Sequence record: MW822008.1
Length of the DNA stretch: 64,000 nucleotides
Strand: one strand, 5' to 3'
From: Escherichia phage BF17
In this document: positions 1 to 64,000 of the stretch, piece after piece
Numbering within the stretch: the first letter of the stretch is position 1
How the letters are laid out: the number at the start of each line of letters is the position of its first letter
The notes under the pieces: model-generated
What the model saw: the letters and a program-made list of their open reading frames with translations, nothing else
Told to the model about the DNA's origin: nothing
Databases searched by the model: none
Program-made: the position numbers and the translations under genes

Positions 1-276
1 TTGTATATCCAATACGCTACGGTTGATGCTGGAGAATATCTCTACAGTGAAATCTATCGTTCGGTATGGATAAAGTTTTTGGATGAATTACATGAATATT
101 ACCATGATTTGTGCATAGTTCGTGATAATAAAATATACAAATTCCGCGATATTGTTAGTCATAGCGGTAAGCTACGATTGGAATTAAGTACTGATAGTGA
201 TGTTGATTGGATTGGTGTAAATTTACTGGAGTTGGAGAATGAAAAACAACTTAAAGGAAATACAAGTATTTTATAA
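1..276 (+). CDS. hypothetical protein, 5' end outside window
   Basis: ORF open from window edge; no start visible upstream. Confidence 0.4.
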   Translation: MYIQYATVDAGEYLYSEIYRSVWIKFLDELHEYYHDLCIVRDNKIYKFRDIVSHSGKLRLELSTDSDVDWIGVNLLELENEKQLKGNTSIL

Positions 277-523
277 ATTCTTATACTTGTCATATGTAAA
301 AGATGAGTACTATGAAAGTGTGTATTATTTTTTATGGCAACATTACCGTACTATAGTAAGAGATTTATATATAGGAAAATCTATCATATCCAATGGTGAA
401 AAATGTATATGTACGGATGTAGTTAGTTTTAATGGTTCTTTAACACTGTGTTTCAGATGCGATAATAATAGTGGGTCATTTTCATTAAACGTATATCAGT
501 TAGAAGGAATAAATTTTGAATAA
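239..523 (+). CDS. small hypothetical protein (YIGK-x-V paralog family)
   Basis: 94-aa ORF; contains LYIGKSII motif shared with other small ORFs in first 12 kb. Confidence 0.45.
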   Translation: MKNNLKEIQVFYKFLYLSYVKDEYYESVYYFLWQHYRTIVRDLYIGKSIISNGEKCICTDVVSFNGSLTLCFRCDNNSGSFSLNVYQLEGINFE

Positions 524-716
524 ATGTCCATATTGTAACAGTACTCAATTAGCTCGTTTCCGTTTAGATTCAGACTGGGCGACTGGTGCTGGTGATTTCT
601 TCCCTATTAATGATGATGCGGAATACACCGAAGAACAGCACAAAGATTTTGATAAATCATGGCGACCTGACATTGAGTGCATTTATTGCCTTAATTGTGA
701 GCGTGTTCATGACTAA
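516..716 (+). CDS. small zinc-ribbon protein
   Basis: 66-aa ORF with CPYC ... CLNC pairs of cysteines. Confidence 0.45.
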   Translation: MNKCPYCNSTQLARFRLDSDWATGAGDFFPINDDAEYTEEQHKDFDKSWRPDIECIYCLNCERVHD

Positions 717-972
717 AGCTGAACTAATAGTTCATACATATAAAATGATATCAAGTACTGAGTTATCATATAGTGCAGATAATCCAGTACTGGATTATTT
801 TGTTGAATTATTGAAAGAGCATTATATTGGTAAATCACTGATTCTTAATAATATTAATTTCACGGTAAAGGATGTAGCACCTGGAAAAAACGTACTAATA
901 GTATGTGTTACTTCATCTGATAACCCAGTATACCCAATATCAATAATTTTTGAGATATTAGGAGATTTATGA
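709..972 (+). CDS. small hypothetical protein (YIGK-x-V paralog family)
   Basis: Internal ATG of ORF 586..972 overlapping upstream stop (ATGA); motif EHYIGKSLI. Confidence 0.45.
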   Translation: MTKAELIVHTYKMISSTELSYSADNPVLDYFVELLKEHYIGKSLILNNINFTVKDVAPGKNVLIVCVTSSDNPVYPISIIFEILGDL

Positions 973-1259
973 ATATCATTTTAATGCAGAAAACATATGC
1001 TATATTGGTGAAAGATTATTCCATTACTTTCGATTCACAAGAAAGTGCTCTACATAACCTATACAAAAACGTAACACAAGAATACAGAAATATGTTTTCT
1101 GACTTAGTAGTAGGAAGGTATTTCAGTACTAGAAAATACCCAAAACTTCAAATAGTTGATGTTTCTTTTTATTTCAATGGTCATATTACTATTCATAGTT
1201 TAGACCAAGATTCAACAACGTACTTAAACTTTTCATTTGATGAGGTAACATTTTTATGA
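969..1259 (+). CDS. hypothetical protein
   Basis: 96-aa ORF, start overlaps upstream stop. Confidence 0.5.
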   Translation: MNIILMQKTYAILVKDYSITFDSQESALHNLYKNVTQEYRNMFSDLVVGRYFSTRKYPKLQIVDVSFYFNGHITIHSLDQDSTTYLNFSFDEVTFL

Positions 1260-1432
1260 GAACAGTATTTTTTATCTGGAGTCTTTTTTCATTGGCAGTA
1301 CTGACAGTATGTGGGATTTGTTTCCTTTCATCAATTAATACTTGGTATATCAATTTACTATTTCCATTTGTCGGTGTTGGTTTAGGGTTTACTTTGCATA
1401 GTGTATGTAAGGATTACAATGAGAACAAATGA
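1256..1432 (+). CDS. small hydrophobic membrane protein
   Basis: 58-aa ORF not in track (below length cutoff); ATGA overlap with upstream stop; GAGGT upstream; predicted 2 TM helices. Confidence 0.35.
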   Translation: MRTVFFIWSLFSLAVLTVCGICFLSSINTWYINLLFPFVGVGLGFTLHSVCKDYNENK

Positions 1433-1697
1433 AGTACTTATTGCTGAAACAATGAAGATGATTTACAATATCACGTCAGCACAGAATATGCCCTATCCAA
1501 CTAAGTCTTTATTGAGGACTGTGTATCTGGGGATAGTACAGGAGTACTACAAATCCAAGCACCGAAGCATTATTAGTGTTTATCGTGATTATGAAAGGAT
1601 TCGTATTTTATTCTGGAACAAGAATCGAGTACGTTCTGAATGTGACCTAGTGGACTTTAAATTAGAGAATCTTTATTGCTATAAACAGGGACAATAG
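1419..1697 (+). CDS. hypothetical protein
   Basis: ORF 1401..1697 trimmed to internal ATG preceded by AAGGA. Confidence 0.4.
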   Translation: MRTNEVLIAETMKMIYNITSAQNMPYPTKSLLRTVYLGIVQEYYKSKHRSIISVYRDYERIRILFWNKNRVRSECDLVDFKLENLYCYKQGQ

Positions 1698-1755
1698 TTT
1701 AATTCATGATATAATAATGGGTAAGGAACAATAATTAACACAAGGAGTGTGTGAA

Positions 1756-2484
1756 ATGCTTGACCGTATCCGTTTCGCTACAGAGATGGCGAATGAATTA
1801 AACATGGCAAATTTCCAAATGTTAACATCAGTAATGGCTGAACATGCATGTGCTTATTCTGTAAGTGGTGTGCAGTGTGGTCAGGAGAATATGTTAGCAG
1901 ATGTTTATAGTGAAGTGCAAAGTAAGCAATATAGTGTGAAGACATATAAGGATAAGTTTGTTAGTCTTTATATGAACGAAGATATTGCCGAAGACCGCAA
2001 ATTCACTGATTTTATTATTGAACGCCGAGTATCAGGTGTATCTAATCCTAATGCATCAAGCGAGGAAGTTTTTGCAGAAGTACTGAAAGATATATACGAA
2101 AATGAATTAAAAAGTAAGAATCATTACAATGTACGTGAAACTAACACAGTGCTCTTGGGATATGATGAAGACGAAGAATACTATTATTTTCGTATGACTG
2201 AAGTTCCTTTTGAATACAAATCTCCATATACAACTACAGTGAAAGAATTTACTGAAAAAAGTAAAAACTTCATGAAGCATGAAGGAAATCGTTGTAGTAT
2301 AAATGGTTATGACGAAAATGGCATTCACATTTATGAGTGGGTTCACCCAAATTGTCAGACATACACTCGTTGCTTGAAAAAACGTTATAATTTAGAAGAG
2401 CATGAATCATTCTATTTTAAAGTTAAGAAGCAAGGTTATACTCGCCCCGCTGATTCTGAATTGTTGGGTATGATATATTTCTAA
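1756..2484 (+). CDS. hypothetical protein
   Basis: ORF 1747..2484; ATG at 1756 preceded by AAGGAG. Confidence 0.55.
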   Translation: MLDRIRFATEMANELNMANFQMLTSVMAEHACAYSVSGVQCGQENMLADVYSEVQSKQYSVKTYKDKFVSLYMNEDIAEDRKFTDFIIERRVSGVSNPNASSEEVFAEVLKDIYENELKSKNHYNVRETNTVLLGYDEDEEYYYFRMTEVPFEYKSPYTTTVKEFTEKSKNFMKHEGNRCSINGYDENGIHIYEWVHPNCQTYTRCLKKRYNLEEHESFYFKVKKQGYTRPADSELLGMIYF

Positions 2485-2494
2485 GGAAACGGCT

Positions 2495-2776
2495 ATGGAT
2501 TTTTATCTACACACATGGACATACGAACAATATATTACATTATATCTTGAAATTATTAACACAGAACCTAGGTGTGGTTGTTGGTTCGCAGATATCATAA
2601 AAGAGTATGCTGACGAGTTCGAGTTTGTGTATCTTGGGTCTGATATATTTGTAAAAAGTGTAGGTAAAACCGGACGAATCACTGATATAGATTACGACAC
2701 TGTTAGTGTTAATTTCTATGTTGATTTTCCTGATACTGGCGTTGATGGTGTATATTGTCTTTATGAAATAATTTAA
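2495..2776 (+). CDS. small hypothetical protein (paralog family-like)
   Basis: 93-aa ORF; motif FVYLGSDIFVKSVG; followed by terminator. Confidence 0.5.
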   Translation: MDFYLHTWTYEQYITLYLEIINTEPRCGCWFADIIKEYADEFEFVYLGSDIFVKSVGKTGRITDIDYDTVSVNFYVDFPDTGVDGVYCLYEII

Positions 2777-2783
2777 ATTCTTA

Positions 2784-2808
2784 GGCCAGCGTTTGCTGGT
2801 CTTTTTTC
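2784..2808 (+). terminator. rho-independent terminator
   Basis: GCCAGC-GTTT-GCTGGT hairpin followed by TCTTTTTT. Confidence 0.6.
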
Positions 2809-2820
2809 GCAGGTACAAAG

Positions 2821-3123
2821 ATGTTCAGTATAGATTTAATTAACAGTACTATCAAAATGTTGGCTGATTTGGTGAGACAATCCAATGGAACTTTATATCC
2901 ATCAATGTATAAAATGTTTGACCGATACATCAAGGATTGTAACATATCATTATATGGACTTACTGTTGATATAGACGATTACTATGGAATTAATACTTCA
3001 TATAAAACAGGAATTTTAATTGGTATTAATATAAAGATGGGGTATTTCCCTTATTACTGTATAGGATTACCAGATAATACTTTGGTAGAATATCCAGCCA
3101 GTACTATTAAATTAAGAGGATAA
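2821..3123 (+). CDS. hypothetical protein
   Basis: 100-aa ORF. Confidence 0.5.
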   Translation: MFSIDLINSTIKMLADLVRQSNGTLYPSMYKMFDRYIKDCNISLYGLTVDIDDYYGINTSYKTGILIGINIKMGYFPYYCIGLPDNTLVEYPASTIKLRG

Positions 3124-3130
3124 AACTAAA

Positions 3131-3709
3131 ATGAATGTATTAGAATTAAGTACTAAGCTGATTAGTATGCGTAATGAGTGGTACGATTGGTTTTATAATG
3201 GTACTGATATGAATTTTTCAAAATATCCATTTATGGAATCAGGATGTGATTCAAGATACCGCTGGTTGAGCAAAAGTGATTCTGGTTTACATATTAGAAT
3301 CGATGATAGTGGTCGAGGAATTATACACGATTTACTTCAAGTTGATCAATTCGTCCATGACAATTGGTGTGATAACGATCCATACCTTGGAAATATGATT
3401 TATATAAGTGAAGATGATTGCGTATTCGTTATCCAGCGACATGGTAATTCTATGTTTTATGTAGCAGACAGCAGTACACCAGAAGGTGCAGCAGCCGATG
3501 GACTTATGCCTAAGATTGATATATTGGAATTTGGATTACCTGAGCACTTCCAGATTAGTACTTTATACGATATTCCACCACTTGAGTTCTTTGAAGAATT
3601 TAAATTGTACTTCAATGATCTTCAAAAATTGAGTACTGATAGACGCATTGAAATAACTGTTAAGTACATGGACGGAACGAAATTAACCGATACGGGGATA
3701 GAATTTTGA
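3131..3709 (+). CDS. hypothetical protein
   Basis: 192-aa ORF. Confidence 0.55.
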   Translation: MNVLELSTKLISMRNEWYDWFYNGTDMNFSKYPFMESGCDSRYRWLSKSDSGLHIRIDDSGRGIIHDLLQVDQFVHDNWCDNDPYLGNMIYISEDDCVFVIQRHGNSMFYVADSSTPEGAAADGLMPKIDILEFGLPEHFQISTLYDIPPLEFFEEFKLYFNDLQKLSTDRRIEITVKYMDGTKLTDTGIEF

Positions 3710-4395
3710 TTAAAGATTTAGATAGAATTTTATATGTACTAAGGGGTGTAATTACATTACATCCACAAATCAATCGAATTGAAAGTACATTTCAGTTGGA
3801 GTCAAGAGAAACTCCATATTCACATATATCAAATGTAGTTGGTTCACTCAGTACTGAAGACTCGTCTTACGATATTTGTGTATGTGAAGTACAACCAAGT
3901 TCGGATCTTGGATTTGCTATTTTTGATAAAAATCAAAATCTCATTAGTATGTTTCAGTGCAATAATCCTTTTTGGAAAACATGCCTGTATCCAGAGTGGG
4001 CTATGCTTGATCCAACCAAGAGTACCATTAAAGTTTATGACTCTAAAAATGATGAAGTCGTTATTGATTTAGATGAGTCAATGTCAGAGGAAGAACACTT
4101 TCAGCTAATGATGATGCGTGCTATGCCTGAATACAATGCAATGATTAACACAGTGCAATACATTAAGGATACCATGCCAGCGTTGCGTACACATGAGTTT
4201 TGTCATCCGGTATTGTATGAACATCTAGATTTAGACTTCAGTACTATTAAATTTAAAGATAGTGTTAAAAAATATATTCAAGAGAATGTTAAATTTGATT
4301 TTATTAGTACTATGAACAATAATCCAAAAACTAATTTTAGGCATCAGTACAATGAATCTTTGTCTAATGGACGTGATACCAGTTGGTGGAAATAA
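3706..4395 (+). CDS. hypothetical protein
   Basis: 229-aa ORF, ATGA overlap with upstream gene. Confidence 0.55.
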   Translation: MIKDLDRILYVLRGVITLHPQINRIESTFQLESRETPYSHISNVVGSLSTEDSSYDICVCEVQPSSDLGFAIFDKNQNLISMFQCNNPFWKTCLYPEWAMLDPTKSTIKVYDSKNDEVVIDLDESMSEEEHFQLMMMRAMPEYNAMINTVQYIKDTMPALRTHEFCHPVLYEHLDLDFSTIKFKDSVKKYIQENVKFDFISTMNNNPKTNFRHQYNESLSNGRDTSWWK

Positions 4396-4396
4396 T

Positions 4397-4660
4397 ATGA
4401 ATATTCAAGATAGATTACAATTACTGTACACACTTGAACAGGCTGCTTATGATCTTGTTCGAAAAATCTCAGATGAACTACCTAAAGGAACTAAAGTTCG
4501 TGTACGTGAGATGAATTATTTTTCTGGAGTAATTGAAGAACAAGTACTAACAGTGAATAAAGTAACATACTATGAATCTGAGTTGTCTATTCAGTGTGAA
4601 TCTGATGATGGATTAATATCATATTATGGAACTGATGTAGATATAGAGGTAATAAAATGA
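4397..4660 (+). CDS. small hypothetical protein (paralog family)
   Basis: ORF 4352..4660 trimmed to ATG after upstream stop; motif GTKVRVREM. Confidence 0.5.
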   Translation: MNIQDRLQLLYTLEQAAYDLVRKISDELPKGTKVRVREMNYFSGVIEEQVLTVNKVTYYESELSIQCESDDGLISYYGTDVDIEVIK

Positions 4661-5799
4661 CCCTTTTGCAAATATATGAAGATTTAATGCACTTATGTAA
4701 TACAAACGATGCATTCTTTTATGTGGATCATAAAAGTCCTGCTGGTGGCACGTATCGTGTATTCAGTTATCGTCTAGCATCATACACTGATTTCATGCAA
4801 CCAAATGCGTTGGAAACCCGTGGCTCTATGTGGGAAATTGATGAAGAAGGTGACATGATACGTTGTGCAGCACGTACAATGAAAAAGTTCTTCAATGCTT
4901 ACGAGAATCCTGCTACAATGTTCCCTGCTAACACCACATGCGATGACATTGCGGTAGTGATGCCTAAGTTGGATGGCTCGATCATCAGTACTTATCGTGA
5001 TAATGATGGTGAGATTCGTTGTAAATCACATACTGCATTGTATTCTGACCATGCGATTAACAGCACTCGACTTATTAACGAGAACCAGAATTTGTATCAG
5101 TACATCGACGAAGCGGAACGTTTAGGTTACACAGTTAATATGGAGTATACAAGCCCAGAGTACCGAATTGTATTACCATATCAGGTAGAACAACTGTTTG
5201 TACTGAACGTTCGTCATCGTGTGAGTGGTGAGTTGCTTTGTGGTAAAGCACTACGTGATAAGTTTCCATGTCTTGCACAGTACAGTACTAATATGACTGG
5301 AAAAGATATTCATCACACTTTTCCGGTACGAAATACCTTCCGTGAAAGCGTGGAGGAAGTTCATAAAATGCTTGATATTGAGGGTTTTGTGTGCATCCTA
5401 AATAATGGGACAATGTGTAAAATAAAGACTGACTGGTACAGTTCATTACATCTTACAAAAGATAGTATTATTATTGATTCTCATTTATATGAAGCAGTAT
5501 TAAATGGTTCAAGTGATGATTTAAAACAATTGTTCAGTACTGATGAATATGCTATGCAAAAGATATTAAGAATGGAACAATTGGTATTTTCGTGCTATAA
5601 TGCATTACAAGATGAAGTAGAAAGCTTCGTCAAGGAACACAAGCACTTGGAGCGAAAGGAATTCGCAATGAAGGTTCAGGAGTGTTTAACTAATGAACTG
5701 AATCGTCAGGGCTTGGCCTTTGCAATGTATAACAATAAGAAAGTTGATTACAAAGAGACTCTTATAAAATACATGAAAATTGTACTAAAGGATTTTTAG
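4657..5799 (+). CDS. rnlA: RNA ligase 1 (T4 RnlA-like)
   Basis: 380 aa; N-terminus, FFY, YRVFSY, LE.RG and KxDGS nucleotidyl-lysine motif align with T4 Rnl1 (recalled from memory). Confidence 0.85.
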   Translation: MTLLQIYEDLMHLCNTNDAFFYVDHKSPAGGTYRVFSYRLASYTDFMQPNALETRGSMWEIDEEGDMIRCAARTMKKFFNAYENPATMFPANTTCDDIAVVMPKLDGSIISTYRDNDGEIRCKSHTALYSDHAINSTRLINENQNLYQYIDEAERLGYTVNMEYTSPEYRIVLPYQVEQLFVLNVRHRVSGELLCGKALRDKFPCLAQYSTNMTGKDIHHTFPVRNTFRESVEEVHKMLDIEGFVCILNNGTMCKIKTDWYSSLHLTKDSIIIDSHLYEAVLNGSSDDLKQLFSTDEYAMQKILRMEQLVFSCYNALQDEVESFVKEHKHLERKEFAMKVQECLTNELNRQGLAFAMYNNKKVDYKETLIKYMKIVLKDF

Positions 5800-5829
5800 T
5801 ACTATCTAGCCTAAGCACAAGGAGAAGTG

Positions 5830-6084
5830 ATGGCTAAACCTAAGTATAAAAATGACGGTTCCCTTTCTCCGACTGAGTTCAGGAAAATACAAGAAGAAAT
5901 CGATGAATTACAGCACAAACGCTCAATGAAAGGTGTGAAGATAAGTAAGAAACGAATCGAGAATACCTTCGGATGTAGTAGTACTGAATACAAGAAGAAA
6001 AGGAAACCAAAAGGTGTTAAGCCGAGAATACATGATGTAACTCGCTATACATCGAAACGTGAAAATAAATTTGATCCACTATAA
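5830..6084 (+). CDS. small basic protein
   Basis: ORF 5827..6084; ATG at 5830 after AAGGAG; K/R-rich C-terminus. Confidence 0.5.
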   Translation: MAKPKYKNDGSLSPTEFRKIQEEIDELQHKRSMKGVKISKKRIENTFGCSSTEYKKKRKPKGVKPRIHDVTRYTSKRENKFDPL

Positions 6085-6093
6085 GGAGTTCAT

Positions 6094-6330
6094 ATGAAAG
6101 TTGAAGTTCAGCATAGTATTGTTCAGGATATGTCAGTAGTTAAATTTCTTTCTCTGAAAGATTACTTCAGATGTATCAAGTTCCTAGAAGAATCTCAATT
6201 ACAGTGGACCCCATTAAAGTACAGTTCATCCAATGATACTGCTAGTATTCGTTGTGATGAATCTGTACTTGTGAAAATCTCCAAGCGATTTGGAGTTGGG
6301 AAATATAATGATAAACAATGCACAAAGTAA
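6094..6330 (+). CDS. hypothetical protein
   Basis: 78-aa ORF. Confidence 0.45.
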   Translation: MKVEVQHSIVQDMSVVKFLSLKDYFRCIKFLEESQLQWTPLKYSSSNDTASIRCDESVLVKISKRFGVGKYNDKQCTK

Positions 6331-6619
6331 TTTACTATATATAAAGTCAGTAGAAGCTGAAATTAAAAATTCAGTACAAACTATCGTCGATGAAATGATT
6401 GACAAATACAAGAGCAATCTTATTGGGAAGAAAGTCAGATGTTGGGATTACACATTCAAACACTGGTACGATTCCGAGATTGTGAAAGTTGATGTGAATA
6501 CTGATAGTAATGGTCTAATTAATGGTATTGCGTATATTGGTGTTTTAATACGCAAGGGAACACCACAGGAATGGCTAACTTATCATAATATAGAGCATGT
6601 TAAATTTTTAGAGGATTAA
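6308..6619 (+). CDS. small hypothetical protein (paralog family)
   Basis: ORF 6290..6619, internal ATG; motif NLIGKKVRCWDY. Confidence 0.45.
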   Translation: MINNAQSNLLYIKSVEAEIKNSVQTIVDEMIDKYKSNLIGKKVRCWDYTFKHWYDSEIVKVDVNTDSNGLINGIAYIGVLIRKGTPQEWLTYHNIEHVKFLED

Positions 6620-6622
6620 AGG

Positions 6623-7555
6623 ATGCCAACTATCACACTAACAGTTGGATTGCCTGGGTGTGGTAAAACTACATGGGCAGTGCAAGAGATTAAAAACGCC
6701 AAATCCAAGACTATCAACATCAACCGTGATGATATTCGTGAATCTATGGCTGGGTCACATGATGCTTACAAATTCAACGATGCTAATGAGCAGTACGTAA
6801 CTAATTTACAGTTCAGTGCAGCAAATTCAGCAGCAGAGAATGGTTGGAACATCATCATATCCGATACAAACCTTAAACAACATTTCCGTAATCTCTGGAA
6901 AGTATGGGCTAAAGATAATGGTTATGATTACAAAGAAAAGAACTTCTATGATGATTTTGTACCTAATGAAGACCGTGGTGCAGATGTTCATGAATTCTTT
7001 AAGATTAAAGAGTTCGTAAAACTTTGTAAGAAATATAACCTCCAGCGTGAGCGTTCAGTACAAGATGATATCATTGACACAATGGCAGATACGTACTATT
7101 ATAGTAAGGCATTACACATTGGTTACTATGGTAATTCACGCGAAGCTGCTATCATCGTTGATATCGATGGAACTCTTGCTCATAAATGGGGTCGTAATCC
7201 TTACGATGAAAGTACTGTTCTTCAGGATACACCTGATGAAGAAGTTATTTTGTCTATTATCGCTGAAGCAGTTTTTCATAAACGCAAGATTATCGTCATG
7301 AGTGGGCGTACTGAAGGGTGTCGTGCTGATACCGAACAGTGGCTTAAGAATTGGGGTGTTCCTTACGATGCATTGTTTATGCGAGATATCGATGATAAAC
7401 GTCCTGATGATGTTGTAAAATTCGACCTGTACATGAAAAATGTGGTTGATCATTACGATGTTAAAAAGGTATATGATGACCGCGATCAAGTTGTATTCAT
7501 GTGGCGTAAGCTACTTGGGTTGAAAGTTTTCCAAGTGGCTGAAGGAAATTTCTAA
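6623..7555 (+). CDS. pseT: polynucleotide 5'-kinase/3'-phosphatase (T4 PseT-like)
   Basis: 310 aa; P-loop GLPGCGKTT, NINRDD, HAD phosphatase motif VDIDGTLA, C-terminal WQVAEGNF closely match T4 Pnk. Confidence 0.9.
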   Translation: MPTITLTVGLPGCGKTTWAVQEIKNAKSKTININRDDIRESMAGSHDAYKFNDANEQYVTNLQFSAANSAAENGWNIIISDTNLKQHFRNLWKVWAKDNGYDYKEKNFYDDFVPNEDRGADVHEFFKIKEFVKLCKKYNLQRERSVQDDIIDTMADTYYYSKALHIGYYGNSREAAIIVDIDGTLAHKWGRNPYDESTVLQDTPDEEVILSIIAEAVFHKRKIIVMSGRTEGCRADTEQWLKNWGVPYDALFMRDIDDKRPDDVVKFDLYMKNVVDHYDVKKVYDDRDQVVFMWRKLLGLKVFQVAEGNF

Positions 7556-7562
7556 TACAAAA

Positions 7563-7590
7563 GGGATCATATATTGGTCCCTTTTTCTTT
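7563..7590 (+). terminator. rho-independent terminator
   Basis: GGGATC/GGTCCC hairpin with G-U pair, then TTTTTCTTTT. Confidence 0.6.
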
Positions 7591-7622
7591 TAAGGTACAT
7601 TATAGTGAATGTAACAACACAG

Positions 7623-7781
7623 ATGTTATTACAAAAAGACTACTTAGAAAATATAGAACGATACTATAGATTGTCTTTGTATGAAAATAAGCATAAAAAT
7701 TATAGTTTTGATAAACTACTAAATTCCAGTACTGATGATTATCTATTTTCATCAATGTTTTATGTGAGAGGTTTATTATAA
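7623..7781 (+). CDS. possible small ORF (52 aa)
   Basis: ATG ORF ending in TAATG overlap with next gene; not in track; weak. Confidence 0.25.
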   Translation: MLLQKDYLENIERYYRLSLYENKHKNYSFDKLLNSSTDDYLFSSMFYVRGLL

Positions 7782-8041
7782 TGGATAAATTTCACACAGA
7801 TATAACACAGATAGGTAATCTTATCAATAGTCTAATTACTGATTTAGAAGAAAAGTACTTAGGTCGAAATGTATACGTAGAAATGTATGAAACATATGGT
7901 GTTATTGATATGATTTATTACAGTGCATTGAAGTGTGAAATACGTTTAACAGTATGTTTGTTTGAAAAAAATACATTCAACAGAAGTACTGCAATTCGCC
8001 AAGTTGGAGTTGATGATATAGAATTATACGAGGAACAATGA
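7781..8041 (+). CDS. small hypothetical protein (paralog family)
   Basis: 86-aa ORF; motif EEKYLGRNVYVEMY. Confidence 0.5.
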   Translation: MDKFHTDITQIGNLINSLITDLEEKYLGRNVYVEMYETYGVIDMIYYSALKCEIRLTVCLFEKNTFNRSTAIRQVGVDDIELYEEQ

Positions 8042-8292
8042 TGTTTGAGCAGGACTTAGAGATATTCAAAAGTCATATTGATTACTTGACTATATTAGAA
8101 AATGATTTAACTACAAAGTACAAAGGCATTCGTGTTCTGTGCTGGTATGATGATTGGGATTATAAACGTGAACTCACGATTGATCGAATTTATTTCAGTG
8201 ACGGTGTACTAAATGTACATGGTGTAAATGATTTTGGTCATTCATATACATATTCTAATAATGCTAAATTTAAAAGGATCTACAATGAATGA
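8038..8292 (+). CDS. small hypothetical protein (paralog family)
   Basis: 84-aa ORF; motif TKYKGIRVLCWYDD. Confidence 0.5.
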   Translation: MMFEQDLEIFKSHIDYLTILENDLTTKYKGIRVLCWYDDWDYKRELTIDRIYFSDGVLNVHGVNDFGHSYTYSNNAKFKRIYNE

Positions 8293-8587
8293 ATATTATC
8301 ATAATTTATTCGATTACATAAAACTAATAGATGATCTTTCTTTTGAATTTCTCAGTACTGAAAAAGTTCTTGAACCTCTCTATTATGATTGTATTAGTTC
8401 ACTATGTTTAGATGAAAAAGAGATATTAGCAAACAACTTACCATCCACGGTCTGTACAATCAATGGTTCCAAGGCATTAGTGTGCGAGGTTAATTTTCAT
8501 AAATCACTTAATACAATTGTTTACAAGTTCGATAACACTTGGGTAAATCATGTAACCAGTAATATTAAATCTGTGAGATTTTTATGA
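8285..8587 (+). CDS. hypothetical protein
   Basis: ORF 8228..8587 trimmed to ATG overlapping upstream stop. Confidence 0.5.
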   Translation: MNEYYHNLFDYIKLIDDLSFEFLSTEKVLEPLYYDCISSLCLDEKEILANNLPSTVCTINGSKALVCEVNFHKSLNTIVYKFDNTWVNHVTSNIKSVRFL

Positions 8588-8880
8588 ATATAAAAAAATT
8601 ATTTGAACAAGTAAATTTATTGTACTGGTGTTCAGACGGTTCAGATAAGGAATATAGTGAAGTTTATTTAGAACTGTTTAGAACTGAAATTCATCAAATT
8701 CGAAGATACCTAATTGATAACAAAACTAAAGTACAAGTAAGATACCATAACGGTACTTTAAAGAATGGTGTAATTATTGGATTGATAGTTACACGAATGT
8801 CTAATAATATTAAAGTTGCAGTTAGATTAATGACTGATGATGGTGTCTACACAATAGAAGCTAGTGAGATTATATATTAA
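8584..8880 (+). CDS. hypothetical protein
   Basis: 98-aa ORF, ATGA overlap. Confidence 0.5.
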   Translation: MNIKKLFEQVNLLYWCSDGSDKEYSEVYLELFRTEIHQIRRYLIDNKTKVQVRYHNGTLKNGVIIGLIVTRMSNNIKVAVRLMTDDGVYTIEASEIIY

Positions 8881-9186
8881 ATGGATATACAAACATTCAA
8901 TAAACTTAAGTACTATGATGATGGTTTTGCATTAATAATTAACGAACTTGATGGAATACCATACGAATATCATAATCAAGTAATGAAGATAATAAAATGT
9001 ATATGTGAAGAATTAAAAAGTATATTTAAAAATGAATATGTTTATGATTTAGGTAATAATAGCAAAAAACTATACATAAAGAAATTCTGGGGAACGCATT
9101 GCGGTTTGATGGTCGATTTAGGTTTAAGTTTAGACGATAATTCTGAATCATGTTCATTATATATAGATGAAATGCGAATATCATGA
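8881..9186 (+). CDS. hypothetical protein
   Basis: 101-aa ORF directly abutting upstream stop. Confidence 0.5.
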   Translation: MDIQTFNKLKYYDDGFALIINELDGIPYEYHNQVMKIIKCICEELKSIFKNEYVYDLGNNSKKLYIKKFWGTHCGLMVDLGLSLDDNSESCSLYIDEMRIS

Positions 9187-9212
9187 GACGTATCAGAATT
9201 CGGTGATATAAT
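9184..9212 (+). promoter_or_regulatory. candidate early promoter (extended -10)
   Basis: TGAGAC ... 17 nt ... TGATATAAT; -10 lies inside GGTGAT/ATCACC inverted repeat. Confidence 0.35.
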
Positions 9213-9243
9213 TTGATTACATCACCAATAGGGAGAAGTTGAA

Positions 9244-9570
9244 GTGAATGGTTCGTTTTTAACAATATTAGAAAAGACAACCGAGATGCTTTCTAGCTCG
9301 TTAATGCAGATTTTCAGTACTAATAATTTATACAATACCCAGGTGTTAGATTCAATTAATAATAACTATGTGGTAAGTATATCTGATGAAATATGTCCAT
9401 TTAATGCGTATTCAATTTATAGTGTAGAAGAGTTTCATATATCCGAGATTCGATGTGGTTTTGGTGCTTGGTTAGTTCTAAATGAACGTTCAGGGTTGTC
9501 TTTATACATCGAAGAAGTTAGTAAATTTATATACAAAGGAGTAGAATATGTTAACCCCAATTATTCTTAG
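9244..9570 (+). CDS. hypothetical protein (GTG start)
   Basis: 108-aa ORF, GTG start preceded by GGGAGAAG. Confidence 0.45.
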   Translation: MNGSFLTILEKTTEMLSSSLMQIFSTNNLYNTQVLDSINNNYVVSISDEICPFNAYSIYSVEEFHISEIRCGFGAWLVLNERSGLSLYIEEVSKFIYKGVEYVNPNYS

Positions 9571-10201
9571 CAGTGCATATGTAATCGGTATTATTATTTC
9601 TGGTATGCTTGCATATAACTATAACCGAAGTGTTCTAGGTTATGTAGTACTTGGTACAGTACTAAGTCCAGTGATTGCCATTGGTCTTCTTGTTATGCTA
9701 GGTGAGAAAAATACAAGCTTCTTTATTACTAAAGAACTTGATAAAATCACTCCAGCACCAGAAACAGTTATTCCAGAAGTTAAAGAAGAAGTTAAAGAAG
9801 AAGTTAAAGAAGAAGTTAAAGAAGTTGAAGTTCAAATGCAAGTTAAAGTGTATAATACACTTGAAGAAACTGATCCTAAAGTTGTAGTGAATGTAGTTCC
9901 AGTCGTTGAAGATGTGAAACCAAAAGCTCCTAAAGTACAGAAAAATACTAAAACTGCAAAGAAAGCTCGTTACACTAAAGGTAAGAACAAAGGTAAATCT
10001 AAGGATGAACCACAACTAGGTGTTCATGACCATACTGCACAAATTGCAACGGCAGCGACCGCAGCAGCAATCGTAACATCACCAATCTACAACAATGATG
10101 ATTACAGTGATTATAGCCGTCACAGCAGTTCTTCCTCTGATTCTTGTTCCTATGATAGCTCTAGTTCTGATTCAAGTTCATCGTCTGGAAGTTGTGATTA
10201 A
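9548..10201 (+). CDS. membrane protein with EVKE repeats and Ser-rich C-terminus
   Basis: 217 aa; two N-terminal hydrophobic helices; (EEVK)x4 from 12-bp tandem repeat; C-terminal SSSSDSxS tract. Confidence 0.55.
   Translation: MLTPIILSSAYVIGIIISGMLAYNYNRSVLGYVVLGTVLSPVIAIGLLVMLGEKNTSFFITKELDKITPAPETVIPEVKEEVKEEVKEEVKEVEVQMQVKVYNTLEETDPKVVVNVVPVVEDVKPKAPKVQKNTKTAKKARYTKGKNKGKSKDEPQLGVHDHTAQIATAATAAAIVTSPIYNNDDYSDYSRHSSSSSDSCSYDSSSSDSSSSSGSCD
9779..9824 (+). repeat. 12-bp tandem repeat (GTTAAAGAAGAA) about 4 copies, in-frame
   Basis: Direct reading of sequence; encodes VKEE repeats. Confidence 0.8.
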
Positions 10202-10530
10202 TGTCAATGAAACCACTAATTCAACATAATATTTTTTATAGGTCATTATTCAAAATTCAAGATGATTTTTATCAGACGTTGAGTAATGATCTTATAGGTA
10301 AAACTGTACGATATTCGGAACAATACATCAAACGTATGACAAGTGAGTATATTGACCCTGAATACGAATACGACATTGAACACATTAATCCCAATACTAG
10401 AATGAAAATCATTGAGATATTTAAGAATGGGAGAACTATAGGTGCTGAAATTGAGTACTTGAATTGTGATTGTTACATAGATACCGAGTTAAGTTTGGAT
10501 TATCTTGTTTTAGTGGATGATGAGGAATAA
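10201..10530 (+). CDS. small hypothetical protein (paralog family)
   Basis: 109-aa ORF; motif NDLIGKTVRYSEQY; TAATG overlap. Confidence 0.5.
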   Translation: MSMKPLIQHNIFYRSLFKIQDDFYQTLSNDLIGKTVRYSEQYIKRMTSEYIDPEYEYDIEHINPNTRMKIIEIFKNGRTIGAEIEYLNCDCYIDTELSLDYLVLVDDEE

Positions 10531-10532
10531 TT

Positions 10533-10748
10533 ATGATAACATTTTTTGCAATATATGGTTTTGTAGCATTTGTTACATTTATAACCAACTTTCTAGTACT
10601 TAATTGGGGTTGTTTTAAAGATGAAATCATGATTATCATGAATCTCCAAACAGCAGCACTGATGGCTATTATTTGGCCTGTAACATTAGTATATATTTTT
10701 ATTTCACTTACCCAAGATATTATTAACAAATATAAGAGAAAGAAATAA
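10533..10748 (+). CDS. small membrane protein
   Basis: 71 aa, two hydrophobic helices, KRKK C-terminus. Confidence 0.5.
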   Translation: MITFFAIYGFVAFVTFITNFLVLNWGCFKDEIMIIMNLQTAALMAIIWPVTLVYIFISLTQDIINKYKRKK

Positions 10749-10999
10749 TGTTCAACACTGACTTATCACATTTGCGATATCTTATGTCTTTGGCTGATGA
10801 TTTTATAAATGATCTGAAGCCAAAATATATTGGTCAAGAAGTACGATTAATAAACTCCAGAGGGTATGGAAAGTATATTATTACTGATATGTATATTAGT
10901 GGTGGTGAATGGCGTTTTAAAATTAATACTTATCTTAAAGATGGTTCTTTTGCTGGAACACAAGTTACTAAACACACTAATATTATATGGTTGGAGTAA
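10748..10999 (+). CDS. small hypothetical protein (paralog family)
   Basis: 83-aa ORF; motif KPKYIGQEVRLI. Confidence 0.5.
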   Translation: MFNTDLSHLRYLMSLADDFINDLKPKYIGQEVRLINSRGYGKYIITDMYISGGEWRFKINTYLKDGSFAGTQVTKHTNIIWLE

Positions 11000-11001
11000 T
11001 A

Positions 11002-11745
11002 ATGAAACACTTCTTAGAAGTAACTGTACCTGATGATAAAGATTTATACATTGTAGGTGATTTGCATGGTAATGGTAAACTATGGGATGCTACAGTGAAA
11101 GAATTTGGTATTACACACAATGATTATGTTTTCAGTGTAGGTGATATTATCGACCGTGGAGAACAAAATTCAAAGCTCCTTTTTGAATTTTTGTTCGGAG
11201 AAAATCGTTACATGATTGCGGGTAATCATGAGATGATGTGCGTTGATTCGGAAACACTTCGAGATTGGTATCATTGTTGGATAAGTAATGGTGGTGATAA
11301 ATTCCTTGATGAAGTTGGAGGAACAGGCATTCAATTCTTTCGTCAGTACTTAAAGGATCTCCCTATGATTATCCAAATCAATCACCGAGGATTGAAGATT
11401 GGGTTAGTTCATGCTGGAGTTCCGTTGGAATATACAACATGGGAACGATTTGTTAATGGGACAAAATCACTTAGTGCTGATATAATTGATAAGTGCTTGT
11501 GGGATAGAAAAACATTCGATTATTGTAGAACTAATAATACATATTATGCACCTAAGTTAGATGGAGTGCATTGTGTCTTTAGTGGACATACAGCAGTTAC
11601 AGACCCACTCATTTACGGTAATCGCATTTGGATTGATAGTCAGTTCTTGACGGGTGACTTAACTCTCGCTACTCCACAAAGTGGTGGGATGAGATACTTA
11701 CGTAAAGAAAAAGATGAGTACTCATTCAATCGTTTCAAAAGGTAA
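11002..11745 (+). CDS. Ser/Thr protein phosphatase (PPP-family metallophosphatase)
   Basis: GDLHGN, GDIIDRG, GNHE motifs of calcineurin-like phosphatases. Confidence 0.75.
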   Translation: MKHFLEVTVPDDKDLYIVGDLHGNGKLWDATVKEFGITHNDYVFSVGDIIDRGEQNSKLLFEFLFGENRYMIAGNHEMMCVDSETLRDWYHCWISNGGDKFLDEVGGTGIQFFRQYLKDLPMIIQINHRGLKIGLVHAGVPLEYTTWERFVNGTKSLSADIIDKCLWDRKTFDYCRTNNTYYAPKLDGVHCVFSGHTAVTDPLIYGNRIWIDSQFLTGDLTLATPQSGGMRYLRKEKDEYSFNRFKR

Positions 11746-11750
11746 TAATT

Positions 11751-12020
11751 ATGCATGATGTAGTTAAAAAATATTTGAATGATAGATATATTATGAAAAA
11801 ATCTATTAATTCTATCCTAAAAGACCATGCAAATCAAATACGTGAGATTCTATCAAATAAACTTATTGGTTGTTCAGTTGAGTTCAACTACAAAAAGAAT
11901 GTCGTGAAGGTTGGAGTTATTAAACGTGTAGTTGCTGTTTATGACCAAGATGTATATGTTGAAATAGAATATGATGGTAAATTATCACAATTAAGTACTG
12001 AAGATTTAACATTTTTATAA
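11751..12020 (+). CDS. small hypothetical protein (paralog family)
   Basis: 89-aa ORF; motif NKLIGCSVEFNY. Confidence 0.5.
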   Translation: MHDVVKKYLNDRYIMKKSINSILKDHANQIREILSNKLIGCSVEFNYKKNVVKVGVIKRVVAVYDQDVYVEIEYDGKLSQLSTEDLTFL

Positions 12021-12030
12021 GGAAATAGAA

Positions 12031-12258
12031 ATGAAAGTAATTCAAGTTATGGTAGAAAAATACCAAACTGAAGATGGTCGTATTTTTGATTCAGCTAAAC
12101 AAGCTGAACACCATGAACGTATTATTTCTGGTGCACGTAAAGTATGTCCTACATGTAATGGAACACAACAAGTACCGTCAGAAGATTACCGCAGCTTTTA
12201 TGCTTGTCCACACTGTGATGGGAAAGGCTACGTAGAAAAACAAGAGGTATGGAAATGA
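12031..12258 (+). CDS. small zinc-ribbon protein
   Basis: 75 aa; CPTC ... CPHC. Confidence 0.5.
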   Translation: MKVIQVMVEKYQTEDGRIFDSAKQAEHHERIISGARKVCPTCNGTQQVPSEDYRSFYACPHCDGKGYVEKQEVWK

Positions 12259-12668
12259 AATTGTATTGCTTAACTAATATGTACTGCCAAGGTGTCCAAG
12301 CTGGTATTCAAGCATTCCATGCTGGTGTTAAACTAATTAAAGAATATGAAGGTACTGCTTTCAGTACTATTATTGATGAATGGTACTATGAACACGAAAC
12401 TATTGTAGTACTAAATGCTGGTGGACATGATAAGTTAAATTCTTATTATAACAACCTTAGCAAACAGGGAAAAGTTCCGTTTGCCAAATTCAATGAAGCT
12501 GGATTGAATGATGCTATTACCTGTGTAGCAGTACTGTGTACGTCTGAAATGATTGAAGACATGGCTGTTATGCGTATGAATCTTCCTGCTGGTGATCAAC
12601 TAATGCAAGTAAAATATGGTGCATTGTTTGACACATTAAAAGCAATCAGCACAATGAGGACAATTTGA
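12249..12668 (+). CDS. hypothetical protein
   Basis: 139-aa ORF overlapping neighbours by a few nt. Confidence 0.5.
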   Translation: MEMKLYCLTNMYCQGVQAGIQAFHAGVKLIKEYEGTAFSTIIDEWYYEHETIVVLNAGGHDKLNSYYNNLSKQGKVPFAKFNEAGLNDAITCVAVLCTSEMIEDMAVMRMNLPAGDQLMQVKYGALFDTLKAISTMRTI

Positions 12669-13867
12669 TGGATTTTCCAGAGAAGTTATTTGTTGCACGT
12701 TCCTATGTAAACCACAACCAAGTTGATGGTTTTATTATCGATGCAACAAAATCACATACAAAAGCGTTTGAAACAAAGAAAGAGAGAGCAGAGTACTGGG
12801 CAAAGAAGAACAATCTTCCATCGTTATATATTGACAACGTTCCAACTACGGGATTTTGTGTAGTTGATAAATTAACAACTCATGCACGAGAAACATATTT
12901 CACGATCCGTCACCCAGAAGGATTTGAATTTATGATTAGTGCAAAAAACATGAATGATTTAATTATCAATAACGATATAATCAAAGGTGTTTTTGTAGAC
13001 CCAATGTTTTTCAACAATAACTTAGAATTAATTAATGGTAAAACAAAAACGTTTGCTAAGTTAGTTGAAAAAGAAAATAAAAAAGAACAACAAAAAGAAA
13101 CTGTAGCAGGTCTTAAAGTTGGTGATGGTTTCACTTATCTTAAAGAAGATTACTATTACTGCGGTAAAGTACATGCAATTTGTATAAAGAAAACTAAAGA
13201 ATTTGCATATCCCGACAAAAGTTCAGTTTATCATTTACTTTTTAACAGTACTCGTGGAACTTATGCATTGAATCAACGTTTGGATAATTACAATCTTGAA
13301 CCTCGTGCACTCTTGAATAAGAAGACTACGGCAGATGAAGAAATTAAACTTGCTAATGAATTTTGGCAAAGCTATAGAACAAACAGACATAACCCATTAG
13401 GTGAATCTAACATTCCAGTACTGGTACACAATAAATCATTTAAAGCAAAAGACCTTAAAATTAAATACGAAGAAATAAATGTTGATGATCTTATGAATAA
13501 TGGACGTTTCAACGAGAACGTACCATTTATGACTAAAGATAATGAACAAACATATCGCGTATTTTTTGGTGTAAGTAATAATACAACGCGTAGTTATTAT
13601 GGGCGTAGTGGAGATTATAATATCCATTATAATGATAAATTTGAACGCTTTAGTGCATATCCAGTTCAAATTGATGATAATGGGATTATGGTAATGGATG
13701 TTGATATTAATGAACACTCATCATTTAGTACATGGAATGGCTATCGTTCCCCATTCTTCCCACCAAATGAACGCAAAACATCAAGCACTCGTTACTACCA
13801 AGACAAACCATGTCACGTTCAACTATCAATTAGTAATCCACTTTATATTGGAAAGTATTATCTATAA
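12665..13867 (+). CDS. hypothetical protein (400 aa)
   Basis: long ORF, ATGA overlap; no motif recognised. Confidence 0.55.
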   Translation: MMDFPEKLFVARSYVNHNQVDGFIIDATKSHTKAFETKKERAEYWAKKNNLPSLYIDNVPTTGFCVVDKLTTHARETYFTIRHPEGFEFMISAKNMNDLIINNDIIKGVFVDPMFFNNNLELINGKTKTFAKLVEKENKKEQQKETVAGLKVGDGFTYLKEDYYYCGKVHAICIKKTKEFAYPDKSSVYHLLFNSTRGTYALNQRLDNYNLEPRALLNKKTTADEEIKLANEFWQSYRTNRHNPLGESNIPVLVHNKSFKAKDLKIKYEEINVDDLMNNGRFNENVPFMTKDNEQTYRVFFGVSNNTTRSYYGRSGDYNIHYNDKFERFSAYPVQIDDNGIMVMDVDINEHSSFSTWNGYRSPFFPPNERKTSSTRYYQDKPCHVQLSISNPLYIGKYYL

Positions 13868-13878
13868 AGGAATATACA

Positions 13879-15297
13879 ATGAGCATTTTAGCAATTCTTG
13901 AAAGCATTAAAAATACTAGCAGTACTCTGGGCAAAAAGGCTATTCTTGAACAAAATAAAGATAATGTAACTTTACAAAAAGTACTGAAATATACTCTAGA
14001 CCCTTCTATCGTTAGTGGCTATAAGAAGCTCCCTGCCGCTGATGACGTATATCAACATATGACGTTAGATGAAGCAATTGATAAGCTAGAATGCATTTAC
14101 AAGCGTGATGTGACAGGAAATGCGGGGCGTGATTTCATTGCTTCAGTACTGGGTTCTGTATCTGAAGATGATCAGGAAGTTCTACGTAGAATGCTCACTA
14201 AGAACCTTGATTGTGGTATTCAGGAGAAGAACTGCAATGATGTGTTTGGTAAAGGATTCATCAAAGACGAACCATATATGCGTTGTTCTTTGATTGACAA
14301 AAAGACTGCAAAGAACATCAACTTCAAAGATTATGGTTACGCTATATCAGAAGTGAAAATGGATGGTCAGTACTTAAACCACGTTGTCATTAATGGTTCA
14401 TTAACTTCTACATCCCGTAATGGTAAACTATACGACTTCCTGGGTTGTCGTGATGGTGAGATGGCAGGTCTTGCTCACATCATCCAAAGTAAAGATGAAC
14501 GTTTTAGTAGTGGTGTAGTCTTTATGGGGGAAGGTGTAGTACTGGACAATGATGGAGAAACCATTCTCCCACGCACTACTGGCAACGGTATAATTCAGAA
14601 AGCTGGTAAAGATAGCATCAGTCAGAATGAAGCAATGCGTACTGTATTCGTTCTATGGGATGTTGTTCCATATGATGCATTTTGTGAAGGTGTATGGGAT
14701 GTAAAACGTAAAGAACGTCGCGAGATCTTAGTAGATGCAATTAACGAACTCAATAGTGATTTTGTTCGTATGGTTGGATTCCGTAAAGTTCTAAACATCA
14801 AAGAAGCATTTGAGTACAATAGTGAACTAATGAACGAAGGTGAAGAGGGTTCAGTACTGAAATGTGAAGATGGTATCTGGAAATCTCATACTTCACCTAA
14901 GCAGTTGAAAATGAAATTGAAAATGCAACTGGACTTACGTATTGTTGGTTTCAATGAAGGTGAAGGTAAACGTAAAGGAAGCCTAGGTTCTTTACAACTG
15001 GAAAGTGCTTGTGGTTCATTGAAAGTTAATGTGGGTACTGGTATCAAAGAGAAAGATGCTGAATGGACATTTAAAACCATTTGGGAAAGAATGCAAGAAC
15101 TTATTGGTAAAGTGGTTACAGTTGAGTGTAATGACATTGTATTCGACAAGCGTACTGGTGAGCCATCACTGTTCTTACCAGTGTTTATTGAATTTAGATT
15201 TGACAAAAACACTTGTGATGATTATACTCGTATCTTAGAAATTCGTGAGAGTGCTGTTGAAGTGTTCTCAAACAGTATTATTGACGCATTAGGTTAA
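13879..15297 (+). CDS. ATP-dependent DNA ligase (T4 gp30-like)
   Basis: 472 aa; N-terminus (ILxxL, KAILEQNKDN) and adenylation-lysine region (KMDGQ) align with T4 DNA ligase. Confidence 0.9.
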   Translation: MSILAILESIKNTSSTLGKKAILEQNKDNVTLQKVLKYTLDPSIVSGYKKLPAADDVYQHMTLDEAIDKLECIYKRDVTGNAGRDFIASVLGSVSEDDQEVLRRMLTKNLDCGIQEKNCNDVFGKGFIKDEPYMRCSLIDKKTAKNINFKDYGYAISEVKMDGQYLNHVVINGSLTSTSRNGKLYDFLGCRDGEMAGLAHIIQSKDERFSSGVVFMGEGVVLDNDGETILPRTTGNGIIQKAGKDSISQNEAMRTVFVLWDVVPYDAFCEGVWDVKRKERREILVDAINELNSDFVRMVGFRKVLNIKEAFEYNSELMNEGEEGSVLKCEDGIWKSHTSPKQLKMKLKMQLDLRIVGFNEGEGKRKGSLGSLQLESACGSLKVNVGTGIKEKDAEWTFKTIWERMQELIGKVVTVECNDIVFDKRTGEPSLFLPVFIEFRFDKNTCDDYTRILEIRESAVEVFSNSIIDALG

Positions 15298-15316
15298 CCA
15301 TTTATTGGAGGTGATT

Positions 15317-16108
15317 ATGAAATTTGTTGTAACATCTGATGTACACGGTGGGACTGATTACCTCCATAGTGGTGATTACAGTGATACAGTACTGATTATT
15401 GCTGGGGACTTCGATGAAGTTAAACGCAGTCGTTACCGTACTGGTATAGAATCACTATGTAAGCAGTTTAAGAATGTAGTACTGGTTCCAGGCAATCATG
15501 AATATTATGGTTCCAATATCCACAAAACGCATAAAGTACTGTCCGATATGCAAGATGAGATTCCAAATTTCATCTTTTTGCAAAACAAATTTGTATGGCT
15601 GGACGGAGTACTGCTTGTTGGTAGTACTCTGTGGACAGACTTCGATAAAGGTAATTCTTTGACGAAGTTTGATGCTCGTCTGAAGATGAACGATTACAAA
15701 CATATCCGTCATGGAACAACATCAGAGCCTTGGCGTAAGAAACTGACACCAGATGATACTGAGTTTATGCATCACAAAGATAAACAATTTATCAAAAATT
15801 CTATTGACACAGTTCGCTTTATGCATGATAATGATTTCAAGGTCATCGTGGTTACCCATCACGCACCAAGTTATCAAAGTGTTTCACCAAAATATAAAAA
15901 TGATTCACTGAATGGTTGTTACTGTTCCGATATGGATCAGTACATTGAAGATTTGGGTGCTGATGTTTGGATTCATGGTCATGTTCATAGTAGTTTTGAC
16001 TACCACATTGGTAAGACACGTATCATTTGTAATCCACGAGGCTATGAATCATACAGTGGAGCTTGTGAGAATTTTGATTACAATCCTAAATTTGTATTTG
16101 AAATTTAA
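15317..16108 (+). CDS. calcineurin-like metallophosphoesterase
   Basis: SDVHGG, GNHEYYG, VTHHAP, GHVHSS motifs; ATG after GGAGGTGA. Confidence 0.7.
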   Translation: MKFVVTSDVHGGTDYLHSGDYSDTVLIIAGDFDEVKRSRYRTGIESLCKQFKNVVLVPGNHEYYGSNIHKTHKVLSDMQDEIPNFIFLQNKFVWLDGVLLVGSTLWTDFDKGNSLTKFDARLKMNDYKHIRHGTTSEPWRKKLTPDDTEFMHHKDKQFIKNSIDTVRFMHDNDFKVIVVTHHAPSYQSVSPKYKNDSLNGCYCSDMDQYIEDLGADVWIHGHVHSSFDYHIGKTRIICNPRGYESYSGACENFDYNPKFVFEI

Positions 16109-16120
16109 TGAGAGGATATT

Positions 16121-16504
16121 GTGTCATTAATTTATTTTGAACTGCCAGAATATACCAATTATCCAAGCCGAGTTATTTGCTCAGTTTATAGTAATGCATA
16201 TCATCACTTGTTAGTGAATAGTAATAAAGCTGTGCATTATTATCGAAATAAAGAACCACGTACATTAAAGAATCGTTATGGGTTTGACCCAACTAACACT
16301 GAAGTTGAACTCTGTGATCTGTTCGGGGAAGTAATGGTGGTATTGAAACGAGATATTCATCTTTTCCATACATACAAACTTAATCAGTACTTTATGGAAA
16401 CACTGTCTATACGTTCCCATGCTCCGATGATTAAAGTTGATTTGAATTATGTTGATGATAAATTGAAATATGATTTCATTAATTCACTTGTTTATTTGGA
16501 GTAA
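16121..16504 (+). CDS. hypothetical protein (GTG start)
   Basis: 127-aa ORF. Confidence 0.45.
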   Translation: MSLIYFELPEYTNYPSRVICSVYSNAYHHLLVNSNKAVHYYRNKEPRTLKNRYGFDPTNTEVELCDLFGEVMVVLKRDIHLFHTYKLNQYFMETLSIRSHAPMIKVDLNYVDDKLKYDFINSLVYLE

Positions 16505-16505
16505 T

Positions 16506-16910
16506 ATGAATATACGTTCAGTACGAATATTTTCATTTGTTGATATGAATAAAAAACACTCTTATGTGTTTGAAAATGTCAATAAGTTAAATCCTCATAC
16601 GGCAAAAATGATTGAAACCATGAAGAACTTGAGTTTACATATAGAAGTTTACTATCTTCATGACGATTCTGTTTATGTATATGATGATGGATGGTATGAC
16701 GGTGTGTTTTATGATGACATTAGCACTACTGCTGATTACTACTTTCTAGTGAGTAATCCACTATTCAGTACTAAAACTTTGTTTGACATTACCGATACAA
16801 GCGTGTATGATACAAGTCATGTTGAGTTACTTAAGTTTGATCCAGTATTATTCAACAAAGAGACGGCGTATTGGATGACTGATTTCTTTTCAAATATTCC
16901 AGTAAAATAG
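16506..16910 (+). CDS. hypothetical protein
   Basis: ORF 16470..16910 trimmed to ATG after GGAG. Confidence 0.5.
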   Translation: MNIRSVRIFSFVDMNKKHSYVFENVNKLNPHTAKMIETMKNLSLHIEVYYLHDDSVYVYDDGWYDGVFYDDISTTADYYFLVSNPLFSTKTLFDITDTSVYDTSHVELLKFDPVLFNKETAYWMTDFFSNIPVK

Positions 16911-16911
16911 T

Positions 16912-16940
16912 TTGGACATTTTAAATCTTAGTGATATAAT
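16912..16940 (+). promoter_or_regulatory. sigma70-type early promoter
   Basis: TTGGAC - 17 nt - TGATATAAT upstream of clpP-like gene. Confidence 0.55.
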
Positions 16941-16974
16941 ACTCACAACAACGAAATAATAGAGGAAATTAATA

Positions 16975-17670
16975 ATGGTTGAACAATTCATGTTTGGTGG
17001 TTATGCTAATGGCGAAGTACGTAACATTTCTATTCCTTACGTAGTTGAGAAAGTTAATGGTTCAGAACGTACATATGATCTAGCATCTCGTATGATGCAA
17101 GACCGTATCATTTTCCTTGATACTGATTTCAATGATCAAATGGCACATATCATCAAACAACAATTGGTATGGTTAGACTCACAAGGTGATTCCCCTATTA
17201 CATTCTACATTAGTTCACCGGGTGGTTCAGTACACGCAGGTTTGGGTATTGCAGATGTTGCTAAGTCTTGTATTTCGCCAATTCGCACTGTAGTAATGGG
17301 CTATGCAGCATCAATGGGTTGCTATACACAATCTGTTATTGGGACTAAAGGTTTCCGTTTAGGTGGTAAACGCTCATACTTCATGTGTCACCAAGTAAGT
17401 TCTGGTACACAAGGTCTAATTACAGACCAGAAGATTTCCCTACAACATTCTGATGCACTGAATACATTGTTGACCAAAGAAATTGCAGAAGCTGTAGGTG
17501 TATCACATGAACAATTACTAAAAGATGCTGACCGCGATTTGTGGTTAAATGCAGAAGAAGCACTTGAATATGGTGAACATGGTTTCATTGATGGTATTAT
17601 TCTTGGTCCACGTAACGAAGAAGGCAAGTACTTAGTTAAGCGTCGCGGTGGTGTAGAAGAGTGGGTGTAA
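16975..17670 (+). CDS. clpP: ClpP-family serine peptidase
   Basis: 231 aa; RIIFL, SSPGG, GYAASMG (Ser), MCHQ (His), RD..L.A.EA.EYG align along the whole length with bacterial ClpP. Confidence 0.8.
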   Translation: MVEQFMFGGYANGEVRNISIPYVVEKVNGSERTYDLASRMMQDRIIFLDTDFNDQMAHIIKQQLVWLDSQGDSPITFYISSPGGSVHAGLGIADVAKSCISPIRTVVMGYAASMGCYTQSVIGTKGFRLGGKRSYFMCHQVSSGTQGLITDQKISLQHSDALNTLLTKEIAEAVGVSHEQLLKDADRDLWLNAEEALEYGEHGFIDGIILGPRNEEGKYLVKRRGGVEEWV

Positions 17671-17718
17671 GATAGATTTTGATGCCTCAATATGGGGCAT
17701 CATCTTTGTGGAGATTAT

Positions 17719-18009
17719 ATGAAAGTACTAGTACGTAATAATACGGAAGTAGCAAATGTATTAGAAGATTCCGATTTTATTAATGTTGCGTTCGATCAAA
17801 TTAGTGCAGTAGCACTTGAATTAAAAAATGTAGATGAATCTGAGCGTGTGCTGAATGGTTTTGCAATTGTACTTGAATTAATGAATGAAGTACTAATTAA
17901 AAAGAACATTAATCCAGTTGATGCGGTTCAACATGCAGAAGCTGTGCGTAAAGAACACGGTACATTCTCTGACAAAAAATACATTCAAACTGATGAGGTA
18001 AAAGAATAA
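17719..18009 (+). CDS. hypothetical protein
   Basis: ORF 17692..18009 trimmed to ATG after GGAG. Confidence 0.5.
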   Translation: MKVLVRNNTEVANVLEDSDFINVAFDQISAVALELKNVDESERVLNGFAIVLELMNEVLIKKNINPVDAVQHAEAVRKEHGTFSDKKYIQTDEVKE

Positions 18010-18010
18010 T

Positions 18011-18457
18011 ATGTCCAATGCACAATATAAAGATGGTTATGACGCATACAAAGCAAAAGTAGTTCTAAGTGCTGAACAGCTAAAAATGCAGCATCCATTA
18101 TATCGTCAGGGCTATCGTGCAGCACAAGCAGAAGCAATGAAGAAAAATAATGTAACTTTCCCTACTACACTATATGATATTCCAAAACGTCCACACATTT
18201 TTAAAGCTGAATGGACTGATATTATGGCAGCGACAAAGCGTCCACGCTTTGCTAAATTACACACCGATGAAGGTCGCTGGTTGCTAATGGGGATTATGAA
18301 AGCAGTTGAGAATCAATCTCATAAGATTGTTCGTTATAAAGATGTTGTTGCTATGGTTGATAAAGCATTTGACCTTGTACTTCAATATGGTTATGATGAA
18401 GGTGTTCTAACTGTTTCTGATTGTGAAAAATATCAGTACACCCCATATCAAAAATAA
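18011..18457 (+). CDS. hypothetical protein
   Basis: 148-aa ORF followed by terminator. Confidence 0.55.
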   Translation: MSNAQYKDGYDAYKAKVVLSAEQLKMQHPLYRQGYRAAQAEAMKKNNVTFPTTLYDIPKRPHIFKAEWTDIMAATKRPRFAKLHTDEGRWLLMGIMKAVENQSHKIVRYKDVVAMVDKAFDLVLQYGYDEGVLTVSDCEKYQYTPYQK

Positions 18458-18467
18458 TATTGTGAAA

Positions 18468-18497
18468 AGGAATCCTATCATGGGATTCCTATTTTTA
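18468..18497 (+). terminator. rho-independent terminator
   Basis: AGGAATCC/GGATTCCT 8-bp stem, then ATTTTT. Confidence 0.65.
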
Positions 18498-18583
18498 TTG
18501 CTGTATATCAATTTTCCATTGATCATATTTTGATCTATATGAGCTAAATACCCAAGGAATCATTGTTACTAGGGTAGGTGAAT

Positions 18584-19132
18584 ATGCAGCAATATAATTT
18601 AACTGAAGAACAAAGTGATATTTTTTACCATCATATGTTTTTAATTGATGAATTTGCTTTAAAAATTAATTCTGAAGCAATTGATATATTGAAGAAATGG
18701 TATAGTTGTTATAATAAAAACAAAAAGTGGTATTGGTTTAATAGAAATATAAAATCATTTCTAAAAACAATCACATACACTGATAGTATTGAGTTAATAC
18801 ATAGTTCTATTGGATATAGTTACTTAACTAAACACAACAGTACTATGATGTTATCAGGGTTTAAAGTTGAAAGAATTTCCAAGTTAACAGGTTTGTCATT
18901 AGAAACAATTCTATATGATATTGAGAAAATTTGGAAAACTATAGAATTAATGCATAAAAATATGTCATTCATATATAGAAATTATGATATATTCACTGAT
19001 GTACGACAATATCATAATAAACCGTATGTATTGGATGAAAAGTACTATAATCATATGGAAGTTTGTTCTAAACTCGTTGATGATTGGAATCTAGAGGGAC
19101 ATAATGAAATACACACACCTAAGTATAGATGA
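18584..19132 (+). CDS. hypothetical protein (very AT-rich)
   Basis: ORF 18578..19132, ATG at 18584. Confidence 0.5.
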   Translation: MQQYNLTEEQSDIFYHHMFLIDEFALKINSEAIDILKKWYSCYNKNKKWYWFNRNIKSFLKTITYTDSIELIHSSIGYSYLTKHNSTMMLSGFKVERISKLTGLSLETILYDIEKIWKTIELMHKNMSFIYRNYDIFTDVRQYHNKPYVLDEKYYNHMEVCSKLVDDWNLEGHNEIHTPKYR

Positions 19133-19628
19133 TACTAATATCTGGTTAGATAACATAATCAAGACATTAGAATTAATTAAACTTACATTACAAAAAACTA
19201 CTGATATTGAAATTAATATTAAACAAGAAATATTAAACTATTATCATAGAAACAAATATAGCACGTTTATCTCTAAATTAATTTATGGATTATATGATAT
19301 TGAAGATATTTGCATCGGTTACAGTACTGGTATTTGCTTCACAGTTAATGGTTTAAAAAATGATTTAAATTTCAGACTTTCCGATGAAGAGCAAGATTTT
19401 CGTAGATTTTGTGATAATATTATGGATACAGATAAAATTACATTTGTTATTGAATTAAATCAAACGTGGTCTACATATGCAGATAAACCATTTGAAATTA
19501 ATGAAACAGATGTGTTAAACTATATTCGAGTTATGAAAATTCATGATTTGTGTAAAAACGCATTGTTAAGTATTGGAGCTTATAATGAAACATACGACTT
19601 GGTTGAAGATAGCAGAAGTAGTTGCTGA
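19104..19628 (+). CDS. hypothetical protein (very AT-rich)
   Basis: 174-aa ORF overlapping upstream gene by 29 nt. Confidence 0.45.
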   Translation: MKYTHLSIDDTNIWLDNIIKTLELIKLTLQKTTDIEINIKQEILNYYHRNKYSTFISKLIYGLYDIEDICIGYSTGICFTVNGLKNDLNFRLSDEEQDFRRFCDNIMDTDKITFVIELNQTWSTYADKPFEINETDVLNYIRVMKIHDLCKNALLSIGAYNETYDLVEDSRSSC

Positions 19629-20064
19629 GGAAAGTAAATGTATTTCACAAAAAGTTGGTTGTGTTATTGTTAAAAATAACCGAGTATTGAGTACTGGATA
19701 CAATGGTACTCCATCAAAACAACCAAATTGTTGTGATGTGAATCAACACTTAGTCAATGATGGACGTTTTCAAGACTGGGTTAGTGATGAAGCAAAGCAT
19801 GAACATCATGAGTGGAGTAATATTCATGAAATCCATGCTGAAATGAACGCTTTACTCTATAGTTCTCCTACTGAACGTCAAGGTGCTACTCTTTACACAA
19901 CACTACAACCATGTTATACTTGTTCTAAGTTGATCGCAGGTAGTGGAATTTCACGTGTAATTTATCTCAAAAATTATCCTCGTACACCACCAGAAGCTAT
20001 TAAAGTACTGGAAGATGCTGGAATTATTGTTAATTGCATTTATGATAAGGGTCTTGATAAATGA
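19585..20064 (+). CDS. cd: dCMP deaminase
   Basis: HAEMNAL and PCYTCSK zinc-binding motifs of the cytidine/dCMP deaminase family; size fits T4 Cd. Confidence 0.85.
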   Translation: MKHTTWLKIAEVVAEESKCISQKVGCVIVKNNRVLSTGYNGTPSKQPNCCDVNQHLVNDGRFQDWVSDEAKHEHHEWSNIHEIHAEMNALLYSSPTERQGATLYTTLQPCYTCSKLIAGSGISRVIYLKNYPRTPPEAIKVLEDAGIIVNCIYDKGLDK

Positions 20065-20318
20065 CAGTAATAATTATTATTGCTTTTCTAATAACAGTGT
20101 TTTTCATTTTTATGTTATATATAGTTGCTATGGATGAACCTAATACTTCTTTTCGAAATTATGAAGTTCGTTTTTCTGCACAAAATAATAAGTACTATAT
20201 TGTAAACTGTATACACCGTAGTGAGAAAAGGGTAACAAGTAGATTTGGATTTACCATTTATTATAAAGACCGAGTAGAAGCTGATATGATTTGTCAGAAG
20301 CTTAATACTGTAGAATAA
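20061..20318 (+). CDS. small membrane protein
   Basis: 85 aa, N-terminal hydrophobic helix. Confidence 0.5.
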   Translation: MTVIIIIAFLITVFFIFMLYIVAMDEPNTSFRNYEVRFSAQNNKYYIVNCIHRSEKRVTSRFGFTIYYKDRVEADMICQKLNTVE

Positions 20319-20348
20319 AAAAAAGGAGCCGTATGGCTCCTTTTTTTG
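20317..20348. terminator. bidirectional rho-independent terminator
   Basis: A8-GGAGCC-GTAT-GGCTCC-T7 between convergent genes. Confidence 0.7.
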
Positions 20349-20726
20349 TTAACCAGGGAGGTTACAATAATACAAATCCCAAGGGTGATATTTCATCGCA
20401 CCAGTACTCAATTTAATTTTATGAAACTGGAATGATTCGGCAAATGCACTATCGTCAATCTTAATACAAAAAGTGTTTTTGGCTAGAGTTGGTGCAATTT
20501 CCAATGCTGTTTTAGATGCATCTAATCTAATTTTATCTTTATCATAACTAGTGATAGTTACAAAACGATAAACATTAAAATCAGTATCAATGAGATCGTA
20601 AACACAACTAGAACGTTGATTAAAGATGTTCAAGTTATATTTCAATTCACCGTTTATATTAGCTGCGGTTACACAAAACCCGCCGATATTGAATGGTAGT
20701 TTACCTTGTGCTGCGATAGCTTTCAT
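20349..20726 (-). CDS. hypothetical protein (only convincing minus-strand gene)
   Basis: 125-aa ORF on - strand with AAGGAAA SD-like sequence upstream of ATG; convergent with cd operon. Confidence 0.55.
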   Translation of the reverse strand: MKAIAAQGKLPFNIGGFCVTAANINGELKYNLNIFNQRSSCVYDLIDTDFNVYRFVTITSYDKDKIRLDASKTALEIAPTLAKNTFCIKIDDSAFAESFQFHKIKLSTGAMKYHPWDLYYCNLPG

Positions 20727-20795
20727 ATTTTATTTCCTTTTTAAATATAAGTATGAAATATATTTGTTTTTTACATCAGATGCACCATGAACTAG

Positions 20796-20824
20796 TTGAC
20801 AAAACATCAGTGGTATGATATGAT
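20796..20824 (+). promoter_or_regulatory. sigma70-type promoter
   Basis: TTGACA - 17 nt - TGaTATGAT. Confidence 0.5.
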
Positions 20825-20885
20825 CTGTTATAAACTGTACACCTTAAGTTTTATTTTTAAAAATTTGAGTTAAGTACAGAAAAAG

Positions 20886-20914
20886 TTTGACTTAAGTGTT
20901 TAAGTACTATATTA
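20886..20914 (+). promoter_or_regulatory. sigma70-type promoter
   Basis: TTGACT - 17 nt - TATTAT, 37 nt upstream of ATG 20951. Confidence 0.5.
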
Positions 20915-20950
20915 TTTATATCTTCCTAAACAAAATTGAGGACTTGTTAT

Positions 20951-21559
20951 ATGAAAAGACTATGGCTTGAAGTGATACAAGCAGCAATGTTTCTATTGTT
21001 AATAAATTTTCCAGCCAGTGCTGGTATTGAAAGTAAAAATGTGATAAAGTATAATCCTGAAACCCGAAATGTATATTTCATATCAGATATTACAGATGGG
21101 TCACTCAAGAGAATGATAGAGTTGTATGATAAAGAACACTATGATACCATCACAATTACATCTCCTGGTGGTGATTTTGATGCAGGTATTCGAATGGCAA
21201 ACTTTGTTAGAGACAATGGGATAAATTTAATTGTTTCTAGGTATTGCAATTCAGCATGTACTGTGGTATTCTTTAGTGTATCTCCCGAAAAGCGATATAT
21301 GACAAATCGCTCAGTACTGGGTCTTCATAACATTTCGATTAAAAGTAATGTTACTGATGGTGATAATTCATTTGTGTCTGTAAGACAGTTATCAACTTTT
21401 ACCGAAGAAATGGCAACAAAGGTAGGTTTCCTTTTTTCACTATATGCAGCAAATGGAATCCCACCAGAAGTTCTATTTAGAGTTAGTCGTTCTCGTGGTG
21501 AAGATGTTGTAATATTAACAAAACCAGAACTGGTTTTTTACGGTTCAGTCAAACAATAA
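20951..21559 (+). CDS. secreted ClpP/S49-fold peptidase-like protein
   Basis: N-terminal signal peptide (hydrophobic core then ASA); ITSPGGDFDAG, CNSAC, KRYMTNRSVLGLHN align with ClpP Ser/His region. Confidence 0.5.
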   Translation: MKRLWLEVIQAAMFLLLINFPASAGIESKNVIKYNPETRNVYFISDITDGSLKRMIELYDKEHYDTITITSPGGDFDAGIRMANFVRDNGINLIVSRYCNSACTVVFFSVSPEKRYMTNRSVLGLHNISIKSNVTDGDNSFVSVRQLSTFTEEMATKVGFLFSLYAANGIPPEVLFRVSRSRGEDVVILTKPELVFYGSVKQ

Positions 21560-21629
21560 AAATAATTAAAATAACAGGATGATTATGATGTACTTCCTTT
21601 GTTATTAATTATATTGAGATTATATAACT

Positions 21630-21890
21630 ATGACAAACATCCAAAACTTGACATCTATTATTTTTTATGCTACTGTAGTAATGTATGCTACAGTTATTTT
21701 TCTAACAGTTTTCATTTACAAAGATTATCGTAATGGCTTTATTGATTCAACTACAATGAAGTTCAATTCAAAATTCGAAGCAATAATTTATTATGTACTA
21801 TCAACTTCATACTTGGTGTGCCTAATGTTGTTAGGAGCACTAATTTATATCTTATACACAACATTATTTGCAATTGGAGCTATTTTATGA
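21630..21890 (+). CDS. membrane protein (3 predicted TM)
   Basis: 86-aa hydrophobic ORF. Confidence 0.5.
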   Translation: MTNIQNLTSIIFYATVVMYATVIFLTVFIYKDYRNGFIDSTTMKFNSKFEAIIYYVLSTSYLVCLMLLGALIYILYTTLFAIGAIL

Positions 21891-22480
21891 CCTGTATTAT
21901 TGCACACACTAACGGAGTAAGTTCTTTTATTGCTGGGGATAAGTTAGGAAGCAATGGATTTACAAAAACTGTTCAAACTGAACCAAAGGTATTCGAGAAA
22001 GAATTTATCAAGTTACATGATGATGGACTAACTAGAACTAAAGAAGTAATGGCATTGGGTTATACTACATCATTTCGTATGGGTCAGTTGTTAAATTATA
22101 ACCTTAATTTACCTGAACAAGATGCTAGTCAAACATTTTCACAATATTTGGTTCTTAAAGTTATTCCAATTATTCGTCAAATGTTTAAAGAAGAATGGGG
22201 TGCACGAGATGCATCACAAGATGTAGGTGGTGGACAATTTATCATTCTCCACAATCATACAATCTATGAAGTTCAAGAAGACTTTTCAGTACTACAACCT
22301 AAAACAAGAATTACCGCAGTAGGTAGTGGGACATATCATGCAATTGCAGCAATGCAAGCATATATTGAAGTTGAGAACGAATCTAAAAAACCACTACACG
22401 AACGTATCAAATCAATTTTTAAAATTGTTAGTGATAATGTAACAAGCGTAAGCGAAGAGTTTGATGTTTTAAAATATTAA
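21887..22480 (+). CDS. HslV-like Ntn-hydrolase (proteasome beta-type peptidase)
   Basis: ORF 21818..22480 trimmed to ATG overlapping upstream stop; begins M-T-CIIAHTNG..IAGD and has AVGSGTYHAIAAMQA, matching HslV TTIVSVRRNG..IAGD and AIGSGGPYAQAAARA. Confidence 0.6.
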   Translation: MTCIIAHTNGVSSFIAGDKLGSNGFTKTVQTEPKVFEKEFIKLHDDGLTRTKEVMALGYTTSFRMGQLLNYNLNLPEQDASQTFSQYLVLKVIPIIRQMFKEEWGARDASQDVGGGQFIILHNHTIYEVQEDFSVLQPKTRITAVGSGTYHAIAAMQAYIEVENESKKPLHERIKSIFKIVSDNVTSVSEEFDVLKY

Positions 22481-22507
22481 AAGTACTAATATTATAAGAG
22501 AGAATAG

Positions 22508-22702
22508 ATGATGGCATACACAATTTATGAATGGGTTTTGAGTTTTTTTATAGTTTTTTCTATTGTTGTAATTTATAACAATACTAAATGCTTATATAGG
22601 GACTTGAAATCCAATGGTTATCACAAAGATAATAATTTTATGTATGCCTATCATATTGGAATCATTCTGTTATTATCAATATATTTAATTGGTTTTTTAT
22701 AA
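22508..22702 (+). CDS. small membrane protein
   Basis: 64 aa, two hydrophobic helices. Confidence 0.45.
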   Translation: MMAYTIYEWVLSFFIVFSIVVIYNNTKCLYRDLKSNGYHKDNNFMYAYHIGIILLLSIYLIGFL

Positions 22703-22705
22703 GGA

Positions 22706-23464
22706 TTGAATATGATATCAGAAAAATTTATAAGCAATGAAGGTAAAAAGCGATTACTGATTATATCAGGTGCAGGACTTTCTGTTGAAAGTGGTATGGA
22801 ACCTTTTCGATTTGATGATGGTTTGTGGGATACATTTAAAATTAATGATGTATGTAACATTGCTAGTTTAACTACAAAATATCATGTTGTTCATTCTTTC
22901 TATAATACATTACGTGTAAAATTGGGACAATGCGAACCGAATGCAATGCATTATTTTATAAAATCGTTAGAAGATCAATATGGTGATTGCTTCCTTCATA
23001 TGACTTCTAACATGGACGATCTTTATACTCGTATTGGTGGTCATGAGCTTAAACTTCATGGAAACTTGTGCGAAGTTATTGAAAATTATAGTATCAATTC
23101 CGATGATTATAATGTTATTAACTGCGGATACGAACCATACATACCAAAACATGATGTTTTTGCTAAACCAAATGTAGTAATGATTGGAGAATATCATCGT
23201 TATGTTGATGGTATTCGCTTACCAATTTACGAAGAACGAAATAATGTGTTGAAATCTCTTAATGAAAATGATACAGTTATTGTAATTGGTAGTAGCGATA
23301 CAGTACTGGTATGGTCGAGATTAGCAGCAGCATTACCATGTTATAGTGTTAATGTTAACATTCGTAAAAATGATAATGATTTTTTGTTTAATGAAAAAGT
23401 TATCAAGCCAGCAACCAAAGCAATACCGCATCTAGAGACTATAATTAAGGAACGTATGAAATGA
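22706..23464 (+). CDS. Sir2-family (sirtuin-like) protein
   Basis: GAGLSVESGMEPFR NAD-binding motif near N-terminus, HG motif (LKLHGNL), C-terminal VIVIGSS Rossmann strand. Confidence 0.6.
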   Translation: MNMISEKFISNEGKKRLLIISGAGLSVESGMEPFRFDDGLWDTFKINDVCNIASLTTKYHVVHSFYNTLRVKLGQCEPNAMHYFIKSLEDQYGDCFLHMTSNMDDLYTRIGGHELKLHGNLCEVIENYSINSDDYNVINCGYEPYIPKHDVFAKPNVVMIGEYHRYVDGIRLPIYEERNNVLKSLNENDTVIVIGSSDTVLVWSRLAAALPCYSVNVNIRKNDNDFLFNEKVIKPATKAIPHLETIIKERMK

Positions 23465-24012
23465 GTGTTAAAGAAGTTCCCTTTGGTGAATATGGCACAC
23501 GTGCAAATTTTGTATTTTGTTATTTCTTTGCAAGAAAATGCAACCCTTACAAAAACTATGAGTTGAATGATATACCAGAAGTAAATTTAGTATTACTGCA
23601 ATTACGATGGGATGGTCTTCTTGGTGGATGTGGTGGAACCGTAGAAAGTACTGATATCTCACTAGAAGATGCGTTGCGTCGTGAAGTTCAAGAAGAAATG
23701 GATTACAATATTTTTGTTTCCCATCTTCGACCACTCAAAACTTTTGAAATTTACCCAGGTGCAAACAGTCACAGTTTTAGCTATGAAGTAACCTATGACG
23801 AGTTGAAACACATTAGAGATGGATACACTAATGCTAAACATGCAAGTGCAGAAGTTGCTGGTGTAAATTTATGTCATATTTCTCGTTATTCTAAGGGACA
23901 AAATCGAGAAGCGGGATATAATAATCTTATGACACAGAACTTCATCGGTACAGCAAAACAAGAATTGGAGTATCTGGTTCAAAAAGAAAACTTACTAATT
24001 AGTTATCTATAG
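23461..24012 (+). CDS. Nudix hydrolase
   Basis: Nudix box GGTVESTDISLEDALRREVQEEMDY (G-x5-E-x7-REVxEE). Confidence 0.7.
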   Translation: MSVKEVPFGEYGTRANFVFCYFFARKCNPYKNYELNDIPEVNLVLLQLRWDGLLGGCGGTVESTDISLEDALRREVQEEMDYNIFVSHLRPLKTFEIYPGANSHSFSYEVTYDELKHIRDGYTNAKHASAEVAGVNLCHISRYSKGQNREAGYNNLMTQNFIGTAKQELEYLVQKENLLISYL

Positions 24013-24021
24013 GAGTTTAAC

Positions 24022-24342
24022 ATGTCTTACTCAATGTTTTTGGATGATATTCGTGATGCAAATCTATATTATCCAAACCAAGATATGGTGGTATGTCGTG
24101 ACTTTAAAAGTGCATGTGAATATGTTATTGAAAATGGAATTCCAGCATTTGTATCATTCGACCATGACTTGGGTGATGTGAGCGAAGACGAAAAGACTGG
24201 ATATTCTTTTGCTAAGTTTCTTATTGATTATATGTTTGATAATAATATTAAAGAACCGTTTGAGTACTTTGTTCACAGTAGTAATCCTGTTGGTAAAATT
24301 AATATTGAAACATACTTAAACAATGGATTTAACGCATTATGA
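24022..24342 (+). CDS. hypothetical protein
   Basis: 106-aa ORF with conserved-looking acidic motifs (FDHDLG, HSSNPVG); no family assigned. Confidence 0.5.
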   Translation: MSYSMFLDDIRDANLYYPNQDMVVCRDFKSACEYVIENGIPAFVSFDHDLGDVSEDEKTGYSFAKFLIDYMFDNNIKEPFEYFVHSSNPVGKINIETYLNNGFNAL

Positions 24343-24641
24343 TTCAAACACACATCAAAAGTCTTATTTGTACTGTTCTGTTAGGTGCAGGAGTTCTTTG
24401 GTTCGGACAGTATCACGAGAACACTAAGCGTACCAACATTCACTACAATACCGCAGAAGTTGTTAGTTTAGGACAATGTAGCGAGTCCAAATGTTCATTT
24501 ATGTATAAAACCCAAAGTGGTGAAGTACGTAATGGACTATCAAGAGAACCAGTTTCAATTGGTCAACTTGTTTACCAGGAGTGCTGGGAAGAAAAGGTTC
24601 GAGGTTCACGTTGCTATGTTGAATACGAACCAAATATGTAA
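24339..24641 (+). CDS. hypothetical protein with N-terminal hydrophobic segment
   Basis: 100-aa ORF, ATGA overlap. Confidence 0.5.
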   Translation: MIQTHIKSLICTVLLGAGVLWFGQYHENTKRTNIHYNTAEVVSLGQCSESKCSFMYKTQSGEVRNGLSREPVSIGQLVYQECWEEKVRGSRCYVEYEPNM

Positions 24642-24701
24642 TAATCCGAGTCAATAACATTAGTCGAGTACAAGGATGTACTCATAACTCAAGGATGTTT
24701 T

Positions 24702-26141
24702 ATGAAAAAATATACAATTGACACAAACGTACTACTATCTGACCCGAATGCATCTATTGCTTTTGATGGTGCTGCAATCATTCTACCATTTACAGTACTG
24801 GAAGAATTGGATTCAATTAAGAGTCGTAATGTAGATGTTTCACGCGATGCTCGTGTTGCTATTCGTAACATTGAAGCAATTATTGCAGATGCATCACATG
24901 ATGAGATTAGTAGTACTGGTGTTAATATTGCTGATGTTCATACCAATATGAATCCTGATAGCAAATTGTTTGTTATTACAAACGAAGAAGCTGAAGCACT
25001 AATTCGTACTAAAGGTTCAGAAGAGAAAGTTCAAACCCTTCTCAAAAGCACAGTACCTGATGATAAAATCATTCTGGTAGCTTTAGCAACAGAATCAGTA
25101 CTGGTAACTCGTGATATCAACATGCGTATCAAAGCACTAAGTTATGGTGTCGAGGTACAAGATTATCGCCATGATATTGTTATTGGTGATAGTGATTTGA
25201 TTCACATTGGTCAACACCATTTGGAAATTAATTTTTGGGAAGTATATAGCAACTTATCCAATACTAATATTCAATCCGAACAAGTTGGTCGTCGTTTGTA
25301 TCATTACATTTCTAAAAGCTTGATTGAACATTTGCTTCCACAAAATCTATGCATCGGTGATTATCTATATGATGATGCAGACGTATTATTTGTGTACGAA
25401 GGTCAATCAGCAATTGAGGAAGATGATGGAACACTAACACCAGAAGATATTTTGGTATTCCAAGATATTGGACAATCAGTAGCTTTACGTGCTAAAGTAT
25501 GGGATATTAAAGCAAAGAATATCCAACAAGCACTCGCCATCAACAGTATTCTCGATCCTGATGTACATCTAACAGTACTGCTAGGTTCTGCTGGTACTGG
25601 TAAAACACTAATTACGATTGCTACTGCATTAGAATTAGTACTGGAAAAACGTAAATACGACCGAATCATCTTCTCTAAAACTCAAGACTCACAGTTTGAA
25701 GATATTGGTTTCTTGCCAGGTTCAGAAGCAGAAAAAGTGATTCCATTCTGTGGAGCCGCAATTGACGCGTTAGAGTTTCTTCATAAAGATGATGCTAACC
25801 CACAAGGTAGTATTGAAGAGATTATGAAACGTAATGTTATTCAATTTAAAGCACTAAACTTTGTACGTGGACGTTCATTCACCAACACTATTCTAGTAGT
25901 TGATGAATTCCAAAACATTACACCTGCACAAGCCAAAACAATCTTGACACGAGCAGGATTAAACTGTAAAGTAGTAATTATGGGTAACTTGAGTCAGATT
26001 GACAGTAAGTTTATTAGTCCTGTTAACAGTGGTTTGACATATGTAACTGAGAAGTTTAAAGATTGGGCAGGTTGTCGTGTCATCGAACTTGAAGGTGTTG
26101 TTCGCTCACCACTAGCTGAATTTGCTGAAGAAAATATGTAA
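24702..26141 (+). CDS. phoH: PIN-domain PhoH-like ATPase
   Basis: 479 aa; N-terminal PIN-like region (IDTNVLL), Walker A GSAGTGKT, Walker B VVDEFQN typical of PhoH/YlaK. Confidence 0.85.
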   Translation: MKKYTIDTNVLLSDPNASIAFDGAAIILPFTVLEELDSIKSRNVDVSRDARVAIRNIEAIIADASHDEISSTGVNIADVHTNMNPDSKLFVITNEEAEALIRTKGSEEKVQTLLKSTVPDDKIILVALATESVLVTRDINMRIKALSYGVEVQDYRHDIVIGDSDLIHIGQHHLEINFWEVYSNLSNTNIQSEQVGRRLYHYISKSLIEHLLPQNLCIGDYLYDDADVLFVYEGQSAIEEDDGTLTPEDILVFQDIGQSVALRAKVWDIKAKNIQQALAINSILDPDVHLTVLLGSAGTGKTLITIATALELVLEKRKYDRIIFSKTQDSQFEDIGFLPGSEAEKVIPFCGAAIDALEFLHKDDANPQGSIEEIMKRNVIQFKALNFVRGRSFTNTILVVDEFQNITPAQAKTILTRAGLNCKVVIMGNLSQIDSKFISPVNSGLTYVTEKFKDWAGCRVIELEGVVRSPLAEFAEENM

Positions 26142-26148
26142 TATTGTA

Positions 26149-26178
26149 TGGGACATTATGTCCCATACATGATATAAT
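26149..26178 (+). promoter_or_regulatory. early promoter with palindromic TGGGACA upstream element
   Basis: GGGACA - 17 nt - TGaTATAAT; 19-bp palindrome ATGGGACATTATGTCCCAT. Confidence 0.55.
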
Positions 26179-26209
26179 GTTGTTATCATACTACAGAAGG
26201 AGATATAAA

Positions 26210-26398
26210 ATGGCTAAACAACCTAAGAAAAAAGAACCAGTAGCAAAAGTTAAGAAAGAGAAAGTTATTCAATCTAAAGAACAACGTATGTACGAACAAC
26301 GTAAGAGTGAAACCCTATCCGGTCTACAAGCTCTACGCAAACAAGGTGTACTAACTCGTGCACAGTACCGTGAACTAGTAGCTCAGAAAGGTTTTTGA
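26210..26398 (+). CDS. small basic protein
   Basis: ORF 26144..26398 trimmed to ATG after GGAG; 62 aa, K-rich. Confidence 0.45.
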   Translation: MAKQPKKKEPVAKVKKEKVIQSKEQRMYEQRKSETLSGLQALRKQGVLTRAQYRELVAQKGF

Positions 26399-26502
26399 TT
26401 CATTTGAAGACATATTGTGGAGTTCTTAATAAATACTTTTATAAGAATAATAATACTTTTTATTAAATTAAAAAGAACTCCATGTGTTATTTCAGTTTTT
26501 CG

Positions 26503-26530
26503 TCCCTGTCTTTTGGCAGGGATTTTTTAT
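26503..26530 (+). terminator. rho-independent terminator
   Basis: CCCTGTC/GGCAGGG stem then ATTTTTT. Confidence 0.55.
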
Positions 26531-26624
26531 ATCTATATCTTGACAAAAGGAACAAATCATGAGAACATGTATTAAAGGAAGAATGACTTTCCATTAGGTT
26601 ATTTTAACTTAAAGGAGATTTCAT

Positions 26625-27182
26625 ATGTTTTTTGACCAAACATTTACGTTGTATCACGATTCTGGTAAAGTTGAGATTATTGATAATCTGTTAGAGTACA
26701 TTGCGGAACATGACGGTATAGACCGTTTCCACAGTAAGATGAAATTCGATTTAGCTGAATTCAACAAAAAGAATCGTGAAACATTTTGGAAGAACCGTTT
26801 CTATTACGAAATGTATCCAGAAAAGTTCGTAGGTTATTATCTTTGTACTGAAAAAGGATTACTTGTATCTCCTGATTTACTTATGGGTGAATACATGATA
26901 CTCTATAATGAGTACTGGGAACATAAACGTAAAGCTCGTGATAAGGAATGGCGACATAAGCGTTCGTATATGTACAAACATAACCACTCCCGATACAAGC
27001 GTCCTAAGACTCAGCAAGAGCGTCGTATGGCTTGTGCAGTACTGAAGGATGAGGGGGAACCTGAAATACGTGGAAGACGTAAGATGCGTTCATTACCATC
27101 GTATTGGGACGATATCAGAACAAGACACAGTACTGGCTGGAAATACAGTACTAAACGTAAACATCAATACAAAGGGAGCTAA
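26625..27182 (+). CDS. hypothetical protein, basic C-terminus
   Basis: 185-aa ORF; AAAGGAG upstream. Confidence 0.5.
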   Translation: MFFDQTFTLYHDSGKVEIIDNLLEYIAEHDGIDRFHSKMKFDLAEFNKKNRETFWKNRFYYEMYPEKFVGYYLCTEKGLLVSPDLLMGEYMILYNEYWEHKRKARDKEWRHKRSYMYKHNHSRYKRPKTQQERRMACAVLKDEGEPEIRGRRKMRSLPSYWDDIRTRHSTGWKYSTKRKHQYKGS

Positions 27183-27209
27183 TGCTCCCTAATTTTATAG
27201 GTGAACTTT

Positions 27210-27539
27210 ATGAACAAAATTGACGTTACTGTAGTGATTGGTTATATTGAAATTGAACCGTGTGGCATTGATACCTTTATTGACACTCTTAATAAGTATC
27301 GTGCTGAATATAACGGTCCCATTAGTCTTTCACCCGACGGTGGTTACGGCGGTTTTCATGGATACAATGTAATTTGGACCAGAGAAGAAACTGACGAAGA
27401 ATATAATACACGAATTGAAGCTGAATCTAAAAAATGTGAAGAAATTGAACGTCAAGAAATGAAACACTTAATGAACAAGAAATCATTAAGTACCGAAGAG
27501 AAATCTAAACTGCTAAAATATATCAAGGATTACATGTAA
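27210..27539 (+). CDS. hypothetical protein
   Basis: ORF 27201..27539 trimmed to ATG. Confidence 0.5.
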   Translation: MNKIDVTVVIGYIEIEPCGIDTFIDTLNKYRAEYNGPISLSPDGGYGGFHGYNVIWTREETDEEYNTRIEAESKKCEEIERQEMKHLMNKKSLSTEEKSKLLKYIKDYM

Positions 27540-28189
27540 TGAAAAATGTAACTCAAGAAAAGATTCTGTACCTTGCAAAGTACAATGGTGGTTTCAATAT
27601 CATTAGCCGTGAGTACAGTGGTAATTTGGCTAAGTTGATTGACAGTTTGTTAGAATTTGATTTCATTAAATGGGAAACTAATGAACTTTGGTACGAATAT
27701 GCTGGTCAGAAATGGGAAAGTGATTATGATAATGCAATACATTCATACACTATCACCAAAGCAGGTGAAGTTCGATTAGCCATTATGCGTTGTGCATATA
27801 CTTACAAAAATCATAAAGGTGAAGAAAAACATATTCGCAGAAATGAAGAGCTATTACTTCTCATGGAAGCAGCAAAAGTTACAATGCATGATTTGTTCCA
27901 CCACCCACGTTGGTATGAAAATCTAACAAAAGCAGAGTACAAAGCTTTACGTTACATTGATGAACAAAACAACACCCCAGTTGAAGTTGATGATGTTAGT
28001 GATGATGAACTAAGCCTCAAAAATGTATTTGAAAGTACCAGTACTGAAAGTATTACAGACATTTCTGTACAGATGGCCCTAAAAGCAATGGAACTTTTCA
28101 AGACACAATATGAAGGACACAGTGCTGAAGAAGTAGAGCGTGAGTTCATCACACGCGTACAGATTGCATTGTTCCAATCGAAAAAGTAG
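27539..28189 (+). CDS. hypothetical protein
   Basis: 216-aa ORF. Confidence 0.55.
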   Translation: MKNVTQEKILYLAKYNGGFNIISREYSGNLAKLIDSLLEFDFIKWETNELWYEYAGQKWESDYDNAIHSYTITKAGEVRLAIMRCAYTYKNHKGEEKHIRRNEELLLLMEAAKVTMHDLFHHPRWYENLTKAEYKALRYIDEQNNTPVEVDDVSDDELSLKNVFESTSTESITDISVQMALKAMELFKTQYEGHSAEEVEREFITRVQIALFQSKK

Positions 28190-28215
28190 GATGATATGAA
28201 ATATGAACATCCGTG

Positions 28216-28397
28216 ATGGGTTATCATATAAAGAAGCAGGTAAAGATGGTGTCAAAGGTGAAGCTGTAGATCTTTGCATTTGTGCACTTGACATGTTCGC
28301 TTTGTAATGCGATAATATGAGTTCAGAAGAGATGGAACGTGAGTTCCTTACTTACATGAATGTTAAACTAGCCAAATGGCGTAAATCAATTCAATAG
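28216..28397 (+). pseudogene. decayed partial duplicate of 3' end of gene 27539..28189
   Basis: Two short reading frames split by a stop encode ...AVDLCICALDMFAL and MSSEEMEREFLTYMNVKLAKWRKSIQ, resembling upstream C-terminus ...DISVQMALKAMELF...SAEEVEREFITRVQIALFQSKK. Confidence 0.4.
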
Positions 28398-28406
28398 GTA
28401 TTTTAA

Positions 28407-29378
28407 ATGAAAACTAAAATTATTTCTGAACAAAAAATTGGCAATACTACAGTACTGAATCTTGAAGTTCAAGGTCTTAGTAATGTTCGTTCTCTTACGG
28501 TTTGTACTCAGAGAGATGATTTGACTGATTTCTATAGCTCAGAATACATGTCAGAAGAACCTTGGGATATGGGATGGTTGGACGGTAGTAGTTATATCAG
28601 TTCACGTTATAGTTTTGGTTCTCATGAAAATATTGAACAATTAAAAAATGAGTATATTAAACTCAGTGATACTATTGAAATGAAAGAAGAAGATTGTGTA
28701 GAACTTTTCATTTTTGAATTCGATGCCGGAAATGGTAATTCATTACTAGTAAGTAATATTGAAGAACATTTAATGTATCATGAAATTGAAGATGTAGATT
28801 TTGAAAGTATTAAAAATGTTGTTCATATGGTTGGTGGTAGTATTACTGATGATTCAGATATCGGTCATAATATTTCACTGTGCTTAATTTCTCATCCAAA
28901 AACTCGTGGTTTTAAAGTTCCACAAGATGAAACTTACGTGTCTGAAACTGCTGATGAAGGAATTTATCCTTGGAATGATTATGTAGAATACTATGGTCAT
29001 TTCTGTTCTGATACAAAAGAACTGAAAAAAGGCGAACAATATTTTGATATGTTCCGTGCTGCACAGCGTTTAGTACTGAATAATACTGAACTATTTCCTG
29101 ATCGCGGCGAAGAAAATATGATTGATATTATCTTCAAGAACTATGATTATGTACAGAACATTCCTGATAATGTACATTTGGAATATGTTCACAGTTCTTC
29201 AAACAAATTCTATAATATTGAATTGAATGCTCCAGTGTGTGAAGTAATTATTGAGTACGGTGCTATTGGTAAAACCAGTACTACTGATGGTGAAGAATTC
29301 GAAACTATTGAAGAAGCACGTAAGTTCTTCGAGAAGAAAGTAATTTCCAAAATTAAAAGTGGTTATAGCCCAAAATGA
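28407..29378 (+). CDS. hypothetical acidic protein
   Basis: 323-aa ORF. Confidence 0.55.
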   Translation: MKTKIISEQKIGNTTVLNLEVQGLSNVRSLTVCTQRDDLTDFYSSEYMSEEPWDMGWLDGSSYISSRYSFGSHENIEQLKNEYIKLSDTIEMKEEDCVELFIFEFDAGNGNSLLVSNIEEHLMYHEIEDVDFESIKNVVHMVGGSITDDSDIGHNISLCLISHPKTRGFKVPQDETYVSETADEGIYPWNDYVEYYGHFCSDTKELKKGEQYFDMFRAAQRLVLNNTELFPDRGEENMIDIIFKNYDYVQNIPDNVHLEYVHSSSNKFYNIELNAPVCEVIIEYGAIGKTSTTDGEEFETIEEARKFFEKKVISKIKSGYSPK

Positions 29379-29755
29379 AAATCACACGCTTTGGTAAAAC
29401 CTTTGAACTAAACATTGTTTCTGTTTATAAAAAAGGAAAATCAGGAAAGTTAAGCACTGATAATATTAGATTTGTTATTAGTGATTATTATGATATGTTT
29501 AATCAGGCATTTGAAGAAAATAAATTTGGTTTGATTTTATGTAAACCACAAAAACCGGAATTAGGTATTTTGGATTTAAGAACTGATAAGTCTGATTTTA
29601 TTGGTAATCTTGATATTATTGAATTTAAAGTTGATATATCAAAAGAACATTTTAGAGTTAAAAACTATAATTATTACAAAGTTGATATTAATTCTATCGA
29701 AGTACAAAACGTACTTGATGAACTTATCAGTAATAATTCGTGTTTTACTAAATGA
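29375..29755 (+). CDS. hypothetical protein
   Basis: 126-aa ORF, ATGA overlap. Confidence 0.5.
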   Translation: MKITRFGKTFELNIVSVYKKGKSGKLSTDNIRFVISDYYDMFNQAFEENKFGLILCKPQKPELGILDLRTDKSDFIGNLDIIEFKVDISKEHFRVKNYNYYKVDINSIEVQNVLDELISNNSCFTK

Positions 29756-29767
29756 GAAAAAAATATC

Positions 29768-30001
29768 ATGAAAAATATATTCATTACATTAACAATATTT
29801 GTATCCATTATTCTCTGTGGTTGTGCTCCTAAAGTTGATGAGATGGATGCTGAAATCATCCGTCAAGGTTTAACAAAACTAAATCACCAAGGAACACTAT
29901 ACGCATGTCATACTATGCGTCATGGGCAAGATCTTAATCTCATGTGCAGGAAGATTGTGAATCGCAAACGTCTTAATACTGTTCCGAAGGATGCACAATG
30001 A
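29768..30001 (+). CDS. putative lipoprotein
   Basis: Signal peptide ending in lipobox-like ILCGC. Confidence 0.5.
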   Translation: MKNIFITLTIFVSIILCGCAPKVDEMDAEIIRQGLTKLNHQGTLYACHTMRHGQDLNLMCRKIVNRKRLNTVPKDAQ

Positions 30002-30168
30002 AAGAAGTAATTGACTACAAATGTAAAAATTGTGGCAAAGATAAGGGTAAGCATTCAGTACAAGGGATGGCTTGCCCGAATCCAGGTCGTGGTAATTTCA
30101 GCGGGTTCAGTACTGAAAAGTCTTACGAACCGGATCATACCAAACCTGTAATGGGTTATAAATTATGA
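29998..30168 (+). CDS. small Cys-containing protein
   Basis: 56-aa ORF not in track; overlaps both neighbours at start and stop (ATGA); CKNC ... C. Confidence 0.4.
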   Translation: MKEVIDYKCKNCGKDKGKHSVQGMACPNPGRGNFSGFSTEKSYEPDHTKPVMGYKL

Positions 30169-30524
30169 GTGATTATGTAGCATTTCTTCATCGCTTTGGA
30201 GAAGCTAAAGAAAAACATATTATCCGTATGCCATTATATGGTGAAAAAGACTGGTACAAAAGTACTATAAGTGTAGGTGCATTTCGTGACCGTGAAGCTG
30301 GATTCTTTCTGGGTAAGCAACATGAACGAGAGGTACTTTGCTCACTGTGGCGTTTGGATGAATGGGATAGTGAGAACGTAAGAACTGCTGAATCAATGCT
30401 GGCTATTGTTGGTATTGCGAACTATCAGCACCCATATGACCTATTACCTACATTTGAACATGCTTCTTTGTTTGATTTTTACAAAGCAGTAGGGTATGAT
30501 TATAAAAAGAAACGTTACATTTAA
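30165..30524 (+). CDS. hypothetical protein
   Basis: 119-aa ORF. Confidence 0.5.
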   Translation: MSDYVAFLHRFGEAKEKHIIRMPLYGEKDWYKSTISVGAFRDREAGFFLGKQHEREVLCSLWRLDEWDSENVRTAESMLAIVGIANYQHPYDLLPTFEHASLFDFYKAVGYDYKKKRYI

Positions 30525-30570
30525 TATCAGTACTACCACAGTGGGCAGTACTTTTTAATTGGAGATTACT

Positions 30571-31185
30571 ATGACTACATCTGAAAAGTACTGGTGGATT
30601 TTGGCTCATCCTAAATTCATAAACAAAGATATGGTTCCAGCTAGGATTGATATAGAACCTCATGATGTGTGTCCAATGACAAATCGAATTGAAGATTTCA
30701 AAGCATTGAATACAAAGACTCAATTTTGGGTAGAATTTCTTTCACCAATGTATATTGAGCAAGACGACGAATGGGTACAAGCACATGATTATCAATTGGA
30801 TTGTGGTGGTGATACGTATGAAGAGGCGATTGATAAATTATACAAAAATGTGCTAAACACATATGGTGATTACACCCAACAAGAAGCAGATAACACATTT
30901 AATAAGATCCATGCATTCAAATCTACTCCATCAATTTTTAATCCTACTAAAACTGTTTGGGAGGAACGACACAGTTGGAGTTCATGTGTAATCGATGAAG
31001 AAACCAAAGAAAAAATCATCGATGATATAAAAAATTTAAAAAATACGATAGAAGCCTTGCGTGAATTCATAATGTCTTGTACAATAGAACAACAGAAAGA
31101 GGCAAAGATACATTTGGAGAGTGAAGAATGTAAACTTTGGGTTCTAGAGAAATCTATTGAAAAGGGTATAGACTTAGACTTATGA
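30571..31185 (+). CDS. hypothetical protein
   Basis: ORF 30559..31185 trimmed to ATG after GGAG. Confidence 0.55.
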   Translation: MTTSEKYWWILAHPKFINKDMVPARIDIEPHDVCPMTNRIEDFKALNTKTQFWVEFLSPMYIEQDDEWVQAHDYQLDCGGDTYEEAIDKLYKNVLNTYGDYTQQEADNTFNKIHAFKSTPSIFNPTKTVWEERHSWSSCVIDEETKEKIIDDIKNLKNTIEALREFIMSCTIEQQKEAKIHLESEECKLWVLEKSIEKGIDLDL

Positions 31186-31550
31186 ATAGTAAATTGGAGA
31201 AACTAATCGAAGAATTACGCCAGATGCCACCTATTGAACAAGTAGGAAATTACAAACGGTATCGTGTTATTGCTCGTGCACTTGATAAAAAAGGTAGAGT
31301 ACTGGCAACTCGCACAAATTCTTATACACAGACTCACCCAGTACAGAAGGGTTTCGCCATTCGTGCTGGGCGACCGCAAGGTGAGTTTCTTCATGCTGAA
31401 ATTTCATGTTTACTGGCTGCTCGTGCTGATGTTCATACTTTACTGATTGCACGGATAAGTAAAGATGGAATTCCTGTTCCGGCTAAACCATGTGAAATTT
31501 GCTCATTAGCAATAAAAGAATATGGGGTGAAAGAGATTATCCACACATGA
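31182..31550 (+). CDS. CDA-fold zinc deaminase-like protein
   Basis: 122 aa; HAEISCL and PCEICS (H-A-E ... P-C-x-x-C) zinc-binding signature of the cytidine deaminase-like superfamily. Confidence 0.55.
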   Translation: MNSKLEKLIEELRQMPPIEQVGNYKRYRVIARALDKKGRVLATRTNSYTQTHPVQKGFAIRAGRPQGEFLHAEISCLLAARADVHTLLIARISKDGIPVPAKPCEICSLAIKEYGVKEIIHT

Positions 31551-31768
31551 AAATTGAAAGATATGCTAAGCATACTGTTGGGTGTGTAAATGATATATTC
31601 TATTATTATATTTTTGCACCTGAACTACGTTTTCAAATCACAACATACAATGATGGCAGATTTAAAGATACAAACTTCCTCATAACCGACTTAGCAAAGT
31701 ATGCGAATACAGAACATTTTAATCATTTAGTATTTGTGTACTGTATACCAAACCCAAATAAAAAGTAG
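31547..31768 (+). CDS. hypothetical protein
   Basis: ORF 31499..31768 trimmed to ATG overlapping upstream stop. Confidence 0.45.
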   Translation: MKIERYAKHTVGCVNDIFYYYIFAPELRFQITTYNDGRFKDTNFLITDLAKYANTEHFNHLVFVYCIPNPNKK

Positions 31769-31778
31769 GAGATTAAAA

Positions 31779-32138
31779 ATGGCTAAAACAATTTCTTTAA
31801 AAAATGAAAATGTAGGACAACGCAAAGATGGTTTCTTTGGTTTTTCTTGGACAACATTATTCTTTGGACCGTTCCCTGCATTGTTTCGTGGTGACTTTAT
31901 TACGTTCATCGGTGCATTCGTAATTTACTTCATCCTCAACGCAGTGTCATTTTGGATTGTGGGTACAATTGCAATGGTTGTATGGGCATTTCTTTATAAT
32001 AAGTACTACACCGTGAATCTCATCAAGAATGGGTATAAATTCAATGGCACACATGAAGAAAATGCTGAAGCTGCAATGGCTTTGCAAATTGATTTGAATA
32101 AAAACAACACAGTTGATAAAAATAAAGATCCTGAATAA
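31779..32138 (+). CDS. membrane protein
   Basis: ORF 31734..32138 trimmed to ATG after GGAG; hydrophobic helices. Confidence 0.5.
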   Translation: MAKTISLKNENVGQRKDGFFGFSWTTLFFGPFPALFRGDFITFIGAFVIYFILNAVSFWIVGTIAMVVWAFLYNKYYTVNLIKNGYKFNGTHEENAEAAMALQIDLNKNNTVDKNKDPE

Positions 32139-32357
32139 ATGGAAAAATACGATATAATTTACGATTATTATGGTAAGGCTTATATGAAGTGTGGGCGTTA
32201 TGTTGAACTCTCTAATAGAGAATCAATAGACCCCCACACTCTTATAACAATTCATAATTCGTACTATAAAAAAGTTACAATAGCTAATTTTGCAACATAC
32301 GTAAATAATCCTTTATTTCCTTACATTATTCAGTACTACTGTAGAGTTATCAAATAA
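32139..32357 (+). CDS. hypothetical protein
   Basis: 72-aa ORF. Confidence 0.45.
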   Translation: MEKYDIIYDYYGKAYMKCGRYVELSNRESIDPHTLITIHNSYYKKVTIANFATYVNNPLFPYIIQYYCRVIK

Positions 32358-32368
32358 GGTAAAAAGAA

Positions 32369-32779
32369 ATGTTAGCTGATGAATTTATGTCACTAAGTAT
32401 CAAGATATTTGATATACTAGGTGATGAAACAGATTTCAATCTAAGCGACAAAGATATTCCATTGGAAGATGGTGGATACTTTTTTGCGATTGGAACTACG
32501 TATAATCTGGATCTTTCAAAGCCTATCAGTGATGATAGTGATTATAATGCAACAACATATTTTGATTTCCAGCTTGATGGACATAAAGAGCGTTTACTAA
32601 CGTACAGACGTAAAGGTAGTTTCAATAGAACCGAGATTACAATAATGGATTTTGAAAAACGCATTGAACTAGCTAAGAAACATCCATTCATCAGTACTCA
32701 TACATTTAATAGACTAATCGATCTATTAGATAATTATCCATATACAATCCGAGGGTCGTTACGTTTAAATGCAGAATGA
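32369..32779 (+). CDS. hypothetical protein
   Basis: 136-aa ORF. Confidence 0.5.
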   Translation: MLADEFMSLSIKIFDILGDETDFNLSDKDIPLEDGGYFFAIGTTYNLDLSKPISDDSDYNATTYFDFQLDGHKERLLTYRRKGSFNRTEITIMDFEKRIELAKKHPFISTHTFNRLIDLLDNYPYTIRGSLRLNAE

Positions 32780-32954
32780 AATCTTCAAAAAAGAATACGA
32801 TGGTGAAAGTCTCTATGATATTCAAAGAGACGTACATGAAGCATTCGATTCAAGATTTAACCCATTAGCTGAACAAATCCCACAAGATGAGTTTGGTTTT
32901 CAGGAAGGCACTTTCACAGTGACTATTACATGGAGTCCAGATGAGACTAGCTAA
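32769..32954 (+). CDS. hypothetical protein
   Basis: 61-aa ORF. Confidence 0.4.
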   Translation: MQNEIFKKEYDGESLYDIQRDVHEAFDSRFNPLAEQIPQDEFGFQEGTFTVTITWSPDETS

Positions 32955-33057
32955 ACTTGTCATAGGTTGTAGTGCACTTGCTGCATATATGCTTTTTTCC
33001 GCACCAACCAATGTATTACTGTTAATTTGGGCAGTTGTTATATTAGCAGTACTTTAA

Positions 33058-33080
33058 AGCACCCTAGTGGTGCTTTTTCT
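33058..33080 (+). terminator. rho-independent terminator
   Basis: AGCACC/GGTGCT stem then TTTTT. Confidence 0.55.
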
Positions 33081-33216
33081 ATTTGTGCAAATAAAAACCA
33101 ATGTGACTTTTCCTTGATATAGGTCAAGAGAAATAACCTGTTCTGACGCTATAATGTTGTCTGGTGATATTAAATATCTTCACCCCCAGATGATTTCAAA
33201 ATACAAGGAATGTACA

Positions 33217-35022
33217 ATGCAATTAGATAAATTATATACTGACGTAACGAATTTCCTCAATCAGAGCAATACTGATCTTACCAACGAAAATGCGAACAAA
33301 GATGCGAAATGCGTCAATACACACAGGGATTTACTTGCAGGTATCCTATCTAAGCATTATTCACAAGATGTTATTCCAAATGAGCTAATGCAGTGGCATA
33401 ATGATGGTTATGGTCATATTCATGATTTAGACTACTATATCAGCCCATTAACCAACTGTTGCTTAGTTAACTACCCAGATATGCTAAAAAATGGATTTAC
33501 CATTGGTTGTGCCAAAATTGAAGAACCAAAGAGTTTTAGTGTAGCATGTACAGTACTGACACAGATTGTACAAGCTGTAGCTAGTTCCCAATACGGCGGT
33601 CAATCGTTGGCTCACATTGATGTCGGTTTAGAACCTTACGTTCAAAAGTCATGGGATAAGCTGTTAGAAAAACAAAAGAAATATAATCTAAGTGATGAGT
33701 TCATTGAAGAAGAATTACGAAAAGAAGTATACGATGGATGTCAAACATTACTTTACCAGACTAATTCAATGATTAGCACTAATGGACAAGCTGCATTCAT
33801 TTCTCTTAGTTTAGGGCTTAATACTTCTAAATTTGGTAAATTAATCACTGAACAGTACTTAAAAGTTCATGAGAATGGTTTAGGTAAAGATAAGATTACT
33901 CCAGTGTTTCCTAAAGTAATTTTCTTTTTACAAGATGGTATAAACATGAATACCAATGATAGTAATTATGACCTTAAACAGTTAGCTATGCGTTGTGCAT
34001 CAAAACGAATCTACCCAGACTTTGTTTCAGTTCCATTAAATCACAAAGTGACGGGAAGTAGTAGTACTGCTGTAACACCGATGGGATGTCGTTCATTCTT
34101 AGGAAAATGGGAAGATTCAAATGGAAATGAACAATACAACGGTCGTTTCAATTTAGGTGTGGTTTCTATCAATTTACCTCTAATTGCTCTTGAGAGTGAT
34201 TCTGATGGAGAGTTTTTTGATAAGATAGACGAGCATATGAATATTGCATATCGTGCTCAGATGAACCGTGTGGAGCGTTTAAAAGGCACTAAAGCGAAGC
34301 AGAATCCAATTTTGTTCATGGAAGGTGCATTAGCACGTTTAGGTGCAGAAGAAACCATTGACAAGCTATTTTACAATGGTTATGCTAGTATTAGTATTGG
34401 TTATGTTGGTCTTGTTGAATGTTCAGAAATCCTCACTGGTTCTATCAGTAAGGAGTTTTGTATGTCAGTACTGAATTATATGAAAGTAAAATGTGATGAG
34501 TTCAAAAAAGAAAGTAATATTGCTTTTAGTCTATATGGAACTCCAGCAGAGTCGCTTTGTTATAAATTTGCACGTTGCATTGAAGCAAAATATCCTTCAG
34601 TACTAAAACGTGATTACATCACAAATTCCTTCCATCAACCAGTATGGGTAGAAAGTTCTCCATTTGATAAATGGAGTTATGAAGAAGGGTTTGCTTACCT
34701 AAGTAACGGTGGAAACATCAGTTATGTTGAATCTCCAAACTTAGCAAACAACATTCAAGCACTTGAAACATTAGTTAACTATGCGTACACTAAGATACCA
34801 TATTTTGGTATTAACCAACCAGTTGACCATTGTTATGAATGTGGCTTCCAGGGTGAGTTCAGTGTAGATAAACATGGTTTCCACTGTCCTGTATGTGATA
34901 ATCGTAATGAGAAGACAATCTCAGTGATTCGTCGTGTTTCTGGGTACTTGGGTAATCCTTCTTCGCGTGGCTTCAATAAAGGCAAGCAACAAGAGTGTTG
35001 TGAGCGTATTCAGCACAAATAA
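33217..35022 (+). CDS. nrdD: anaerobic ribonucleoside-triphosphate reductase
   Basis: ORF 33154..35022, ATG at 33217 after AAGGA; NENANKD, TNCCLV, C-terminal zinc ribbon CYECG...CPVCDN and glycyl-radical motif RRVSGYLG match T4 NrdD. Confidence 0.9.
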   Translation: MQLDKLYTDVTNFLNQSNTDLTNENANKDAKCVNTHRDLLAGILSKHYSQDVIPNELMQWHNDGYGHIHDLDYYISPLTNCCLVNYPDMLKNGFTIGCAKIEEPKSFSVACTVLTQIVQAVASSQYGGQSLAHIDVGLEPYVQKSWDKLLEKQKKYNLSDEFIEEELRKEVYDGCQTLLYQTNSMISTNGQAAFISLSLGLNTSKFGKLITEQYLKVHENGLGKDKITPVFPKVIFFLQDGINMNTNDSNYDLKQLAMRCASKRIYPDFVSVPLNHKVTGSSSTAVTPMGCRSFLGKWEDSNGNEQYNGRFNLGVVSINLPLIALESDSDGEFFDKIDEHMNIAYRAQMNRVERLKGTKAKQNPILFMEGALARLGAEETIDKLFYNGYASISIGYVGLVECSEILTGSISKEFCMSVLNYMKVKCDEFKKESNIAFSLYGTPAESLCYKFARCIEAKYPSVLKRDYITNSFHQPVWVESSPFDKWSYEEGFAYLSNGGNISYVESPNLANNIQALETLVNYAYTKIPYFGINQPVDHCYECGFQGEFSVDKHGFHCPVCDNRNEKTISVIRRVSGYLGNPSSRGFNKGKQQECCERIQHK

Positions 35023-35030
35023 GGTAAATT

Positions 35031-35363
35031 ATGGATTTAAAGCCAATTGTGGTTAACAAATACAAAGAACCGTATGATGTGTATATTGGACGTGGGTCTA
35101 AATGGGGAAACCCATTTACCCATATTAAAGATAAACAAACCAAAGCCGAGTTCATTGTTAGTACAAGAGAAGAATCAATTGAAAAATTCAGAGAATACAT
35201 TATTGAACGTATTTCTTGTGGAGAAGTTAAGATTGATGAATTACTTGAACTCGCAGGGAAACGCCTTGGTTGTTTCTGTAAACCAAAATCATGTCACGGC
35301 GATGTTCTTGTCGAAATAGTGAGTGCAATATTAGATGAATTACCAGACGATAATCAAGGATGA
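35031..35363 (+). CDS. DUF4326-like small protein
   Basis: IGRGSKWGNPF motif common in phage proteins of unknown function (name recalled, unverified). Confidence 0.4.
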   Translation: MDLKPIVVNKYKEPYDVYIGRGSKWGNPFTHIKDKQTKAEFIVSTREESIEKFREYIIERISCGEVKIDELLELAGKRLGCFCKPKSCHGDVLVEIVSAILDELPDDNQG

Positions 35364-35805
35364 TTTAGTAAATGGAGAGGGCGTTCGCTGCTCTTTATTT
35401 GTTAGTGGGTGTTCGCACGGATGTGATGGTTGCTTCAATGAAGAAGCATGGGATTACAGAAGTGGTCAATTGTTCAGTACTGAAACAGTTGAGATTATAC
35501 TACAGGAACTAAAAAAACCATATGTTAGTGGTTTGTCACTTCTAGGCGGCGATCCATTAATGAAAAAGAATATAGATGAAGTTTTAAATCTATGCAAAGT
35601 AGTTAAAGAAACTTATCCTAGTAAAACTATTTGGTGCTGGAGTGGGTATACTTTAGATGAGATTATGAAAAATCATGCTAAAGATATACTTCAGTACTTA
35701 GATGTATTAGTTGATGGTAAGTTTATTGAGTCCGAAAAGAATTTAAAATTACCTTTCCGTGGTTCAAATAATCAAAGAATACTATATAAAAATAAAGATT
35801 TTTAG
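35335..35805 (+). CDS. nrdG: anaerobic ribonucleotide reductase activating protein (radical SAM)
   Basis: 156 aa; cysteine cluster GCSHGCDGC near N-terminus; immediately downstream of nrdD. Confidence 0.85.
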   Translation: MNYQTIIKDDLVNGEGVRCSLFVSGCSHGCDGCFNEEAWDYRSGQLFSTETVEIILQELKKPYVSGLSLLGGDPLMKKNIDEVLNLCKVVKETYPSKTIWCWSGYTLDEIMKNHAKDILQYLDVLVDGKFIESEKNLKLPFRGSNNQRILYKNKDF

Positions 35806-35810
35806 CATAA

Positions 35811-35831
35811 GCACCCGTTGGGTGCTTTTTT
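35811..35831 (+). terminator. rho-independent terminator
   Basis: GCACCC-GTT-GGGTGC then TTTTTT. Confidence 0.65.
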
Positions 35832-35839
35832 ATTATGTA

Positions 35840-35847
35840 TATAAATA
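35840..35847 (+). promoter_or_regulatory. T4-type late promoter core TATAAATA
   Basis: Exact TATAAATA about 35 nt upstream of the first fiber-like gene. Confidence 0.5.
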
Positions 35848-35881
35848 CATTAACTAATATCTAATTTATAAGGGATATATA

Positions 35882-45930: not shown

Positions 45931-48720
45931 ATGTTAAACAATAATATTGATAATATTGTACAACTTCTTTATGGGCATCACAAATTTATTGAAAGAAATA
46001 CTGGTGATACAATAGACCCAACAGTACAACATTATGTGGTGAATAATCAGGGTGTTTTGGCGAACAACCGTCATTTTATTAACTATTCTGCAATGGAAGG
46101 TCAACCAAACGGTGACGGGACAACAGAAGGTCAAAGTCTATTAATTTTAGGATACATTTATGCGTATCTGGCAACAAATGATCCAATGTTTTTAGATAAG
46201 GCAAAGTGGTACTGGGACGCATATCATCAGTACTTTTATGCTGGACGTGAATTACCAGATCCACCTACACCACTACAATGTAACTGGATAGTTAATGCCA
46301 AAGAACCTATATTGGCTAACTGGCCTTTAGCTGATGATGGCTGGCCCACACATGGTGGTTTCAAGGGAGTAGAATTTACATTTACTAATGGTCAATGTAA
46401 AATACCACATGGTGCACCATATTATGGTCAGTTCTTGGATAAAGTGACATTTGCATTCAAAGGTGCGTTAGCATGGAACCAAATAAATGCTTCAGTAAAA
46501 GCATTATTACCAGATGGTAGTGTTGATTGGGATACACCAGGTGAACAATATGATGTTGACTGGATTATCGATTTCATGGGTAGAAAAATCGACTGGGATG
46601 GTAATATTTTAGAAGAAGGTTTTGACGAATCTGAAAAAGGAACTGTTCAATTAAAGAATACAACAATTAATGGTGTATATAAATTAAATTTTGCAAATCG
46701 TCAACCAGTAGAATATGGTGGTGTGATAATTCAACGAAATGAAATGCAACACAACCGCCCTCTTCATGTTCCAATTGATTTGGAATTTGCTGATAACGCA
46801 TCAGATGCAGAATTATGGTTTAGTGATGCTTCTTATTTGTTATATAAAATAACAAAAGAAAGAAAACATTATTTGGGTTGGAAATGTTCACTACTAACGT
46901 GTTATGCTTATGGTGATATTGACTCCAGAGATAAATTTTTCAGACAAAGTACAATTGTAACCACACCATTCACTGATGGTATTTCCTATGAATATTTTTA
47001 TCCTAGTGATGCTATTGCTAAGTTTGGTAGAAATTCTCTAGGATATATTACTATCAGGCAAGACCAAAGTGCACAAAGTACTATGGAACAACAAGCTATT
47101 TGGTTCAGGGTCAATGCTGATTCTAAATTACTTGTAGACTATGGTGGTGTATGTGATGATGGTAAGCCGTTATCATTTAAACCAGTACTGGAATTGTCAA
47201 AAACAAAAAATGACCATGATGTTGTTCGTTATCGTTGTGGCTTACCGGAAAGTAAAGACCAAAATATCACACATTCATTAACACCTTTAAGTGCATTTGT
47301 TAGAGAAAAGAAAGCAGATGGTTCCCCTTATATAATTGCTGATAGTAGAATTGTTGTTCCTTATGGTGCAGCTACGTCCGAAATGATATATAGTACTGAT
47401 ATATTAGTTACACGCCGCGATACCATTAATCAGTTAGTTTGTGGTGAAGATGATGGTGCTGTTATTGGATTTTGGCTATTAGCAACAAATAAGTCTGAAG
47501 TTAAATCTTTTACCTATCGTTCATATGAAGATGATTACAATATAAGAATTGTAGATGATAATGGTTGGAGATGGTGGTGGATGATTCCTGCAACACACGG
47601 GGAATGGACTACAATCACACTAAGTTCCGATACATTACGTTTATCTGGGTATCAGCCAAATCATCCAAGTTCTGACCCAAGACCAGATGCACCAGTTTAT
47701 AGTGAACTAGAAGATATTACTATTTTACCTGATACAACCCCAGTAGATGGTGTTGCTGCAATAATTGATTGGTATTGTATTAATGACATTCCAGAATTAT
47801 ACACGGATGCTGACGGTGATGACTATACTATGACATTTTCAATAACAATTGCAGGTGAATCACCATATACTGCACAGTTAGGGGATTGTGTAATCAAGGA
47901 TTATTTGTTAAACTCATTGCATTACACACCAGGAACAATACCATTTTCTAACATCACTGACCCGTATGCGAACCAGTATTCAGGATGGCGTGGTTTACCG
48001 TATCCAGGTTATCAATATCCTGTGATATATTGTTTTAAAGACCAGCCAGTAGATAACACACGCTTAGGAAACATGTTAAGCTTTATGAAAGATTCCCAAA
48101 CATGGTTTACTCAACAATTCGGTACTGTTGGTCCGTGTGCACAAGCATATGTTTGGAACCGCTGGGATAACTTAAAATATGGTGAACCAGATACATTTAC
48201 TATGCTACATTGGGGTGATCAAGCATGGAGTGGGTATGAACCACGTGCGTTCTTTGGGGCTGCCAGAGCATGGCAAGAACTCGCAGAGAGAGGAATTGAA
48301 CCACCAGCAGATCTTGTTGAATTTTGTGAGAATTGGATTCACTTTTTAATTCAATTTCAAAAAGATAATGATGGTCGTTCACCAACAATCTTCAATAAAG
48401 ATGGCACAGTTGAAGGTCCAGATTGGGACTTTACAGGTCATATGTGTGGGTTGTGGTTAGCTGGGGCTTGTGCTGCTGGATTGGCTGGATGTAAAATAGA
48501 AGGTCTAACAACACTCGCTGATAACTTAGTTCTCGAACTTCAAAAGAATTATGTTATTGTAAATCCAGGTTCACCAATGAATGGTTCATGGAGTCCAGCA
48601 GTTAGAGAAGGTACTGATAATGGTATGTTTTTTGGTTTCTGGGCAGGTGAGATTATGCGTGGATTGGGATTATACTCAATGTACCGCTTAAACACACCAA
48701 ATCGTTTCCGTGATTTATAA
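45931..48720 (+). CDS. large hypothetical protein (929 aa), possibly virion-associated
   Basis: Long ORF, W/D/G-rich; no motif recognised by eye. Confidence 0.6.
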   Translation: MLNNNIDNIVQLLYGHHKFIERNTGDTIDPTVQHYVVNNQGVLANNRHFINYSAMEGQPNGDGTTEGQSLLILGYIYAYLATNDPMFLDKAKWYWDAYHQYFYAGRELPDPPTPLQCNWIVNAKEPILANWPLADDGWPTHGGFKGVEFTFTNGQCKIPHGAPYYGQFLDKVTFAFKGALAWNQINASVKALLPDGSVDWDTPGEQYDVDWIIDFMGRKIDWDGNILEEGFDESEKGTVQLKNTTINGVYKLNFANRQPVEYGGVIIQRNEMQHNRPLHVPIDLEFADNASDAELWFSDASYLLYKITKERKHYLGWKCSLLTCYAYGDIDSRDKFFRQSTIVTTPFTDGISYEYFYPSDAIAKFGRNSLGYITIRQDQSAQSTMEQQAIWFRVNADSKLLVDYGGVCDDGKPLSFKPVLELSKTKNDHDVVRYRCGLPESKDQNITHSLTPLSAFVREKKADGSPYIIADSRIVVPYGAATSEMIYSTDILVTRRDTINQLVCGEDDGAVIGFWLLATNKSEVKSFTYRSYEDDYNIRIVDDNGWRWWWMIPATHGEWTTITLSSDTLRLSGYQPNHPSSDPRPDAPVYSELEDITILPDTTPVDGVAAIIDWYCINDIPELYTDADGDDYTMTFSITIAGESPYTAQLGDCVIKDYLLNSLHYTPGTIPFSNITDPYANQYSGWRGLPYPGYQYPVIYCFKDQPVDNTRLGNMLSFMKDSQTWFTQQFGTVGPCAQAYVWNRWDNLKYGEPDTFTMLHWGDQAWSGYEPRAFFGAARAWQELAERGIEPPADLVEFCENWIHFLIQFQKDNDGRSPTIFNKDGTVEGPDWDFTGHMCGLWLAGACAAGLAGCKIEGLTTLADNLVLELQKNYVIVNPGSPMNGSWSPAVREGTDNGMFFGFWAGEIMRGLGLYSMYRLNTPNRFRDL

Positions 48721-48721
48721 C

Positions 48722-48750
48722 TTGACATAGAAAAAGTAATTATGTATAAT
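48722..48750 (+). promoter_or_regulatory. sigma70-type promoter
   Basis: TTGACA - 17 nt - TGTATAAT. Confidence 0.6.
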
Positions 48751-48751
48751 C

Positions 48752-48782
48752 AGAGAACTTCATATGGAGTTCTCTTTTTTTT
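48752..48782 (+). terminator. rho-independent terminator
   Basis: AGAGAACT/AGTTCTCT 8-bp stem then T8. Confidence 0.65.
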
Positions 48783-48795
48783 ATAAGGTGATAAA

Positions 48796-49215
48796 ATGTT
48801 AAATGAACGTATTAAAAATGCACTACATGTATTGAACCAAGAAGTCAATTCTATTCATAAAAGTACTGACCGTTATAAAGTAATGCATGAAATCAAACAA
48901 GAATTGGAATCTATTAATAAGGGAGAGTGGTGGTATCTTCAGCCCGAATATCAAACTCGTGAATTAAACGATGTTGAAAAAGAAATTGTCAAATTCATCA
49001 CTACTCGTTATTGTGATACATCAGAGAATGATGTATCAGCGAACTTCAATCTTACTAAATTGGAAGTCGAAGAAAAATTCCATTTTGATTGGCTTGATTG
49101 GATTGAAATGGTAATGGAACTAGAAGAAAAATTCAATGTTGAAGTTGATGAAAAGTTCGAGAATAATGAAACTAAGCTGTATGAACTAGTAGAACATATT
49201 CAAAAAATGTTGTAA
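48796..49215 (+). CDS. hypothetical protein
   Basis: 139-aa ORF. Confidence 0.5.
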   Translation: MLNERIKNALHVLNQEVNSIHKSTDRYKVMHEIKQELESINKGEWWYLQPEYQTRELNDVEKEIVKFITTRYCDTSENDVSANFNLTKLEVEEKFHFDWLDWIEMVMELEEKFNVEVDEKFENNETKLYELVEHIQKML

Positions 49216-49268
49216 AACTATACAATTGTATACTCTAAATAATATCATCAACTATAGGAGATATTATT

Positions 49269-49643
49269 ATGAGTATGTTAGAAATAATTGTTTCAAAAAT
49301 TCTTATTCCATTTTGGAAACCAATTTCTTTTGTATTATTAATTGGCGGTTCAGCTTATGCTGGTTGGGAAGCTAATACTTATTACAGTGGATATCAACAA
49401 AGCATAGAGCAACAAATAGCTAAAAAAGTTGATACCGCCTTGGATAAAATGCAACAAGAAAATGCAAAAAATTACCTTGAAACTAAAAAAATCATGGAAG
49501 ATAATGCTAAAGTTATTGAAACAAAGGTTCCTTTTATTGTAGAACGTGAAGTTTATAAGAATGTATGTTTAGATGAAGATGGTGTAAAAGTACTGAATGA
49601 ACTAAAACAAAATTCTCAAGCAGCGAGGAATAAATTCAAATGA
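49269..49643 (+). CDS. putative i-spanin (Rz-like)
   Basis: N-terminal TM helix then charged coiled-coil-like region; overlaps next lipoprotein gene (ATGA). Confidence 0.55.
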   Translation: MSMLEIIVSKILIPFWKPISFVLLIGGSAYAGWEANTYYSGYQQSIEQQIAKKVDTALDKMQQENAKNYLETKKIMEDNAKVIETKVPFIVEREVYKNVCLDEDGVKVLNELKQNSQAARNKFK

Positions 49644-49948
49644 AAAAATTATTAGTTCCAATGATTTCTTTTTTAATTATAAGTGGGTGTGCCGAGCAAG
49701 TAAAACTACAATCCCCCGCACCAATTAAACAAGAAATTCTGTTAGAAAGATGTGATGATGATACACCTCTACCACAAAAAATTATGATTGACAAAAATGG
49801 TTTTAAAGGTTATGATGGTGCAGAAATTCTTAAAGTACTTACTCGTTGGGATGCAGTCTACAATGAATGTGCTTTAAAACACGACGCATTGATTAAAACT
49901 ATTCGTGATTTACAAGGTAAAGATATTAAAATCAATATCAAGGAATAA
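49640..49948 (+). CDS. putative o-spanin (Rz1-like lipoprotein)
   Basis: Signal peptide with lipobox IISGC; overlaps upstream gene. Confidence 0.55.
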   Translation: MKKLLVPMISFLIISGCAEQVKLQSPAPIKQEILLERCDDDTPLPQKIMIDKNGFKGYDGAEILKVLTRWDAVYNECALKHDALIKTIRDLQGKDIKINIKE

Positions 49949-49949
49949 A

Positions 49950-50561
49950 ATGAACAAATATCATGTTTACTATACGACAAAATTATCACTTCTTGAAGAA
50001 TTAAATCAACGAAGTACTAAGATGAAACGCTACACTTTAAATGGTATTACTTTTCGATATTTCCCACAAAAAGTTCTTACTTTTGTTAAGAATCCAAAAT
50101 GCGTGGCATGTGGGATTGAAGCTACTGAAGTACGCATTGAACGTTCATTATGTTCTGATCCAGTATATGGTAAACCACATTTAAATGTATATGCTGTATG
50201 TGGTCTTTATGAAGTTTTAATGACAGTTGACCATAATCATCTGGCATCTAAGGGTGGACCTGATTTAGAGTCAAACTTTAATACTATGTGCTCCAGATGT
50301 AATCAACTACGTTCGAATAAAACTGAAACAGTTGATGAGTTTCTTGAGAAAGTTAAAGGTCGTAATCTTCTCCAAGAACATATGAATAATTTCTTTAATG
50401 TACAAAAAAAGAAAAATAACATTGACAAGTCGAAACTACTAGAAGAACGTAGGTTACGTCAAGAATTATGGGAAACCGATCATCTATGGCATGTTCGAGA
50501 GTTTGGTCGTCATATGAAAGCTTTGAAAAAAGAACAGAAGAAATTGAATAAACATGATTGA
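49950..50561 (+). CDS. HNH endonuclease
   Basis: ORF 49905..50561 trimmed to ATG after upstream stop; DHNH ... N ... CSRCN motif with flanking cysteines. Confidence 0.6.
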   Translation: MNKYHVYYTTKLSLLEELNQRSTKMKRYTLNGITFRYFPQKVLTFVKNPKCVACGIEATEVRIERSLCSDPVYGKPHLNVYAVCGLYEVLMTVDHNHLASKGGPDLESNFNTMCSRCNQLRSNKTETVDEFLEKVKGRNLLQEHMNNFFNVQKKKNNIDKSKLLEERRLRQELWETDHLWHVREFGRHMKALKKEQKKLNKHD

Positions 50562-50574
50562 TATGATATTATAG

Positions 50575-50602
50575 GGACTTGAGTATTCAAGTCCTTTTTT
50601 TT
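50575..50602 (+). terminator. rho-independent terminator
   Basis: GGACTTG/CAAGTCC stem then T8. Confidence 0.65.
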
Positions 50603-50613
50603 GGAGAAAATAA

Positions 50614-50970
50614 ATGAAATCTAAAATCTTTTTACCACAATTAATGTGGCATCTAGCAGAGTTAGATGAAAATGATGAATATACTGACTATGGTGCATGG
50701 GATGACAGTACTGAAACTTTTAAACCAGATGTAAAATATAAAATCATCTGCAATGAAAGCAAAGGGCACAGAAGGTGGACTGAAGAATTTGATCTCGTAT
50801 TTCTTGACATGAGCACAAATAAGTTTTATCATTGTACTTATGAACGAGGTTTAACAGAAGATAGACCAGTACAACCATTCAGTACTGAAACTGATGGTGT
50901 TAAGTGCAATGAAGTTTCTGTTACCAGAGAAGAAATTATCACTTATCGAACTTTGTGGAAATATTTGTAA
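50614..50970 (+). CDS. hypothetical protein
   Basis: 118-aa ORF after GGAG. Confidence 0.5.
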   Translation: MKSKIFLPQLMWHLAELDENDEYTDYGAWDDSTETFKPDVKYKIICNESKGHRRWTEEFDLVFLDMSTNKFYHCTYERGLTEDRPVQPFSTETDGVKCNEVSVTREEIITYRTLWKYL

Positions 50971-50971
50971 A

Positions 50972-51370
50972 ATGCTTAAAGAATTAGATTTTTCAAACTT
51001 AGAAATTATCAGTGCTGTAAAAAACATTTCCGATATGGGAGATGAGAAAGCAGTTCTTGTTACTATTACTTTTGTAAAAGAAAAAGATAGCTATAGCCAT
51101 TTAACTGGCATTGAAGAACTAATTCATAAAACCAATCTTGAGAATGATGGTAAACTCATCAAGCTTCAGGCTTCCTATACGCAAAAAACGTCAAATTTTA
51201 TAGACCTAAATAATGTAGTCAAGGTGGTATACAATCATCCTGAACACACATATAGGAACACGACAAGAAATGAAAATGTTGCTAACGATTCGAATATTAT
51301 CGAAGATGTTGAATTCATAAACACAATTTTTGATCGTTGTTCTAAGGATTTAAAAAAAGTATACATGTAA
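50972..51370 (+). CDS. hypothetical protein
   Basis: ORF 50894..51370 trimmed to ATG after upstream stop. Confidence 0.5.
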   Translation: MLKELDFSNLEIISAVKNISDMGDEKAVLVTITFVKEKDSYSHLTGIEELIHKTNLENDGKLIKLQASYTQKTSNFIDLNNVVKVVYNHPEHTYRNTTRNENVANDSNIIEDVEFINTIFDRCSKDLKKVYM

Positions 51371-51399
51371 TGGGACATTATATGTTCCAATGATATAAT
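51371..51399 (+). promoter_or_regulatory. early promoter with TGGGACA upstream element
   Basis: GGGACA - 16 nt - TGaTATAAT; near-identical to promoter at 26149. Confidence 0.55.
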
Positions 51400-51676
51400 G
51401 TATATAGAAAATGACAACGGACATTGAAAAATGGACACTGAGAACCTACTTCTCTTGAAAATGTAAAGGATAGATGAGCTTTACCGTTGTAGCGAACAGC
51501 AGAAGAAACCTGTTAGAGTACTGGCATTCAAACAAACACGATGTAAGACCACGAATCACGGCGACACGGCTGTATAAAGAACTCCGATAAGCATACAGAG
51601 AGTTCCTAGATAGATGTATAAGGTTCGCACCTTACCAGATTTGCTAAGGGAGTTCAAGAATAGCGGACGCAATTTT

Positions 51677-51706
51677 TACAAGAAAGTTGCGTCCAAAATT
51701 TGAGAA
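51677..51706 (+). repeat. dispersed direct repeat copy 1
   Basis: TACAAGAAAGTTGCGTCCAAAATTTGAGAA, 27/30 identical to copy at 51829. Confidence 0.7.
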
Positions 51707-51828
51707 CAAGTACTACTTTGATCGAATAGAGTTAGTACTGAGTGCTGTTGATGAAAAGACCAGCGACCGTTGCATATGACTGCGATAGAGAGAAACCGAG
51801 CAACCCGCTTTCGCTCTCTAAATTTTGG

Positions 51829-51858
51829 TACAAGAAAGATCCGTCCAAAATTTGAGAA
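51829..51858 (+). repeat. dispersed direct repeat copy 2
   Basis: TACAAGAAAGATCCGTCCAAAATTTGAGAA. Confidence 0.7.
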
Positions 51859-51896
51859 ATTCGCAATTCGATAATATCCGATGCCATCATCGTCAA

Positions 51897-51921
51897 GAGA
51901 GACTTAATTGTCTCTTTTTTA
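51897..51921 (+). terminator. rho-independent terminator
   Basis: GAGAGAC-TTAATT-GTCTCT then TTTTTT. Confidence 0.55.
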
Positions 51922-52060
51922 TTACCTTCATTCCCCTGCGGGGGGATGTAATAGTCCTCAACAAATCCCGTCAAGTTTTTAAAGTACATTATCATTTTCA
52001 GAAGGAACTAGTTTACGAAGTAAACGCAGTGACTTCTTGAGTTACGAGAGAACGAAGTGA

Positions 52061-52489
52061 ATGAGTAACACAACGAAAATATCCGATAAATCCGAATTAA
52101 CACAAATGTTATTCAAAGAATATTTTGAGTTTCAGATAAAAGACGAACATCAATTACCACAGCAATATTTGAAAAGAATTAAAGATCCGTCAGTAATTAC
52201 TAAAGAAACTAATTTTTATAATAGTATTTTGGATTTCGTTAAATCAGTTCATACAACAAGACCTATTGTAGTTTTGTTTTTTGATAAATCTATTCCTTTA
52301 GTAGTTCCTGAAAATGTATTTTTTATTTCAGAAACTGATTTAAATAATCAAAGTACTGTAAGTAGATTAAGAAATTGCTTACTTGTAGTATGTGATTCTT
52401 CTTTGTATAATAACAGAATACTATGGGATAGAAGTAAACGCAATGCAGTTTCGGAAATGAATCCTGAAATTACCTTTATTATTAACTAA
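52061..52489 (+). CDS. hypothetical protein
   Basis: 142-aa ORF. Confidence 0.5.
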   Translation: MSNTTKISDKSELTQMLFKEYFEFQIKDEHQLPQQYLKRIKDPSVITKETNFYNSILDFVKSVHTTRPIVVLFFDKSIPLVVPENVFFISETDLNNQSTVSRLRNCLLVVCDSSLYNNRILWDRSKRNAVSEMNPEITFIIN

Positions 52490-52521
52490 ATAATAAGAGA
52501 ATAACTCTAAGGAGAGATATT

Positions 52522-52962
52522 ATGGAAGATATTAATGATTTACGACACGTAATGGACTTTATCGGAAGTACTGAAGAAGATAATTCATATGATGAAGTAC
52601 TATTAACTTTTATTGAAAATAGTTTGTTTTTAAGTTCTGCTGCACATAACTGGCACTTACAATGTCATTTTTATACAAAGCATTTACAATTAGATGAACT
52701 ATATAAAGAATTACCAGAATATGTAGACGCATTTGTTGAAGGTATCATGAATAATCGTGGTGCTTTGCAAGTTGGGACTGGTAATAGTTATCGTTTTACA
52801 CCAATTGAAGATTGTGTACCAATTCTTGAAGAATATGTTGAGCAATGCAGAGCAATTCATGATATGCTTGAAGAATCGGGTGATTACGGCAGTGTAAACA
52901 CATTAGAAGATATTATGAGTTTTGTTGAAGGAACACTTTACAAACTTAAAGTTTTACAATAA
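52522..52962 (+). CDS. Dps/ferritin-like four-helix-bundle protein
   Basis: AAHNWHLQCHFYTKHLQLDELYKELPEYVDAFVEG shows H-x11-H-x14-D-x3-E spacing as in Dps ferroxidase-site residues. Confidence 0.45.
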   Translation: MEDINDLRHVMDFIGSTEEDNSYDEVLLTFIENSLFLSSAAHNWHLQCHFYTKHLQLDELYKELPEYVDAFVEGIMNNRGALQVGTGNSYRFTPIEDCVPILEEYVEQCRAIHDMLEESGDYGSVNTLEDIMSFVEGTLYKLKVLQ

Positions 52963-52972
52963 ACTATATGGT

Positions 52973-52999
52973 GAGTCGCTATGACTCTCCTTTTCTTTT
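52973..52999 (+). terminator. possible terminator
   Basis: GAGTC-GCTAT-GACTC then TCCTTTTCTTTT; short stem. Confidence 0.35.
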
Positions 53000-53010
53000 G
53001 GAGAAATAAT

Positions 53011-53628
53011 ATGAAATCGCATGAGTTAGCAAAATTACTACTATCTCAACCAAATCTAGAAATTTATCATTATGATGCAGAGAGTGACTTGCATTATCAG
53101 AATTTTGATAATAGATTAATGGTTACACCATCTGGTATTTTCACAACGGTAAAACCTACATCAGTTTCTGAAAATGTACTTACACCATACGAAACCCCCC
53201 TCTTGGGTCATGTGCAAATTTTCTTTAAGGATGGTACTATTACTCCAAAATTGGAGGGTTCACATATTCAAACTGTTCTTAGCTTAGAATATGGGTTGGT
53301 ATTTAACATTCCTTATGAAAAGCCAATTGTTTTATTAGGTAAAAATAAATCAACACAATTCTCTAATCAACATGCTGTTTGTTATACATCTGATGATATT
53401 GATTTCATTTCAGTACTGACAGAATATGATCCTAATACTTGGCATGAAACATGGGAAAATATGTCATATGATGAAGCAATTGAATGTGGTAAAAATTTAG
53501 CCAAAATGTTATTTCCACCGAAAAAAGAACTTTCACAAGAACAAAATGAATCATTTTCTAAAGATTTTCCTGATTCTGAATTCAATGTTAAAGTATCACC
53601 TTCTATGATTGATAAAATTGAAAAATAA
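53011..53628 (+). CDS. hypothetical protein (paralog of 54364 gene)
   Basis: ORF 52981..53628 trimmed to ATG after GGAG; shares LAxLLL..P..E.YH ... TPSG.F motifs with 54364 gene. Confidence 0.5.
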   Translation: MKSHELAKLLLSQPNLEIYHYDAESDLHYQNFDNRLMVTPSGIFTTVKPTSVSENVLTPYETPLLGHVQIFFKDGTITPKLEGSHIQTVLSLEYGLVFNIPYEKPIVLLGKNKSTQFSNQHAVCYTSDDIDFISVLTEYDPNTWHETWENMSYDEAIECGKNLAKMLFPPKKELSQEQNESFSKDFPDSEFNVKVSPSMIDKIEK

Positions 53629-53640
53629 AAGAGGTTGAAC

Positions 53641-53994
53641 ATGAGTGATTACCGCGTAACATCTGGACTAATGGCACGTCTTATTGAAGCAGTTCCTGAA
53701 GATGATTATGAAGCTATTTCAGATCGTCTTTTTGACGCAGATTCTAAACTCCATATTACATATGATGGTGCATTGATTTACAGTACTGATATTGATATGT
53801 CTAGTTATGAATTTGAGATTTCTTTTGGTAACAAACTAACTACTGAAGAATTCGCTCGAAAATGTGAGCGTGAAGGATTCTGTATTGATATTAGTTCAGT
53901 TCAGCCATATACATCACTGTGGTATGATGGTGCTGATAGTCCAATGTCTACTACATCTTTACAGGATTTTCTAAATGCAAATCAAAAAGATTAA
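53641..53994 (+). CDS. hypothetical protein
   Basis: ORF 53635..53994 trimmed to ATG. Confidence 0.5.
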   Translation: MSDYRVTSGLMARLIEAVPEDDYEAISDRLFDADSKLHITYDGALIYSTDIDMSSYEFEISFGNKLTTEEFARKCEREGFCIDISSVQPYTSLWYDGADSPMSTTSLQDFLNANQKD

Positions 53995-54367
53995 ATTCCA
54001 CCAGCATTGTTCTATACATGAATGTGATGATTGTGGTATACAAATGAGTGACATTTATACAGTTTCCTGTAAAGGTTTCAAATTCACTCACGGTGAACCT
54101 GCTTATTGTTATGGTACAGAAGAAGGTGATATCGAAGTAGTACTGAAAGAATTGTTCCAGTACTTGCAAAGTGTAGGTCATGATGTTACAATACCCACAT
54201 ATTATGAAGATGATTATGATGCACATGTAGAAGAAAATACATATTATAATCAATTCGTTTATGGTAATGGTTTTATCACATACCTACATGAGAATGGTAT
54301 TGAGGTAAAAACTAAGTACACCAGTGATGATTATGATGATGATAATTCTATGGAGATTGTAGATTGA
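53975..54367 (+). CDS. hypothetical protein
   Basis: 130-aa acidic ORF. Confidence 0.45.
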   Translation: MQIKKIKFHQHCSIHECDDCGIQMSDIYTVSCKGFKFTHGEPAYCYGTEEGDIEVVLKELFQYLQSVGHDVTIPTYYEDDYDAHVEENTYYNQFVYGNGFITYLHENGIEVKTKYTSDDYDDDNSMEIVD

Positions 54368-54951
54368 AAGCAAAAGACTTAGCAGCACTGTTGTTGCAGA
54401 ATCCTGAAATGGAAGTGTATCATGAGCACATGCACATTGATGACATGTGTGACGCTTACTATTCACCAGAAAATGTGTCTGGTATTGAAATTACCCCTAG
54501 TGGAGTATTCATCAGTACTGAACATATTGATTTCGATTCCCAGCAAGAAATCAAAACTCCACATAATAAGCCTCGCATTGGTGCTATTGACCTAGTATTT
54601 CATCAGGACCGTTTGGTGGAATATGATGAAGACGATGGTACTACCCGAACTGATGTTGAGAACATTGTTTTTCCTTTTTATAATGCATACGGAGACTCAA
54701 CAACAGGTGAAGATTTCTTCAGTGAACTATTAAATGATGGGGAAGTTTATGGTCAGAATGGAACAGTTTTTGTACTAGATCCTAATTATGAGCCAGACCA
54801 TAATACATGGCAATTCTACACACCTGAAGATGTAATGGAAGTTAAAGTACTTACAGATCTTGACGATAATTGGAACCCAGTATATACTTCAATGACATTT
54901 GAAGAAGCAAAAAACCATTTCGTTTCTAAACTAAACATTACAAAAGAATAA
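54364..54951 (+). CDS. hypothetical protein (paralog of 53011 gene)
   Basis: 195-aa ORF. Confidence 0.5.
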   Translation: MKAKDLAALLLQNPEMEVYHEHMHIDDMCDAYYSPENVSGIEITPSGVFISTEHIDFDSQQEIKTPHNKPRIGAIDLVFHQDRLVEYDEDDGTTRTDVENIVFPFYNAYGDSTTGEDFFSELLNDGEVYGQNGTVFVLDPNYEPDHNTWQFYTPEDVMEVKVLTDLDDNWNPVYTSMTFEEAKNHFVSKLNITKE

Positions 54952-54955
54952 GGAT

Positions 54956-55246
54956 TTGAAATTTATGAAAATTGTCGCAAGTGCATGGATGAAACTACAA
55001 GATGGTACTACTGCTTTTGAAGAGTATGGTTTTGTTGAAAGTGTAGAAGAATTAAATCGTTTTAAACGTGAAAATGATGATGATGTATTTGACATTGTAT
55101 TCACCTATCACCATATTCCAAATGATACAGATTATGAACATTATTATTACAATCCAGATCTGCTGGAAACTCTAGTTTGCGACAATCAACATGAAATTGA
55201 TGAAAACACTGCTCTACTAATGCTGAGTACCGTATCTCCGGTATAA
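54956..55246 (+). CDS. hypothetical protein
   Basis: 96-aa ORF; start ambiguous (TTG 54956 or ATG 54965). Confidence 0.45.
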   Translation: MKFMKIVASAWMKLQDGTTAFEEYGFVESVEELNRFKRENDDDVFDIVFTYHHIPNDTDYEHYYYNPDLLETLVCDNQHEIDENTALLMLSTVSPV

Positions 55247-55254
55247 GGAGTTAT

Positions 55255-55734
55255 ATGTATAACCTTACAATTATCCGCGAACCAAATGATTATGAAGGTA
55301 ATACAATCTATGGTGAAGTTTTGGTATTTCAAAGTACTGAACAAAGTGGTATTGAACATAAATTAAAAGATTATTTACGTGATCATTTATATCTGCACCG
55401 TACTGATGCAAATTGTAATTATGGTGATATAATGTTTATTGTAACGCACAATGGTGCGGTAATTGAACATGTGAACATGACAAATGTAATGGATTTTTAT
55501 AATTACACTGACACTTCTTTTCCATTGGATAACTATTTCAGTACTGTTTTTGATGCGTTACGTAAGAACGTTGCTAAAAATGATAGATTCTGTACTAATT
55601 TTAGATTATTAGAAACAAATACAAGAAAGAATCTTTCTAAGAAGTATGATGAAGAACATAAGAAAAATCAGGAAATTCAACGTTTACATGAGTTAATGAA
55701 GAAATATCCCAACGAGGTCAAATATGGCTCTTAG
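55255..55734 (+). CDS. hypothetical protein
   Basis: 159-aa ORF. Confidence 0.5.
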   Translation: MYNLTIIREPNDYEGNTIYGEVLVFQSTEQSGIEHKLKDYLRDHLYLHRTDANCNYGDIMFIVTHNGAVIEHVNMTNVMDFYNYTDTSFPLDNYFSTVFDALRKNVAKNDRFCTNFRLLETNTRKNLSKKYDEEHKKNQEIQRLHELMKKYPNEVKYGS

Positions 55735-56062
55735 AGGACAAACTCAATATAAGTGTATTGAAGAAATCAGAAAGAAAGATGGAACACTTTTTGACAGGAA
55801 ATTAAAACAAGAATATAAAGACCTAAGAGATGTTATCCGAAATGAAAGTTTCGGTGGGAAGCGTAGGCAGAAGATTTATGAATTTCTGAAGAATGGTGTA
55901 GAAATTCAAGTCAATGGTCTTCATTGTGTACAAACCAAAAACGATCCAGATATTTTACGTCTTTTAAAAGAGGGTAAAATAGAAATGTTCAATATCCCAA
56001 TTTCATCCTATGGTAATAGATTAAAATGTAAGCACACGTACTTAAGGATTAAAAATGGGTAA
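55724..56062 (+). CDS. hypothetical basic protein
   Basis: 112-aa ORF. Confidence 0.45.
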   Translation: MALRGQTQYKCIEEIRKKDGTLFDRKLKQEYKDLRDVIRNESFGGKRRQKIYEFLKNGVEIQVNGLHCVQTKNDPDILRLLKEGKIEMFNIPISSYGNRLKCKHTYLRIKNG

Positions 56063-56639
56063 ATTAGTATATTACTATGGTAGTATGTCTAGTGGTAAAA
56101 GTACTCATCTTTTACAAAAAGCATATAACCATAAGAAAAATGGAATGAAGGTAATTTACTTAACCAGTGCACTTGATGATCGTTATGGAACAGGAAAGAT
56201 TACTTCAAGAATTGGCATCGAAGCTGTGGCTGAAGTAATTCCAAAAAATGACATTAGTGTTCTTCTTAAAGTTAAAGAAACACTCAAAAATGACGTTGAC
56301 ATTAACAGTATCTATGTTGATGAATGTCAATTTTTAAACAGAGAACAGATTGACCATTTAGCTGATATAGCAGATAATTATGGTGTTGATGTTTCCTGTT
56401 ATGGAATACGAACAGATTTTGAATCCAATCTATTTGAAGGTTCACAAAGACTGTTCGAAATAGCTGATGACATACATGAACTTAAGAACGTGTGTGAGAA
56501 TCAGAAGTGTGGCAAAGAAGCCACGATGAATGCCCGTATAGTTGAAAGTACTGATAAAGTCTTTATTGGTGGTGATGAATCATACAAGAGTCTATGCAGA
56601 ACTTGCTATATGGATTATATGAGGAATAAAAATGGTTGA
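56055..56639 (+). CDS. tk: thymidine kinase
   Basis: P-loop GSMSSGKST, VDECQF, C-terminal zinc ribbon (C..C ... C..C) typical of type II thymidine kinases. Confidence 0.85.
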   Translation: MGKLVYYYGSMSSGKSTHLLQKAYNHKKNGMKVIYLTSALDDRYGTGKITSRIGIEAVAEVIPKNDISVLLKVKETLKNDVDINSIYVDECQFLNREQIDHLADIADNYGVDVSCYGIRTDFESNLFEGSQRLFEIADDIHELKNVCENQKCGKEATMNARIVESTDKVFIGGDESYKSLCRTCYMDYMRNKNG

Positions 56640-56856
56640 TTCATTTATGAAACGCGTTTTGAATGATGTACTATCTGGATTTAAAAAAGCGACTAGTCTT
56701 ATTTTTAGTTCAGTAGTGATGGTTATTACCGTAATGGCATTTGCACTTGTACTGCATTTTGTACCATTCTGGTTAGTATTCATTGTACTCATTGTTCTTC
56801 TAGGTACGCATGTTTATTATGTTTACCGTGAAGCTTTGGATGATGATAACGTTTAA
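56632..56856 (+). CDS. small membrane protein
   Basis: 74 aa, two hydrophobic helices. Confidence 0.5.
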   Translation: MVDSFMKRVLNDVLSGFKKATSLIFSSVVMVITVMAFALVLHFVPFWLVFIVLIVLLGTHVYYVYREALDDDNV

Positions 56857-56864
56857 AAGTGTTT

Positions 56865-56888
56865 GACCTCACTATGTGGGGTCTTTTT
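56865..56888 (+). terminator. rho-independent terminator
   Basis: GACCTCA/TGGGGTC stem with G-U pair then TTTTT. Confidence 0.5.
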
Positions 56889-56899
56889 AAGGTATCTAT

Positions 56900-57343
56900 A
56901 TGCATAACGAAACTGAAGTCTTCAAACGTTTCATTGATATTTGTTTACACACGAATTTGGTATATTTGGGTCCAGGAGCAAACTTCAGAACTTTATCTTC
57001 AATTTTAGGATACACTGAACCATCATGCTTATATTGCGATGGGAACATGATCCATCTCACTGATGGTGATTTTAATGTTCAGTACATTTCACAATGTGAT
57101 ATGTATGTGTTTAATACGCCAGAATATAATATTATTATTGAAGAACGTACTAAAGATAATTACCCAACCCAATATGTAAGTTGGGATAGAACAGATTGCG
57201 TATATGCCACTGGTCCAGTACAGAAACCTATGAACTATCCTACTATTCATTTGAATGTTATCCATGATGAATTGAAAGATTACTGTAACAGTATTTCAGA
57301 TTCGGAAACAAAATACTTTCCTATTATATTTTTTAAGGTTTGA
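56900..57343 (+). CDS. hypothetical protein
   Basis: 147-aa ORF. Confidence 0.5.
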   Translation: MHNETEVFKRFIDICLHTNLVYLGPGANFRTLSSILGYTEPSCLYCDGNMIHLTDGDFNVQYISQCDMYVFNTPEYNIIIEERTKDNYPTQYVSWDRTDCVYATGPVQKPMNYPTIHLNVIHDELKDYCNSISDSETKYFPIIFFKV

Positions 57344-57735
57344 TTATGAGATGGCGTAAACGACATGTAACAAGATTTAATAAAATAATCAAAAAGTATT
57401 TCTCGCATAAGTTAGATCCAATCATACTTCAACTAAGAAGTAGTATGTTTGATAGACGTTTCCCACAGTGTTTAGAATCGTACAGTCGTAGACGTTCCAA
57501 GAATGAATACCTGGTATATCGTTATGATTTATCAGAATTCTTTTTGAATACTCGTGTATCTGTACCCATAAAACTGTACTCAAGGGTAAAACGAAGTAGG
57601 ATTCAAGATATCACGTATGGTTATCTTATGCTTGAAATCAGCGAACTAAATGAAAAAACAGGTAGAAATTTCAGTACTTTATGTCTGGAAAACAATGATA
57701 CCATAAAAAGAATTATAGAAGATTTGGGCAAGTAG
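57340..57735 (+). CDS. hypothetical basic protein
   Basis: 131-aa ORF, ATGA overlap. Confidence 0.45.
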   Translation: MIMRWRKRHVTRFNKIIKKYFSHKLDPIILQLRSSMFDRRFPQCLESYSRRRSKNEYLVYRYDLSEFFLNTRVSVPIKLYSRVKRSRIQDITYGYLMLEISELNEKTGRNFSTLCLENNDTIKRIIEDLGK

Positions 57736-57753
57736 GATTTTTTATGCTATAAT
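57724..57753 (+). promoter_or_regulatory. candidate promoter (extended -10)
   Basis: TTGGGC ... TGcTATAAT; lies very close to the SD of the next gene. Confidence 0.3.
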
Positions 57754-57764
57754 TGGAGATGAGT

Positions 57765-58109
57765 ATGAAATACATCGACAAAGGTACAGTTGAAACGCAG
57801 TACTGGAATATTCATATTGCTGGTGATATCCAAACAGCAAGAGAGTACACAAGAAAGTTCACATTCAATCTTGGTTTTTGTGTACAATTGATTCCGTGTG
57901 AATACATCTACACGGGTGGTCTTGAAAGTGGAATGTGTGCTCGTATTATTCAGTACCCACGCTTTCCAAAAGAAGAAGTATATCTCAACCGAGATGTATT
58001 AAACTATGCTAAGGGTTTAGCTGAAGAGTTGTGTCAAAAGAGTTTTACTATTGAGCGAAACAATGATACAATCTATTATGAAAGTGCCAACCCTTTACAC
58101 AAGAAATGA
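57765..58109 (+). CDS. hypothetical protein
   Basis: ORF 57753..58109 trimmed to ATG after GGAG. Confidence 0.5.
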   Translation: MKYIDKGTVETQYWNIHIAGDIQTAREYTRKFTFNLGFCVQLIPCEYIYTGGLESGMCARIIQYPRFPKEEVYLNRDVLNYAKGLAEELCQKSFTIERNNDTIYYESANPLHKK

Positions 58110-58120
58110 AAGGAAAATAT

Positions 58121-58252
58121 ATGAATGGACTAAAAAAGTTTGGTAAAGATTTTCTAAAGTGCATCCGTTATACATACGATGCCAACCCTGAAATGACTGC
58201 CATCGTGGGTGTGTTTATTACACTCGTTGTATTAAGCTTTATTGTGGTGTAA
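58121..58252 (+). CDS. small membrane protein (43 aa)
   Basis: ORF not in track; AAGGAAAA SD-like sequence; C-terminal hydrophobic helix. Confidence 0.4.
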   Translation: MNGLKKFGKDFLKCIRYTYDANPEMTAIVGVFITLVVLSFIVV

Positions 58253-58255
58253 AAT

Positions 58256-58459
58256 ATGATTGAAATTAATGCTGATGTATATTGTAGTGCATCACCCAAC
58301 TACTTCATTTATGCACTAAGTACATTTGGGGAAACTGAAGGTGAAACTTTTGTTTTAGTAGATAATACTACATGGTACAAAACAAGTAATAAAATTCCGA
58401 AAGATGTTTTGGAAACTTATGTTCGTATTGAAAATAAAAACATATATGTAAATTTATAG
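58256..58459 (+). CDS. hypothetical protein
   Basis: 67-aa ORF. Confidence 0.4.
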   Translation: MIEINADVYCSASPNYFIYALSTFGETEGETFVLVDNTTWYKTSNKIPKDVLETYVRIENKNIYVNL

Positions 58460-58466
58460 GTAAAAT

Positions 58467-58877
58467 ATGATTGAAATGGAAGGAACTCTGGTGTATGATC
58501 CAGATCGTGGCACTATGAAAAAGAAGAAGGACTTCTGGTTAGTACTACAACTTCCATTGCAGTTGGTTCGATACTACCAGTACTTCATCAGAACTAACTT
58601 ACATATTGATATTAAAGACCCACAATGGGGAGCACATGTCAGTATCGTTCGTGGTGAAGTGCCACCAAATCCAGAGTACTGGAAAAAGTACGATGGAATG
58701 AAAGTTAAGATTAAGTTCGATCCTTTCATCGAAGAAGTAAAAGACAATAAGAAACCTGGGTCATTCTTTATCATAGAGTTTGAAGATGATTTCATTGCAC
58801 AAATTCGTGATGAACTTGGTTTAGCATCTAAATATTTCAAATATCACATCACCATTGGTAGAACATACTACGATTAG
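58467..58877 (+). CDS. 2H phosphoesterase-family protein (two H-x-S/T motifs)
   Basis: 136 aa; GAHVSIV and KYHITIG motifs at the spacing expected for the 2H (LigT/CPDase) fold. Confidence 0.55.
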   Translation: MIEMEGTLVYDPDRGTMKKKKDFWLVLQLPLQLVRYYQYFIRTNLHIDIKDPQWGAHVSIVRGEVPPNPEYWKKYDGMKVKIKFDPFIEEVKDNKKPGSFFIIEFEDDFIAQIRDELGLASKYFKYHITIGRTYYD

Positions 58878-58900
58878 TGTGGATATTTGGTAAATAGGTC

Positions 58901-58928
58901 TTGATATAACTAAAAAGTATGCTATACT
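58901..58928 (+). promoter_or_regulatory. candidate promoter
   Basis: TTGATA - 16 nt - TATACT upstream of lysozyme-like gene. Confidence 0.35.
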
Positions 58929-59044
58929 ACTTAAATGTTCCAAAGAACAACTGAGTACTGTAGAAAGTCCAATGAGGCTTTTGCAAATGGCCTCTTTGCC
59001 CTCTTTGTGATTGCTCATTGTTAACAACCAACAAAGGAGGCGTT

Positions 59045-59971
59045 TTGAAAAAAGCGAAAAAAGCACTGAAAACTAAAATTGCCATAGGCGTGTTAGTTTC
59101 ATCAGCCCTATTCGCTGCGATTGGATTTTATGGTTTTTCTCAAAGTGATCGTGCATCATCATTAGACGAAAGTCAGGTGCATAATTTAAAACCACAAGTT
59201 ACGCAAATTCAAAAGCAGGAACTACCACAGGTATCAGTACCAAAAGCAGTTCCAAGCAGCGAGAAACATTATACGGTTCAACCTGGAGATAGTTATTATT
59301 CTATTGCACAGAAATTTAAACCTAAAAATGTACAGATTGAAGATTATGTCATTTTGTTGAAGAACATCAACTTAAATGCAACTCTTCATACTTCTCAGGG
59401 TATCTTTATCCCAACAAAAGAGGATTTGAAGAACGTATTGTTACCAGATGTGACTGTACTGTTTGATTATAAAGATCCAGAAATTGTCAATCACATCAAA
59501 GAAGCTGAAGGTTCTATTGAATTTCAGTCCAAGAACAAACGACGTTTACTTGGTGGGAAAGTTGGAGTTCCTTTCCACAATTCTAAATTTCATCCCTATA
59601 AGGACATGAAAGGTAATTATACAATTGGTTATGGGCATTATTTGGGTAAGAAAGATTCTGATGCAATGAAGTACAGAAACGGGATTACCAAAGCACAGGC
59701 CAACAAACTTTTAATGCAAGATATGAAAAGGACTTACGAGGACTTTACACTATTGATGCAGAAGAAAGATGCAGTTAATCTGACAAAAGAACAGCAGCGT
59801 ATCCTGTTTGAAATGTCATACACAATGGGCGTTGATAAGTTGGCAACATTTAACAAACTATGGAAAAGTGTTAAAATGGATAACCCTAAGAAATTCAAGA
59901 AAGAAATCATGAATTCCTTGTGGTATCGCCAAGTTACAAACAGAGCGGATTTGTTGTTAAGCTCACTCTAA
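59045..59971 (+). CDS. membrane-anchored LysM-domain lysozyme (T4 lysozyme-like, GH24)
   Basis: ORF 59018..59971; probable TTG start after AAGGAGG; N-terminal hydrophobic helix; LysM motif YTVQPGDSYYSIAQKF; catalytic region E...YKD..G.YTIGYGH like T4 lysozyme. Confidence 0.7.
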   Translation: MKKAKKALKTKIAIGVLVSSALFAAIGFYGFSQSDRASSLDESQVHNLKPQVTQIQKQELPQVSVPKAVPSSEKHYTVQPGDSYYSIAQKFKPKNVQIEDYVILLKNINLNATLHTSQGIFIPTKEDLKNVLLPDVTVLFDYKDPEIVNHIKEAEGSIEFQSKNKRRLLGGKVGVPFHNSKFHPYKDMKGNYTIGYGHYLGKKDSDAMKYRNGITKAQANKLLMQDMKRTYEDFTLLMQKKDAVNLTKEQQRILFEMSYTMGVDKLATFNKLWKSVKMDNPKKFKKEIMNSLWYRQVTNRADLLLSSL

Positions 59972-59986
59972 AAAGGTAGGTAAATT

Positions 59987-60319
59987 ATGCTAAATCTAGT
60001 TATCCAAGGTAATGTTGATATTACTCCAGCAATCAATGACGCAATTCATGCTGAAGCAAATGCACTAACGAAGTTTAGTGATTCTTCAGTACTGCATATT
60101 GGTGTTCATGTGAAGAAAGAGCATAAGAATCAATATTTCGTAACTTTAACATCAGGCGGTAAGAGTGTTACAGCCGATGATGCAGATTTATACAAAGCAA
60201 TTGGTGATTCATTTGAAAAAATGGAAACTGTCTTAGGTAAAGACAAAAGCATCAAATTGTATCGCCGTAACCACCCCGAACATCCAGTTCAAGAAGACTT
60301 GACTGAAGACGAAGAGTAA
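59987..60319 (+). CDS. hpf: ribosome hibernation factor / RaiA-like (S30AE family)
   Basis: 110 aa; I.GNVDIT, GG...A..DLY.AI pattern and acidic C-terminal tail resemble HPF/YfiA. Confidence 0.65.
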   Translation: MLNLVIQGNVDITPAINDAIHAEANALTKFSDSSVLHIGVHVKKEHKNQYFVTLTSGGKSVTADDADLYKAIGDSFEKMETVLGKDKSIKLYRRNHPEHPVQEDLTEDEE

Positions 60320-60327
60320 GATATAAT
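60299..60327 (+). promoter_or_regulatory. sigma70-type promoter
   Basis: TTGACT - 17 nt - TATAAT spanning stop codon of hpf-like gene. Confidence 0.5.
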
Positions 60328-60330
60328 AAA

Positions 60331-60358
60331 GGGACAGAGATTATTCTGTCCCTTTTCT
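60331..60358 (+). terminator. rho-independent terminator
   Basis: GGGACAGA/TCTGTCCC 8-bp stem then TTTTCTT. Confidence 0.65.
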
Positions 60359-60373
60359 TATGGAGTTTTAATT

Positions 60374-60790
60374 ATGAATTATGTTTGGGCAGATGTAGTA
60401 AAATCTCTCGTATCAACACATGATGTTGATTTACCAGATAGTCTGGTATTTAACAGATGGTACTATCCAAACCCAGAGGACTGTAACGTTGGAATTGGAT
60501 TTTTTATTAATGATAAATCTAATTTGTTTGGATTAATTGAAGATGAGACAAAATCCAACCTTATATTCTCGATTGAGTTGAATGCTGATCACATAAAATA
60601 CTACACCAATAAAATGGACGAAGACGATGGAGATGTTATAATCCCAGCAGAAATAGACGAAGCTTCATTTTTTCAGTTATCATTGATTTATGATCTATCT
60701 AACATTACTTATGATAATGTGAAAGACCTTTTTATATTGTACAATAAAATGTATAATTACTTTTTAAGACCTTTTTATATTGTACAATAA
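60374..60790 (+). CDS. hypothetical protein (3' end within tandem duplication)
   Basis: 138-aa ORF; last 7 codons supplied by second copy of 43-bp repeat. Confidence 0.5.
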   Translation: MNYVWADVVKSLVSTHDVDLPDSLVFNRWYYPNPEDCNVGIGFFINDKSNLFGLIEDETKSNLIFSIELNADHIKYYTNKMDEDDGDVIIPAEIDEASFFQLSLIYDLSNITYDNVKDLFILYNKMYNYFLRPFYIVQ

Positions 60791-60809
60791 AATGTATAAT
60801 TACTTTTTA
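60724..60809 (+). repeat. perfect 43-bp tandem duplication (2 copies)
   Basis: AGACCTTTTTATATTGTACAATAAAATGTATAATTACTTTTTA repeated head-to-tail. Confidence 0.9.
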
Positions 60810-60825
60810 TAACAGAGGAATTGTA

Positions 60826-61011
60826 ATGGAATATACCATATGTGTAATTGTATGTATCATAGCCTTACTCGCAGGAGTTGGTGTGATGATTTACTGTGAT
60901 GCGGAACCAAGTACTGAAGTAGGTACAACCATCACACTTAAACCTGGTGTTAAAATTAATGATACCTATTGCTACAATCCAAACACAAACCGCTATGAGA
61001 TTTGTTTATGA
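60826..61011 (+). CDS. small membrane protein
   Basis: 61 aa, N-terminal hydrophobic helix. Confidence 0.45.
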   Translation: MEYTICVIVCIIALLAGVGVMIYCDAEPSTEVGTTITLKPGVKINDTYCYNPNTNRYEICL

Positions 61012-61415
61012 GAACATTCAACATTGATTATATAATTGATTCGATTGCAGAACATATGAAAAACATAAGTAAAAACGAGCCTGGTTTTTACTTCAACTTA
61101 GATAAACTCCATCGCAATACCAATGTATCTAGTTTTAATCGTGCTAAGAAACTTTACATCCGTATACATAACCTTTGGTACAGTGACGATACGTTGATGA
61201 TAGATATTACTGTTGATGAAGACATAACATTAAGATACATTGACGATTTTAAATCAGATGATATTCGTGCTGGATCATTACCAATTGATGCTTCATATGA
61301 AGAATATCTGCAATACCAGTTCATTGATGACACATTTGGATTTGACTTTGATCTATATAATAGTATAATGAACGTATACCATATATACGAAAGGAATTTG
61401 AATGGACATTCGTAA
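61002..61415 (+). CDS. hypothetical protein
   Basis: 137-aa ORF. Confidence 0.5.
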   Translation: MFMRTFNIDYIIDSIAEHMKNISKNEPGFYFNLDKLHRNTNVSSFNRAKKLYIRIHNLWYSDDTLMIDITVDEDITLRYIDDFKSDDIRAGSLPIDASYEEYLQYQFIDDTFGFDFDLYNSIMNVYHIYERNLNGHS

Positions 61416-61824
61416 AATACCAAATTTCCACAGTACATTAAGGTTCTTTTCTGAACAAGAAATCAGTACTGAAAGACGTGGCTTGATTTCATACAATCAT
61501 CATCGTGTTATGTACACTAATCATTTCCAGGGTACAGTTCGTATTAAATTTCGTAATGCACTCGACGACAATGATGAATTGTTAATTTTACTACGAAAAA
61601 GTAAGATAGAATTGACATACGCAACTCACCATATTGAAAGTGAGTTGATGTGGCACACACTATCAAAAAAAGAAGGGTCATTACCAGTTGATGATAATGG
61701 ACCAGAAACACTTGATCAGTACATGTTCATTGATGATACATTTAGTATTGACTATCCATCATTTCAGTGTATACTAGCTATACATAAAAAATATTACGAC
61801 CGTCTACGTGACAGATTAATTTAA
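61402..61824 (+). CDS. hypothetical protein
   Basis: 140-aa ORF. Confidence 0.5.
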   Translation: MDIRKIPNFHSTLRFFSEQEISTERRGLISYNHHRVMYTNHFQGTVRIKFRNALDDNDELLILLRKSKIELTYATHHIESELMWHTLSKKEGSLPVDDNGPETLDQYMFIDDTFSIDYPSFQCILAIHKKYYDRLRDRLI

Positions 61825-61835
61825 TTGGAGGCATT

Positions 61836-61958
61836 ATGATTGCTATGTTAGAAGAAGATTGGGGTGTTTCCGAGCAAGGCACTGATGAATATGAATACCC
61901 AGAATATAAGCCTAAAGGCTTTTGGGAACGTTTGCGTGATTGGTTGATGGGGGAATAA
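61836..61958 (+). CDS. possible small ORF (40 aa)
   Basis: ATG 4 nt after GGAGG; fills gap before CCA-enzyme gene; not in track. Confidence 0.3.
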   Translation: MIAMLEEDWGVSEQGTDEYEYPEYKPKGFWERLRDWLMGE

Positions 61959-61959
61959 C

Positions 61960-63075
61960 ATGAAAAAGTATTTGGTTGGCGGTTATACGAGAGATCGTTT
62001 AATGGGCATCCGTGCAAAAGACAAAGATTATGTCATTGTCGGTGCATCCGAATCTGATATTAAGTACTTGCAAAGTATTGGTTATAAGCAAGTAGGTAAG
62101 GATTTTCCTGTGTATCTCAGCCCAGAGGGTAATGAGCACGCATTGGCACGTACTGAACGTAAAACTGGTACTGGTTACGGTGGTTTCGAAGTGAATACTA
62201 AAGGCGTAACACTGGAACAAGATTTGTATCGCCGTGACCTTACAATTAATGCAATTGCGTATGATCCAGTACTCCAGATTCACATCGACCCTTATGGCGG
62301 GAAAGCTGATATCAAGAACAAAGTACTACGACATGTATCAGAACACTTTAAAGAAGATCCATTGCGTGTTCTACGTTTGGCCCGTTTCGCTACACGTTAC
62401 TCAGACTTTACAATCCATGATGATACTATGACAATGTGTAAAGATATGGTTAGTACTGGTGAACTAGACCATCTAGTCCCAGATCGTGTTTTTGTTGAAT
62501 TCGAAAAAGCACTTTCTGAAGAAAACCCTTCCAAGTTTATCAAAACTCTGGTACAATTTGGTTATTACGAAAAGGCATTTACTACAGTTCCAGTTACCAA
62601 GAAACGTCTGGAATTAATTGATGCTATCGCTGCAAATTGTACAGAAGAATATAAACCATATTTCTTATGGACAGTACTTCTTGAAAATGAAGAAGTAAAT
62701 AATGATTCAGTACTTAACGGTTCCATTAAGGTTCCAGTTAAGTACGTGAAGTTTAGTAATTACATCAAGCGTTTCCGTGAAGATATTAAAACCTTCCGTA
62801 AGAAGACCCCAGTTGAAATGGGACAAATCTTACTGGATATGAATATCAAAAACAATGGTGGTGAAGATTTCCTTTACAAAGTACTGGAAAACTTCATTTT
62901 GAACAAAGAAATTGATTCTGATCTTGAAGATTTGATTATTAAAGTTTATGATCGTTATACTGATGTTGAATTACCTGATATTCAGCAGTTAGTGAAAGAT
63001 GGTGAACTCCAAACATCGGAGATTCGTGATTTTGTTGCTGAATTGCGTATTGAAGCAATCAAGCAAATGTTCTAA
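61960..63075 (+). CDS. cca: tRNA nucleotidyltransferase (CCA-adding enzyme, class II)
   Basis: 371 aa; GG.TRD..MG, DKD (catalytic Asp pair), RRDLTINA, DPYGG and EDPLRVLRLARFA motifs of the poly(A) polymerase/CCA family head domain. Confidence 0.8.
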   Translation: MKKYLVGGYTRDRLMGIRAKDKDYVIVGASESDIKYLQSIGYKQVGKDFPVYLSPEGNEHALARTERKTGTGYGGFEVNTKGVTLEQDLYRRDLTINAIAYDPVLQIHIDPYGGKADIKNKVLRHVSEHFKEDPLRVLRLARFATRYSDFTIHDDTMTMCKDMVSTGELDHLVPDRVFVEFEKALSEENPSKFIKTLVQFGYYEKAFTTVPVTKKRLELIDAIAANCTEEYKPYFLWTVLLENEEVNNDSVLNGSIKVPVKYVKFSNYIKRFREDIKTFRKKTPVEMGQILLDMNIKNNGGEDFLYKVLENFILNKEIDSDLEDLIIKVYDRYTDVELPDIQQLVKDGELQTSEIRDFVAELRIEAIKQMF

Positions 63076-63079
63076 AAGC

Positions 63080-63108
63080 TGGGACAAGTTAACATCTTCT
63101 GATATAAT
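63080..63108 (+). promoter_or_regulatory. early promoter with TGGGACA upstream element
   Basis: GGGACA - 16 nt - TGaTATAAT. Confidence 0.5.
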
Positions 63109-63181
63109 TACTAGTATCTGAACATCACTTGATGATAAAGAGATAAGATTATGCGTTATAGCTGTGGTATAATATTTTATC

Positions 63182-64000: not shown

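Follow-up and report, generated by a model that had tools for sequence, protein, structure and literature searches.

The first 12 kb of the window (the whole 64,000-nt stretch of DNA that we analyzed) carries many short open reading frames (ORFs) lying among recognizable enzyme genes, which raises the question of whether these ORFs form one family and, if so, what its products might do for the phage, an Asteriusvirus jumbo coliphage with 99% identity to PBECO4. A sequence-only reading had listed twelve such ORFs of 80 to 110 aa, and all 12 were found at their coordinates, with lengths of 83 to 109 aa. In 99%-identical phages each of them is an annotated coding sequence, labeled "hypothetical" in every case. 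Because the members are conserved, have dN/dS ratios below 0.5, and are predicted to fold with confidence, we ruled out that they are chance ORFs. Two labels attached to orthologues in phage fEgEco12, "transcriptional regulator" (gene 6308) and "SAM-dependent 2'-O-MTase domain" (gene 8584), found no support in family searches, which for the former included Pfam.

Single-sequence comparison was nearly blind to any relationship: the best pairwise E value from BLASTP or phmmer was 1e-3, the median identity between paralogues is 12%, and forcing all twelve into one MAFFT alignment gave a poor result. Pfam and NCBIfam yielded no match passing the cut-off, and a PDB sequence search with both profiles gave nothing significant. 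In PHROGs v4, 11 of the 12 ORFs each matched, over their full length, a different high-numbered PHROG of unassigned function (E = 1e-56 to 1e-75), while gene 239 had weak matches to two (E = 1.6e-4 and 7.7e-4); no PHROG was common to several members. Iterative HMM searches, however, recovered two large subgroups, A and B, at E values of 1e-15 to 1e-33 and recruited no minus-strand decoys, and profile searches together resolved four linked subgroups: A, B, an 8584-type, and a 2495-type. All of the genes described below lie on the plus strand and are named by their first position.

Subgroup A consists of five genes. The first is represented in the window only by its 3' part (1 to 276); the full gene encodes 103 aa, starts 36 nt before the window, is an annotated coding sequence in ELP-22 (L001:2965-3276), and matches the famA HMM at E = 5e-25 and gene 239 in hhalign at P = 4e-38. 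Gene 239 (239 to 523, 94 aa) provided the A protein chosen for modeling, and gene 709 (709 to 972, 87 aa) matches famA at E = 8e-20 and famC in hhalign at P = 0.001. Gene 969 (969 to 1259, 96 aa) is a divergent type that aligns with A over its full length and in register (hhalign P = 0.0034 against famA and P = 0.002 over 76 columns against gene 239) and was matched in the A4 profile search. Gene 1419 (1419 to 1697), divergent and basic (pI 9.5), is borderline, having been taken in by some iterations of the A search and having an hhalign P value of 2e-4 over 83 columns against famA.

Subgroup B comprises seven genes in the cluster and one outlying copy. Gene 4397 (4397 to 4660, 87 aa; famB E = 4e-25) lies directly 5' of rnlA, which it overlaps in an ATGA arrangement, and a B copy also occupies this position in fEgEco12, JNE01, and RaK2. 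Gene 6308 (6308 to 6619, 103 aa; famB E = 2.5e-28) lies directly 5' of pnk; its product is 33% identical to its JNE01 counterpart and matches the same RaK2 protein, ORF463, as does that of gene 4397. Genes 7781 (7781 to 8041, 86 aa; famC E = 7e-22) and 8038 (8038 to 8292, 83 to 84 aa; famB E = 1e-23) match gene 10748 in hhalign at P = 6.6e-7 and P = 5e-5, respectively. Gene 10201 (10201 to 10530, 109 aa; famB E = 5e-21) encodes a very acidic protein (pI 4.5) with an insertion in the barrel. Genes 10748 (10748 to 10999, 83 aa), which supplied the B protein for modeling, and 11751 (11751 to 12020, 89 aa; famB E = 3e-18) flank the phosphatase gene directly on its 5' and 3' sides. The putative outlying B-type copy (31547 to 31768; famC E = 8e-10) is a barrel without the N-terminal helix, overlaps the 3' end of the preceding gene, and has no PHROG match.

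The remaining two types connect the subgroups. Gene 8584 (8584 to 8880, 98 aa), whose profile includes RaK2 ORF478 and ORF471, bridges A and B: in hhalign its profile matched famA at P = 1.5e-6 (probability 90%, 85 columns) and famB at P = 3.4e-4. The very acidic 2495-type protein (2495 to 2776, 93 aa) is the weakest assignment among the twelve; it has a YLGSDI motif at residue 46 and a weak KOW match (E = 0.11), its hhalign match to famA was not significant, and it was joined to the 8584-type at P = 5e-4 to 7e-4 over 50 to 69 columns (about 6e-4 between the two profiles) and to famB at P = 0.0025. Genes 2495 and 1419 are thus weakly attached members. Gene 10748 matched A at P = 3.3e-4. Overall, the links between subgroups range from P = 1.5e-6 to 3e-3, and this HMM-HMM comparison placed A, B, the 8584-type, and the 2495-type beyond the distribution of 140 control profile comparisons, in which the minimum P value was 0.005. 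The lowest "control" value in the comparison set was that of gene 2821 (2821 to 3123, 100 aa) against the 8584-type (hhalign P = 0.0053, 61 columns; merged-HMM E = 0.16). This gene and gene 8881 (8881 to 9186, 101 aa; hhalign P = 0.0037 against gene 7781 and 0.009 against gene 4397; merged-HMM E = 0.4) are possible members; both, like candidates 8285 and 9304, were nonsignificant in profile comparisons and with the merged HMM, with suggestive size and a suggestive C-terminal strand motif.

Could two to four unrelated families have converged on the same design? SH3-like barrels are common, and a convergent origin is possible. The direct comparison of famA with famB was weak (P = 0.0017, probability 15%), no A-B pair at the level of ortholog groups reached P < 0.001, and the remote-homology clustering of PHROGs separates every member. 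Nevertheless, we regard convergence as improbable, because the 8584-type aligns full-length with A and also with B at P values well under the control minimum, an A-type gene occupies the 8584 position in JNE01, and all subgroups share one cluster, one strand, and one phage lineage and occur nowhere else. Furthermore, a single merged HMM recovered 84 of 85 members and picked up a previously unrecognized copy in RaK2 (E = 5.5e-4). The link between A and B, which stands on P values of 1e-3 to 1e-6 plus similarity of the predicted folds, is probable but weaker than the links within either subgroup. With well over three homologous genes clustered on the same strand, we conclude that this is a genuine, previously undescribed expanded paralogous family.

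The motif originally put forward as the family signature turned out to be only partly shared. Only 7781, 8038, and 10748 have it in its strict form, [DN]-L-x-x-K-Y-[ILK]-G-x-x-V, whereas 11 of the 28 small plus-strand ORFs in positions 1 to 12100 contain a relaxed form, [YLFV][ILVK]G[KRQICST]x[VILF], against 1.3 ± 1.1 (maximum, 6) in 2,000 composition-preserving shuffles and 1 of 54 small ORFs in the rest of the window; since the expression was composed after the sequences had been viewed, this enrichment is indicative only. Not all members have the motif glycine; 8584, 1419, and the A copies that lie upstream lack it. In both structural models Y-I-G-K-x-V falls at the junction between helix and strand 1, with the glycine two residues before the strand, and we conclude from the models that the aromatic-[ILV]-G-[KR]-x-V motif is the predicted helix cap and start of strand 1. 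KOW-type barrels in general have a glycine-rich start of strand 1; under the convergence reading the G-K-x-V turn would be a structural convergence at this point.

The AlphaFold models themselves, one for an A protein (239, pLDDT 89) and one for a B protein (10748, pLDDT 84), both consist of N-terminal helices followed by a five-stranded SH3/Tudor/KOW-like barrel, with an identical order of elements. The barrel is strongly bent and antiparallel and spans about 50 residues, as is characteristic of SH3-like folds. The two confident models, on which the fold evidence is based, thus agree with the helical N terminus and beta-rich C terminus that had been read from sequence, and they bear out the common small barrel that structure prediction had been proposed to reveal. 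When the BFVD viral models were searched with Foldseek, no hit surpassed E = 0.01 and no relative with a named function turned up. An Sm/Hfq-like identity (an N-terminal helix and five strands bearing Sm1/Sm2 motifs, plus an LSM or Hfq profile or structure match) was not borne out. The best KOW (PF00467) match, that of gene 2495, scored 12.9 bits (E = 0.11) against a gathering score of 22.3 bits, and the remaining nine ORFs in that Pfam scan, which covered all of the twelve except 8584 and 11751, gave no KOW match.

Likeness to the Tudor-like domains that interact with RNA polymerase (RNAP) raises the possibility that the barrels dock on the RNAP beta lobe, as do CarD and Mfd RID and the C-terminal domains of UvrD and PcrA, and that, during takeover, the set of paralogues would protect host transcription or divert it. 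We consider this very improbable. The similarity is at the level of fold, with 4 to 12% identity to the CarD/CdnL N-terminal domain, Mfd RID, and UvrD/PcrA C-terminal domain; Pfam gave no CarD_TRCF (PF02559) match at E ≤ 1; and the phage proteins, unlike those domains, are stand-alone and carry one or two N-terminal helices. Matches of equal strength were obtained to chromo, PWWP, R67 DHFR, ribosomal eL27, NdhS, and EF-P, and a need for about 20 different binders would go unexplained. For the plasmid-borne R67 (type II, DfrB) dihydrofolate reductase the identity is 11%; R67 itself acts as a homotetramer that has its active site in a central pore.

Copies of the family number about 19 to 21 per genome, so that the estimate of about a dozen paralogues, although right about the relationship, was an undercount. 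Most copies (16 to 17, all on the plus strand) lie in a single cluster of about 15 kb. Beyond the listed twelve, the window holds the copies at 1 to 276, 1419 to 1697, and 31547 to 31768; outside it are three A copies just upstream and one or two 24 to 36 kb upstream, and no further ones occur in the remaining ~240 kb of a genome that is 98% identical. At conserved positions, fEgEco12 has 15 copies, JNE01 has 13, and RaK2 has 9 to 10. Word-indexed homologue searches returned only close Asteriusvirus orthologues, and an exhaustive profile search of 1.84e9 representative proteins gave nine matches, all orthologues of window members. The family was not detected in Eneladusvirus, Mimasvirus, or Munch (Yen9-04, GAP32, CBB, and Munch were searched), where small ORFs at the same positions were rejected as members (P > 0.06 against all family profiles). 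By these searches, the superfamily appears to be confined to the RaK2 group of jumbo phages (Asteriusvirus and Alcyoneusvirus).

Given the layout of the cluster and the conserved positions, we infer that old tandem duplications enlarged the family within the ~15 kb from the Dam methylase gene to the phosphatase gene. Positions would then have been kept between genera while sequences diverged until paralogues share about 12% identity and same-genus orthologues 23 to 57%, with single alleles probably also exchanged through recombination: relative to fEgEco12, genes 709 and 10201 encode proteins only 32% and 46% identical, whereas those of genes 239 and 6308 are 100% identical. The members rank with the most rapidly diverging genes here (23 to 57% amino acid identity to JNE01, versus 75 to 86% for the enzymes). 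The proposal of diversifying selection did not hold up in gene-wide pairwise comparisons: Nei-Gojobori (NG86) dN/dS against fEgEco12 was 0.03 to 0.38 for members, never exceeding 1, and 0.02 to 0.42 for the other small hypothetical ORFs of the region; against JNE01, with dS saturated, it was 0.18 to 0.72. Selection on the members therefore appears to be net purifying or relaxed, combined with allele replacement via recombination. Ratios of 0.1 to 0.4, the wholesale allele swaps, and a copy number that ranges from 9 to 17 between phages would also fit dispensable "filler" accessory genes; such genes would diverge fast because purifying selection on them is weak and recombination turns them over, not because they adapt to host defenses. 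We think this possible, if rather unlikely, since positional orthologues have been retained since Asteriusvirus and Alcyoneusvirus split, the fold is kept with high predicted confidence at ~12% identity, and all compared copies have open frames, with dN/dS against fEgEco12 below 0.5.

The cluster genes have recognizable enzyme genes as neighbors. Pfam verified the three enzymes reported to be interspersed with the members, namely, RNA ligase 1 (RnlA; 4657 to 5799; PF09511 and PF20819), polynucleotide kinase-phosphatase (Pnk/PseT; 6623 to 7555; PF25109, E = 9e-44, and AAA_33), and a calcineurin-like Ser/Thr metallophosphatase (11002 to 11745; PF00149, E = 5e-11); a PTH2-like hydrolase is also present. 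B copies stand directly 5' of rnlA, pnk, and the phosphatase gene in Asteriusvirus and of rnlA and pseT in RaK2, start and stop codons overlap at 4657 to 4660, and the barrel is like KOW domains, all of which would suit KOW- or Sm-like nucleic-acid binders or subunits, with the B copies as cognate specificity factors or chaperones of the adjacent RNA-repair enzymes; we find this reading highly doubtful. Synteny is conserved across the whole region, so the kept positions beside enzymes say little about function. KOW domains (NusG/Spt5, ribosomal eL27, and EF-P domain I) and the chromo/Tudor "Royal family" barrels are among the closest known folds. The phage proteins fall below the Pfam threshold for KOW, and most of them are acidic, unlike typical KOW domains, whose usual partners are nucleic acids or ribosomal components.

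On balance, we lean toward a lineage-restricted helix-barrel superfamily that arose by old tandem duplication and whose copies act as adaptors or inhibitors expressed before the late genes. Each copy would be a small protein-binding adaptor or inhibitor, its barrel and helices presenting a variable, mostly acidic surface to a different host or phage target, and would be made alongside the adjacent enzymes of counter-defense and nucleic-acid repair (Dam, the phosphatase, and RnlA/Pnk, which act against anticodon nucleases). A host-takeover or anti-defense role may be proposed, by association, from the RnlA/Pnk and Dam neighbors, from the lack of members in the virion, and from their acidic charge: none of the phAPEC6 orthologues (gp361c to gp392c) is in the 62-protein virion mass spectrometry proteome (Table 1, PMC7247149), and the members mostly have pI values of 4 to 6. 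Genes 1419 and 11751 encode basic exceptions, and the copies therefore need not all act in the same way. The dN/dS values, which carry no sign of an arms race, speak against an adaptor or inhibitor role. The T4-type late motif TATAAATA has zero occurrences in the cluster, which is the sole hint that the region may be early, as first proposed; a scan for sigma-70-like promoters showed no enrichment, and a search for the TGAAACG-type promoter pattern of CBB/GAP32 came up empty. A bolder extension of the adaptor/inhibitor reading, which we hold to be unlikely, is that the ~20 diversified helix-plus-Tudor/SH3 copies form a repertoire of binders, each of which would neutralize a different host factor or turn it to phage use, with components of defense systems, or else the RNAP beta-lobe and NusG/Mfd/UvrD docking sites, as candidate targets.

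In jumbo phages of the RaK2 group, more than 80% of genes lack a functional assignment. Here, about 20 "hypothetical" ORFs per genome become one scaffold, many orphan PHROGs merge into one superfamily, and annotation gains a concrete fold, the helix plus SH3/Tudor-like barrel. The genes, which adjoin known counter-defense enzymes, also make a tractable set that could be deleted, assayed for toxicity, or used in pull-downs. Should each copy turn out to bind its own target, the family would constitute a new class of proteins for host takeover or anti-defense; if not, it would still be a clean case of ancient tandem duplication, extreme divergence, and a retained fold.

The multigene families of African swine fever virus (ASFV) and poxviruses are lineage-specific expansions whose function is unassigned or tied to host interaction, and a binder repertoire, if real, would be their phage counterpart and a new source of anti-defense proteins. 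Expansions in jumbo phages and large DNA viruses are alike in consisting of many divergent, clustered, lineage-restricted copies of a small domain. Among jumbo phages, Bacillus phage G has about 35 zinc-ribbon copies, and about 10% of RaK2 proteins are paralogues (PMC7824862; PMC3622015). The family is undescribed in the literature on PBECO4, 121Q, RaK2, CBB, phAPEC6, fEgEco12, and Sharanji and in the Iyer 2021 jumbo-phage review. The known expansions differ from it in fold, the combination of helices and an SH3-like barrel being absent as a family from PMC7824862, PMC3622015, Pfam, NCBIfam, and PHROGs.

The twelve small ORFs that the sequence-only reading had listed as paralogues, named here by their start positions, are all present, encode proteins of 83 to 109 aa each, and lie interspersed with the genes for RnlA (4657-5799), Pnk (6623-7555), and a calcineurin-like phosphatase (11002-11745), the three enzymes being confirmed by Pfam. 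Over its initial 12.1 kb, in which all genes are on the plus strand, the window is 99.3% identical to Escherichia phage PBECO4 and 97 to 99% identical to ~20 further jumbo phages of the genus Asteriusvirus, whose genomes measure roughly 350 kb. Every one of the named ORFs is annotated in relatives as a CDS for a "hypothetical protein." In the public labels of the Asteriusvirus fEgEco12 (L014), the orthologue of 6308 (9448-9759) appears as "transcriptional regulator" and that of 8584 (11724-12020) as "SAM-dependent 2'-O-MTase domain-containing protein." We found no NCBIfam match for the window 6308 and 8584 proteins and no Pfam match for 6308, and each matches only a PHROG of unknown function.

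Dam methylase and cytidylyltransferase genes lie immediately upstream of the window, and a DNA ligase gene lies directly downstream of the cluster, the ~15 kb from Dam to the phosphatase that holds most family copies. There are two plausible terminators in the cluster (2783-2802 and 7559-7585). An ORF matching the peptidyl-tRNA hydrolase PTH2 (12255-12668, plus strand; Pfam PF01981, E=2e-5) adjoins the RnlA/Pnk RNA repair genes and would fit a tRNA damage repair theme for this island. Two small, mutually similar ORFs with paired, zinc-ribbon-like CxxC motifs (516-716 and 12031-12258) may be a second paralogous pair in the cluster (hhalign P=1e-4 across the CxxC stretch, a short match of 11 columns). 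The 217-aa product of 9548-10201 has a hydrophobic start that looks like a membrane anchor, followed by EVKE repeated in tandem and an acidic tail rich in Ser and Asp; the related phage ELP-22 shows a net 24-nt length difference somewhere within 8880-10201.

The motif proposed for the family, [DN]-L-x-x-K-Y-[IL]-G-[KRQ]-x-V-[RY], is, indicatively, enriched in relaxed form: a regular expression composed post hoc matched 11 of the 28 small ORFs in 1-12100, against 1.3 +/- 1.1 in shuffles and 1 of 54 small ORFs elsewhere. The strict form is confined to three members, and several lack the glycine. Direct pairwise comparison of the paralogues was almost uninformative, the best BLASTP or phmmer values being E ~1e-3 (for 239/709/969 and 7781/10748), and median identity between paralogues is 12% in a merged alignment. 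We ran iterative HMM searches (inclusion threshold, E<=1e-3) of a local database of 1150 to 1306 stop-to-stop ORFs from both strands of the window, ELP-22, CMSTMSU, JNE01, RaK2, and later fEgEco12, to which 68 small CDS of four more distantly related genera were added, with minus-strand ORFs as decoys. The searches recruited no decoys and converged on two subfamilies, both on the plus strand in the window: A (1-276, 239, 709, and 1419, with 969 aligning to it over its full length) and B (4397, 6308, 7781, 8038, 10201, 10748, 11751, and a previously unlisted copy near 31547). The last of these (31496-31765 or 31499-31768) consists of the barrel only, without the N-terminal helix, and its reading frame shares ~50 nt with the 3' end of the gene before it (31182-31550), a candidate nucleotide deaminase by the look of its sequence. 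No PHROG matches this copy, which may be decaying or may simply have gone unannotated.

Compared directly, the A and B profiles align in register but weakly (P=0.0017). The 8584-type group, once extended by two RaK2 homologues, forms a bridge: it matches A over its full length (P=1.5e-6; probability, 90%; 85 columns), B with P=3.4e-4, and the 2495-type with P of about 6e-4. In addition, g10748 matches A (P=3.3e-4) and the 2495-type matches B (P=2.5e-3). Matching against 28 profiles of unrelated small ORFs served as a control (140 comparisons): the smallest P, 0.0053, came from g2821, itself a possible family member; 0.0068 followed, and all other values were at least 0.025. Furthermore, the gene at the 8584 position in JNE01 is A-type, and a single merged HMM recovered 84 of the 85 members and brought to light one more copy in RaK2, ORF469, directly upstream of pseT (E=5.5e-4). 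From these comparisons we conclude that A, B, the 8584-type, and the 2495-type constitute one superfamily with four subgroups, to which 2495 and 1419 are the most weakly attached. Four further ORFs of ~100 aa among the members (2821-3123, 8285-8587, 8881-9186, and 9304-9570) have a similar size and C-terminal strand ending (for example, ...SVRFL, ...IDEMRIS) and may be more diverged copies; their matches to the family profiles were not significant (P=0.004 to 0.2).

AlphaFold2 models were built from alignments of paralogues and orthologues for g239 (A; pLDDT 88.6, pTM 0.77), with predicted helices at 5-22 and 28-44 and strands at 48-51, 54-64, 67-74, and 80-84, and for g10748 (B; pLDDT 84.2, pTM 0.68), with a helix at 2-27 and strands at 31-34, 41-51, 54-63, 68-75, and 79-81. 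In both, the motif glycine (G46 and G29, respectively) lies two residues ahead of strand 1. Since Tudor chains 7egs_B and 5dma_A were matched by both models (at fold level only, with 4 to 24% identity for the structural matches), structure prediction, the check suggested by the sequence-only reading, supports a common small beta-barrel for these two representatives. Foldseek against viral models gave no match better than E=0.01.

Counting with subfamily HMMs (E<=1e-5) between Dam and DNA ligase gave 16 or 17 copies in the window phage (three A copies among them lying just upstream of the window), 15 in fEgEco12, 13 in JNE01, and 9 or 10 in RaK2 (an Alcyoneusvirus), and copy positions are conserved between the four. 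In a complete 352-kb genome, 98% identical, we found two copies outside the cluster, a clear one 24 kb upstream (E=3.5e-8) and a probable one at 36 kb (E=1e-3), with none in the other ~240 kb. The syntenic stretches of Yen9-04, GAP32, CBB, and Munch yielded no detectable member. When the B profile was run exhaustively with hmmsearch over 1.84 billion representative proteins, nine matches emerged, all orthologues of window members, and word-indexed searches found Asteriusvirus-type contigs only. No Pfam or NCBIfam match passed cut-off, and no PDB sequence match was significant. PHROGs keeps the members apart, 11 of the 12 listed ORFs each matching its own small PHROG of unknown function and g239 weakly matching two others. 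The expanded paralogous family seen by the sequence-only reading is confirmed and is larger than first described, with a defined fold and lineage range.

The sequence-only reading had also proposed diversifying selection. Nei-Gojobori dN/dS between the window and fEgEco12 (85% DNA identity) was 0.03 to 0.38 for members, 0.04 to 0.10 for enzymes, and 0.02 to 0.42 for other small ORFs, never exceeding 1, and these gene-wide values did not show pervasive diversifying selection. The earlier interpretation is therefore supported only in part: the expansion and the common barrel stand, on the profile links and two models. Amino acid identity to JNE01, of the same genus, is 23 to 57% for members, against 75 to 86% for enzymes and 93 to 96% for some other small ORFs. 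Divergence from fEgEco12 is sharply mosaic: the g239 (239-523) and g6308 (6308-6619) proteins are 100% identical (dS, about 0.04 to 0.05), and g709 (709-972) and g10201 (10201-10530), a few hundred bases from identical genes, are 32 and 46% identical. This pattern points to gene-sized allele replacement by recombination among Asteriusviruses. Taken together, these comparisons indicate a fast-evolving family under net purifying or relaxed selection; on a rival reading, most of these genes would be dispensable and subject to drift.

As to function, none of the phAPEC6 orthologues (gp361c to gp392c) is among the 62 proteins of the virion proteome (PMC7247149, Table 1). The members are mostly acidic (pI 4 to 6, net charge as low as -12), which argues against general nucleic acid binding. 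A scan of the cluster showed no enrichment of sigma-70-like promoters. The T4-type late motif TATAAATA does not occur within it, which would be compatible with, though no proof of, pre-late expression. In the window as a whole (1-64000), TATAAATA is strongly depleted, with 2 occurrences versus 12.8 +/- 3.5 expected from shuffles: 20913-20920 (minus strand) and 35840-35847 (plus strand), the latter followed after 11 nt by a 2.7-kb ORF starting at 35858. This pattern suggests a functional signal avoided elsewhere. The authors of the phAPEC6 study proposed that RnlA and Pnk may counter the Prr abortive-infection system. From these clues we infer that the copies may be small cytoplasmic protein-binding modules for host takeover or counter-defence. 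By analogy with CarD, UvrD, and PcrA, they might, tentatively, bind the RNA polymerase beta-lobe. With similarly low confidence, they could be partner subunits of the adjacent enzymes: a B copy directly precedes rnlA in all four phages (window phage, fEgEco12, JNE01, and RaK2), and in the Asteriusviruses pnk and the phosphatase gene are each preceded by one as well, the corresponding copy upstream of pseT in RaK2 (ORF469) being weaker.

The jumbo phage literature consulted contains no description of these proteins as a family, and their recognition as one superfamily is new. About 10% of RaK2 proteins are paralogues according to its authors (PMC3622015). The family is nevertheless a variation on known themes: it resembles SH3/Tudor-like barrels at fold level only, and as a lineage-specific multigene expansion in a large phage it is analogous to the zinc-ribbon expansion in Bacillus phage G reviewed by Iyer in 2021 (PMC7824862).

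Follow-up and report, generated by a model that had tools for sequence, protein, structure and literature searches.

The window, a stretch of 64,000 nucleotides from Escherichia phage BF17, encodes a predicted T4-type RNA ligase 1 (rnlA) and a predicted bifunctional 5'-kinase/3'-phosphatase (pnk, or pseT). This pair is probably the form that heal-and-seal RNA repair of the T4 type takes in Rak2-like jumbo phages. The source of the window is a well-sequenced jumbo coliphage of the genus Asteriusvirus with a genome of approximately 350 kb, which is not a member of the Straboviridae, and the window was 99.5% identical to phage SP27 and 99.4% identical to phage PBECO4. Family membership, domain architecture, near-complete sets of catalytic residues, gene order and clade-wide conservation were established for the pair. 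Its presence in Asteriusvirus is already known from annotations and published discussion, which makes the finding correct but unremarkable. Both genes carry annotation in existing GenBank records. The 2013 paper on phage RaK2 describes a tRNA repair toolkit and its likely anti-Prr role (PMC3622015), and the 2020 paper on phAPEC6, a phage of the same genus, suggests the same role against anticodon nucleases as is inferred here (PMC7247149). The jumbo phage survey of 2021 likewise covers this toolkit and its likely anti-Prr role (PMC7824862). The pair is a textbook case of a virus mending the damage caused by a host suicide defence. Its occurrence in a jumbo coliphage of ~350 kb shows how widely this repair strategy has spread, as databases and papers already record.

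The rnlA gene is located at 4657-5799 on the plus strand and encodes 380 amino acids, with a nucleotidyltransferase domain followed by an Rnl1-specific C-terminal domain. The start ATG overlaps the stop codon of the upstream ORF (ATGA). The protein scored 58.8 bits against Pfam RNA_lig_T4_1 (cut-off 28.3) and 62.4 bits against T4_Rnl1_C (cut-off 27), the latter over residues 268-379. In T4 Rnl1 this all-helical C-terminal domain confers tRNA specificity. The NCBIfam equivalog TIGR02308 ("T4 RnlA family RNA ligase") was matched with 292.6 bits (cut-off 242.25) across model positions 2-355 of 373, and PHROG 562 was matched at 3e-109. Identity to T4 RnlA was 36% over residues 5-341 (E 5e-64), and PDB entry 2c5u was matched at 1.5e-56.

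The nucleotidyltransferase motifs were present as motif I (K104-L-D-G-S), motif IV (E242-G243) and motif V (K255-I-K257). They align with T4 K99, E227/G228 and K240/K242 and are invariant in the four phages aligned. Invariant positions in this alignment were R54, K75, F77, K99, D101, G102, E159, E227, G228, K240 and K242 in T4, corresponding to R55, K77, F79, K104, D106, G107, E163, E242, G243, K255 and K257 in the window. Wang, Ho and Shuman reportedly found in 2003 that R54, K75, F77, K119 and E159 are the essential residues of T4 Rnl1 outside the shared motifs. Eleven of the twelve T4 Rnl1 residues regarded as essential were invariant. The exception was K119, which is His125 in the window and also His in the other Rak2-like orthologues, RaK2 and pEa_SNUABM_50; the neighbouring K117 is invariant. 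The 380-aa protein is classed as a putative RNA ligase 1 of the T4 RnlA family.

The pnk gene is located at 6623-7555 on the plus strand and encodes 310 amino acids. An N-terminal P-loop kinase is fused to a C-terminal DxDxT HAD phosphatase in one polypeptide, with AAA_33 matched at 50.5 bits over residues 5-102 and HAD_PNKP at 149.6 bits over residues 175-310. The protein was 34% identical to T4 PseT from end to end (E 1e-48) and matched PDB entry 1ltq at 2.7e-40. T4 residues K15, D35, R38, D165, D167, R176, S211, R213, D254, K258 and D278 were invariant in the Pnkp alignment, their equivalents in the window being K15, D36, R39, D180, D182, R191, S227, R229, D262, K266 and D286. The kinase active site of T4 comprises K15, D35 and R126, along with S16 and R38; S16 is T16 in the window. 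R176, R213 and D254 are among the residues of the T4 phosphatase. Its active site further includes D165 (the nucleophile), D167, S211, K258 and D278 (PMC3592404), and all phosphatase and kinase residues named in that paper are kept except the lid arginine. T4 R126 in the lid aligns with Q141, and an arginine is found one column later (R142) in all three jumbo phage orthologues. R142 is probably the counterpart of R126. Next to it the kinase domain is longer than that of T4 by an insertion of approximately 19 residues, whose centre is at residues 114-129.

One annotation, that of phage Sharanji, would make the protein a zeta-toxin-type kinase. The label "zeta toxin" is carried by OR545507.1 and a Pfam Zeta_toxin match of 20.2 bits was obtained, but this weak match does not reach the cut-off (22.3 bits) and is confined to the common P-loop. 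The HAD_PNKP score and the end-to-end alignment to T4 Pnkp with its catalytic residues kept make this reading hardly credible, and the annotation was rejected as refuted by the domain architecture. The 310-aa protein has the features of a full-length T4-type Pnkp and is assigned to that family. The sequence-only reading had named an RNA ligase 1 of 380 aa and a polynucleotide kinase/phosphatase of 310 aa within 4657-7555, and all of its statements that could be checked were borne out. ORFs were found exactly as given, curated cut-offs were cleared, both proteins align with the crystallised T4 enzymes along their whole length, and both fall inside their families.

In T4 the order and strand are the same as in the window, with rnlA (gp63) followed by a few small genes and pseT. 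The synteny that the earlier reading had proposed to examine matched in both order and orientation. The T4 proteins belong to the same two families and share the domain architectures and nearly all catalytic residues, although identity is only 34-36% and the window pair differs in the change of Lys119 to His, the shift of the lid Arg by one position and the kinase insertion of ~19 residues. Other T4-like phages also keep the rnlA-pseT order, with gaps of 1.9 kb in F13076 and 2.3 kb in pzk-kv8.

The linkage bears on the possibility that there is no functional pair at all, with Rnl1 chiefly attaching tail fibres, as T4 gp63 does in its second activity, and Pnkp working mainly on DNA ends as a 3'-phosphatase of DNA metabolism. 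PHROG 562 and several GenBank records use the name "RNA ligase and tail fiber protein attachment catalyst", but this name is carried over from T4, and the ligase catalytic residues and tRNA-specificity domain are clearly conserved. The presence of a DNA ligase gene 6 kb downstream also favours this reading. The strict linkage of rnlA to pnk across T4-like and Rak2-like phages argues instead for a joint function, and separate roles of this kind are very unlikely.

The pair was retained in 33 of the 35 matching Asteriusvirus-type records. It was also retained in RaK2, pEa_SNUABM_50, CBB-like phages and metagenomic relatives at 57-67% identity, and retention at this distance argues for purifying selection on both genes. 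The homologues in RaK2 (gp464, RNA ligase, and gp470, Pnk), PBECO4, phAPEC6, G17 and 121Q are orthologues of the window pair, with identities of 99-100% within Asteriusvirus and 64% in RaK2. The RaK2 and Asteriusvirus loci share with the window a conserved core of two small genes, orf84 and orf78, between the enzymes. The sole difference between these loci is in the number (0 to 3) and identity of variable acidic small genes in the same slot.

Three small plus strand genes separate rnlA from pnk in the window, in agreement with the sequence-only reading. The first, orf84 (5830-6084), encodes a basic protein of 84 aa (pI 10.1) assigned to PHROG 15306, which is of unknown function. Its ATG is preceded by the ribosome-binding site AAGGAG. 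Homologues occupied the first position after rnlA in all eight Rak2-like loci examined and had a pI of 10.1-10.5 throughout. Identity was 85% in locus L011, 58-61% in L008 and L009 and 39% over 31 residues in L012; the RaK2 copy was detected only by BLASTP and phmmer (32% over 37 residues). The second gene, orf78 (6094-6330), encodes a small beta-beta-alpha-beta-beta-alpha protein of 78 aa. It was likewise located between rnlA and pnk in 8/8 Rak2-like loci, and its conservation equals that of the RnlA and Pnkp enzymes. An exhaustive profile search yielded three real clusters for orf78. Five long proteins returned by that search were each matched in several short stretches and were read as spurious.

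Both orf84 and orf78 were restricted to Rak2-like jumbo phages, and within these they invariably occupied the rnlA-pnk slot. This, together with the enzyme-like conservation of orf78, raises the tentative possibility of a four-gene module (rnlA-orf84-orf78-pnk) in place of a two-gene pair, with orf84 and orf78 as dedicated partners of the repair enzymes. In that capacity they could adapt the enzymes to tRNA by binding it, regulate them, or inhibit the host nuclease whose damage is being mended. Such a module, if real, would extend the classic T4 pathway in a way specific to this lineage. Being co-inherited with the enzymes across several genera, the two genes are cheap and specific targets in the search for unknown helpers of T4-type repair.

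The last position in the slot is taken by orf103 (6308-6619, plus strand, 103 aa), a variable cassette gene. G17/121Q-type genomes have two genes in its place, one of which is 34% identical to it. Salmonella phage SD-2_S15 lacks orf103 through a deletion that runs precisely from the orf103 start codon up to the coding sequence of pnk, with flanks that are ~99% identical. A single large paralogous family comprising the acidic small ORFs around the pair was considered and dropped on weak evidence. The only members brought together by iterative searching with HMMs were orf103, its relative in G17, the gene that precedes rnlA in RaK2 and the window ORF at 11751-12020, and an all-against-all phmmer comparison of the window ORFs gave little support.

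The slot of T4 holds alc, pseT.3, pseT.2 and pseT.1 and that of the window holds orf84, orf78 and orf103; the two gene sets have no recognisable similarity to each other. No similarity was found between the slot genes and T4 alc, pseT.1, pseT.2, pseT.3, cd.3-5 or 31.1-2. In all these phages the content of the rnlA-pseT space varies. The sequence-only reading had stressed that the spanin genes flanking pseT in T4 lie 43 kb away. A two-gene spanin pair was indeed predicted at 49269-49948 on the plus strand, 41.7 kb after the end of pnk and thus near the distance given. The i-spanin (49269-49643) has an N-terminal membrane helix and matched PHROG 1152 ("Rz-like spanin") at 6.6e-29, and the o-spanin (49640-49948) has the lipobox LIISGC. 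The implied relocation was not supported, as the slot is variable and no pairwise BLASTP similarity was found between the window spanins and T4 PseT.3 or PseT.2 (E 26 and 1.9). The absence of spanins beside pnk means little because the layout is the same as in T4, the rnlA-pseT gap simply being filled differently (alc and spanins in T4).

A terminator-like hairpin with an 11-bp stem and a T-rich tail is located directly after pnk on the plus strand (7559-7585), and a terminator is annotated at the same place in the G17 record. The preceding long-stemmed site of this type on the plus strand is at 2783-2802. Given these two sites, the genes from rnlA to pnk would form the 3' end of one tightly packed plus strand transcription unit. 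A sigma-70 promoter scan of 2500-10500 was uninformative (41 sites compared to 46.8 expected).

During infection by T4 the anticodon nuclease PrrC is unleashed by the T4 Stp peptide. For the window pair we infer the enzyme activities, co-transcription, a tRNA substrate and a role as a counter-measure against host anticodon nucleases such as PrrC or RloC, this role being drawn by analogy with T4. Following the T4 repair mechanism (PMC3592404, PMC11494293), the HAD domain of Pnkp would remove the cyclic phosphate via an aspartyl-phosphate intermediate (D180, D182) and the 5'-OH would receive its phosphate from the P-loop kinase domain (K15, D36). Rnl1, charged with AMP by its own reaction at K104, would then pass the AMP on to the 5'-phosphate and seal the break, with its C-terminal domain directing it to tRNA. 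Bacterial Pnkp/Hen1 and fungal Trl1 carry out the same chemistry, with a kinase, a phosphoesterase and an ATP-dependent ligase acting on 2',3'>P / 5'-OH breaks. These systems have metallophosphoesterase or 2H healing modules and ligases of other clades fused into one polypeptide, whereas the window encodes an HAD phosphatase and a separate Rnl1.

The pair could alternatively serve phage RNA housekeeping by maturing or repairing phage tRNAs, or by resealing RNAs nicked by phage ribonucleases such as PIN-PhoH. A PIN-PhoH protein (24702-26141), a CCA enzyme and a PTH2 protein are encoded in the window. RaK2 and its relatives have a few tRNA genes besides a CCA enzyme, the setting in which the repair genes were presented by the RaK2 authors (PMC3622015). 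Scans of the whole window predicted no tRNA gene and no Rfam RNA; thus nothing there links the pair to a specific substrate, and the lack of tRNA genes near the pair speaks against housekeeping. The pair is also kept in phages with very different tRNA complements, and T4, the sole tested system, needs it only on prr hosts (PMC11494293). Housekeeping is therefore an unlikely main function, and heal-and-seal repair of the T4 type is preferred.

Further predicted RNA repair genes are present in the window. An RlaP-family (RNA-ligase-associated Pol-beta) nucleotidyltransferase is encoded at 43992-45224 on the plus strand (Pfam PF10127, 59.2 bits, cut-off 23, with only the N-terminal 120 residues aligned; PHROG 388 at 3e-76). 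In bacteria, RlaP extends the damaged 3' ends of RNA by 1-2 nucleotides (PMC12776372). A PTH2-type peptidyl-tRNA hydrolase candidate is located at 12249-12668 on the plus strand (Pfam PTH2, 25.2 bits, cut-off 23), and PTH2 has been noted in RaK2 (PMC3622015) and other jumbo phages (PMC7824862). The CCA-adding enzyme and the 2H phosphoesterase reported by the sequence-only reading were both recovered. The former is a class II CCA-adding-type tRNA nucleotidyltransferase (61960-63075, plus strand) with a PolyA_pol head and RNA-binding domains. The E. coli-type model "multifunctional CCA addition/repair protein" was matched over its residues 1-204 (278.8 bits) but not in its C-terminal half, and PHROG 2244 was matched at 2.9e-115.

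The latter is a compact 2H phosphoesterase candidate of 136 aa (58467-58877, plus strand). Both H-x-T/S-x motifs were present (HVSI at 57 and HITI at 127), and across 26 sequences H57, H127 and T129 were invariant and S59 nearly so. The Pfam 2H-SAK score of 23.5 bits was below the cut-off of 27; PF22547 was carried by 23/25 homologue clusters. The AlphaFold2 model had a pLDDT of 87, and its top Foldseek matches in the PDB were all 2H enzymes (Usb1, LigT), although these were weak (E 0.04-0.5, TM ~0.4).

The sequence-only reading had described the toolkit as unusually complete. This stands in comparison with phages in general but not with group 2/3 jumbo phages, in which RNA repair kits are common (Iyer et al. 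2021, PMC7824862). With those kits the window shares Rnl1, PNK-HAD, RlaP, the CCA enzyme, a 2H-SAK-type protein and PTH2. Unlike them, no Rnl2, RtcB, Thg1 or KptA was seen among the window ORFs scanned, and the genes are scattered over 58 kb and not contained in one operon. The toolkit is thus typical for the clade, though larger than the earlier listing through the addition of RlaP and PTH2. None of the PADLOC models matched rnlA, pnk, the genes of the slot, RlaP or the 2H candidate.

At the DNA level the palindrome AGTACT occurred approximately 10 times more often than expected, both throughout the window and in related phages. Nothing relevant to this motif in these phages was found in the literature. 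The excess suggests that the motif has a function in the DNA of this clade that has gone unrecognised; modification of CAGTACTG or specific binding there would account for it.

Megablast of the 2.9 kb region carrying the RNA ligase gene rnlA and the polynucleotide kinase-phosphatase gene pnk (pseT) matched 35 phage records, led by Escherichia phages SP27 (99.5%) and PBECO4 (99.4%). The matches were all to E. coli or Salmonella phages, and every record examined was assigned to the genus Asteriusvirus (genome size 320-386 kb). The PBECO4 RefSeq record labels the pair 'RNA ligase and tail fiber protein attachment catalyst' and 'polynucleotide kinase'. The window therefore comes from a Rak2-like jumbo phage rather than a T4-like one. 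The coordinates given for the 380-aa ORF rnlA (4657-5799) and the 310-aa ORF pnk (6623-7555) in the sequence-only reading are exact, and reading the DNA directly bore out the three small genes that it placed between them, all on the plus strand. These start with ATG at 5830 (orf84, to 6084), 6094 (orf78, to 6330) and 6308 (orf103, to 6619), the first two preceded by AAGGAG. The genes of this slot are tightly packed, with only overlaps or gaps of a few bases. A hairpin with an 11-bp stem and a T-rich tail lies directly 3' of pnk (7559-7585), and a terminator is annotated at the same spot in the G17 record. A sigma-70 promoter scan was no better than chance, so it is the packing alone that points to co-transcription.

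The 380-aa protein falls inside the RNA ligase 1 (Rnl1) family. It scored above the cut-off for each of the two Rnl1 Pfam domains and reached 292.6 bits on the T4 RnlA equivalog model of NCBIfam (cut-off 242.25). Identity to T4 RnlA was 36%, and T4 Rnl1 crystal structures were matched at about 1e-56. In a four-way alignment of the window, T4, RaK2 and pEa_SNUABM_50 proteins, R54, K75, F77, K99, D101, G102, E159, E227, G228, K240 and K242 (T4 numbering) were invariant. T4 K119 is replaced by His in all three jumbo phages. These twelve residues are those reportedly listed as essential for T4 Rnl1 by Wang, Ho and Shuman (2003).

The 310-aa protein likewise belongs to the Pnk family. It comprises a P-loop kinase domain and a HAD_PNKP phosphatase domain (149.6 bits) and aligned end to end with T4 PseT (34% identity) and with PDB 1ltq. 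The catalytic residues of T4 Pnkp are K15, D35 and R126 in the kinase and D165, D167, S211, K258 and D278 in the phosphatase (PMC3592404), and all are invariant except R126. This residue aligned with Gln141; the very next position, adjoining an insertion of about 19 residues, holds an Arg conserved in all three jumbo orthologues. The label 'zeta toxin' in one GenBank record was rejected, since the hit behind it (20.2 bits, under the cut-off) covers nothing but the shared P-loop.

T4 carries rnlA, alc, pseT.3, pseT.2, pseT.1 and pseT in that order on a single strand, so the window has the same gene order and orientation but a differently filled gap. Other T4-like phages also keep the rnlA-pseT order; the gap measures 1.9 kb in F13076 and 2.3 kb in pzk-kv8. 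Homologues of Rnl1 were present in 1631 phage records and those of Pnkp in 2135. The spanin pair of the window consists of a gene with a membrane helix and a PHROG match to Rz-like spanins (49269-49643) and a gene with the lipobox LIISGC (49640-49948). Neither showed pairwise BLASTP similarity to T4 PseT.3 or PseT.2. Spanins are indeed absent from beside pnk, as had been remarked, but their absence gives no sign of a rearranged T4-like locus. The alc and spanin genes of T4 are occupants of a slot that is variable everywhere.

The proposed tRNA-repair pair was correctly found and soundly interpreted. By homology, the two enzymes would follow the heal-and-seal pathway of T4. RnlA and Pnkp probably form an active RNA repair pair, and a specific role against anticodon nucleases is also probable, to a somewhat lesser degree. 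The pair is already known. The RaK2 paper grouped a CCA enzyme, Pnk (gp470), Pth2 and an RNA ligase (gp464) into a possible pathway of tRNA repair (PMC3622015). In a survey of 224 jumbo phages Rnl1, PNK-HAD, RlaP, CCA enzyme, 2H and PTH2 were common in groups 2 and 3 (PMC7824862).

The slot was compared in eight loci: the window, G17, SD-2_S15, RaK2, pEa_SNUABM_50, one contig of CBB-like type and two metagenomic contigs. In all eight, rnlA is immediately followed by the gene for a small basic protein (57-84 aa, pI 10.1-10.5), and a homologue of orf78 (70-86 aa) is present as well. Both small genes are orphans. Further acidic small proteins number 0-3 per locus and differ between loci. Against five divergent loci identity was 59-67% for RnlA, 57-65% for Pnk, 64-69% for orf78 and 39-85% for orf84, and orf78 is as conserved as the two enzymes. 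No tblastn match to orf84 was found in RaK2. Six of the nine small ORFs flanking the region had no match in the five divergent loci; only up102 (in RaK2) and up192 and up229 (in relative L011) were detected, at 29-35% identity. The orf78 product has a beta-beta-alpha-beta-beta-alpha fold, and 18 alignment columns are invariant, a large share of them polar (H7, S8, Q11, D12, K17, Y24, Y43, S44, S45, S51, R53 and E56). It fell into 30 clusters among 5.8 billion proteins, all named ones being from Rak2-like phages; a profile search run exhaustively on 1.84 billion representatives gave no more distant relatives beyond that clade.

The third slot gene (6308-6619), directly upstream of pnk, is a true cassette. 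PBECO4-type phages have a single gene here, the G17/121Q type has two genes in its stead (L002 3152-3727) and Salmonella phage SD-2_S15 has none (L003 3150-3160). The SD-2_S15 deletion is precise, running from the start codon of the third gene to the pnk coding sequence, and the flanks are about 99% identical across cassette variants. In the CBB-like contigs (L009 4621-5298, L010 4626-5291) an opposite-strand gene follows directly after pnk and overlaps its end. This gene, absent from the window, has a faint match to NUMOD3 (homing-endonuclease type).

The wider toolkit named in the sequence-only reading is present as far as it went, with a CCA-type enzyme and a 2H candidate, but RlaP and PTH2 genes had been overlooked. 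The CCA-type enzyme (61960-63075) strongly matched the E. coli-type model for multifunctional CCA addition/repair, but over the catalytic half only (positions 1-204 of 409). The rest of the model, which holds the HD phosphohydrolase domain, was not matched by the C-terminal 165 or so residues of the enzyme. Two H-x-S/T motifs are conserved in the 136-aa protein (58467-58877). The 2H-SAK Pfam domain is present in most of its homologues, and its predicted model weakly resembles Usb1 and LigT. The RlaP-family (RNA-ligase-associated Pol-beta) nucleotidyltransferase (43992-45224) scored 59.2 bits, and the Pfam model covers only its N-terminal 120 or so residues. Bacterial RlaP was recently shown to add 1-2 nucleotides to damaged RNA 3' ends (PMC12776372). 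The gene is 37 kb from rnlA, immediately upstream of tail and tail-fibre genes. The PTH2-type hydrolase candidate lies at 12249-12668.

The window contains 172 copies of the palindrome AGTACT, an approximately 10-fold excess over the 16.9 ± 3.8 obtained by dinucleotide shuffling; for CAGTACTG the count is 38 against 0.64 expected. Of the 64 hexamer palindromes only AGTACT stands out, being 8 times as frequent as composition predicts (next highest 2.2 times); at least a dozen of the others do not occur in the window. AGTACT is present in all three reading frames, and a synonymous-codon shuffle keeps only 69 ± 5 copies. The sites (for example 3849, 5535, 7727 and 8353) are evenly spaced with no link to gene starts. 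Density was 2.4-4.0 per kb in PBECO4, RaK2, pEa_SNUABM_50 and related contigs (loci L001, L004, L005, L007, L008, L009, L011 and L012) and 0.2 per kb in T4. No paper was found on AGTACT excess in Rak2-like phages. The palindrome may mark sites of binding, modification or recombination.

Elsewhere in the window, an NAD/ADP-ribose-type gene set comprises Sir2 (22706-23464) overlapping a Nudt16-like Nudix gene (23461-24012), a gene whose product has a WGR domain at its C-terminus (28407-29378) and a further Nudix gene (63182-63595). A macro-domain gene annotated in PBECO4 would fall just past the window end. A PIN-domain and PhoH ATPase fusion, a possible RNase, is encoded at 24702-26141 and an HPF/RaiA-type ribosome hibernation factor at 59987-60319. 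A 400-aa protein (12665-13867) had no Pfam match and belongs to a PHROG without known function; its gene is directly followed by a T4-type DNA ligase (13879-15297) and a metallophosphoesterase (15305-16108). Adjacent paralogue sets lie at 35882-38578, 38590-39177 and 39104-41923, at 41991-43591, at 52981-53628 and 54364-54951, and at 61002-61824. Among them are two roughly 900-aa proteins (phmmer 3e-64) flanking a 195-aa relative, and a tandem of three paralogues, each about 170-190 aa long. ORF 9548-10201 contains, at 9759-9848, a 12-nt tandem repeat (GAAGAAGTTAAA-like) that encodes an EEVK-type repeat.

Follow-up and report, generated by a model that had tools for sequence, protein, structure and literature searches.

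A probable late gene for a small virion protein, reversed within the early/middle gene block of a PBECO4-type (Asteriusvirus) jumbo phage

T5 pb10 and T4 Hoc are two-module decoration proteins that join a capsid-binding domain to exposed Ig-like domains, and surface decoration proteins typically pair a conserved non-Ig domain with Ig-like domains in varying number. Among RaK2-like jumbo phages, the relatives of the protein considered here resemble this layout, having a conserved non-Ig domain and a varying count of Ig-like ones. The copy we studied is encoded on the minus strand at 20349..20726 of a 64,000-nucleotide stretch of Escherichia phage BF17 (MW822008.1; hereafter the window). It has in common with RaK2 gp496, GAP32_111, CBB_112 and 7t3_0291 the N-terminal domain, the antisense slot, a late-type motif and the kind of terminator, but is without the one or two Big_2 domains that those proteins carry; it also differs from pb10 and Hoc in having no Ig module and no sequence or fold likeness to solved structures. 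Closer still are phAPEC6 gp347 and PBECO4 gp098, identical to the window gene in sequence, position and strand, and 121Q gp471, upstream of which a 43-codon stub takes the place of the segment that bears promoter P1 in the window. The gene is thus already catalogued as a virion protein of PBECO4/121Q-type giant coliphages and is largely known. Its surroundings are like those of T4-type late genes in a perfect TATAAATA, no good −35 element, avoidance of the motif elsewhere, marking of virion genes by the motif and an annotated late sigma factor, while the leader of ~180 nt greatly exceeds the usual length and the late timing is here a prediction; homologues of gp33 and gp45 are not reported in the CBB-type phage group (PMC5259590). 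Our overall reading, to which we give a probability of roughly three in four, is that the gene is a late one, reversed within the plus-strand early/middle block of a PBECO4-type (Asteriusvirus) phage, and that its small virion-protein product is apparently abundant.

At 99.6% identity to PBECO4, SP27 and phAPEC6, the window belongs to an Asteriusvirus jumbo phage. The gene opens with ATG and encodes 125 aa (14.1 kDa), its assignment as a virion-protein gene resting on homology and virion proteomes, and is the same gene as PBECO4 gp098, 121Q gp471 and phAPEC6 gp347, for which the Asteriusvirus annotation is 'virion structural protein'. A preliminary description of the window had singled it out as the sole convincing minus-strand gene and as having a good ribosome-binding site, and both points hold: AAGGA can be read from the sequence at 20735..20739 on the minus strand, 8 nt 5′ of the ATG; all PBECO4 RefSeq genes from gp027 to gp144 (~118 genes, spanning the window and beyond) lie on one strand save gp098; and every other minus-strand ORF of at least 100 aa in the window is nested in a longer plus-strand ORF. 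By tblastn the product is 100% identical in at least 14 phage records and has a RaK2 match at 39% identity (E = 2e-16); 121Q gp471 is 96.8% identical. Profile matches were to phrog_33171 (E = 4.6e-88) and phrog_10468 (E = 2.5e-13). No paralogue of the protein occurs inside the window, and one of 385 aa (121Q gp155 / fEgEco12 g507) is located outside it.

Evidence from virions places the product in the particle. phAPEC6 gp347, listed at 14.10 kDa against a computed mass of 14.108 kDa for the window product, was seen in virions by ESI-MS/MS (8 unique peptides), and its coverage of 75.2% tops the list of 62 phAPEC6 virion proteins (PMC7247149, Table 1). The orthologue CBB_112 is likewise in the virion proteome of CBB (4 peptides, 24.3% coverage). 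With mass-spectrometric coverage as a rough proxy for abundance, gp347 is apparently an abundant virion protein. The prospect, raised beforehand, that the minus-strand ORF might lack both expression and conservation is contradicted by the phAPEC6 peptides and by orthologues across genera.

The conserved part of the family is an N-terminal domain of ~115 aa, 37–40% identical to that of RaK2 gp496, GAP32_111, CBB_112 and 7t3_0291, and profile search and alignment are concordant on its homology to the gp496/GAP32_111 family. C-terminal Big_2 Ig domains are present in the RaK2, GAP32, CBB and 7t3 orthologues (by Pfam, one in RaK2 and two in GAP32); the 125-aa product has no match to Big_2 or any other Pfam family and, in the alignment, stops before the Big_2 region. 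Judged by sequence, it is an 'anchor-only' member of the RaK2 gp496 / GAP32_111 / CBB_112 family, and the other members of this form are those of EJP2, L017_129 and P0019–P0022. The 'Ig domain' note given for gp471 in the 121Q record was rejected, as there is no Big_2 match and the AF2 model of the 125-aa protein (pLDDT 81.7) does not have an Ig fold. In two relatives, P0093 and P0173, we observed the N-terminal domain together with 7–8 matched stretches.

Searches of the PDB by sequence, with the protein and with an N-domain profile, returned chance-level matches only, and Foldseek of the AF2 model against the PDB gave nothing at E < 0.5. A fold search of BFVD returned only the phage family itself, plus weak matches to Atu_ph07 and uncultured phages. 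A library-wide profile search that included the Big_2 regions of relatives was swamped by Ig repeats (86,229 matches) and was uninformative on the spread of the N-terminal domain. From domain architecture alone we infer that this domain is a virion-anchoring module. A cryo-EM study of phAPEC6/121Q described an unassigned second-capsid-layer protein as numerous as the major capsid protein, of which there are 1620 copies. In a speculative joint reading, which we consider doubtful, the N-terminal ~115 aa would be an uncharacterised anchoring module of RaK2-like jumbo phages without a solved structural homologue, its display modules (Big_2 repeats, a 520-aa extension, or none) would be swapped at a late-gene hot spot, and gp347 could form that second capsid layer.

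Downstream, the gene converges on an operon whose penultimate member is cd (19573..20064, plus strand; Pfam dCMP_cyt_deam_1, E = 4.9e-22), labelled dCMP deaminase in the PBECO4 and 121Q records. The last ORF before the terminator is a conserved one of 85 aa (20061..20318, plus strand; phrog_19937, E = 1e-31), with counterparts in the same place in 121Q_470, GAP32_110, 7t3_0290, EJP2_117 and CBB_111; in the PBECO4 RefSeq record it is unannotated. Between the stop codons of the two units, TAA at 20316–20318 and TTA (the reverse complement of TAA) at 20349–20351, the entire gap is taken up by a hairpin at 20317..20347 that reads as an intrinsic terminator on both strands: A8 at 20317–20324, a GGAGCC/GGCTCC stem at 20325–20330 and 20335–20340 around a GTAT loop, and T7 at 20341–20347. 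On the plus strand it folds at −21.3 kcal/mol (z = −4.5), on the minus strand at −20.0 (z = −6.7), and none of 200 shuffles folded as well on either strand. An automated terminator scan of the window did not call the hairpin at 20317–20347; the likely cause is pairing between the A and T runs, which lengthens the stem and leaves no T tail. The record of vB_EcoM_G17 labels the same hairpin a terminator.

Conservation points the same way. The same stem and A/T tracts, with differing loops, are found in 121Q, EJP2, GAP32, fEgEco12 and L019, and in L017 the stem is longer by one pair. RaK2 (GGAGAACT/AGTTCTCC) and 7t3 (GGAGGCC/GGCCTCC) have different stems in which pairing is kept. The hairpin is predicted from sequence to be a bidirectional intrinsic terminator shared by both units, and the convergence of the gene with the cd operon at a symmetric A8-hairpin-T7 element, as first described, is borne out by folding statistics, the G17 annotation and the conserved pairing.

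On the other side of the gene, two intergenic sigma70-like promoters aim away from it, again as first described, their function being inferred from their matches and position. P1 (20796..20824, plus strand) reads TTGACA-17-TATGAT with an extended −10 TG (11/12 matches), and P2 (20887..20915, plus strand) reads TTGACT-17-TATTAT (10/12). Matches of sigma70 type are not rare overall (85 found in 15 kb against 83 expected); on the plus strand, 14 of the 56 sites with at least 10/12 matches fall in the non-coding 7.6% of the window, an approximately 3-fold enrichment. P2 is placed to drive, with a leader of ~29 nt, a gene for a ClpP/crotonase-like protease (20951..21559, plus strand; phrog_26024, E = 4e-119; weak Pfam CLP_protease match) that is the first of the divergent unit. 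P2 is identical in 121Q, and fEgEco12 and L019 preserve a recognisable −35 element and layout; P1 is restricted to the PBECO4-like clade.

Upstream of the minus-strand gene itself, the best sigma70-like site on that strand scores 8/12. What is found there instead is a perfect match to the T4-type late promoter core, TATAAATA, at 20913..20920 on the minus strand, predicted to be functional on the basis of motif, depletion and conservation. It overlaps the −10 element of P2 by 3 nt and lies 186 nt from the ATG, with a predicted transcription start at ~20906 and hence a leader of ~180 nt. The core is strongly avoided, with 2 occurrences of TATAAATA in the window against 12.8 ± 3.5 expected and 4 of ATAAATA in the 64 kb against 44.5 ± 6.8 (approximately 10-fold depletion), and the chance that one of four ATAAATA sites would hit the right strand of the 224-nt upstream gap is ~0.007. 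Two of the three remaining ATAAATA sites stand directly 5′ of virion-protein genes (gp323c; gp315c/gp314c) and a CTAAATA site precedes gp306c, and all four products are in the virion proteome. In the structural region of phAPEC6, all nine ATAAATA sites are intergenic or at gene 3′ ends, eight of them 17–79 nt 5′ of annotated starts.

The site is kept in 121Q and L019, and ATAAATA occurs 30–50 nt 5′ of orthologues or paralogues in EJP2, GAP32, BF and fEgEco12. In the fEgEco12 locus from which the antisense gene has been lost, the motif survives as CATAAATA; given this survival and the overlap with the −10 of P2, part of the motif's conservation could stem from P2. A late sigma factor is at hand by annotation, phAPEC6 gp237c being labelled 'sigma factor for late transcription' (outside the window). 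In CBB, CBB_244 is a gp55-like sigma and Porf_112 (ATAAATATTAATAT) is among the predicted late promoters (PMC5259590). Around the predicted leader, a 192-nt segment (20715–20906, the ~180-nt leader and first codons) showed no detectable structure (z = −0.33), an Rfam scan of 20000–27000 at a permissive threshold returned nothing near a gathering score, and repeats linking the intergenic region to the rest of the window were limited to chance matches of 11–13 nt. The literature searched yielded no Asteriusvirus transcriptome or high-resolution virion structure.

The unusual distance of the distal TATAAATA from the ATG, set against late-type motifs only 30–50 nt upstream of orthologues, suggests another possibility: the gene could be read from a proximal promoter near its ribosome-binding site (ACAAATATATTT at about −45, or read-through or antisense initiation near P1), with the distal core a mere by-product of P2. 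The survival of the motif in fEgEco12 without the gene would fit this, as would a GTAAATA, a depleted variant, ~55 nt 5′ of gene 471 in 121Q, inside the stub. We find it unlikely, since the only minus-strand TAAATA in the interval up to the ClpP-like gene is the distal site, the minus strand offers nothing better than the 8/12 sigma70-like match, and L019 likewise has TATAAATA ~180 nt before its first cassette gene. The specific candidate ACAAATATATTT was rejected: its ACAAATA is not depleted (observed/expected 1.08), so that use as a late promoter is improbable. To all appearance, a T4-type promoter of its own turns the minus-strand gene on late in infection.

The same interlocking of elements could be taken to mean that the main role of the minus-strand unit is to insulate transcription of the cd operon from that of the ClpP-like/Sir2 operon, the protein being incidental. 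Late leftward transcription would cross P1, the late core overlaps the −10 of P2, and fEgEco12 retains the terminator and P2 despite loss of the gene. Yet the fEgEco12 arrangement also indicates that the terminator alone suffices to part the operons, and a protein that is unchanged in at least 14 isolates, 96.8% identical in 121Q, found in virions and related to conserved homologues bearing display domains makes a purely insulating role very unlikely.

Comparison among relatives shows where the locus varies. The antisense slot after cd is filled in RaK2_00496, GAP32_111, CBB_112, 7t3_0291, EJP2_118, 121Q_471, L017 and L019, so that an antisense gene occupies this position in at least three named genera and in unclassified relatives. 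The number of minus-strand cassette genes ranges from none in fEgEco12 through one in the window, one plus a stub in 121Q and two in L017 to three in L019. A deletion/replacement junction, which carries P1, lies at approximately 20759..20862 and is absent from 121Q and L019: homology to L019 ends at 20758 (blastn), and the 121Q alignment shows the same segment missing. At this junction 121Q has the 43-codon stub ORF472, 66% identical to the N-terminus of a 637-aa paralogue in L019 (E = 4e-13). On this comparative evidence the cd-adjacent locus is an indel hot spot in which it is the minus-strand cassette itself that varies.

The preliminary description had placed the variation elsewhere, taking the gene as an insertion boundary that opens an accessory island running to ~26.2 kb and proposing a synteny comparison of 20.3–26.2 kb as an indel. 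A strand switch, a terminator and fresh promoters do resemble a module boundary, and the ClpP-like, HslV-like, Sir2, Nudix and PIN-PhoH genes look 'accessory'. However, the order cd, ClpP-like, Sir2, Nudix, PhoH is kept in 121Q, fEgEco12, RaK2 (a different genus) and two metagenomic relatives, and the block from 20.3 to 26.2 kb is collinear in 121Q, fEgEco12 and L019 and largely so in RaK2, where gp497 is a homologue of the ClpP-like protein (37% identity) in the same position; L017 keeps Sir2 followed by PhoH. Within 20.9–26.1 kb, the sole inter-genus difference is the small-ORF and HslV-like segment (~21.6–22.5 kb), in whose stead RaK2, GAP32, 7t3, EJP2 and L017 have NAD-salvage genes, a swap that would suit an island. 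GC content is uniform (33.3% in the gene, 33.5% at 20936–26141 and 33.6% in the window), and among the six larger ORFs of 20.9–26.1 kb, a set excluding the small ORFs at 21630–21890, 24022–24342 and 24339–24641, none matched a Pfam family concerned with mobility. With the antisense gene also ancient at its cd-adjacent position, horizontal acquisition of 20.3–26.2 kb as an accessory island is highly improbable. The synteny comparison thus goes against the island; the idea of an indel survives for the locus, with the cassette as the unit that varies.

Under our preferred reading as a late virion gene, transcription late in infection would begin at the T4-type TATAAATA (20913–20920, minus strand), which a putative gp55-like sigma factor of the phage would recognise. 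The leftward transcript would cover the ~180-nt leader and then the gene at 20349–20726, ending at the bidirectional terminator, which would also stop the oncoming transcript of the cd operon. The late promoter would be interlocked with the −10 of the early promoter P2, and P2 and P1 would drive the ClpP-like, HslV-like, Sir2, Nudix and PhoH genes rightwards. Loss by deletion of the displayed domains and of the neighbouring 637-aa paralogue may have left this lineage with an anchor-only decoration protein.

The main value of these results is a correction and a clean annotation, including that the 'Ig domain' label is wrong for the truncated copy. Rather than a scar of horizontal transfer, the strand switch reads as something customary in T4-like phages, a late virion gene set in reverse orientation into an early block. 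A strongly avoided (A/C)TAAATA late-promoter core can be read from Asteriusvirus sequence alone, as can a second regulatory signal, a distinct class of the form GGGACA-N16-TATAAT. The slot and the domain suggest a natural site and scaffold for display engineering on jumbo phages, and the proteins encoded in the slot give structural biologists a few candidates to consider for the decoration densities still unassigned on phAPEC6 and 121Q. For the family as a whole, the cd-adjacent slot would be a site at which RaK2-like phages acquire and discard surface proteins of the virion that share a single anchoring domain.

The 3 kb around the minus-strand gene (20349-20726, 125 aa) are 99.4-99.6% identical to the Escherichia phages SP27, PBECO4, slurp01, phAPEC6 and G17 and 88.7% identical to 121Q, all of them Asteriusvirus jumbo myoviruses of ~350 kb. 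The PBECO4 RefSeq equivalents are gp099 (cd, the dCMP deaminase gene), gp098 ("virion structural protein", opposite strand) and gp097 ("protease"). The preliminary description of the gene as the only convincing one on its strand, with a good ribosome-binding site, was confirmed: AAGGA lies 8 nt before the ATG, the other minus-strand ORFs of at least 100 aa all sit within longer plus-strand ORFs, and gp098 is likewise the sole opposite-strand gene from PBECO4 gp027 to gp144. The gene does converge on the cd operon, with A8-GGAGCC-GTAT-GGCTCC-T7 occupying the whole gap between the two stop codons. Its folding energy is -21.3 kcal/mol for the plus strand (z = -4.5) and -20.0 kcal/mol for the minus strand (z = -6.7); the G17 record carries a terminator annotation on this hairpin. 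The stem-loop GGAGCC-N4-GGCTCC, again set between an A run and a T run, is also found in 121Q, EJP2, GAP32 and the metagenomic contig L019, while the stem is one pair longer in a second contig, L017, and differs in sequence with pairing preserved in RaK2 and 7t3; fEgEco12, which is without the antisense gene, retains the hairpin. The gene is bounded by a predicted bidirectional terminator that is conserved. Beside it, the PBECO4 RefSeq annotation omits a conserved 85-aa ORF after cd (window 20061-20318, +), and the phAPEC6 record leaves cd itself unannotated (phAPEC6 excerpt 3165-3596). On the other side, the two sigma70-like promoters noted as firing away from the gene are real consensus matches on the plus strand, ahead of a ClpP-like protease gene (20951-21559): P1 (20796-20824) has 11 of 12 matches with TG, and P2 (20887-20915, -10 at 20910-15) has 10 of 12. 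Such matches are generally frequent in the AT-rich DNA of the window, and 14 of the 56 plus-strand sites with at least 10/12 fall in its non-coding 7.6%, an enrichment of ~3-fold.

This arrangement had been read as an insertion boundary, the start of an accessory island running to ~26.2 kb, but that reading is wrong. Directly after the cd operon, an antisense homologue occupies the same slot in 121Q (gp471, 125 aa), EJP2 (gp118, 139 aa), RaK2 (Alcyoneusvirus; gp496, 212 aa), the Mimasvirus phages GAP32 (gp111, 303 aa) and CBB (CBB_112, 218 aa), Salmonella phage 7t3 (0291, 224 aa), L017 and L019. The ClpP-like, Sir2, Nudix and PhoH genes of the supposed indel (20.3-26.2 kb) are collinear in relatives: RaK2 has a ClpP-like homologue, gp497, in the equivalent position, the order Sir2, Nudix, PhoH is the same in RaK2, 121Q, fEgEco12 and L019, and L017 keeps Sir2 then PhoH. 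Both flanks of the locus, 18001-20346 and 21158-23996, align collinearly with L019 at 70-73% DNA identity, and GC content is uniform across the locus. Together, the conserved slot, gene order, collinear L019 flanks and uniform GC refute the island, and sequence comparison points to an old slot rather than an insertion. The sole between-genus difference among plus-strand genes lies between the ClpP-like gene and Sir2 (21630-22480, +), where a small ORF and an HslV-like peptidase are found in the PBECO4/121Q/fEgEco12/L019 lineage and are replaced by NMNAT and NAMPT (NAD salvage) in RaK2, GAP32, 7t3, EJP2 and L017; PBECO4-type phages were absent among the 40 best matches listed in a NAMPT search. 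The N-terminus of the ClpP/crotonase-like protease (20951-21040, +; MKRLWLEVIQAAMFLLLINFPASA, then G) resembles by eye a Sec signal peptide, AxA cleavage site included; if the signal is real, the protease would be exported, not cytoplasmic.

Judged by these alignments, the variable unit at the locus is the antisense cassette. It holds no antisense gene in the fEgEco12 clade, one in the PBECO4-like window, one plus a 43-codon ORF in 121Q, two in L017 (129 and 344 aa) and three in L019 (637 aa; 162 aa with 66% identity to the window protein; and an unrelated 162 aa). All family members share an N-terminal domain of ~115 aa, present in both L017 proteins and in the 637-aa protein of L019; beyond it RaK2 has one Big_2 (Ig-like) domain and GAP32 two, whereas the window protein and those of EJP2, L017 and four metagenomic matches (P0019-P0022) consist of this domain alone. 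The annotated 43-aa gene 472 of 121Q (7221-7352 of the 121Q excerpt, minus strand of the locus) matches the N-terminus of the 637-aa protein, whose gene is in the equivalent position, at 66% identity over 32 residues (E = 4e-13), and is therefore a pseudogene, the stub that a gene deletion left behind. In the window, P1-bearing sequence (~20759-20862) is substituted for the stub region.

The gene faces backwards within a block of early/middle genes, and for its CBB orthologue a late promoter has already been predicted in print: ATAAATA, likened to T4 TATAAATA, is described ahead of structural genes in CBB and GAP32, a gp55-like sigma factor is reported, and the promoter of the orthologue, Porf_112, appears in Table S7 (PMC5259590). 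In phAPEC6, gp237c carries a late sigma factor annotation. The window contains TATAAATA twice against 12.8 +/- 3.5 expected and ATAAATA four times against 44.5 +/- 6.8. TAAATA, whatever the base before it, occurs 3- to 5-fold less often than expected on either strand of the window and of phAPEC6 150-200 kb (NTAAATA observed/expected 0.19-0.38, ATAAATA 0.19), a pattern consistent with selection across the genome to avoid spurious late promoters. One ATAAATA (20913-20919, -) has the minus gene 186 nt downstream; those at 35841 (+) and 45266 (+) lie 34 nt before an 898-aa virion gene (35882-38578, = gp323c) and 29 nt before a 42-aa virion gene (45302-45430, = gp315c) followed by the tail-fibre gene gp314c, and the fourth, at 26429 (+), is unexplained. 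CTAAATA also stands 29 nt before the equivalent, at 52522, of the virion protein gene gp306c. Across 50 kb of the phAPEC6 structural region, all nine ATAAATA sites are intergenic or lie at the 3' end of a gene, and eight are 17-79 nt upstream of an annotated start. From this we assign TATAAATA at 20913-20920 (-) to the minus gene as its predicted late promoter. It shares 3 nt with the P2 -10, so that the predicted late promoter, firing leftward, interlocks with the early one that fires rightward. Upstream of the gene, no minus-strand sigma70-like site scored above 8/12, and the only proximal look-alike, ACAAATA, is ruled out since that motif is not depleted (1.08). The long leader, in which no structure was detectable, is the weak point of the assignment; ~180 nt likewise separate TATAAATA from the first cassette gene in L019, so the distance seems ancestral.

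Several other features were noted. TTAAATA, a depleted variant, at 20741-20747 (+) lies less than 20 nt from the minus-gene start codon, facing rightward in the direction of P1, P2 and the ClpP-like gene; it may be a weak late promoter of the plus-strand genes or a chance match. ATAAATA at 26429 lies between the equivalents of gp340c and gp339c, ~70 nt before a terminator-like hairpin (26502-26523, +; GTCCCTGTC-TTTT-GGCAGGGAT, then a T run); 26429-26523 held no convincing ORF between motif and hairpin and nothing near threshold in an Rfam scan, and could be a predicted short late transcript. GGGACA-N16-TATAAT, always ...GATATAAT, occurs four times on the plus strand (1688-1715, 23895-23922, 51372-51399, 63081-63108) against 0.01 expected, with a 17-nt-spacer variant at 26150-26178; it looks like a promoter class distinct from the TTGACA and TATAAATA classes, perhaps middle or phage-sigma dependent. 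The 42-aa gene product (phAPEC6 gp315c, 4.66 kDa, 69% MS coverage) is encoded across the start of a 178-aa ORF (45393-45929, +), annotated as tail fibre protein in PBECO4 (gp064) and unannotated in phAPEC6.

The minus-gene protein is 100% identical in at least 14 deposited phages and is phAPEC6 gp347 (computed 14.108 kDa, 14.10 kDa in the paper), one of 62 virion-associated proteins; its coverage of 75.2% (8 unique peptides) tops Table 1, narrowly ahead of the 74.9% for the major head protein (Wagemans et al. 2020, PMC7247149). MS also found the orthologue CBB_112 in virions of CBB (4 peptides, 24.3% coverage). The gene is expressed and encodes a virion component; it is an already known, MS-verified virion-protein gene, genuine but ordinary. 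A universal second paralogue of ~385 aa (BF gp432, fEgEco12 g507, 121Q gp155), found in at least 60 records of related phages, is a lone antisense gene elsewhere in the fEgEco12 and BF genomes. The AF2 model of the minus-gene protein (pLDDT 81.7, pTM 0.76) is mainly beta with one helix, and significant BFVD fold matches (E <= 0.001) were all within the same phage group; given these results and the N-terminal domain standing alone, the "Ig domain" note in 121Q is a transferred label unfit for the truncated copy. The phAPEC6 authors could not assign an elongated "second layer" capsid protein whose copy number equals that of the major capsid protein (PMC7247149), and gp347 is possibly one of the decoration densities left unassigned. 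What remains of interest is an uncharacterised, putatively anchoring domain, the turnover of the cassette and gp347 as a possible decoration density.

Follow-up and report, generated by a model that had tools for sequence, protein, structure and literature searches.

A predicted exported ClpP-fold peptidase and a predicted HslV-like hydrolase encoded close together in Escherichia phage BF17 are probably independent accessory genes

Positions 20951-22702 of Escherichia phage BF17 (in the 64,000-nucleotide stretch of record MW822008.1 that was analysed here as a whole and that we call the window) encode two peptidase-like proteins interleaved with small membrane proteins, and the question raised by this locus is whether these genes belong together. 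A first-pass annotation, made from the DNA letters, had read one gene as a secreted ClpP-like peptidase and another as an N-terminal-threonine hydrolase of the HslV type, and had proposed that they and the membrane proteins between them could be a host-protein degradation or anti-defence module. Every feature quoted for this segment was located in the BF17 window at the coordinates given for it. The features discussed below are collected in Table 1.

Table 1. Coordinates of genes, sites and residues in the BF17 window (positions count from the first letter of the window).
Feature	Position	Strand	Basis or remark
Cytoplasmic-type ClpP homologue, bona fide	16975..17667	+	Pfam PF00574, E=4.2e-41, full length; RefSeq label 'head maturation protease'
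Sigma-70-like promoter candidate	20796..20824	+	Consensus match, TTGACA-17-TATGAT, 11/12, TG extended -10; intergenic, upstream of ClpP-like gene
Second sigma-70-like promoter candidate	20887-20915		Upstream of ClpP-like gene
ClpP-like gene, 202 aa	20951..21559	+	Predicted exported ClpP-fold Ser/His peptidase; PBECO4 gp097, 121Q gp473, phAPEC6 gp346c
Predicted Sec signal peptide, residues 1-24	20951..21022	+	n-region MKR, hydrophobic core, c-region P-A-S-A
C99-N-S101-A-C103 of ClpP-like protein	21245..21259	+	Catalytic-serine elbow between two near-invariant cysteines; codons checked
His126 of ClpP-like protein	21326..21328	+	Equivalent of ClpP catalytic His by PDB profile alignment; in 139/142 relatives
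TM86, 86-aa membrane protein	21630..21890	+	2-3 transmembrane segments by hydropathy; 121Q gp474
HslV-like gene, 197 aa	21887..22480	+	Predicted proteasome-family (T1) N-terminal-threonine hydrolase, HslV/BPH-like; PBECO4 gp096, 121Q gp475, phAPEC6 gp345c
HslV-like Thr2	21890-21892	+	
HslV-like Asp18	21938-21940	+	
HslV-like Lys34	21986-21988	+	
HslV-like G-S-G	22322-22330	+	
TM64, 64-aa membrane protein	22508..22702	+	2 transmembrane segments, hydropathy peaks 4-22 and 46-64; between HslV-like gene and Sir2
Sir2	22706-23464	+	Pfam match; accessory gene downstream
Nudt16-like Nudix	23461-24012	+	Pfam match; accessory gene downstream
cREC_REC	24022-24342	+	Pfam match; accessory gene downstream
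100-aa ORF	24339-24641	+	RefSeq label 'membrane protein'; accessory region downstream
PIN-PhoH	24702-26141	+	Pfam match; accessory gene downstream

The ATG of the ClpP-like gene is preceded by GAGG and, further upstream, by the two promoter candidates. Sigma-70-like sites are in total no more numerous here than in shuffled sequence, so the consensus match of the candidates is only a hint that the locus might be transcribed early by the host RNA polymerase. Among the downstream accessory genes, the 100-residue product shows no Kyte-Doolittle peak of 1.6 or higher, and the Nudix protein gave the sole PADLOC match, a weak one (PDC-S07, E=0.0022).

For both proteases, single-sequence searches of the PDB, Pfam and NCBIfam returned sub-threshold or spurious matches only, and profiles and structure prediction were needed. 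In the ClpP-like protein, which has the ClpP/crotonase fold, ITSPGG occupies residues 69-74, NSAC residues 100-103 and KRYMTNRSVLGLHN residues 114-127. Profile alignment to PDB sequences places S101 on the catalytic serine of ClpP; this serine and His126 are near-invariant in 142 relatives (C99, S101 and C103 each occur in 141 of them), which bears out the ClpP Ser/His core that had been claimed for this gene. C99 and C103 probably form a disulphide. A search of these relatives for a conserved acidic residue in or around the place of Asp171 found none, so we infer activity from the Ser/His pair. Against Pfam PF00574 the protein scores 17.5 bits (gathering threshold 20.2) over residues 59-129 only, and against the NCBIfam ClpP models it scores at most 25 bits, where the cut-offs exceed 200.

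The translation starts with MKRLWLEVIQAAMFLLLINFPASA and continues with GIESKN, the predicted cut falling between A24 and G25. The signal-peptide call was made by hydropathy (a Kyte-Doolittle peak of 1.79 at residues 8-26) and the -3/-1 rule only. Among 11 homologues, the most distant at 42% identity, F20 and P21 never vary and at least 90% keep A22 and A24; a hydrophobic N-terminal segment recurs in 118 of the 142 distant relatives (83%), 21 of these with a lipobox. In the AF2 model the N-terminal helix stands apart from the rest, and the linker after it (residues 19-28) is of low confidence. With the hydropathy peak, the conserved PASA site and the hydrophobic N-termini of relatives in agreement, the signal peptide proposed earlier stands and the predicted export of the protein is well supported. 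Two residues of the segment, Glu7 and Gln10, are unusually conserved, and given this conservation it could be an uncleaved membrane anchor with a function of its own.

Judged by its signature, SxGG...CxSxC...H, the protein is a member of a large unnamed family of bacteria and phages, secreted or lipoprotein in type. It carries all four family features (an N-terminal signal or lipobox, S-x-G-G, C-x-S-x-C and a His about 25 residues on), the signature is present in 139-142 of the 142 relatives, and bacterial secreted and lipoprotein members dominate. None of five bacterial-type relatives of about 250 residues that were tested has a Pfam family; two closer relatives of about 200 residues gave weak PF00574 matches (22.4 and 19.4 bits against the cut-off of 20.2).

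Several GenBank records label a 52%-identical homologue 'head maturation protease', and the relatives' best NCBIfam match, though weak, is Clp_rel_HeadMat. The ClpP-like protein might on these grounds be taken for the capsid maturation (prohead) protease and not an exported enzyme, but we regard this as extremely improbable given the conserved hydrophobic signal sequence and PASA site, the mostly secreted or lipoprotein membership of the family and NCBIfam scores far under the cut-offs. Furthermore, the mass-spectrometry table of phAPEC6 virions lists gp347 and gp341c, gp346c (ClpP-like) and gp345c (HslV-like) being absent, and the virion proteins include a separate 'prohead core scaffold and protease', gp227c (PMC7247149). 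From this table, both peptidases are non-virion proteins. The phage does possess a separate cytoplasmic ClpP, as had been noted; the listing of gp227c suggests that the true head protease is a gene other than this homologue, whatever its RefSeq label.

The HslV-like ORF begins MTCIIAHTNG...IAGD and contains AVGSGTYHAIAAMQA. Its single-chain AF2 model (pLDDT 92.6) has the alpha-beta-beta-alpha sandwich of Ntn-hydrolases, and the top structural match of the model is BPH, the proteasome homologue of beta-proteobacteria. A profile matched HslV in the PDB (E=4.8e-8) with MT(T/C)I, D17, K33 and GSG aligned, and hhalign against HslV gave a probability of 95% in a register identical to that of E. coli HslV. 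Across 37 homologues, the most distant at 27% identity, M1, T2, C3, D18, K34, G146 and G148 do not vary. Over 80 viral loci, K34, G58 and G146 are found in all 80 and T2, D18 and G148 in 79 each, and at position 147 there are 57 loci with Cys and 20 with Ser. As a single sequence the BF17 protein has no match to Pfam Proteasome (PF00227) at E<=1; a T5-like homologue 30% identical to it scores 38.3 bits over its full length against a threshold of 22.4. We considered Cys3 as the nucleophile behind an 'MT' propeptide and rejected it, since Thr2 is position 1 in the HslV register and residue 3 is Ala in T5-like members. The assignment to the N-terminal-threonine HslV/proteasome type is thus sustained by the fold and by the aligned and conserved Thr2, D18, K34 and GSG.

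A catalytically dead relative of either fold, or of both, acting as scaffold or binding protein, would be consistent with the missing acidic triad residue in the ClpP-like family and with the curated family thresholds not being reached. We consider this very improbable: over wide divergence, T2, D18, K34, G58 and GxG of the HslV-like protein and S71, GG, S101 and H126 of the ClpP-like protein are near-invariant, and such conservation of alignable catalytic residues is not expected of pseudoenzymes. Both folds were found and the catalytic Thr, Ser and His positions are conserved in homologs, the points on which the first-pass annotation had made its reading depend.

A similarity search found no HslU homologue within the 64-kb window, in agreement with the earlier claim, and Escherichia phage records hold an HslU-like sequence in only 4 cases and an HslV-like gene in 57. 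The HslV-like protein could therefore be imagined to hijack host HslU (ClpY), forming a hybrid ATP-dependent protease that redirects host proteolysis in infection: HslV is its nearest family by sequence, the phage does not encode HslU, and the hosts named in our search for phages with HslV-like genes (Salmonella, Escherichia, Vibrio, Aeromonas, Klebsiella, Xanthomonas, Geobacillus and Yersinia) are presumably HslUV- or CodWX-bearing bacteria. The HslU C-tail pocket of EcHslV includes F54, F57, Q114 and K80 (PMC6429459), and in the hhalign alignment F54 and Q114 correspond to F63 and Q137 of the BF17 protein, but F57 aligns to Gly (G66) and K80 to Ile (I94), and Q137 is variable across the 80 viral loci. 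Against the hijack, the NCBIfam HslV models give 18.9 bits against a cut-off of 157.75 for TIGR03692 and 20.0 against 137 for NF003964, over residues 119-171 only. K28, which we take to be a further pocket or anchor position of HslV, aligns to Val. BPH, the top structural match, has no known unfoldase, and for phage and group I proteasome homologues no AAA+ partner was found in the 2021 survey of Fuchs, Alva and Lupas (PMC8665760). On balance we think the hijack unlikely.

The 86-residue protein upstream of the HslV-like gene, here called TM86, had been described as having three transmembrane segments. It is a membrane protein, but the firm count of three does not hold, as hydropathy gives 2-3: there are two clear peaks (residues 10-28 and 62-80), and a C-terminal stretch of 37 residues could hold two helices. 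The stop codon of TM86 and the start codon of the HslV-like gene share bases (ATGA), and GGAG precedes that ATG. TM86 has no family in Pfam, PHROG or NCBIfam; a homologue is present in JNE01 (44% identity, E=2e-25), and none follows the ClpP-like orthologues of RaK2 and Hallingskeid. Two other membrane proteins upstream of HslV-like genes were considered as TM86 relatives and rejected as unrelated, one in T5-like phages (a DUF3307 protein) and one in SE_PL. The second small membrane protein, TM64, is without annotation in PBECO4 and 121Q (an intact ORF exists in 121Q), has a homologue in JNE01 (35% identity, E=1e-8) and matches PHROG 18969 'membrane protein' weakly (E=0.0027).

Several observations would suit a single module in which both proteases and the small membrane proteins degrade host proteins or counter defence, the membrane proteins perhaps tethering or regulating the proteases. 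The genes are tightly packed on one strand, with the TM86/HslV-like overlap just described, and the order ClpP-like, TM86 ... HslV-like, TM64, Sir2 is conserved in Asteriusvirus; in addition, relatives carry genes of the counter-defence type in the corresponding island, with Acb1 in SE_PL and Nampt/NMNAT in that phage as well as in RaK2 and Hallingskeid. Across phages, however, the genes separate. RaK2 and Hallingskeid keep the exported ClpP-like gene with no HslV-like gene adjoining, SE_PL and T5-like, Aeromonas and Xanthomonas phages have the HslV-like gene without the exported ClpP-like gene, and in JNE01 a reverse-strand gene intervenes between TM86 and the HslV-like gene. Of 80 viral loci with the HslV-like gene, a single one has an exported ClpP-like gene within 6 kb of it. 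A 260-residue ClpP-fold protein encoded two genes upstream of a distant HslV-like gene was examined as a possible orthologue of the exported protein and rejected; having neither a signal peptide nor significant similarity (E=0.099), it is a different ClpP-fold protein. Membrane proteins are not enriched beside HslV-like genes (2/54 upstream and 3/51 downstream, against a background of 12%), and no conserved partner gene surrounds the 80 loci, the best neighbour family occurring in 10 of 69. Moreover, the ClpP-like product is predicted to reside in the periplasm and the HslV-like one in the cytoplasm, which speaks against their acting together, and PADLOC returned zero matches for both proteases, the membrane proteins and Sir2.

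A conserved module of two proteases with membrane proteins in between does not exist, so that the earlier proposal fails on this point, and we judge the single-module reading to be quite improbable. Given the conserved order and the overlap, the two peptidases may co-operate in a lineage-specific manner within Asteriusvirus, and by guilt by association with Acb1 and Nampt/NMNAT in the relatives' island a role in host takeover or anti-defence may apply.

Taken together, these data make it probable that the locus carries two independent, non-virion accessory peptidase genes, with one product predicted to be periplasmic and the other cytoplasmic. Under this explanation the genes would adjoin in Asteriusvirus alone: in related jumbo phages NAD-salvage genes lie between the two, and these appear to be missing from the Asteriusvirus locus. 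The ClpP-like product would be exported by Sec, probably cut after A24, and its ClpP-type domain would fold in the periplasm, where Ser101 (in a C-x-S-x-C elbow probably locked by the disulphide), His126 and the S-x-G-G oxyanion loop would make an ATP-independent serine hydrolase. Its most likely task, judging from SppA as an analogous exported peptidase of clan SK, would be to trim peptides or exposed segments of envelope proteins. The HslV-like product would stay in the cytoplasm, where host methionine aminopeptidase would take off Met1 and bare Thr as the N-terminal nucleophile, working with the equivalents of Asp17, Lys33 and Gly47 and the G-S-G loop in the manner of HslV, BPH and proteasome beta subunits. 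Most likely it would assemble into a ring and degrade unfolded proteins or peptides, and it would have no unfoldase of phage origin. The data show the two folds, the conserved catalytic residues, the family-wide export signals, the absence from virions and the lack of linkage, whereas cleavage of the signal peptide, disulphide formation, oligomeric state, activity and substrates are what we infer.

The arrangement had also been put forward as not characterised. At the level of annotation both proteins already carry labels in GenBank/RefSeq and PHROGs: the homologues of 121Q (92% identical for the ClpP-like and 90% for the HslV-like protein) were named 'protease (ClpP-like)' and 'protease (ClpYQ-like)' in 2014, and RefSeq has 'peptidase HslV family'. 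Those of PBECO4 are 100% and about 99% identical, respectively. Phage proteasome homologues were surveyed in 2021 (PMC8665760), and our literature search found no functional study of any phage HslV-like protein. Because both calls are in public annotation and there is no module, the presence of two protease folds in a jumbo phage adds little by itself. Two bolder proposals, which together we hold to be unlikely, go further: either the C-x-S-x-C proteins are an undescribed periplasmic serine peptidase family with which RaK2-like jumbo phages cleave some protein of the host envelope (for example a receptor, a factor in lysis timing or a defence sensor located there), or the phage Thr-1 peptidase docks on host HslU and the resulting ATP-dependent hybrid protease clears regulatory or defence proteins of the host. 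The exported C-x-S-x-C ClpP-fold family has thousands of bacterial and phage members and neither a Pfam model nor a characterised member, so that one biochemical study would annotate a large family; hundreds of phage genomes encode proteasome-like Thr-1 peptidases, those of easily manipulated T5-like coliphages among them.

Compared with known systems, the ClpP-like protein departs from ClpP (MEROPS S14), a cytoplasmic tetradecamer served by ClpX/ClpA, in its conserved signal peptide and predicted periplasmic location, where no AAA+ partner or ATP would be at hand, as well as in its score below the Pfam threshold, its lack of an Asp171 equivalent, its C-x-S-x-C motif and a handle region that is short and poorly modelled. 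SppA/NfeD-type peptidases (MEROPS S49) use a Ser-Lys dyad, whereas the phage protein has no conserved Lys and keeps its His at the ClpP position in a single domain of about 180 residues; no SppA family match to it was detectable. The HslV-like protein is only about 17-23% identical to HslV (ClpQ) and far under the NCBIfam HslV cut-offs, has Cys instead of Thr after the nucleophile and, in the Asteriusvirus branch, carries an 18-residue insertion (about residues 37-54). Near to it, besides HslV, stand BPH and the phage-borne group I proteasome homologues PPH, AAH and CPH of the 2021 survey. Phage/host proteasome homologues (PPH) have about 140 residues and lack helix H2 (PMC8665760). We rejected this class for the BF17 protein, which in contrast has 197 residues and both helix pairs, its model containing long helices at residues 63-72, 84-104, 149-161 and 170-184 and a four-residue helical turn at 163-166.

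An ORF check of the window returned the ClpP-like gene, the HslV-like gene and the genes of two small membrane proteins (TM86 and TM64) exactly where the first-pass annotation had placed them. Across the 3.2 kb around both peptidase genes the window shares 99.6% identity with Escherichia phage ECO103 4-12-1, 99.5% with PBECO4 and 91% with 121Q, so it derives from an Asteriusvirus, a RaK2-like jumbo myovirus of ~350 kb. Both enzymes are already labelled in public records: 'protease (ClpP-like)' and 'protease (ClpYQ-like)' in the 2014 record of 121Q (KM507819), and 'protease' and 'peptidase HslV family', respectively, in RefSeq PBECO4. In PHROGs the ClpP-like protein matches phrog_26024 'protease' (E=3.6e-119) and the HslV-like protein phrog_1040 'peptidase HslV family' (E=4e-24). 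Phage proteasome homologues also appear in a published survey (PMC8665760). The earlier view that the arrangement was undescribed does not hold at the level of annotation; the fold and catalytic assignments are correct but duplicate existing annotation and that survey.

Features of the window and of two compared phage loci
Feature	Sequence	Coordinates	Strand	Remarks
Full-length ClpP homologue	window	16975-17667	+	Pfam PF00574, E=4.2e-41; RefSeq 'head maturation protease'
Ig-like protein (phAPEC6 gp347)	window	20349-20726	-	125 aa; 75% coverage in purified phAPEC6 virions (PMC7247149)
ClpP-like ORF	window	20951-21559	+	202 aa
K-E-x-x-Q segment	window	20951-20983	+	residues 5-10 of ClpP-like protein
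C-x-S-x-C motif	window	21245-21259	+	around catalytic serine; 141/142 aligned sequences
TM86 ORF	window	21630-21890	+	86 aa
HslV-like ORF	window	21887-22480	+	197 aa
TM64 ORF	window	22508-22702	+	64 aa
Sir2	window	22706-23464	+	overlaps Nudix gene
Nudt16-like Nudix	window	23461-24012	+	overlaps Sir2 gene
cREC_REC 'cyclic-phosphate processing receiver' protein	window	24022-24342	+	Pfam E=1.5e-22; directly 3' of Sir2/Nudix
PIN-PhoH protein (phAPEC6 gp341c)	window	24702-26141	+	30.9% coverage in purified phAPEC6 virions (PMC7247149)
Acb1 (anti-CBASS) homologue	Salmonella phage SE_PL locus	4537-4983		Pfam PF23474, E=1.7e-16; between HslV-like gene and Sir2 (compare window 22480-22706)
Proteasome-family gene 1	Aeromonas phage 4L372XY locus	3501-4052		MTC type, 183 aa
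Proteasome-family gene 2	Aeromonas phage 4L372XY locus	4070-4897		more HslV-like, 275 aa; start (M)TTIAY; acidic C-terminal extension of ~100 residues

The ClpP-like protein has only 16 close homologues, all in related jumbo phages, but when 1.84 billion representatives were searched with a profile, 3466 relatives came up at E<1e-3. In an alignment of 142 of these, G73 and G74 are invariant and at least 139 sequences carry each of S71, C99, S101, C103 and H126; by profile, S101 and H126 fall on the ClpP catalytic Ser and His, in keeping with the ClpP-like Ser/His fold first ascribed to this gene. None of five ~250-aa bacterial-type relatives tested matched a Pfam family, two nearer ~200-aa relatives matched PF00574 only weakly, and relatives are named 'hypothetical protein' (Ferrimonas balearica chromosome) or 'ClpP class serine protease' at source. 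A hydrophobic signal-like N-terminus occurs in 118/142 relatives, 21 of these 118 with a lipobox. In the phage protein itself, MKR is followed by a core of 13-17 residues that is hydrophobic by hydropathy and then by P-A-S-A↓G; among homologues as distant as 42% identity, F20 and P21 never vary and at least 90% keep A22 and A24, which upholds the predicted signal peptide. The cytoplasmic ClpP-fold proteins examined were without the C-x-S-x-C motif; a near-invariant Cys pair beside the nucleophile of a secreted family suggests a disulphide, which these cysteines probably form, and the motif provides a handy signature for the exported ClpP-fold family. Within the signal-peptide region, Glu7 and Gln10 do not vary among phage homologues as distant as 42% identity. 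This is atypical of a simple cleavable signal peptide and could mean that the segment is kept as a membrane anchor or takes part in a specific interaction.

In single-sequence searches the HslV-like protein scored 20 bits against NCBIfam HslV (cut-off 137) and had no match to Pfam Proteasome. It has 76 homologues, and in an alignment of 37 of these, down to 27% identity, M1, T2, C3, D18, K34, G146 and G148 are invariant. The profile of this alignment gave a full-length match to PDB HslV of the E. coli type (E=4.8e-8), with MT(T/C)I, Asp17, Lys33 and the G-S-G loop in register; hhalign against E. coli HslV gave 95% probability, and a T5-like homologue (30% identical) scored above the threshold of Pfam Proteasome in a match that spans the whole protein. 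Thr2 and Asp18 are each present in 79 and Lys34 in all of 80 further viral-contig loci. These family-level alignments and matches confirm the fold and nucleophile initially proposed, and by sequence the protein is a Thr-1 hydrolase of the proteasome family in which no catalytic residue is missing. Methionine aminopeptidase takes off the initiator Met ahead of Thr, and because of this established specificity Met removal alone would expose Thr as the N-terminal residue. Thiol residues close to the active site are also conserved: Cys follows the nucleophile (position 3) in 74/80 viral sequences, and position 147, the loop equivalent of proteasome Ser129, is Cys in 57/80 and Ser in the window.

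Identity as HslV proper was rejected: the protein fell short of the curated models, and the 64-kb window encodes no HslU, as the first reading had it. Its match to the HslU pocket is partial. HslU-tail pocket residues of HslV include F54, F57, Q114 and K80 (PMC6429459); by hhalign the window protein agrees at F54 and Q114 but has Gly opposite F57 and Ile opposite K80, and its Q137 is not conserved across the family. Hijacking of host HslU by the phage protein, on which these matched and unmatched positions bear, we consider unlikely. HslU-like sequence occurs in only 4 Escherichia phage records, versus 57 with the HslV-like gene. HslU-like ATPase genes are carried by other jumbo phages without this HslV-like family (46 Erwinia phage records), including Erwinia Ea35-70, Caitlin and SNUABM and Salmonella SPAsTU, so the two genes seem to have independent distributions among phages. 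Fuchs, Alva and Lupas (2021) described phage-borne 'group I' proteasome homologues (PPH, AAH and CPH) and found neither informative gene context nor an AAA+ partner for them (PMC8665760). PPH is excluded as the identity of the window protein because the latter exceeds PPH in length and its predicted structure contains both helix pairs. Phage 4L372XY carries two proteasome-family genes in tandem, which makes a hetero-oligomeric proteasome-like particle a possibility there.

The proposal that the two proteases and the interleaved membrane proteins form a host-protein degradation or anti-defence module found no support in comparison across phages. RaK2 and Erwinia phage Hallingskeid both have the exported protease orthologue at the equivalent site, 3' of a dCMP deaminase and a structural gene; directly after it come a cytidylyltransferase/NMNAT-like gene and Nampt, and neither a membrane gene nor an HslV-like gene follows it. 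The order in SE_PL is NMNAT, Nampt, two small genes, HslV-like, two genes (one Acb1), Sir2, Nudix and PhoH. Given these gene orders, the adjacency in the window looks like the outcome of an NAD-salvage block missing there, and since the island holds NMNAT or NMNAT-like and Nampt genes in all three phages and Acb1 in SE_PL, RaK2-like phages appear to have here a variable region for counter-defence and NAD metabolism. In JNE01 a reverse-strand gene (302 aa) separates TM86 from the HslV-like gene. The exported ClpP-like gene is found in 49 phage records and the HslV-like gene in 197, mostly T5-like Epseptimaviruses, where it is set among nucleotide-metabolism genes. Among 80 IMG/VR loci with the HslV-like gene and 6-kb flanks, the exported gene is nearby in only one (121Q itself); transmembrane neighbours lie upstream in 2/54 and downstream in 3/51 (small ORFs generally, 12%), and the most widespread neighbouring gene family is present in 10 of 69 loci. 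The predicted compartments also differ, periplasmic for the ClpP-like and cytoplasmic for the HslV-like protein. TM86 and TM64 are, judged by conservation, real genes: their JNE01 counterparts are 44% (E=2e-25) and 35% (E=1e-8) identical, and both ORFs are intact in 121Q. Hydropathy gives two clear hydrophobic segments in each, and neither received a family assignment.

Virion mass spectrometry of phAPEC6 detected the Ig-like gp347 and PhoH gp341c and did not detect gp345c (HslV-like) or gp346c (ClpP-like) (PMC7247149), and so both peptidases are taken as non-structural. Upstream of the ClpP-like gene there is a strong candidate for a sigma-70-like promoter, which would fit early expression without being evidence of it. 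Packaging of a PhoH-like ATPase in a virion is, to our knowledge, unusual. The second, cytoplasmic-type ClpP reported from the first inspection is a genuine homologue and may be a cytoplasmic ClpP; its RefSeq label is probably wrong, since a different protein, gp227c, is listed as 'prohead core scaffold and protease' among the virion proteins of phAPEC6 (PMC7247149). TM64 is followed in order by Sir2, the Nudix hydrolase, the cREC_REC protein, a 100-aa ORF ('membrane protein' in RefSeq) and PIN-PhoH; the first three suggest NAD/ADP-ribose or RNA-end metabolism.

Most likely, the locus carries two unrelated accessory peptidases: the exported one, from a large unnamed family, would be a Ser/His enzyme of the periplasm and the HslV-like one a cytoplasmic stand-alone proteasome homologue. 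The exported enzyme may act on the envelope, and both this role and the hijacking of host HslU are experimentally tractable. BPH, for which we know of no unfoldase, is structurally as near to the HslV-like protein as HslV is. Neither a conserved acidic triad residue nor a conserved Lys was found in the 142-sequence alignment of the ClpP-like family, which argues for an enzyme with a Ser/His pair that differs from both ClpP (S14) and SppA (S49).

Follow-up and report, generated by a model that had tools for sequence, protein, structure and literature searches.

The window, by which we mean the whole 64,000-nucleotide stretch of DNA analysed, is, judging from its identity to known genomes, part of an Asteriusvirus jumbo coliphage (PBECO4/121Q group). 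Positions 25000-28000 are 99.0-99.5% identical to Asteriusvirus JP4, PBECO4, G17, ECO103 and others; for 121Q the figure is 97.8%. The long ORFs of the window lie nearly all on the + strand, and its G+C content is 33.6%. As a genome-wide reference we used phage ECO103 4-12-1 (351,992 bp, unannotated), whose reverse complement provides the ECO103 coordinates given below and whose positions 95,089-155,326 are the counterpart of the window. Two regions of the window, 45315-48693 and ~28200-29400, are variable insertions among phages that are otherwise 99% identical; a 929-aa ORF at 45931-48720 is missing from ECO103, and a WGR-domain gene at 28407-29378 is present in G17 and missing from JP4. A 43-bp unit (GACCTTTTTATATTGTACAATAAAATGTATAATTACTTTTTA-A) occurs in two tandem copies at 60725-60810, just 5' of the ORF at 60826.

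Class sites in the window

An initial annotation had described three short stretches, at 26149, 51371 and 63080, as promoters of almost the same 30-bp architecture, in which a TGGGACA box stands upstream of a TG-extended -10 element. Their sequences and coordinates are exactly as given there (Table 1), and the architecture is indeed near-identical, with the box separated from the TG by 14, 13 and 13 nt and from TATAAT by 17, 16 and 16 nt, respectively. The two weaker variants that it had named, at 16912 and 57724, are likewise real, while a fourth exact site, at 11457, had been overlooked. In the window, TGGGACA-N13/14-TGATATAAT occurs four times on the coding strand, and the looser pattern TGGGACA-N(14-19)-TATAAT gives four matches, all on the + strand, where 0.01 would be expected. 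The heptamer was rejected as a stand-alone signal, being without clear enrichment (11 matches against 6.2 expected, a count of 11 being reached in 5 of 100 shuffles), so that significance rests with the composite only. A scan of the window with the matrix described below added 1687, 5573, 9184 and 23894 to a set that otherwise comprises 11457, 16912, 26149, 51371, 57725 and 63080, with every site on the + strand.

Class sites in the window precede a ClpP-like protease gene, a Nudix gene and small genes without known function. At 26149 the predicted unit is compact, running from the promoter through a 62-aa gene (26210-26398) to a terminator, and at 51371 there is no ORF for ~660 nt downstream. 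In the case of 57725, the -10 ends 6-12 nt before the ATGs at 57759 and 57765, which implies either a leaderless mRNA or an unused site. When the 63080 site is compared with that of ECO103, where the two genomes are ~83% identical, the box and the -10 are identical and 8 of the 13 spacer bases have changed.

The Nudix gene behind the 63080 site (63151-63595) is laid out in two frames, the first 21 residues (MRYSCGIIFYRDGQILIGHTT) being in frame 0 and the remainder (QNHWDLPKG...) in frame +1; the change of frame falls at ACA-ACA-CGG. The same split is present in ECO103 (~83% identity there), with silent changes in both parts, and could be a conserved +1 frameshift as opposed to a sequencing error.

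Table 1. Coordinates of promoter-like sites, hairpin, terminator and RNA genes. Positions are those of the window except in the last row.
Feature	Coordinates	Strand	Description
Predicted class promoter variant	1687-1715	+	AGGGACA-N13-TGATATAAT; intergenic
Class-like site	5573-5601	+	TGGAACA-N13-TGCTATAAT; within the 3' part of an RNA ligase gene
Predicted class promoter variant	9184-9212	+	TGAGACG-N13-TGATATAAT; intergenic
Exact site, N14	11457-11486	+	Within a NinI-like phosphatase gene; next gene 265 nt on
Predicted class promoter variant	16912-16940	+	TTGGACA-N13-TGATATAAT; intergenic; 5' of ClpP-like protease gene 16975-17670
Class-like site	23894-23922	+	AGGGACA-N13-GGATATAAT, without TG; within the 3' end of a Nudix gene
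Palindrome / RNA hairpin	26145-26169	+	TGTATGGGACAT-T-ATGTCCCATACA; 11-12 bp, -16.5 kcal/mol, z = -3.1
Predicted class promoter	26149-26178	+	TGGGACAttatgtcccatacaTGATATAAT; TGGGACA, 14-nt spacer, TGATATAAT; box and -10 kept in orthologs
Intrinsic terminator	26502-26528	+	Closes the short 26149 unit; annotated terminator in phage G17
Predicted class promoter	51371-51399	+	TGGGACAttatatgttccaaTGATATAAT; TGGGACA-N13-TGATATAAT; directly after the stop of ORF 50894-51370
Putative structured ncRNA gene	51406-51975	+	~570 nt, no ORF; behind the predicted 51371 promoter; one of four paralogs
Weak variant	57725-57753	+	TGGGCAA-N13-TGCTATAAT; the 57724 register reads TTGGGCA
Predicted class promoter	63080-63108	+	TGGGACAagttaacatcttcTGATATAAT; TGGGACA-N13-TGATATAAT; 5' of Nudix gene, ATG 63151
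ncRNA paralogs	~89981-90505, 223180-223723, 333241-333768		ECO103 reverse complement

The class across the genome and the genes behind it

A profile was built from all 77 coding-strand TGNTATAAT sites of ECO103 (352 kb), none of them selected. Counted from the TG, TGGGACA occupies positions -20 to -14 of this profile; it is preceded by an A-rich tract (-29 to -23), and position -1 is a G. The matrix derived from these 77 sites, when run over the same genome on which it had been trained, returned 40 sites, every one of them on the + strand, against 0-1 in shuffled genomes; neither the unselected profile nor the strand asymmetry nor the location statistics depend on this identity of training and scanned genome. 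With respect to location, 31 of the 40 are not within any ORF of the same strand (P = 4e-11), and 23 are no more than 100 nt from an ORF start. The spacer is 13 nt at most of the 40 sites, 26149 and 11457 belonging to an N14 minority, and the consensus can be written as an A-tract, TGGGACA (~-36 to -30), a nearly constant 13 nt and GTG(A/C)TATAAT. The series of boxes grades into xTTGACA (GTTGACA and ATTGACA variants) in the same register, and TGAAATG and TGGAACA are found in ECO103 as rare variants only. Both TG at -15/-14 and TATAAT are present, as in the extended -10 promoters of sigma-70.

TGGGACA is thus the commonest extended -10 partner genome-wide; its sites are strand-specific and intergenic, and orthologous sites are conserved while their spacers have diverged, all of which bears out the earlier suggestion of a phage-specific promoter consensus. 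These patterns make it very likely that the TGGGACA sites are promoters of a distinct class, and they support its being specific to this giant E. coli phage family.

In ECO103, class sites precede genes for SSB, a primase, a Dda-like helicase, the topoisomerase II large subunit, two exonucleases, a DNA methylase and an ATPase. One class site lies 58 nt 5' of a gp55-like late sigma gene, which was picked up as a weak phmmer match and then confirmed with PHROGs (E = 3e-154), and one lies 5' of a tRNA-like sequence, judged by eye. In T4 terms, the gene set behind the TGGGACA class is middle-type.

Turning to the other promoters of ECO103, a canonical class reads TTGACA/TTGACT/TTGCAA-N16-17-TATAAT with A-rich upstream tracts, and has AAAAAGTACTTGCAA as a variant. 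Its sites are concentrated at ~30-58 kb and 318-352 kb of the reverse complement, close to the genome ends and among small ORFs. These two regions hold near-identical canonical promoters in dense arrays, of the forms AAAAAGTACTTGCAA…gcgTATAATgttttACATC and TTGACA…aGTACTGTATAAT. In some canonical promoters the -35 forms part of a terminator stem (GGGTTGACTtcGGTCAGCCC), with a T-run and then the -10 behind it, and such terminator-promoter modules are common to ECO103 and the terminator table of phage CBB. The top enriched intergenic 7-mers are ATAAATA, CTAAATA (T4-late-like), the -10, CTTGACA and ribosome-binding sites, so that three promoter classes are visible among them. A fourth class, considered on the basis of enriched TACTTGC and TGCCAGT, resolved into the TTGCAA variant of the early class and terminator stems.

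The initial annotation had offered an early role for the TGGGACA promoters. This is probably wrong, given the middle-type genes that TGGGACA precedes and the separate TTGACA/TTGCAA class in the small-ORF regions near the genome ends, which in CBB were suspected by its authors to be the early ones. Because the class stands before replication genes, tRNAs and the late sigma gene, with the canonical class near the ends, it is on balance probably a middle (delayed-early) one.

Between its -10 and its start codon, the gp55-like gene has a conserved hairpin in the 5' UTR (loci L017-L034, ~9960-9990). The loop of this hairpin is conserved (AAGGATCG or ACGGATCG), its stems show compensatory changes (GTAAAAC/GTTTTAT, GTGGGAC/GTCCTAT, GGTACA/TGTACC), and the late sigma mRNA may depend on it for its stability or for the control of its translation. 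At ~9900-9925 of the same loci, immediately 5' of this gene's class promoter, the T4-late-like TATAAATA is found on the - strand, opposite to the gp55-like gene, and faces the divergently transcribed genes of that strand. In the window, at 48720-48780 and 60296-60360, TTGACA/TTGACT-N17-TATAAT is followed directly by a terminator-like hairpin and a T-run, which could reflect either very short transcripts or chance promoter matches before terminators.

Hairpins at gene ends and a structured RNA family

The box at 26149 had been taken for the centre of a 19-bp palindrome; it is in fact the left arm of a perfect 25-nt palindrome. As an RNA hairpin, this element begins 4 nt past the stop codon of phoH (26139-26141), with the box in its 5' arm. 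No U-tract follows the stem, as TGATATAATG comes next, and a terminator scan gives no call; the hairpin may therefore stabilise the transcript instead of terminating it. At 51371-51389 the box lies within an 8-bp hairpin (UGGGACAU/AUGUUCCA) that is perfect only if one G·U pair is allowed. Both dyads begin right after stop codons.

The perfect palindrome at 26145-26169 and the imperfect dyad at 51371-51389 are what favours the further proposal of the initial annotation, namely that the dyad is an operator for a dimeric regulator common to these promoters. An operator of this kind would appear as an inverted repeat at all or most sites, however, and the box lies in a stem of at least 6 bp at just 3 of the 40 class sites; at 63080 and 11457 folding is no better than for shuffled sequence, and most other class sites are likewise without a dyad. 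The position of the dyads directly after stop codons also speaks against it, as does their divergence. In UE-S1, ph0011 and TH47 the stem of the 26145 hairpin is kept and its loop varies, and two A-to-G changes (UE-S1, TH47), like the 51371 site, keep the pairing as G·U while breaking the DNA symmetry, which argues for selection on RNA and not on a DNA palindrome. Moreover, the counterpart in phage 7t3 has a T-run and would act there as a terminator. We consider an operator most improbable and read the dyad at 26149 and 51371 not as part of the class, but as an RNA hairpin that belongs to the 3' end of the preceding gene and overlaps the -35 box. In this overlap, the two hairpins resemble the terminator-promoter modules of the canonical class, and the same genomes also have hairpins embedding the canonical -35.

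The putative ncRNA gene behind the 51371 promoter has an internal hairpin and T-run at 51899-51920; its start is inferred from the -10 and its end is that of the last conserved block. In ECO103 there are four ncRNA paralogs, each just after a class promoter (at 89908, 143322, which equals 51371 of the window, 223126 and 333205). Homologs were found in 71 phage records, all relatives of this jumbo group, and the hosts of these phages are Escherichia, Klebsiella, Salmonella, Erwinia, Yersinia, Cronobacter, Pectobacterium, Serratia and Xanthomonas. Among the matches listed, a record mostly has 3-5 places with the ncRNA, and in most relatives' loci one copy lies ~4.6 kb 3' of the gp55-like gene.

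An alignment of 17 ncRNA sequences supports 80 base pairs, 46 of the 80 having compensatory changes, with 97.6% of cells paired. The covariation score of 0.479, compared with at most 0.084 when the partners were slid, was reached in 0 of 500 shuffles. For the sequence 3' of 51371, ARAGORN and Rfam gave no match to a tRNA or a known RNA family (gathering threshold, E ≤ 10), and a hammerhead-like reading of the GAUGAG block, made by eye, was dropped, since the core U4 is missing and Rfam returned no match. No published description of the ncRNA family was found in the literature searched; in the distant relative PA5oct, RNA-seq detected four ncRNAs, two of them abundant. It therefore appears that these are members of a previously undescribed family of highly structured RNAs of ~500 nt, kept from Escherichia to Xanthomonas phages among those examined, in which case the class promoters would mark four unannotated structured RNA genes per genome.

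The reader of the box and comparison with known systems

We compared the surroundings of the gp55-like gene in 19 relatives and paired sigma loci with gp55 loci by contig; the sigma relatives were collected with an alignment query, a single-protein query having returned 121Q only. Two orthologous positions carry a class site in 121Q, CBB, GAP32, BF, fHe-Yen9-04 and metagenomic relatives. At both, Asteriusvirus and a metagenomic clade have TGGGACA with TGA or TGC, whereas the clade of CBB, GAP32, BF and fHe-Yen9-04, together with metagenomic relatives, has TG(G/A)AAC(G/A) with TGG. In the canonical class, both lineages have TTGACA. Where their hosts are known, the compared phages infect Enterobacterales or Salmonella, some of the loci being metagenomic, and sigma-70 is taken to be the same across these related hosts. 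Since the box and the N of TGN vary by phage lineage under a host sigma-70 that is presumably constant, a phage-encoded reader is the simplest explanation.

In all the compared phages there is a sigma-70-family protein in which Pfam recognises regions 2, 3 and 4; its ECO103 homolog is ORF 332205-333170. Between Asteriusvirus and CBB this protein is 35% identical, compared with ~74% for the gp55-like protein. Sigma clade B (L044, L048, SE_PL) is 43-45% identical to clade C and 35-37% to clade A. Clades A and B have in common the TGGGACA box, SR[ST]S[IL]HR in region 4.2 and P[RK]Y in region 3.0, while clade C has SKATLSRRY (region 4.2) and PE[HY]L (region 3.0). These clade-specific motifs align with R584/E585/R588 and V454/H455 of sigma-70, residues that contact the -35 and the TG. 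The co-variation of sigma and box amounts to one or two evolutionary events, and RaK2 has the sigma gene with no clear box 5' of its gp55-like gene.

We suggest that the -10 and the TG are read in the usual sigma-70-family manner, and that recognition of the box would fall to a specificity factor encoded by the phage; the likeliest candidate is region 4.2 of the phage sigma-70-family factor on host core polymerase. Three promoter classes are seen alongside three sigma factors, and these could form a cascade leading from host sigma-70 (TTGACA, early) through the phage sigma (TGGGACA) to the gp55-like sigma (ATAAATA, late), in which the TGGGACA class would drive DNA replication and nucleotide-metabolism genes, tRNAs, the four structured ncRNAs and the gp55-like late sigma gene. 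As a whole, the explanation that this is a phage-specific middle class, with a box read by a phage factor and a separate dyad, seems to us evenly poised. That the phage sigma-70-family factor is the protein in question is a serious possibility that falls a little short of this. More tentatively, the class may be the regulon of a fast-evolving phage sigma in RaK2-like phages, with co-evolved -35 (region 4.2) and -13 (region 3.0) recognition and the structured RNA family at its core.

Host sigma-70 might instead suffice, the sites being ordinary extended -10 promoters of early flavour in which GGGACA is a tolerated -35 variant with a GACA core. TGnTATAAT is perfect, GGGACA lies 16-17 nt upstream and matches TTGACA in 4 of 6 bases, GTTGACA and ATTGACA box variants occur in the same register, and in A4 the ortholog of the 26149 site reads TTGACA-N17-TGCTATAAT; on the strength of the TTGACA-grading boxes and this ortholog, host sigma-70 may use at least some of the sites. 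The phage sigma, furthermore, is divergent in region 2.3/2.4; it is without W433/W434, and its region 2.4 differs by clade (IYM versus IRQ) while the -10 stays TATAAT. Extended -10 promoters need no -35, yet here the box shows strong conservation of G-G-G at positions where sigma-70 favours T-T, and the spacing is nearly constant at 13 nt. In addition, the CBB-clade box TGRAACG has only 'AC' in common with TTGACA, a separate TTGACA class is kept, and the box and the N of TGN follow the phage lineage, although the known hosts are close relatives with presumably the same sigma-70. It is thus unlikely that host sigma-70 alone accounts for the class.

Rather improbable, too, is an appropriation of host sigma-70 in the style of T4, with host sigma-70 on the -10/TG and a phage activator on the box, with or without an anti-sigma co-factor. 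Such a scheme would fit an architecture that is as in T4 middle promoters as well as a lineage-specific box, and in CBB an HTH regulator gene adjoins the sigma gene. However, phmmer detected no AsiA or MotA homolog among all ECO103 ORFs (E > 0.2; the MotA query was approximate), and a tblastn search with AsiA, the query being 100% identical to T4-like records, found all matches, among those listed, in genomes of T4-like size. The box is also at the -35 position and not at -30, the lineage-specific base at -13 would be left unexplained, and the phage sigma-70-family factor would be left without a visible promoter class.

For recognition by the phage sigma, the templates and the predicted specificity residues are now defined, and a natural swap partner exists in the CBB-type sigma with its TGGAACG box, so that the function of this sigma becomes a question for direct experiment. 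The analysis also provides a three-class promoter map for widespread ~350-kb coliphages that are being developed for therapy.

The middle promoters of T4 combine an upstream box, which stands in for the -35, with a good, often extended -10. The TGGGACA promoters resemble them in having a phage-specific box in place of the canonical -35 next to such a -10, and probably also in driving replication genes and in preceding late sigma-dependent transcription. They differ in the box itself, since the MotA box TGCTTtA is at -30, whereas the TGGGACA box ends 16 nt before the -10 hexamer, at -35; the sites have no (a/t)(a/t)TGCTT(t/c)A box centred at -30. Moreover, Asteriusvirus-type phages encode a full sigma-70-family factor and T4 is without one. 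In Bacillus phage SPO1, an early gene encodes the sigma factor gp28, which turns the host core polymerase towards a second class of promoters. In contrast to that cascade, the -10 of the TGGGACA class cannot be told apart from the host consensus, and the assignment of sigma to class is inferred. With bacterial extended -10 promoters the class has the same TG at -15/-14 and TATAAT, to which it adds a strongly conserved, non-canonical and lineage-specific box at fixed spacing.

No description of promoters in Asteriusvirus was found in the searchable literature, including the Sharanji and PA5oct papers. For CBB and GAP32, three predicted promoter classes have been published (PMC5259590). In CBB, one comprises RpoD-like promoters with an UP-like element, in a region that the authors suspected to be early, and the third is the late ATAAATA class (PMC5259590). 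The "divergent RpoD-like" class of CBB and GAP32 (Promoter 1) reads TGAAAC(G/A)-N13-TGnTATAAT (Table S6; Buttimer et al. 2017, PMC5259590); in CBB its sites lie 5' of DNA-synthesis genes and of the gp55-like gene, and no reader was proposed for it (PMC5259590). The promoters described here have an identical architecture and the same 29-nt length, with a 7-nt box that begins with TG, then 13 nt and TGnTATAAT; their gene set is alike (DNA synthesis genes and the gp55-like sigma gene), and orthologous positions match, 5' of the gp55-like sigma gene and of the ncRNA. The differences are in the box, which is TGGGACA in Asteriusvirus and TGAAAC(G/A) or TGGAACG in CBB and GAP32, and in the TGN, which is TGA or TGC and never TGG. 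Because they carry TGGGACA instead of the TGAAACG consensus, we file these promoters as a variant of the divergent RpoD-like class, and from this comparison of motifs, positions and genes we conclude that the TGGGACA class represents, in Asteriusvirus, the divergent RpoD-like promoters of CBB and GAP32.
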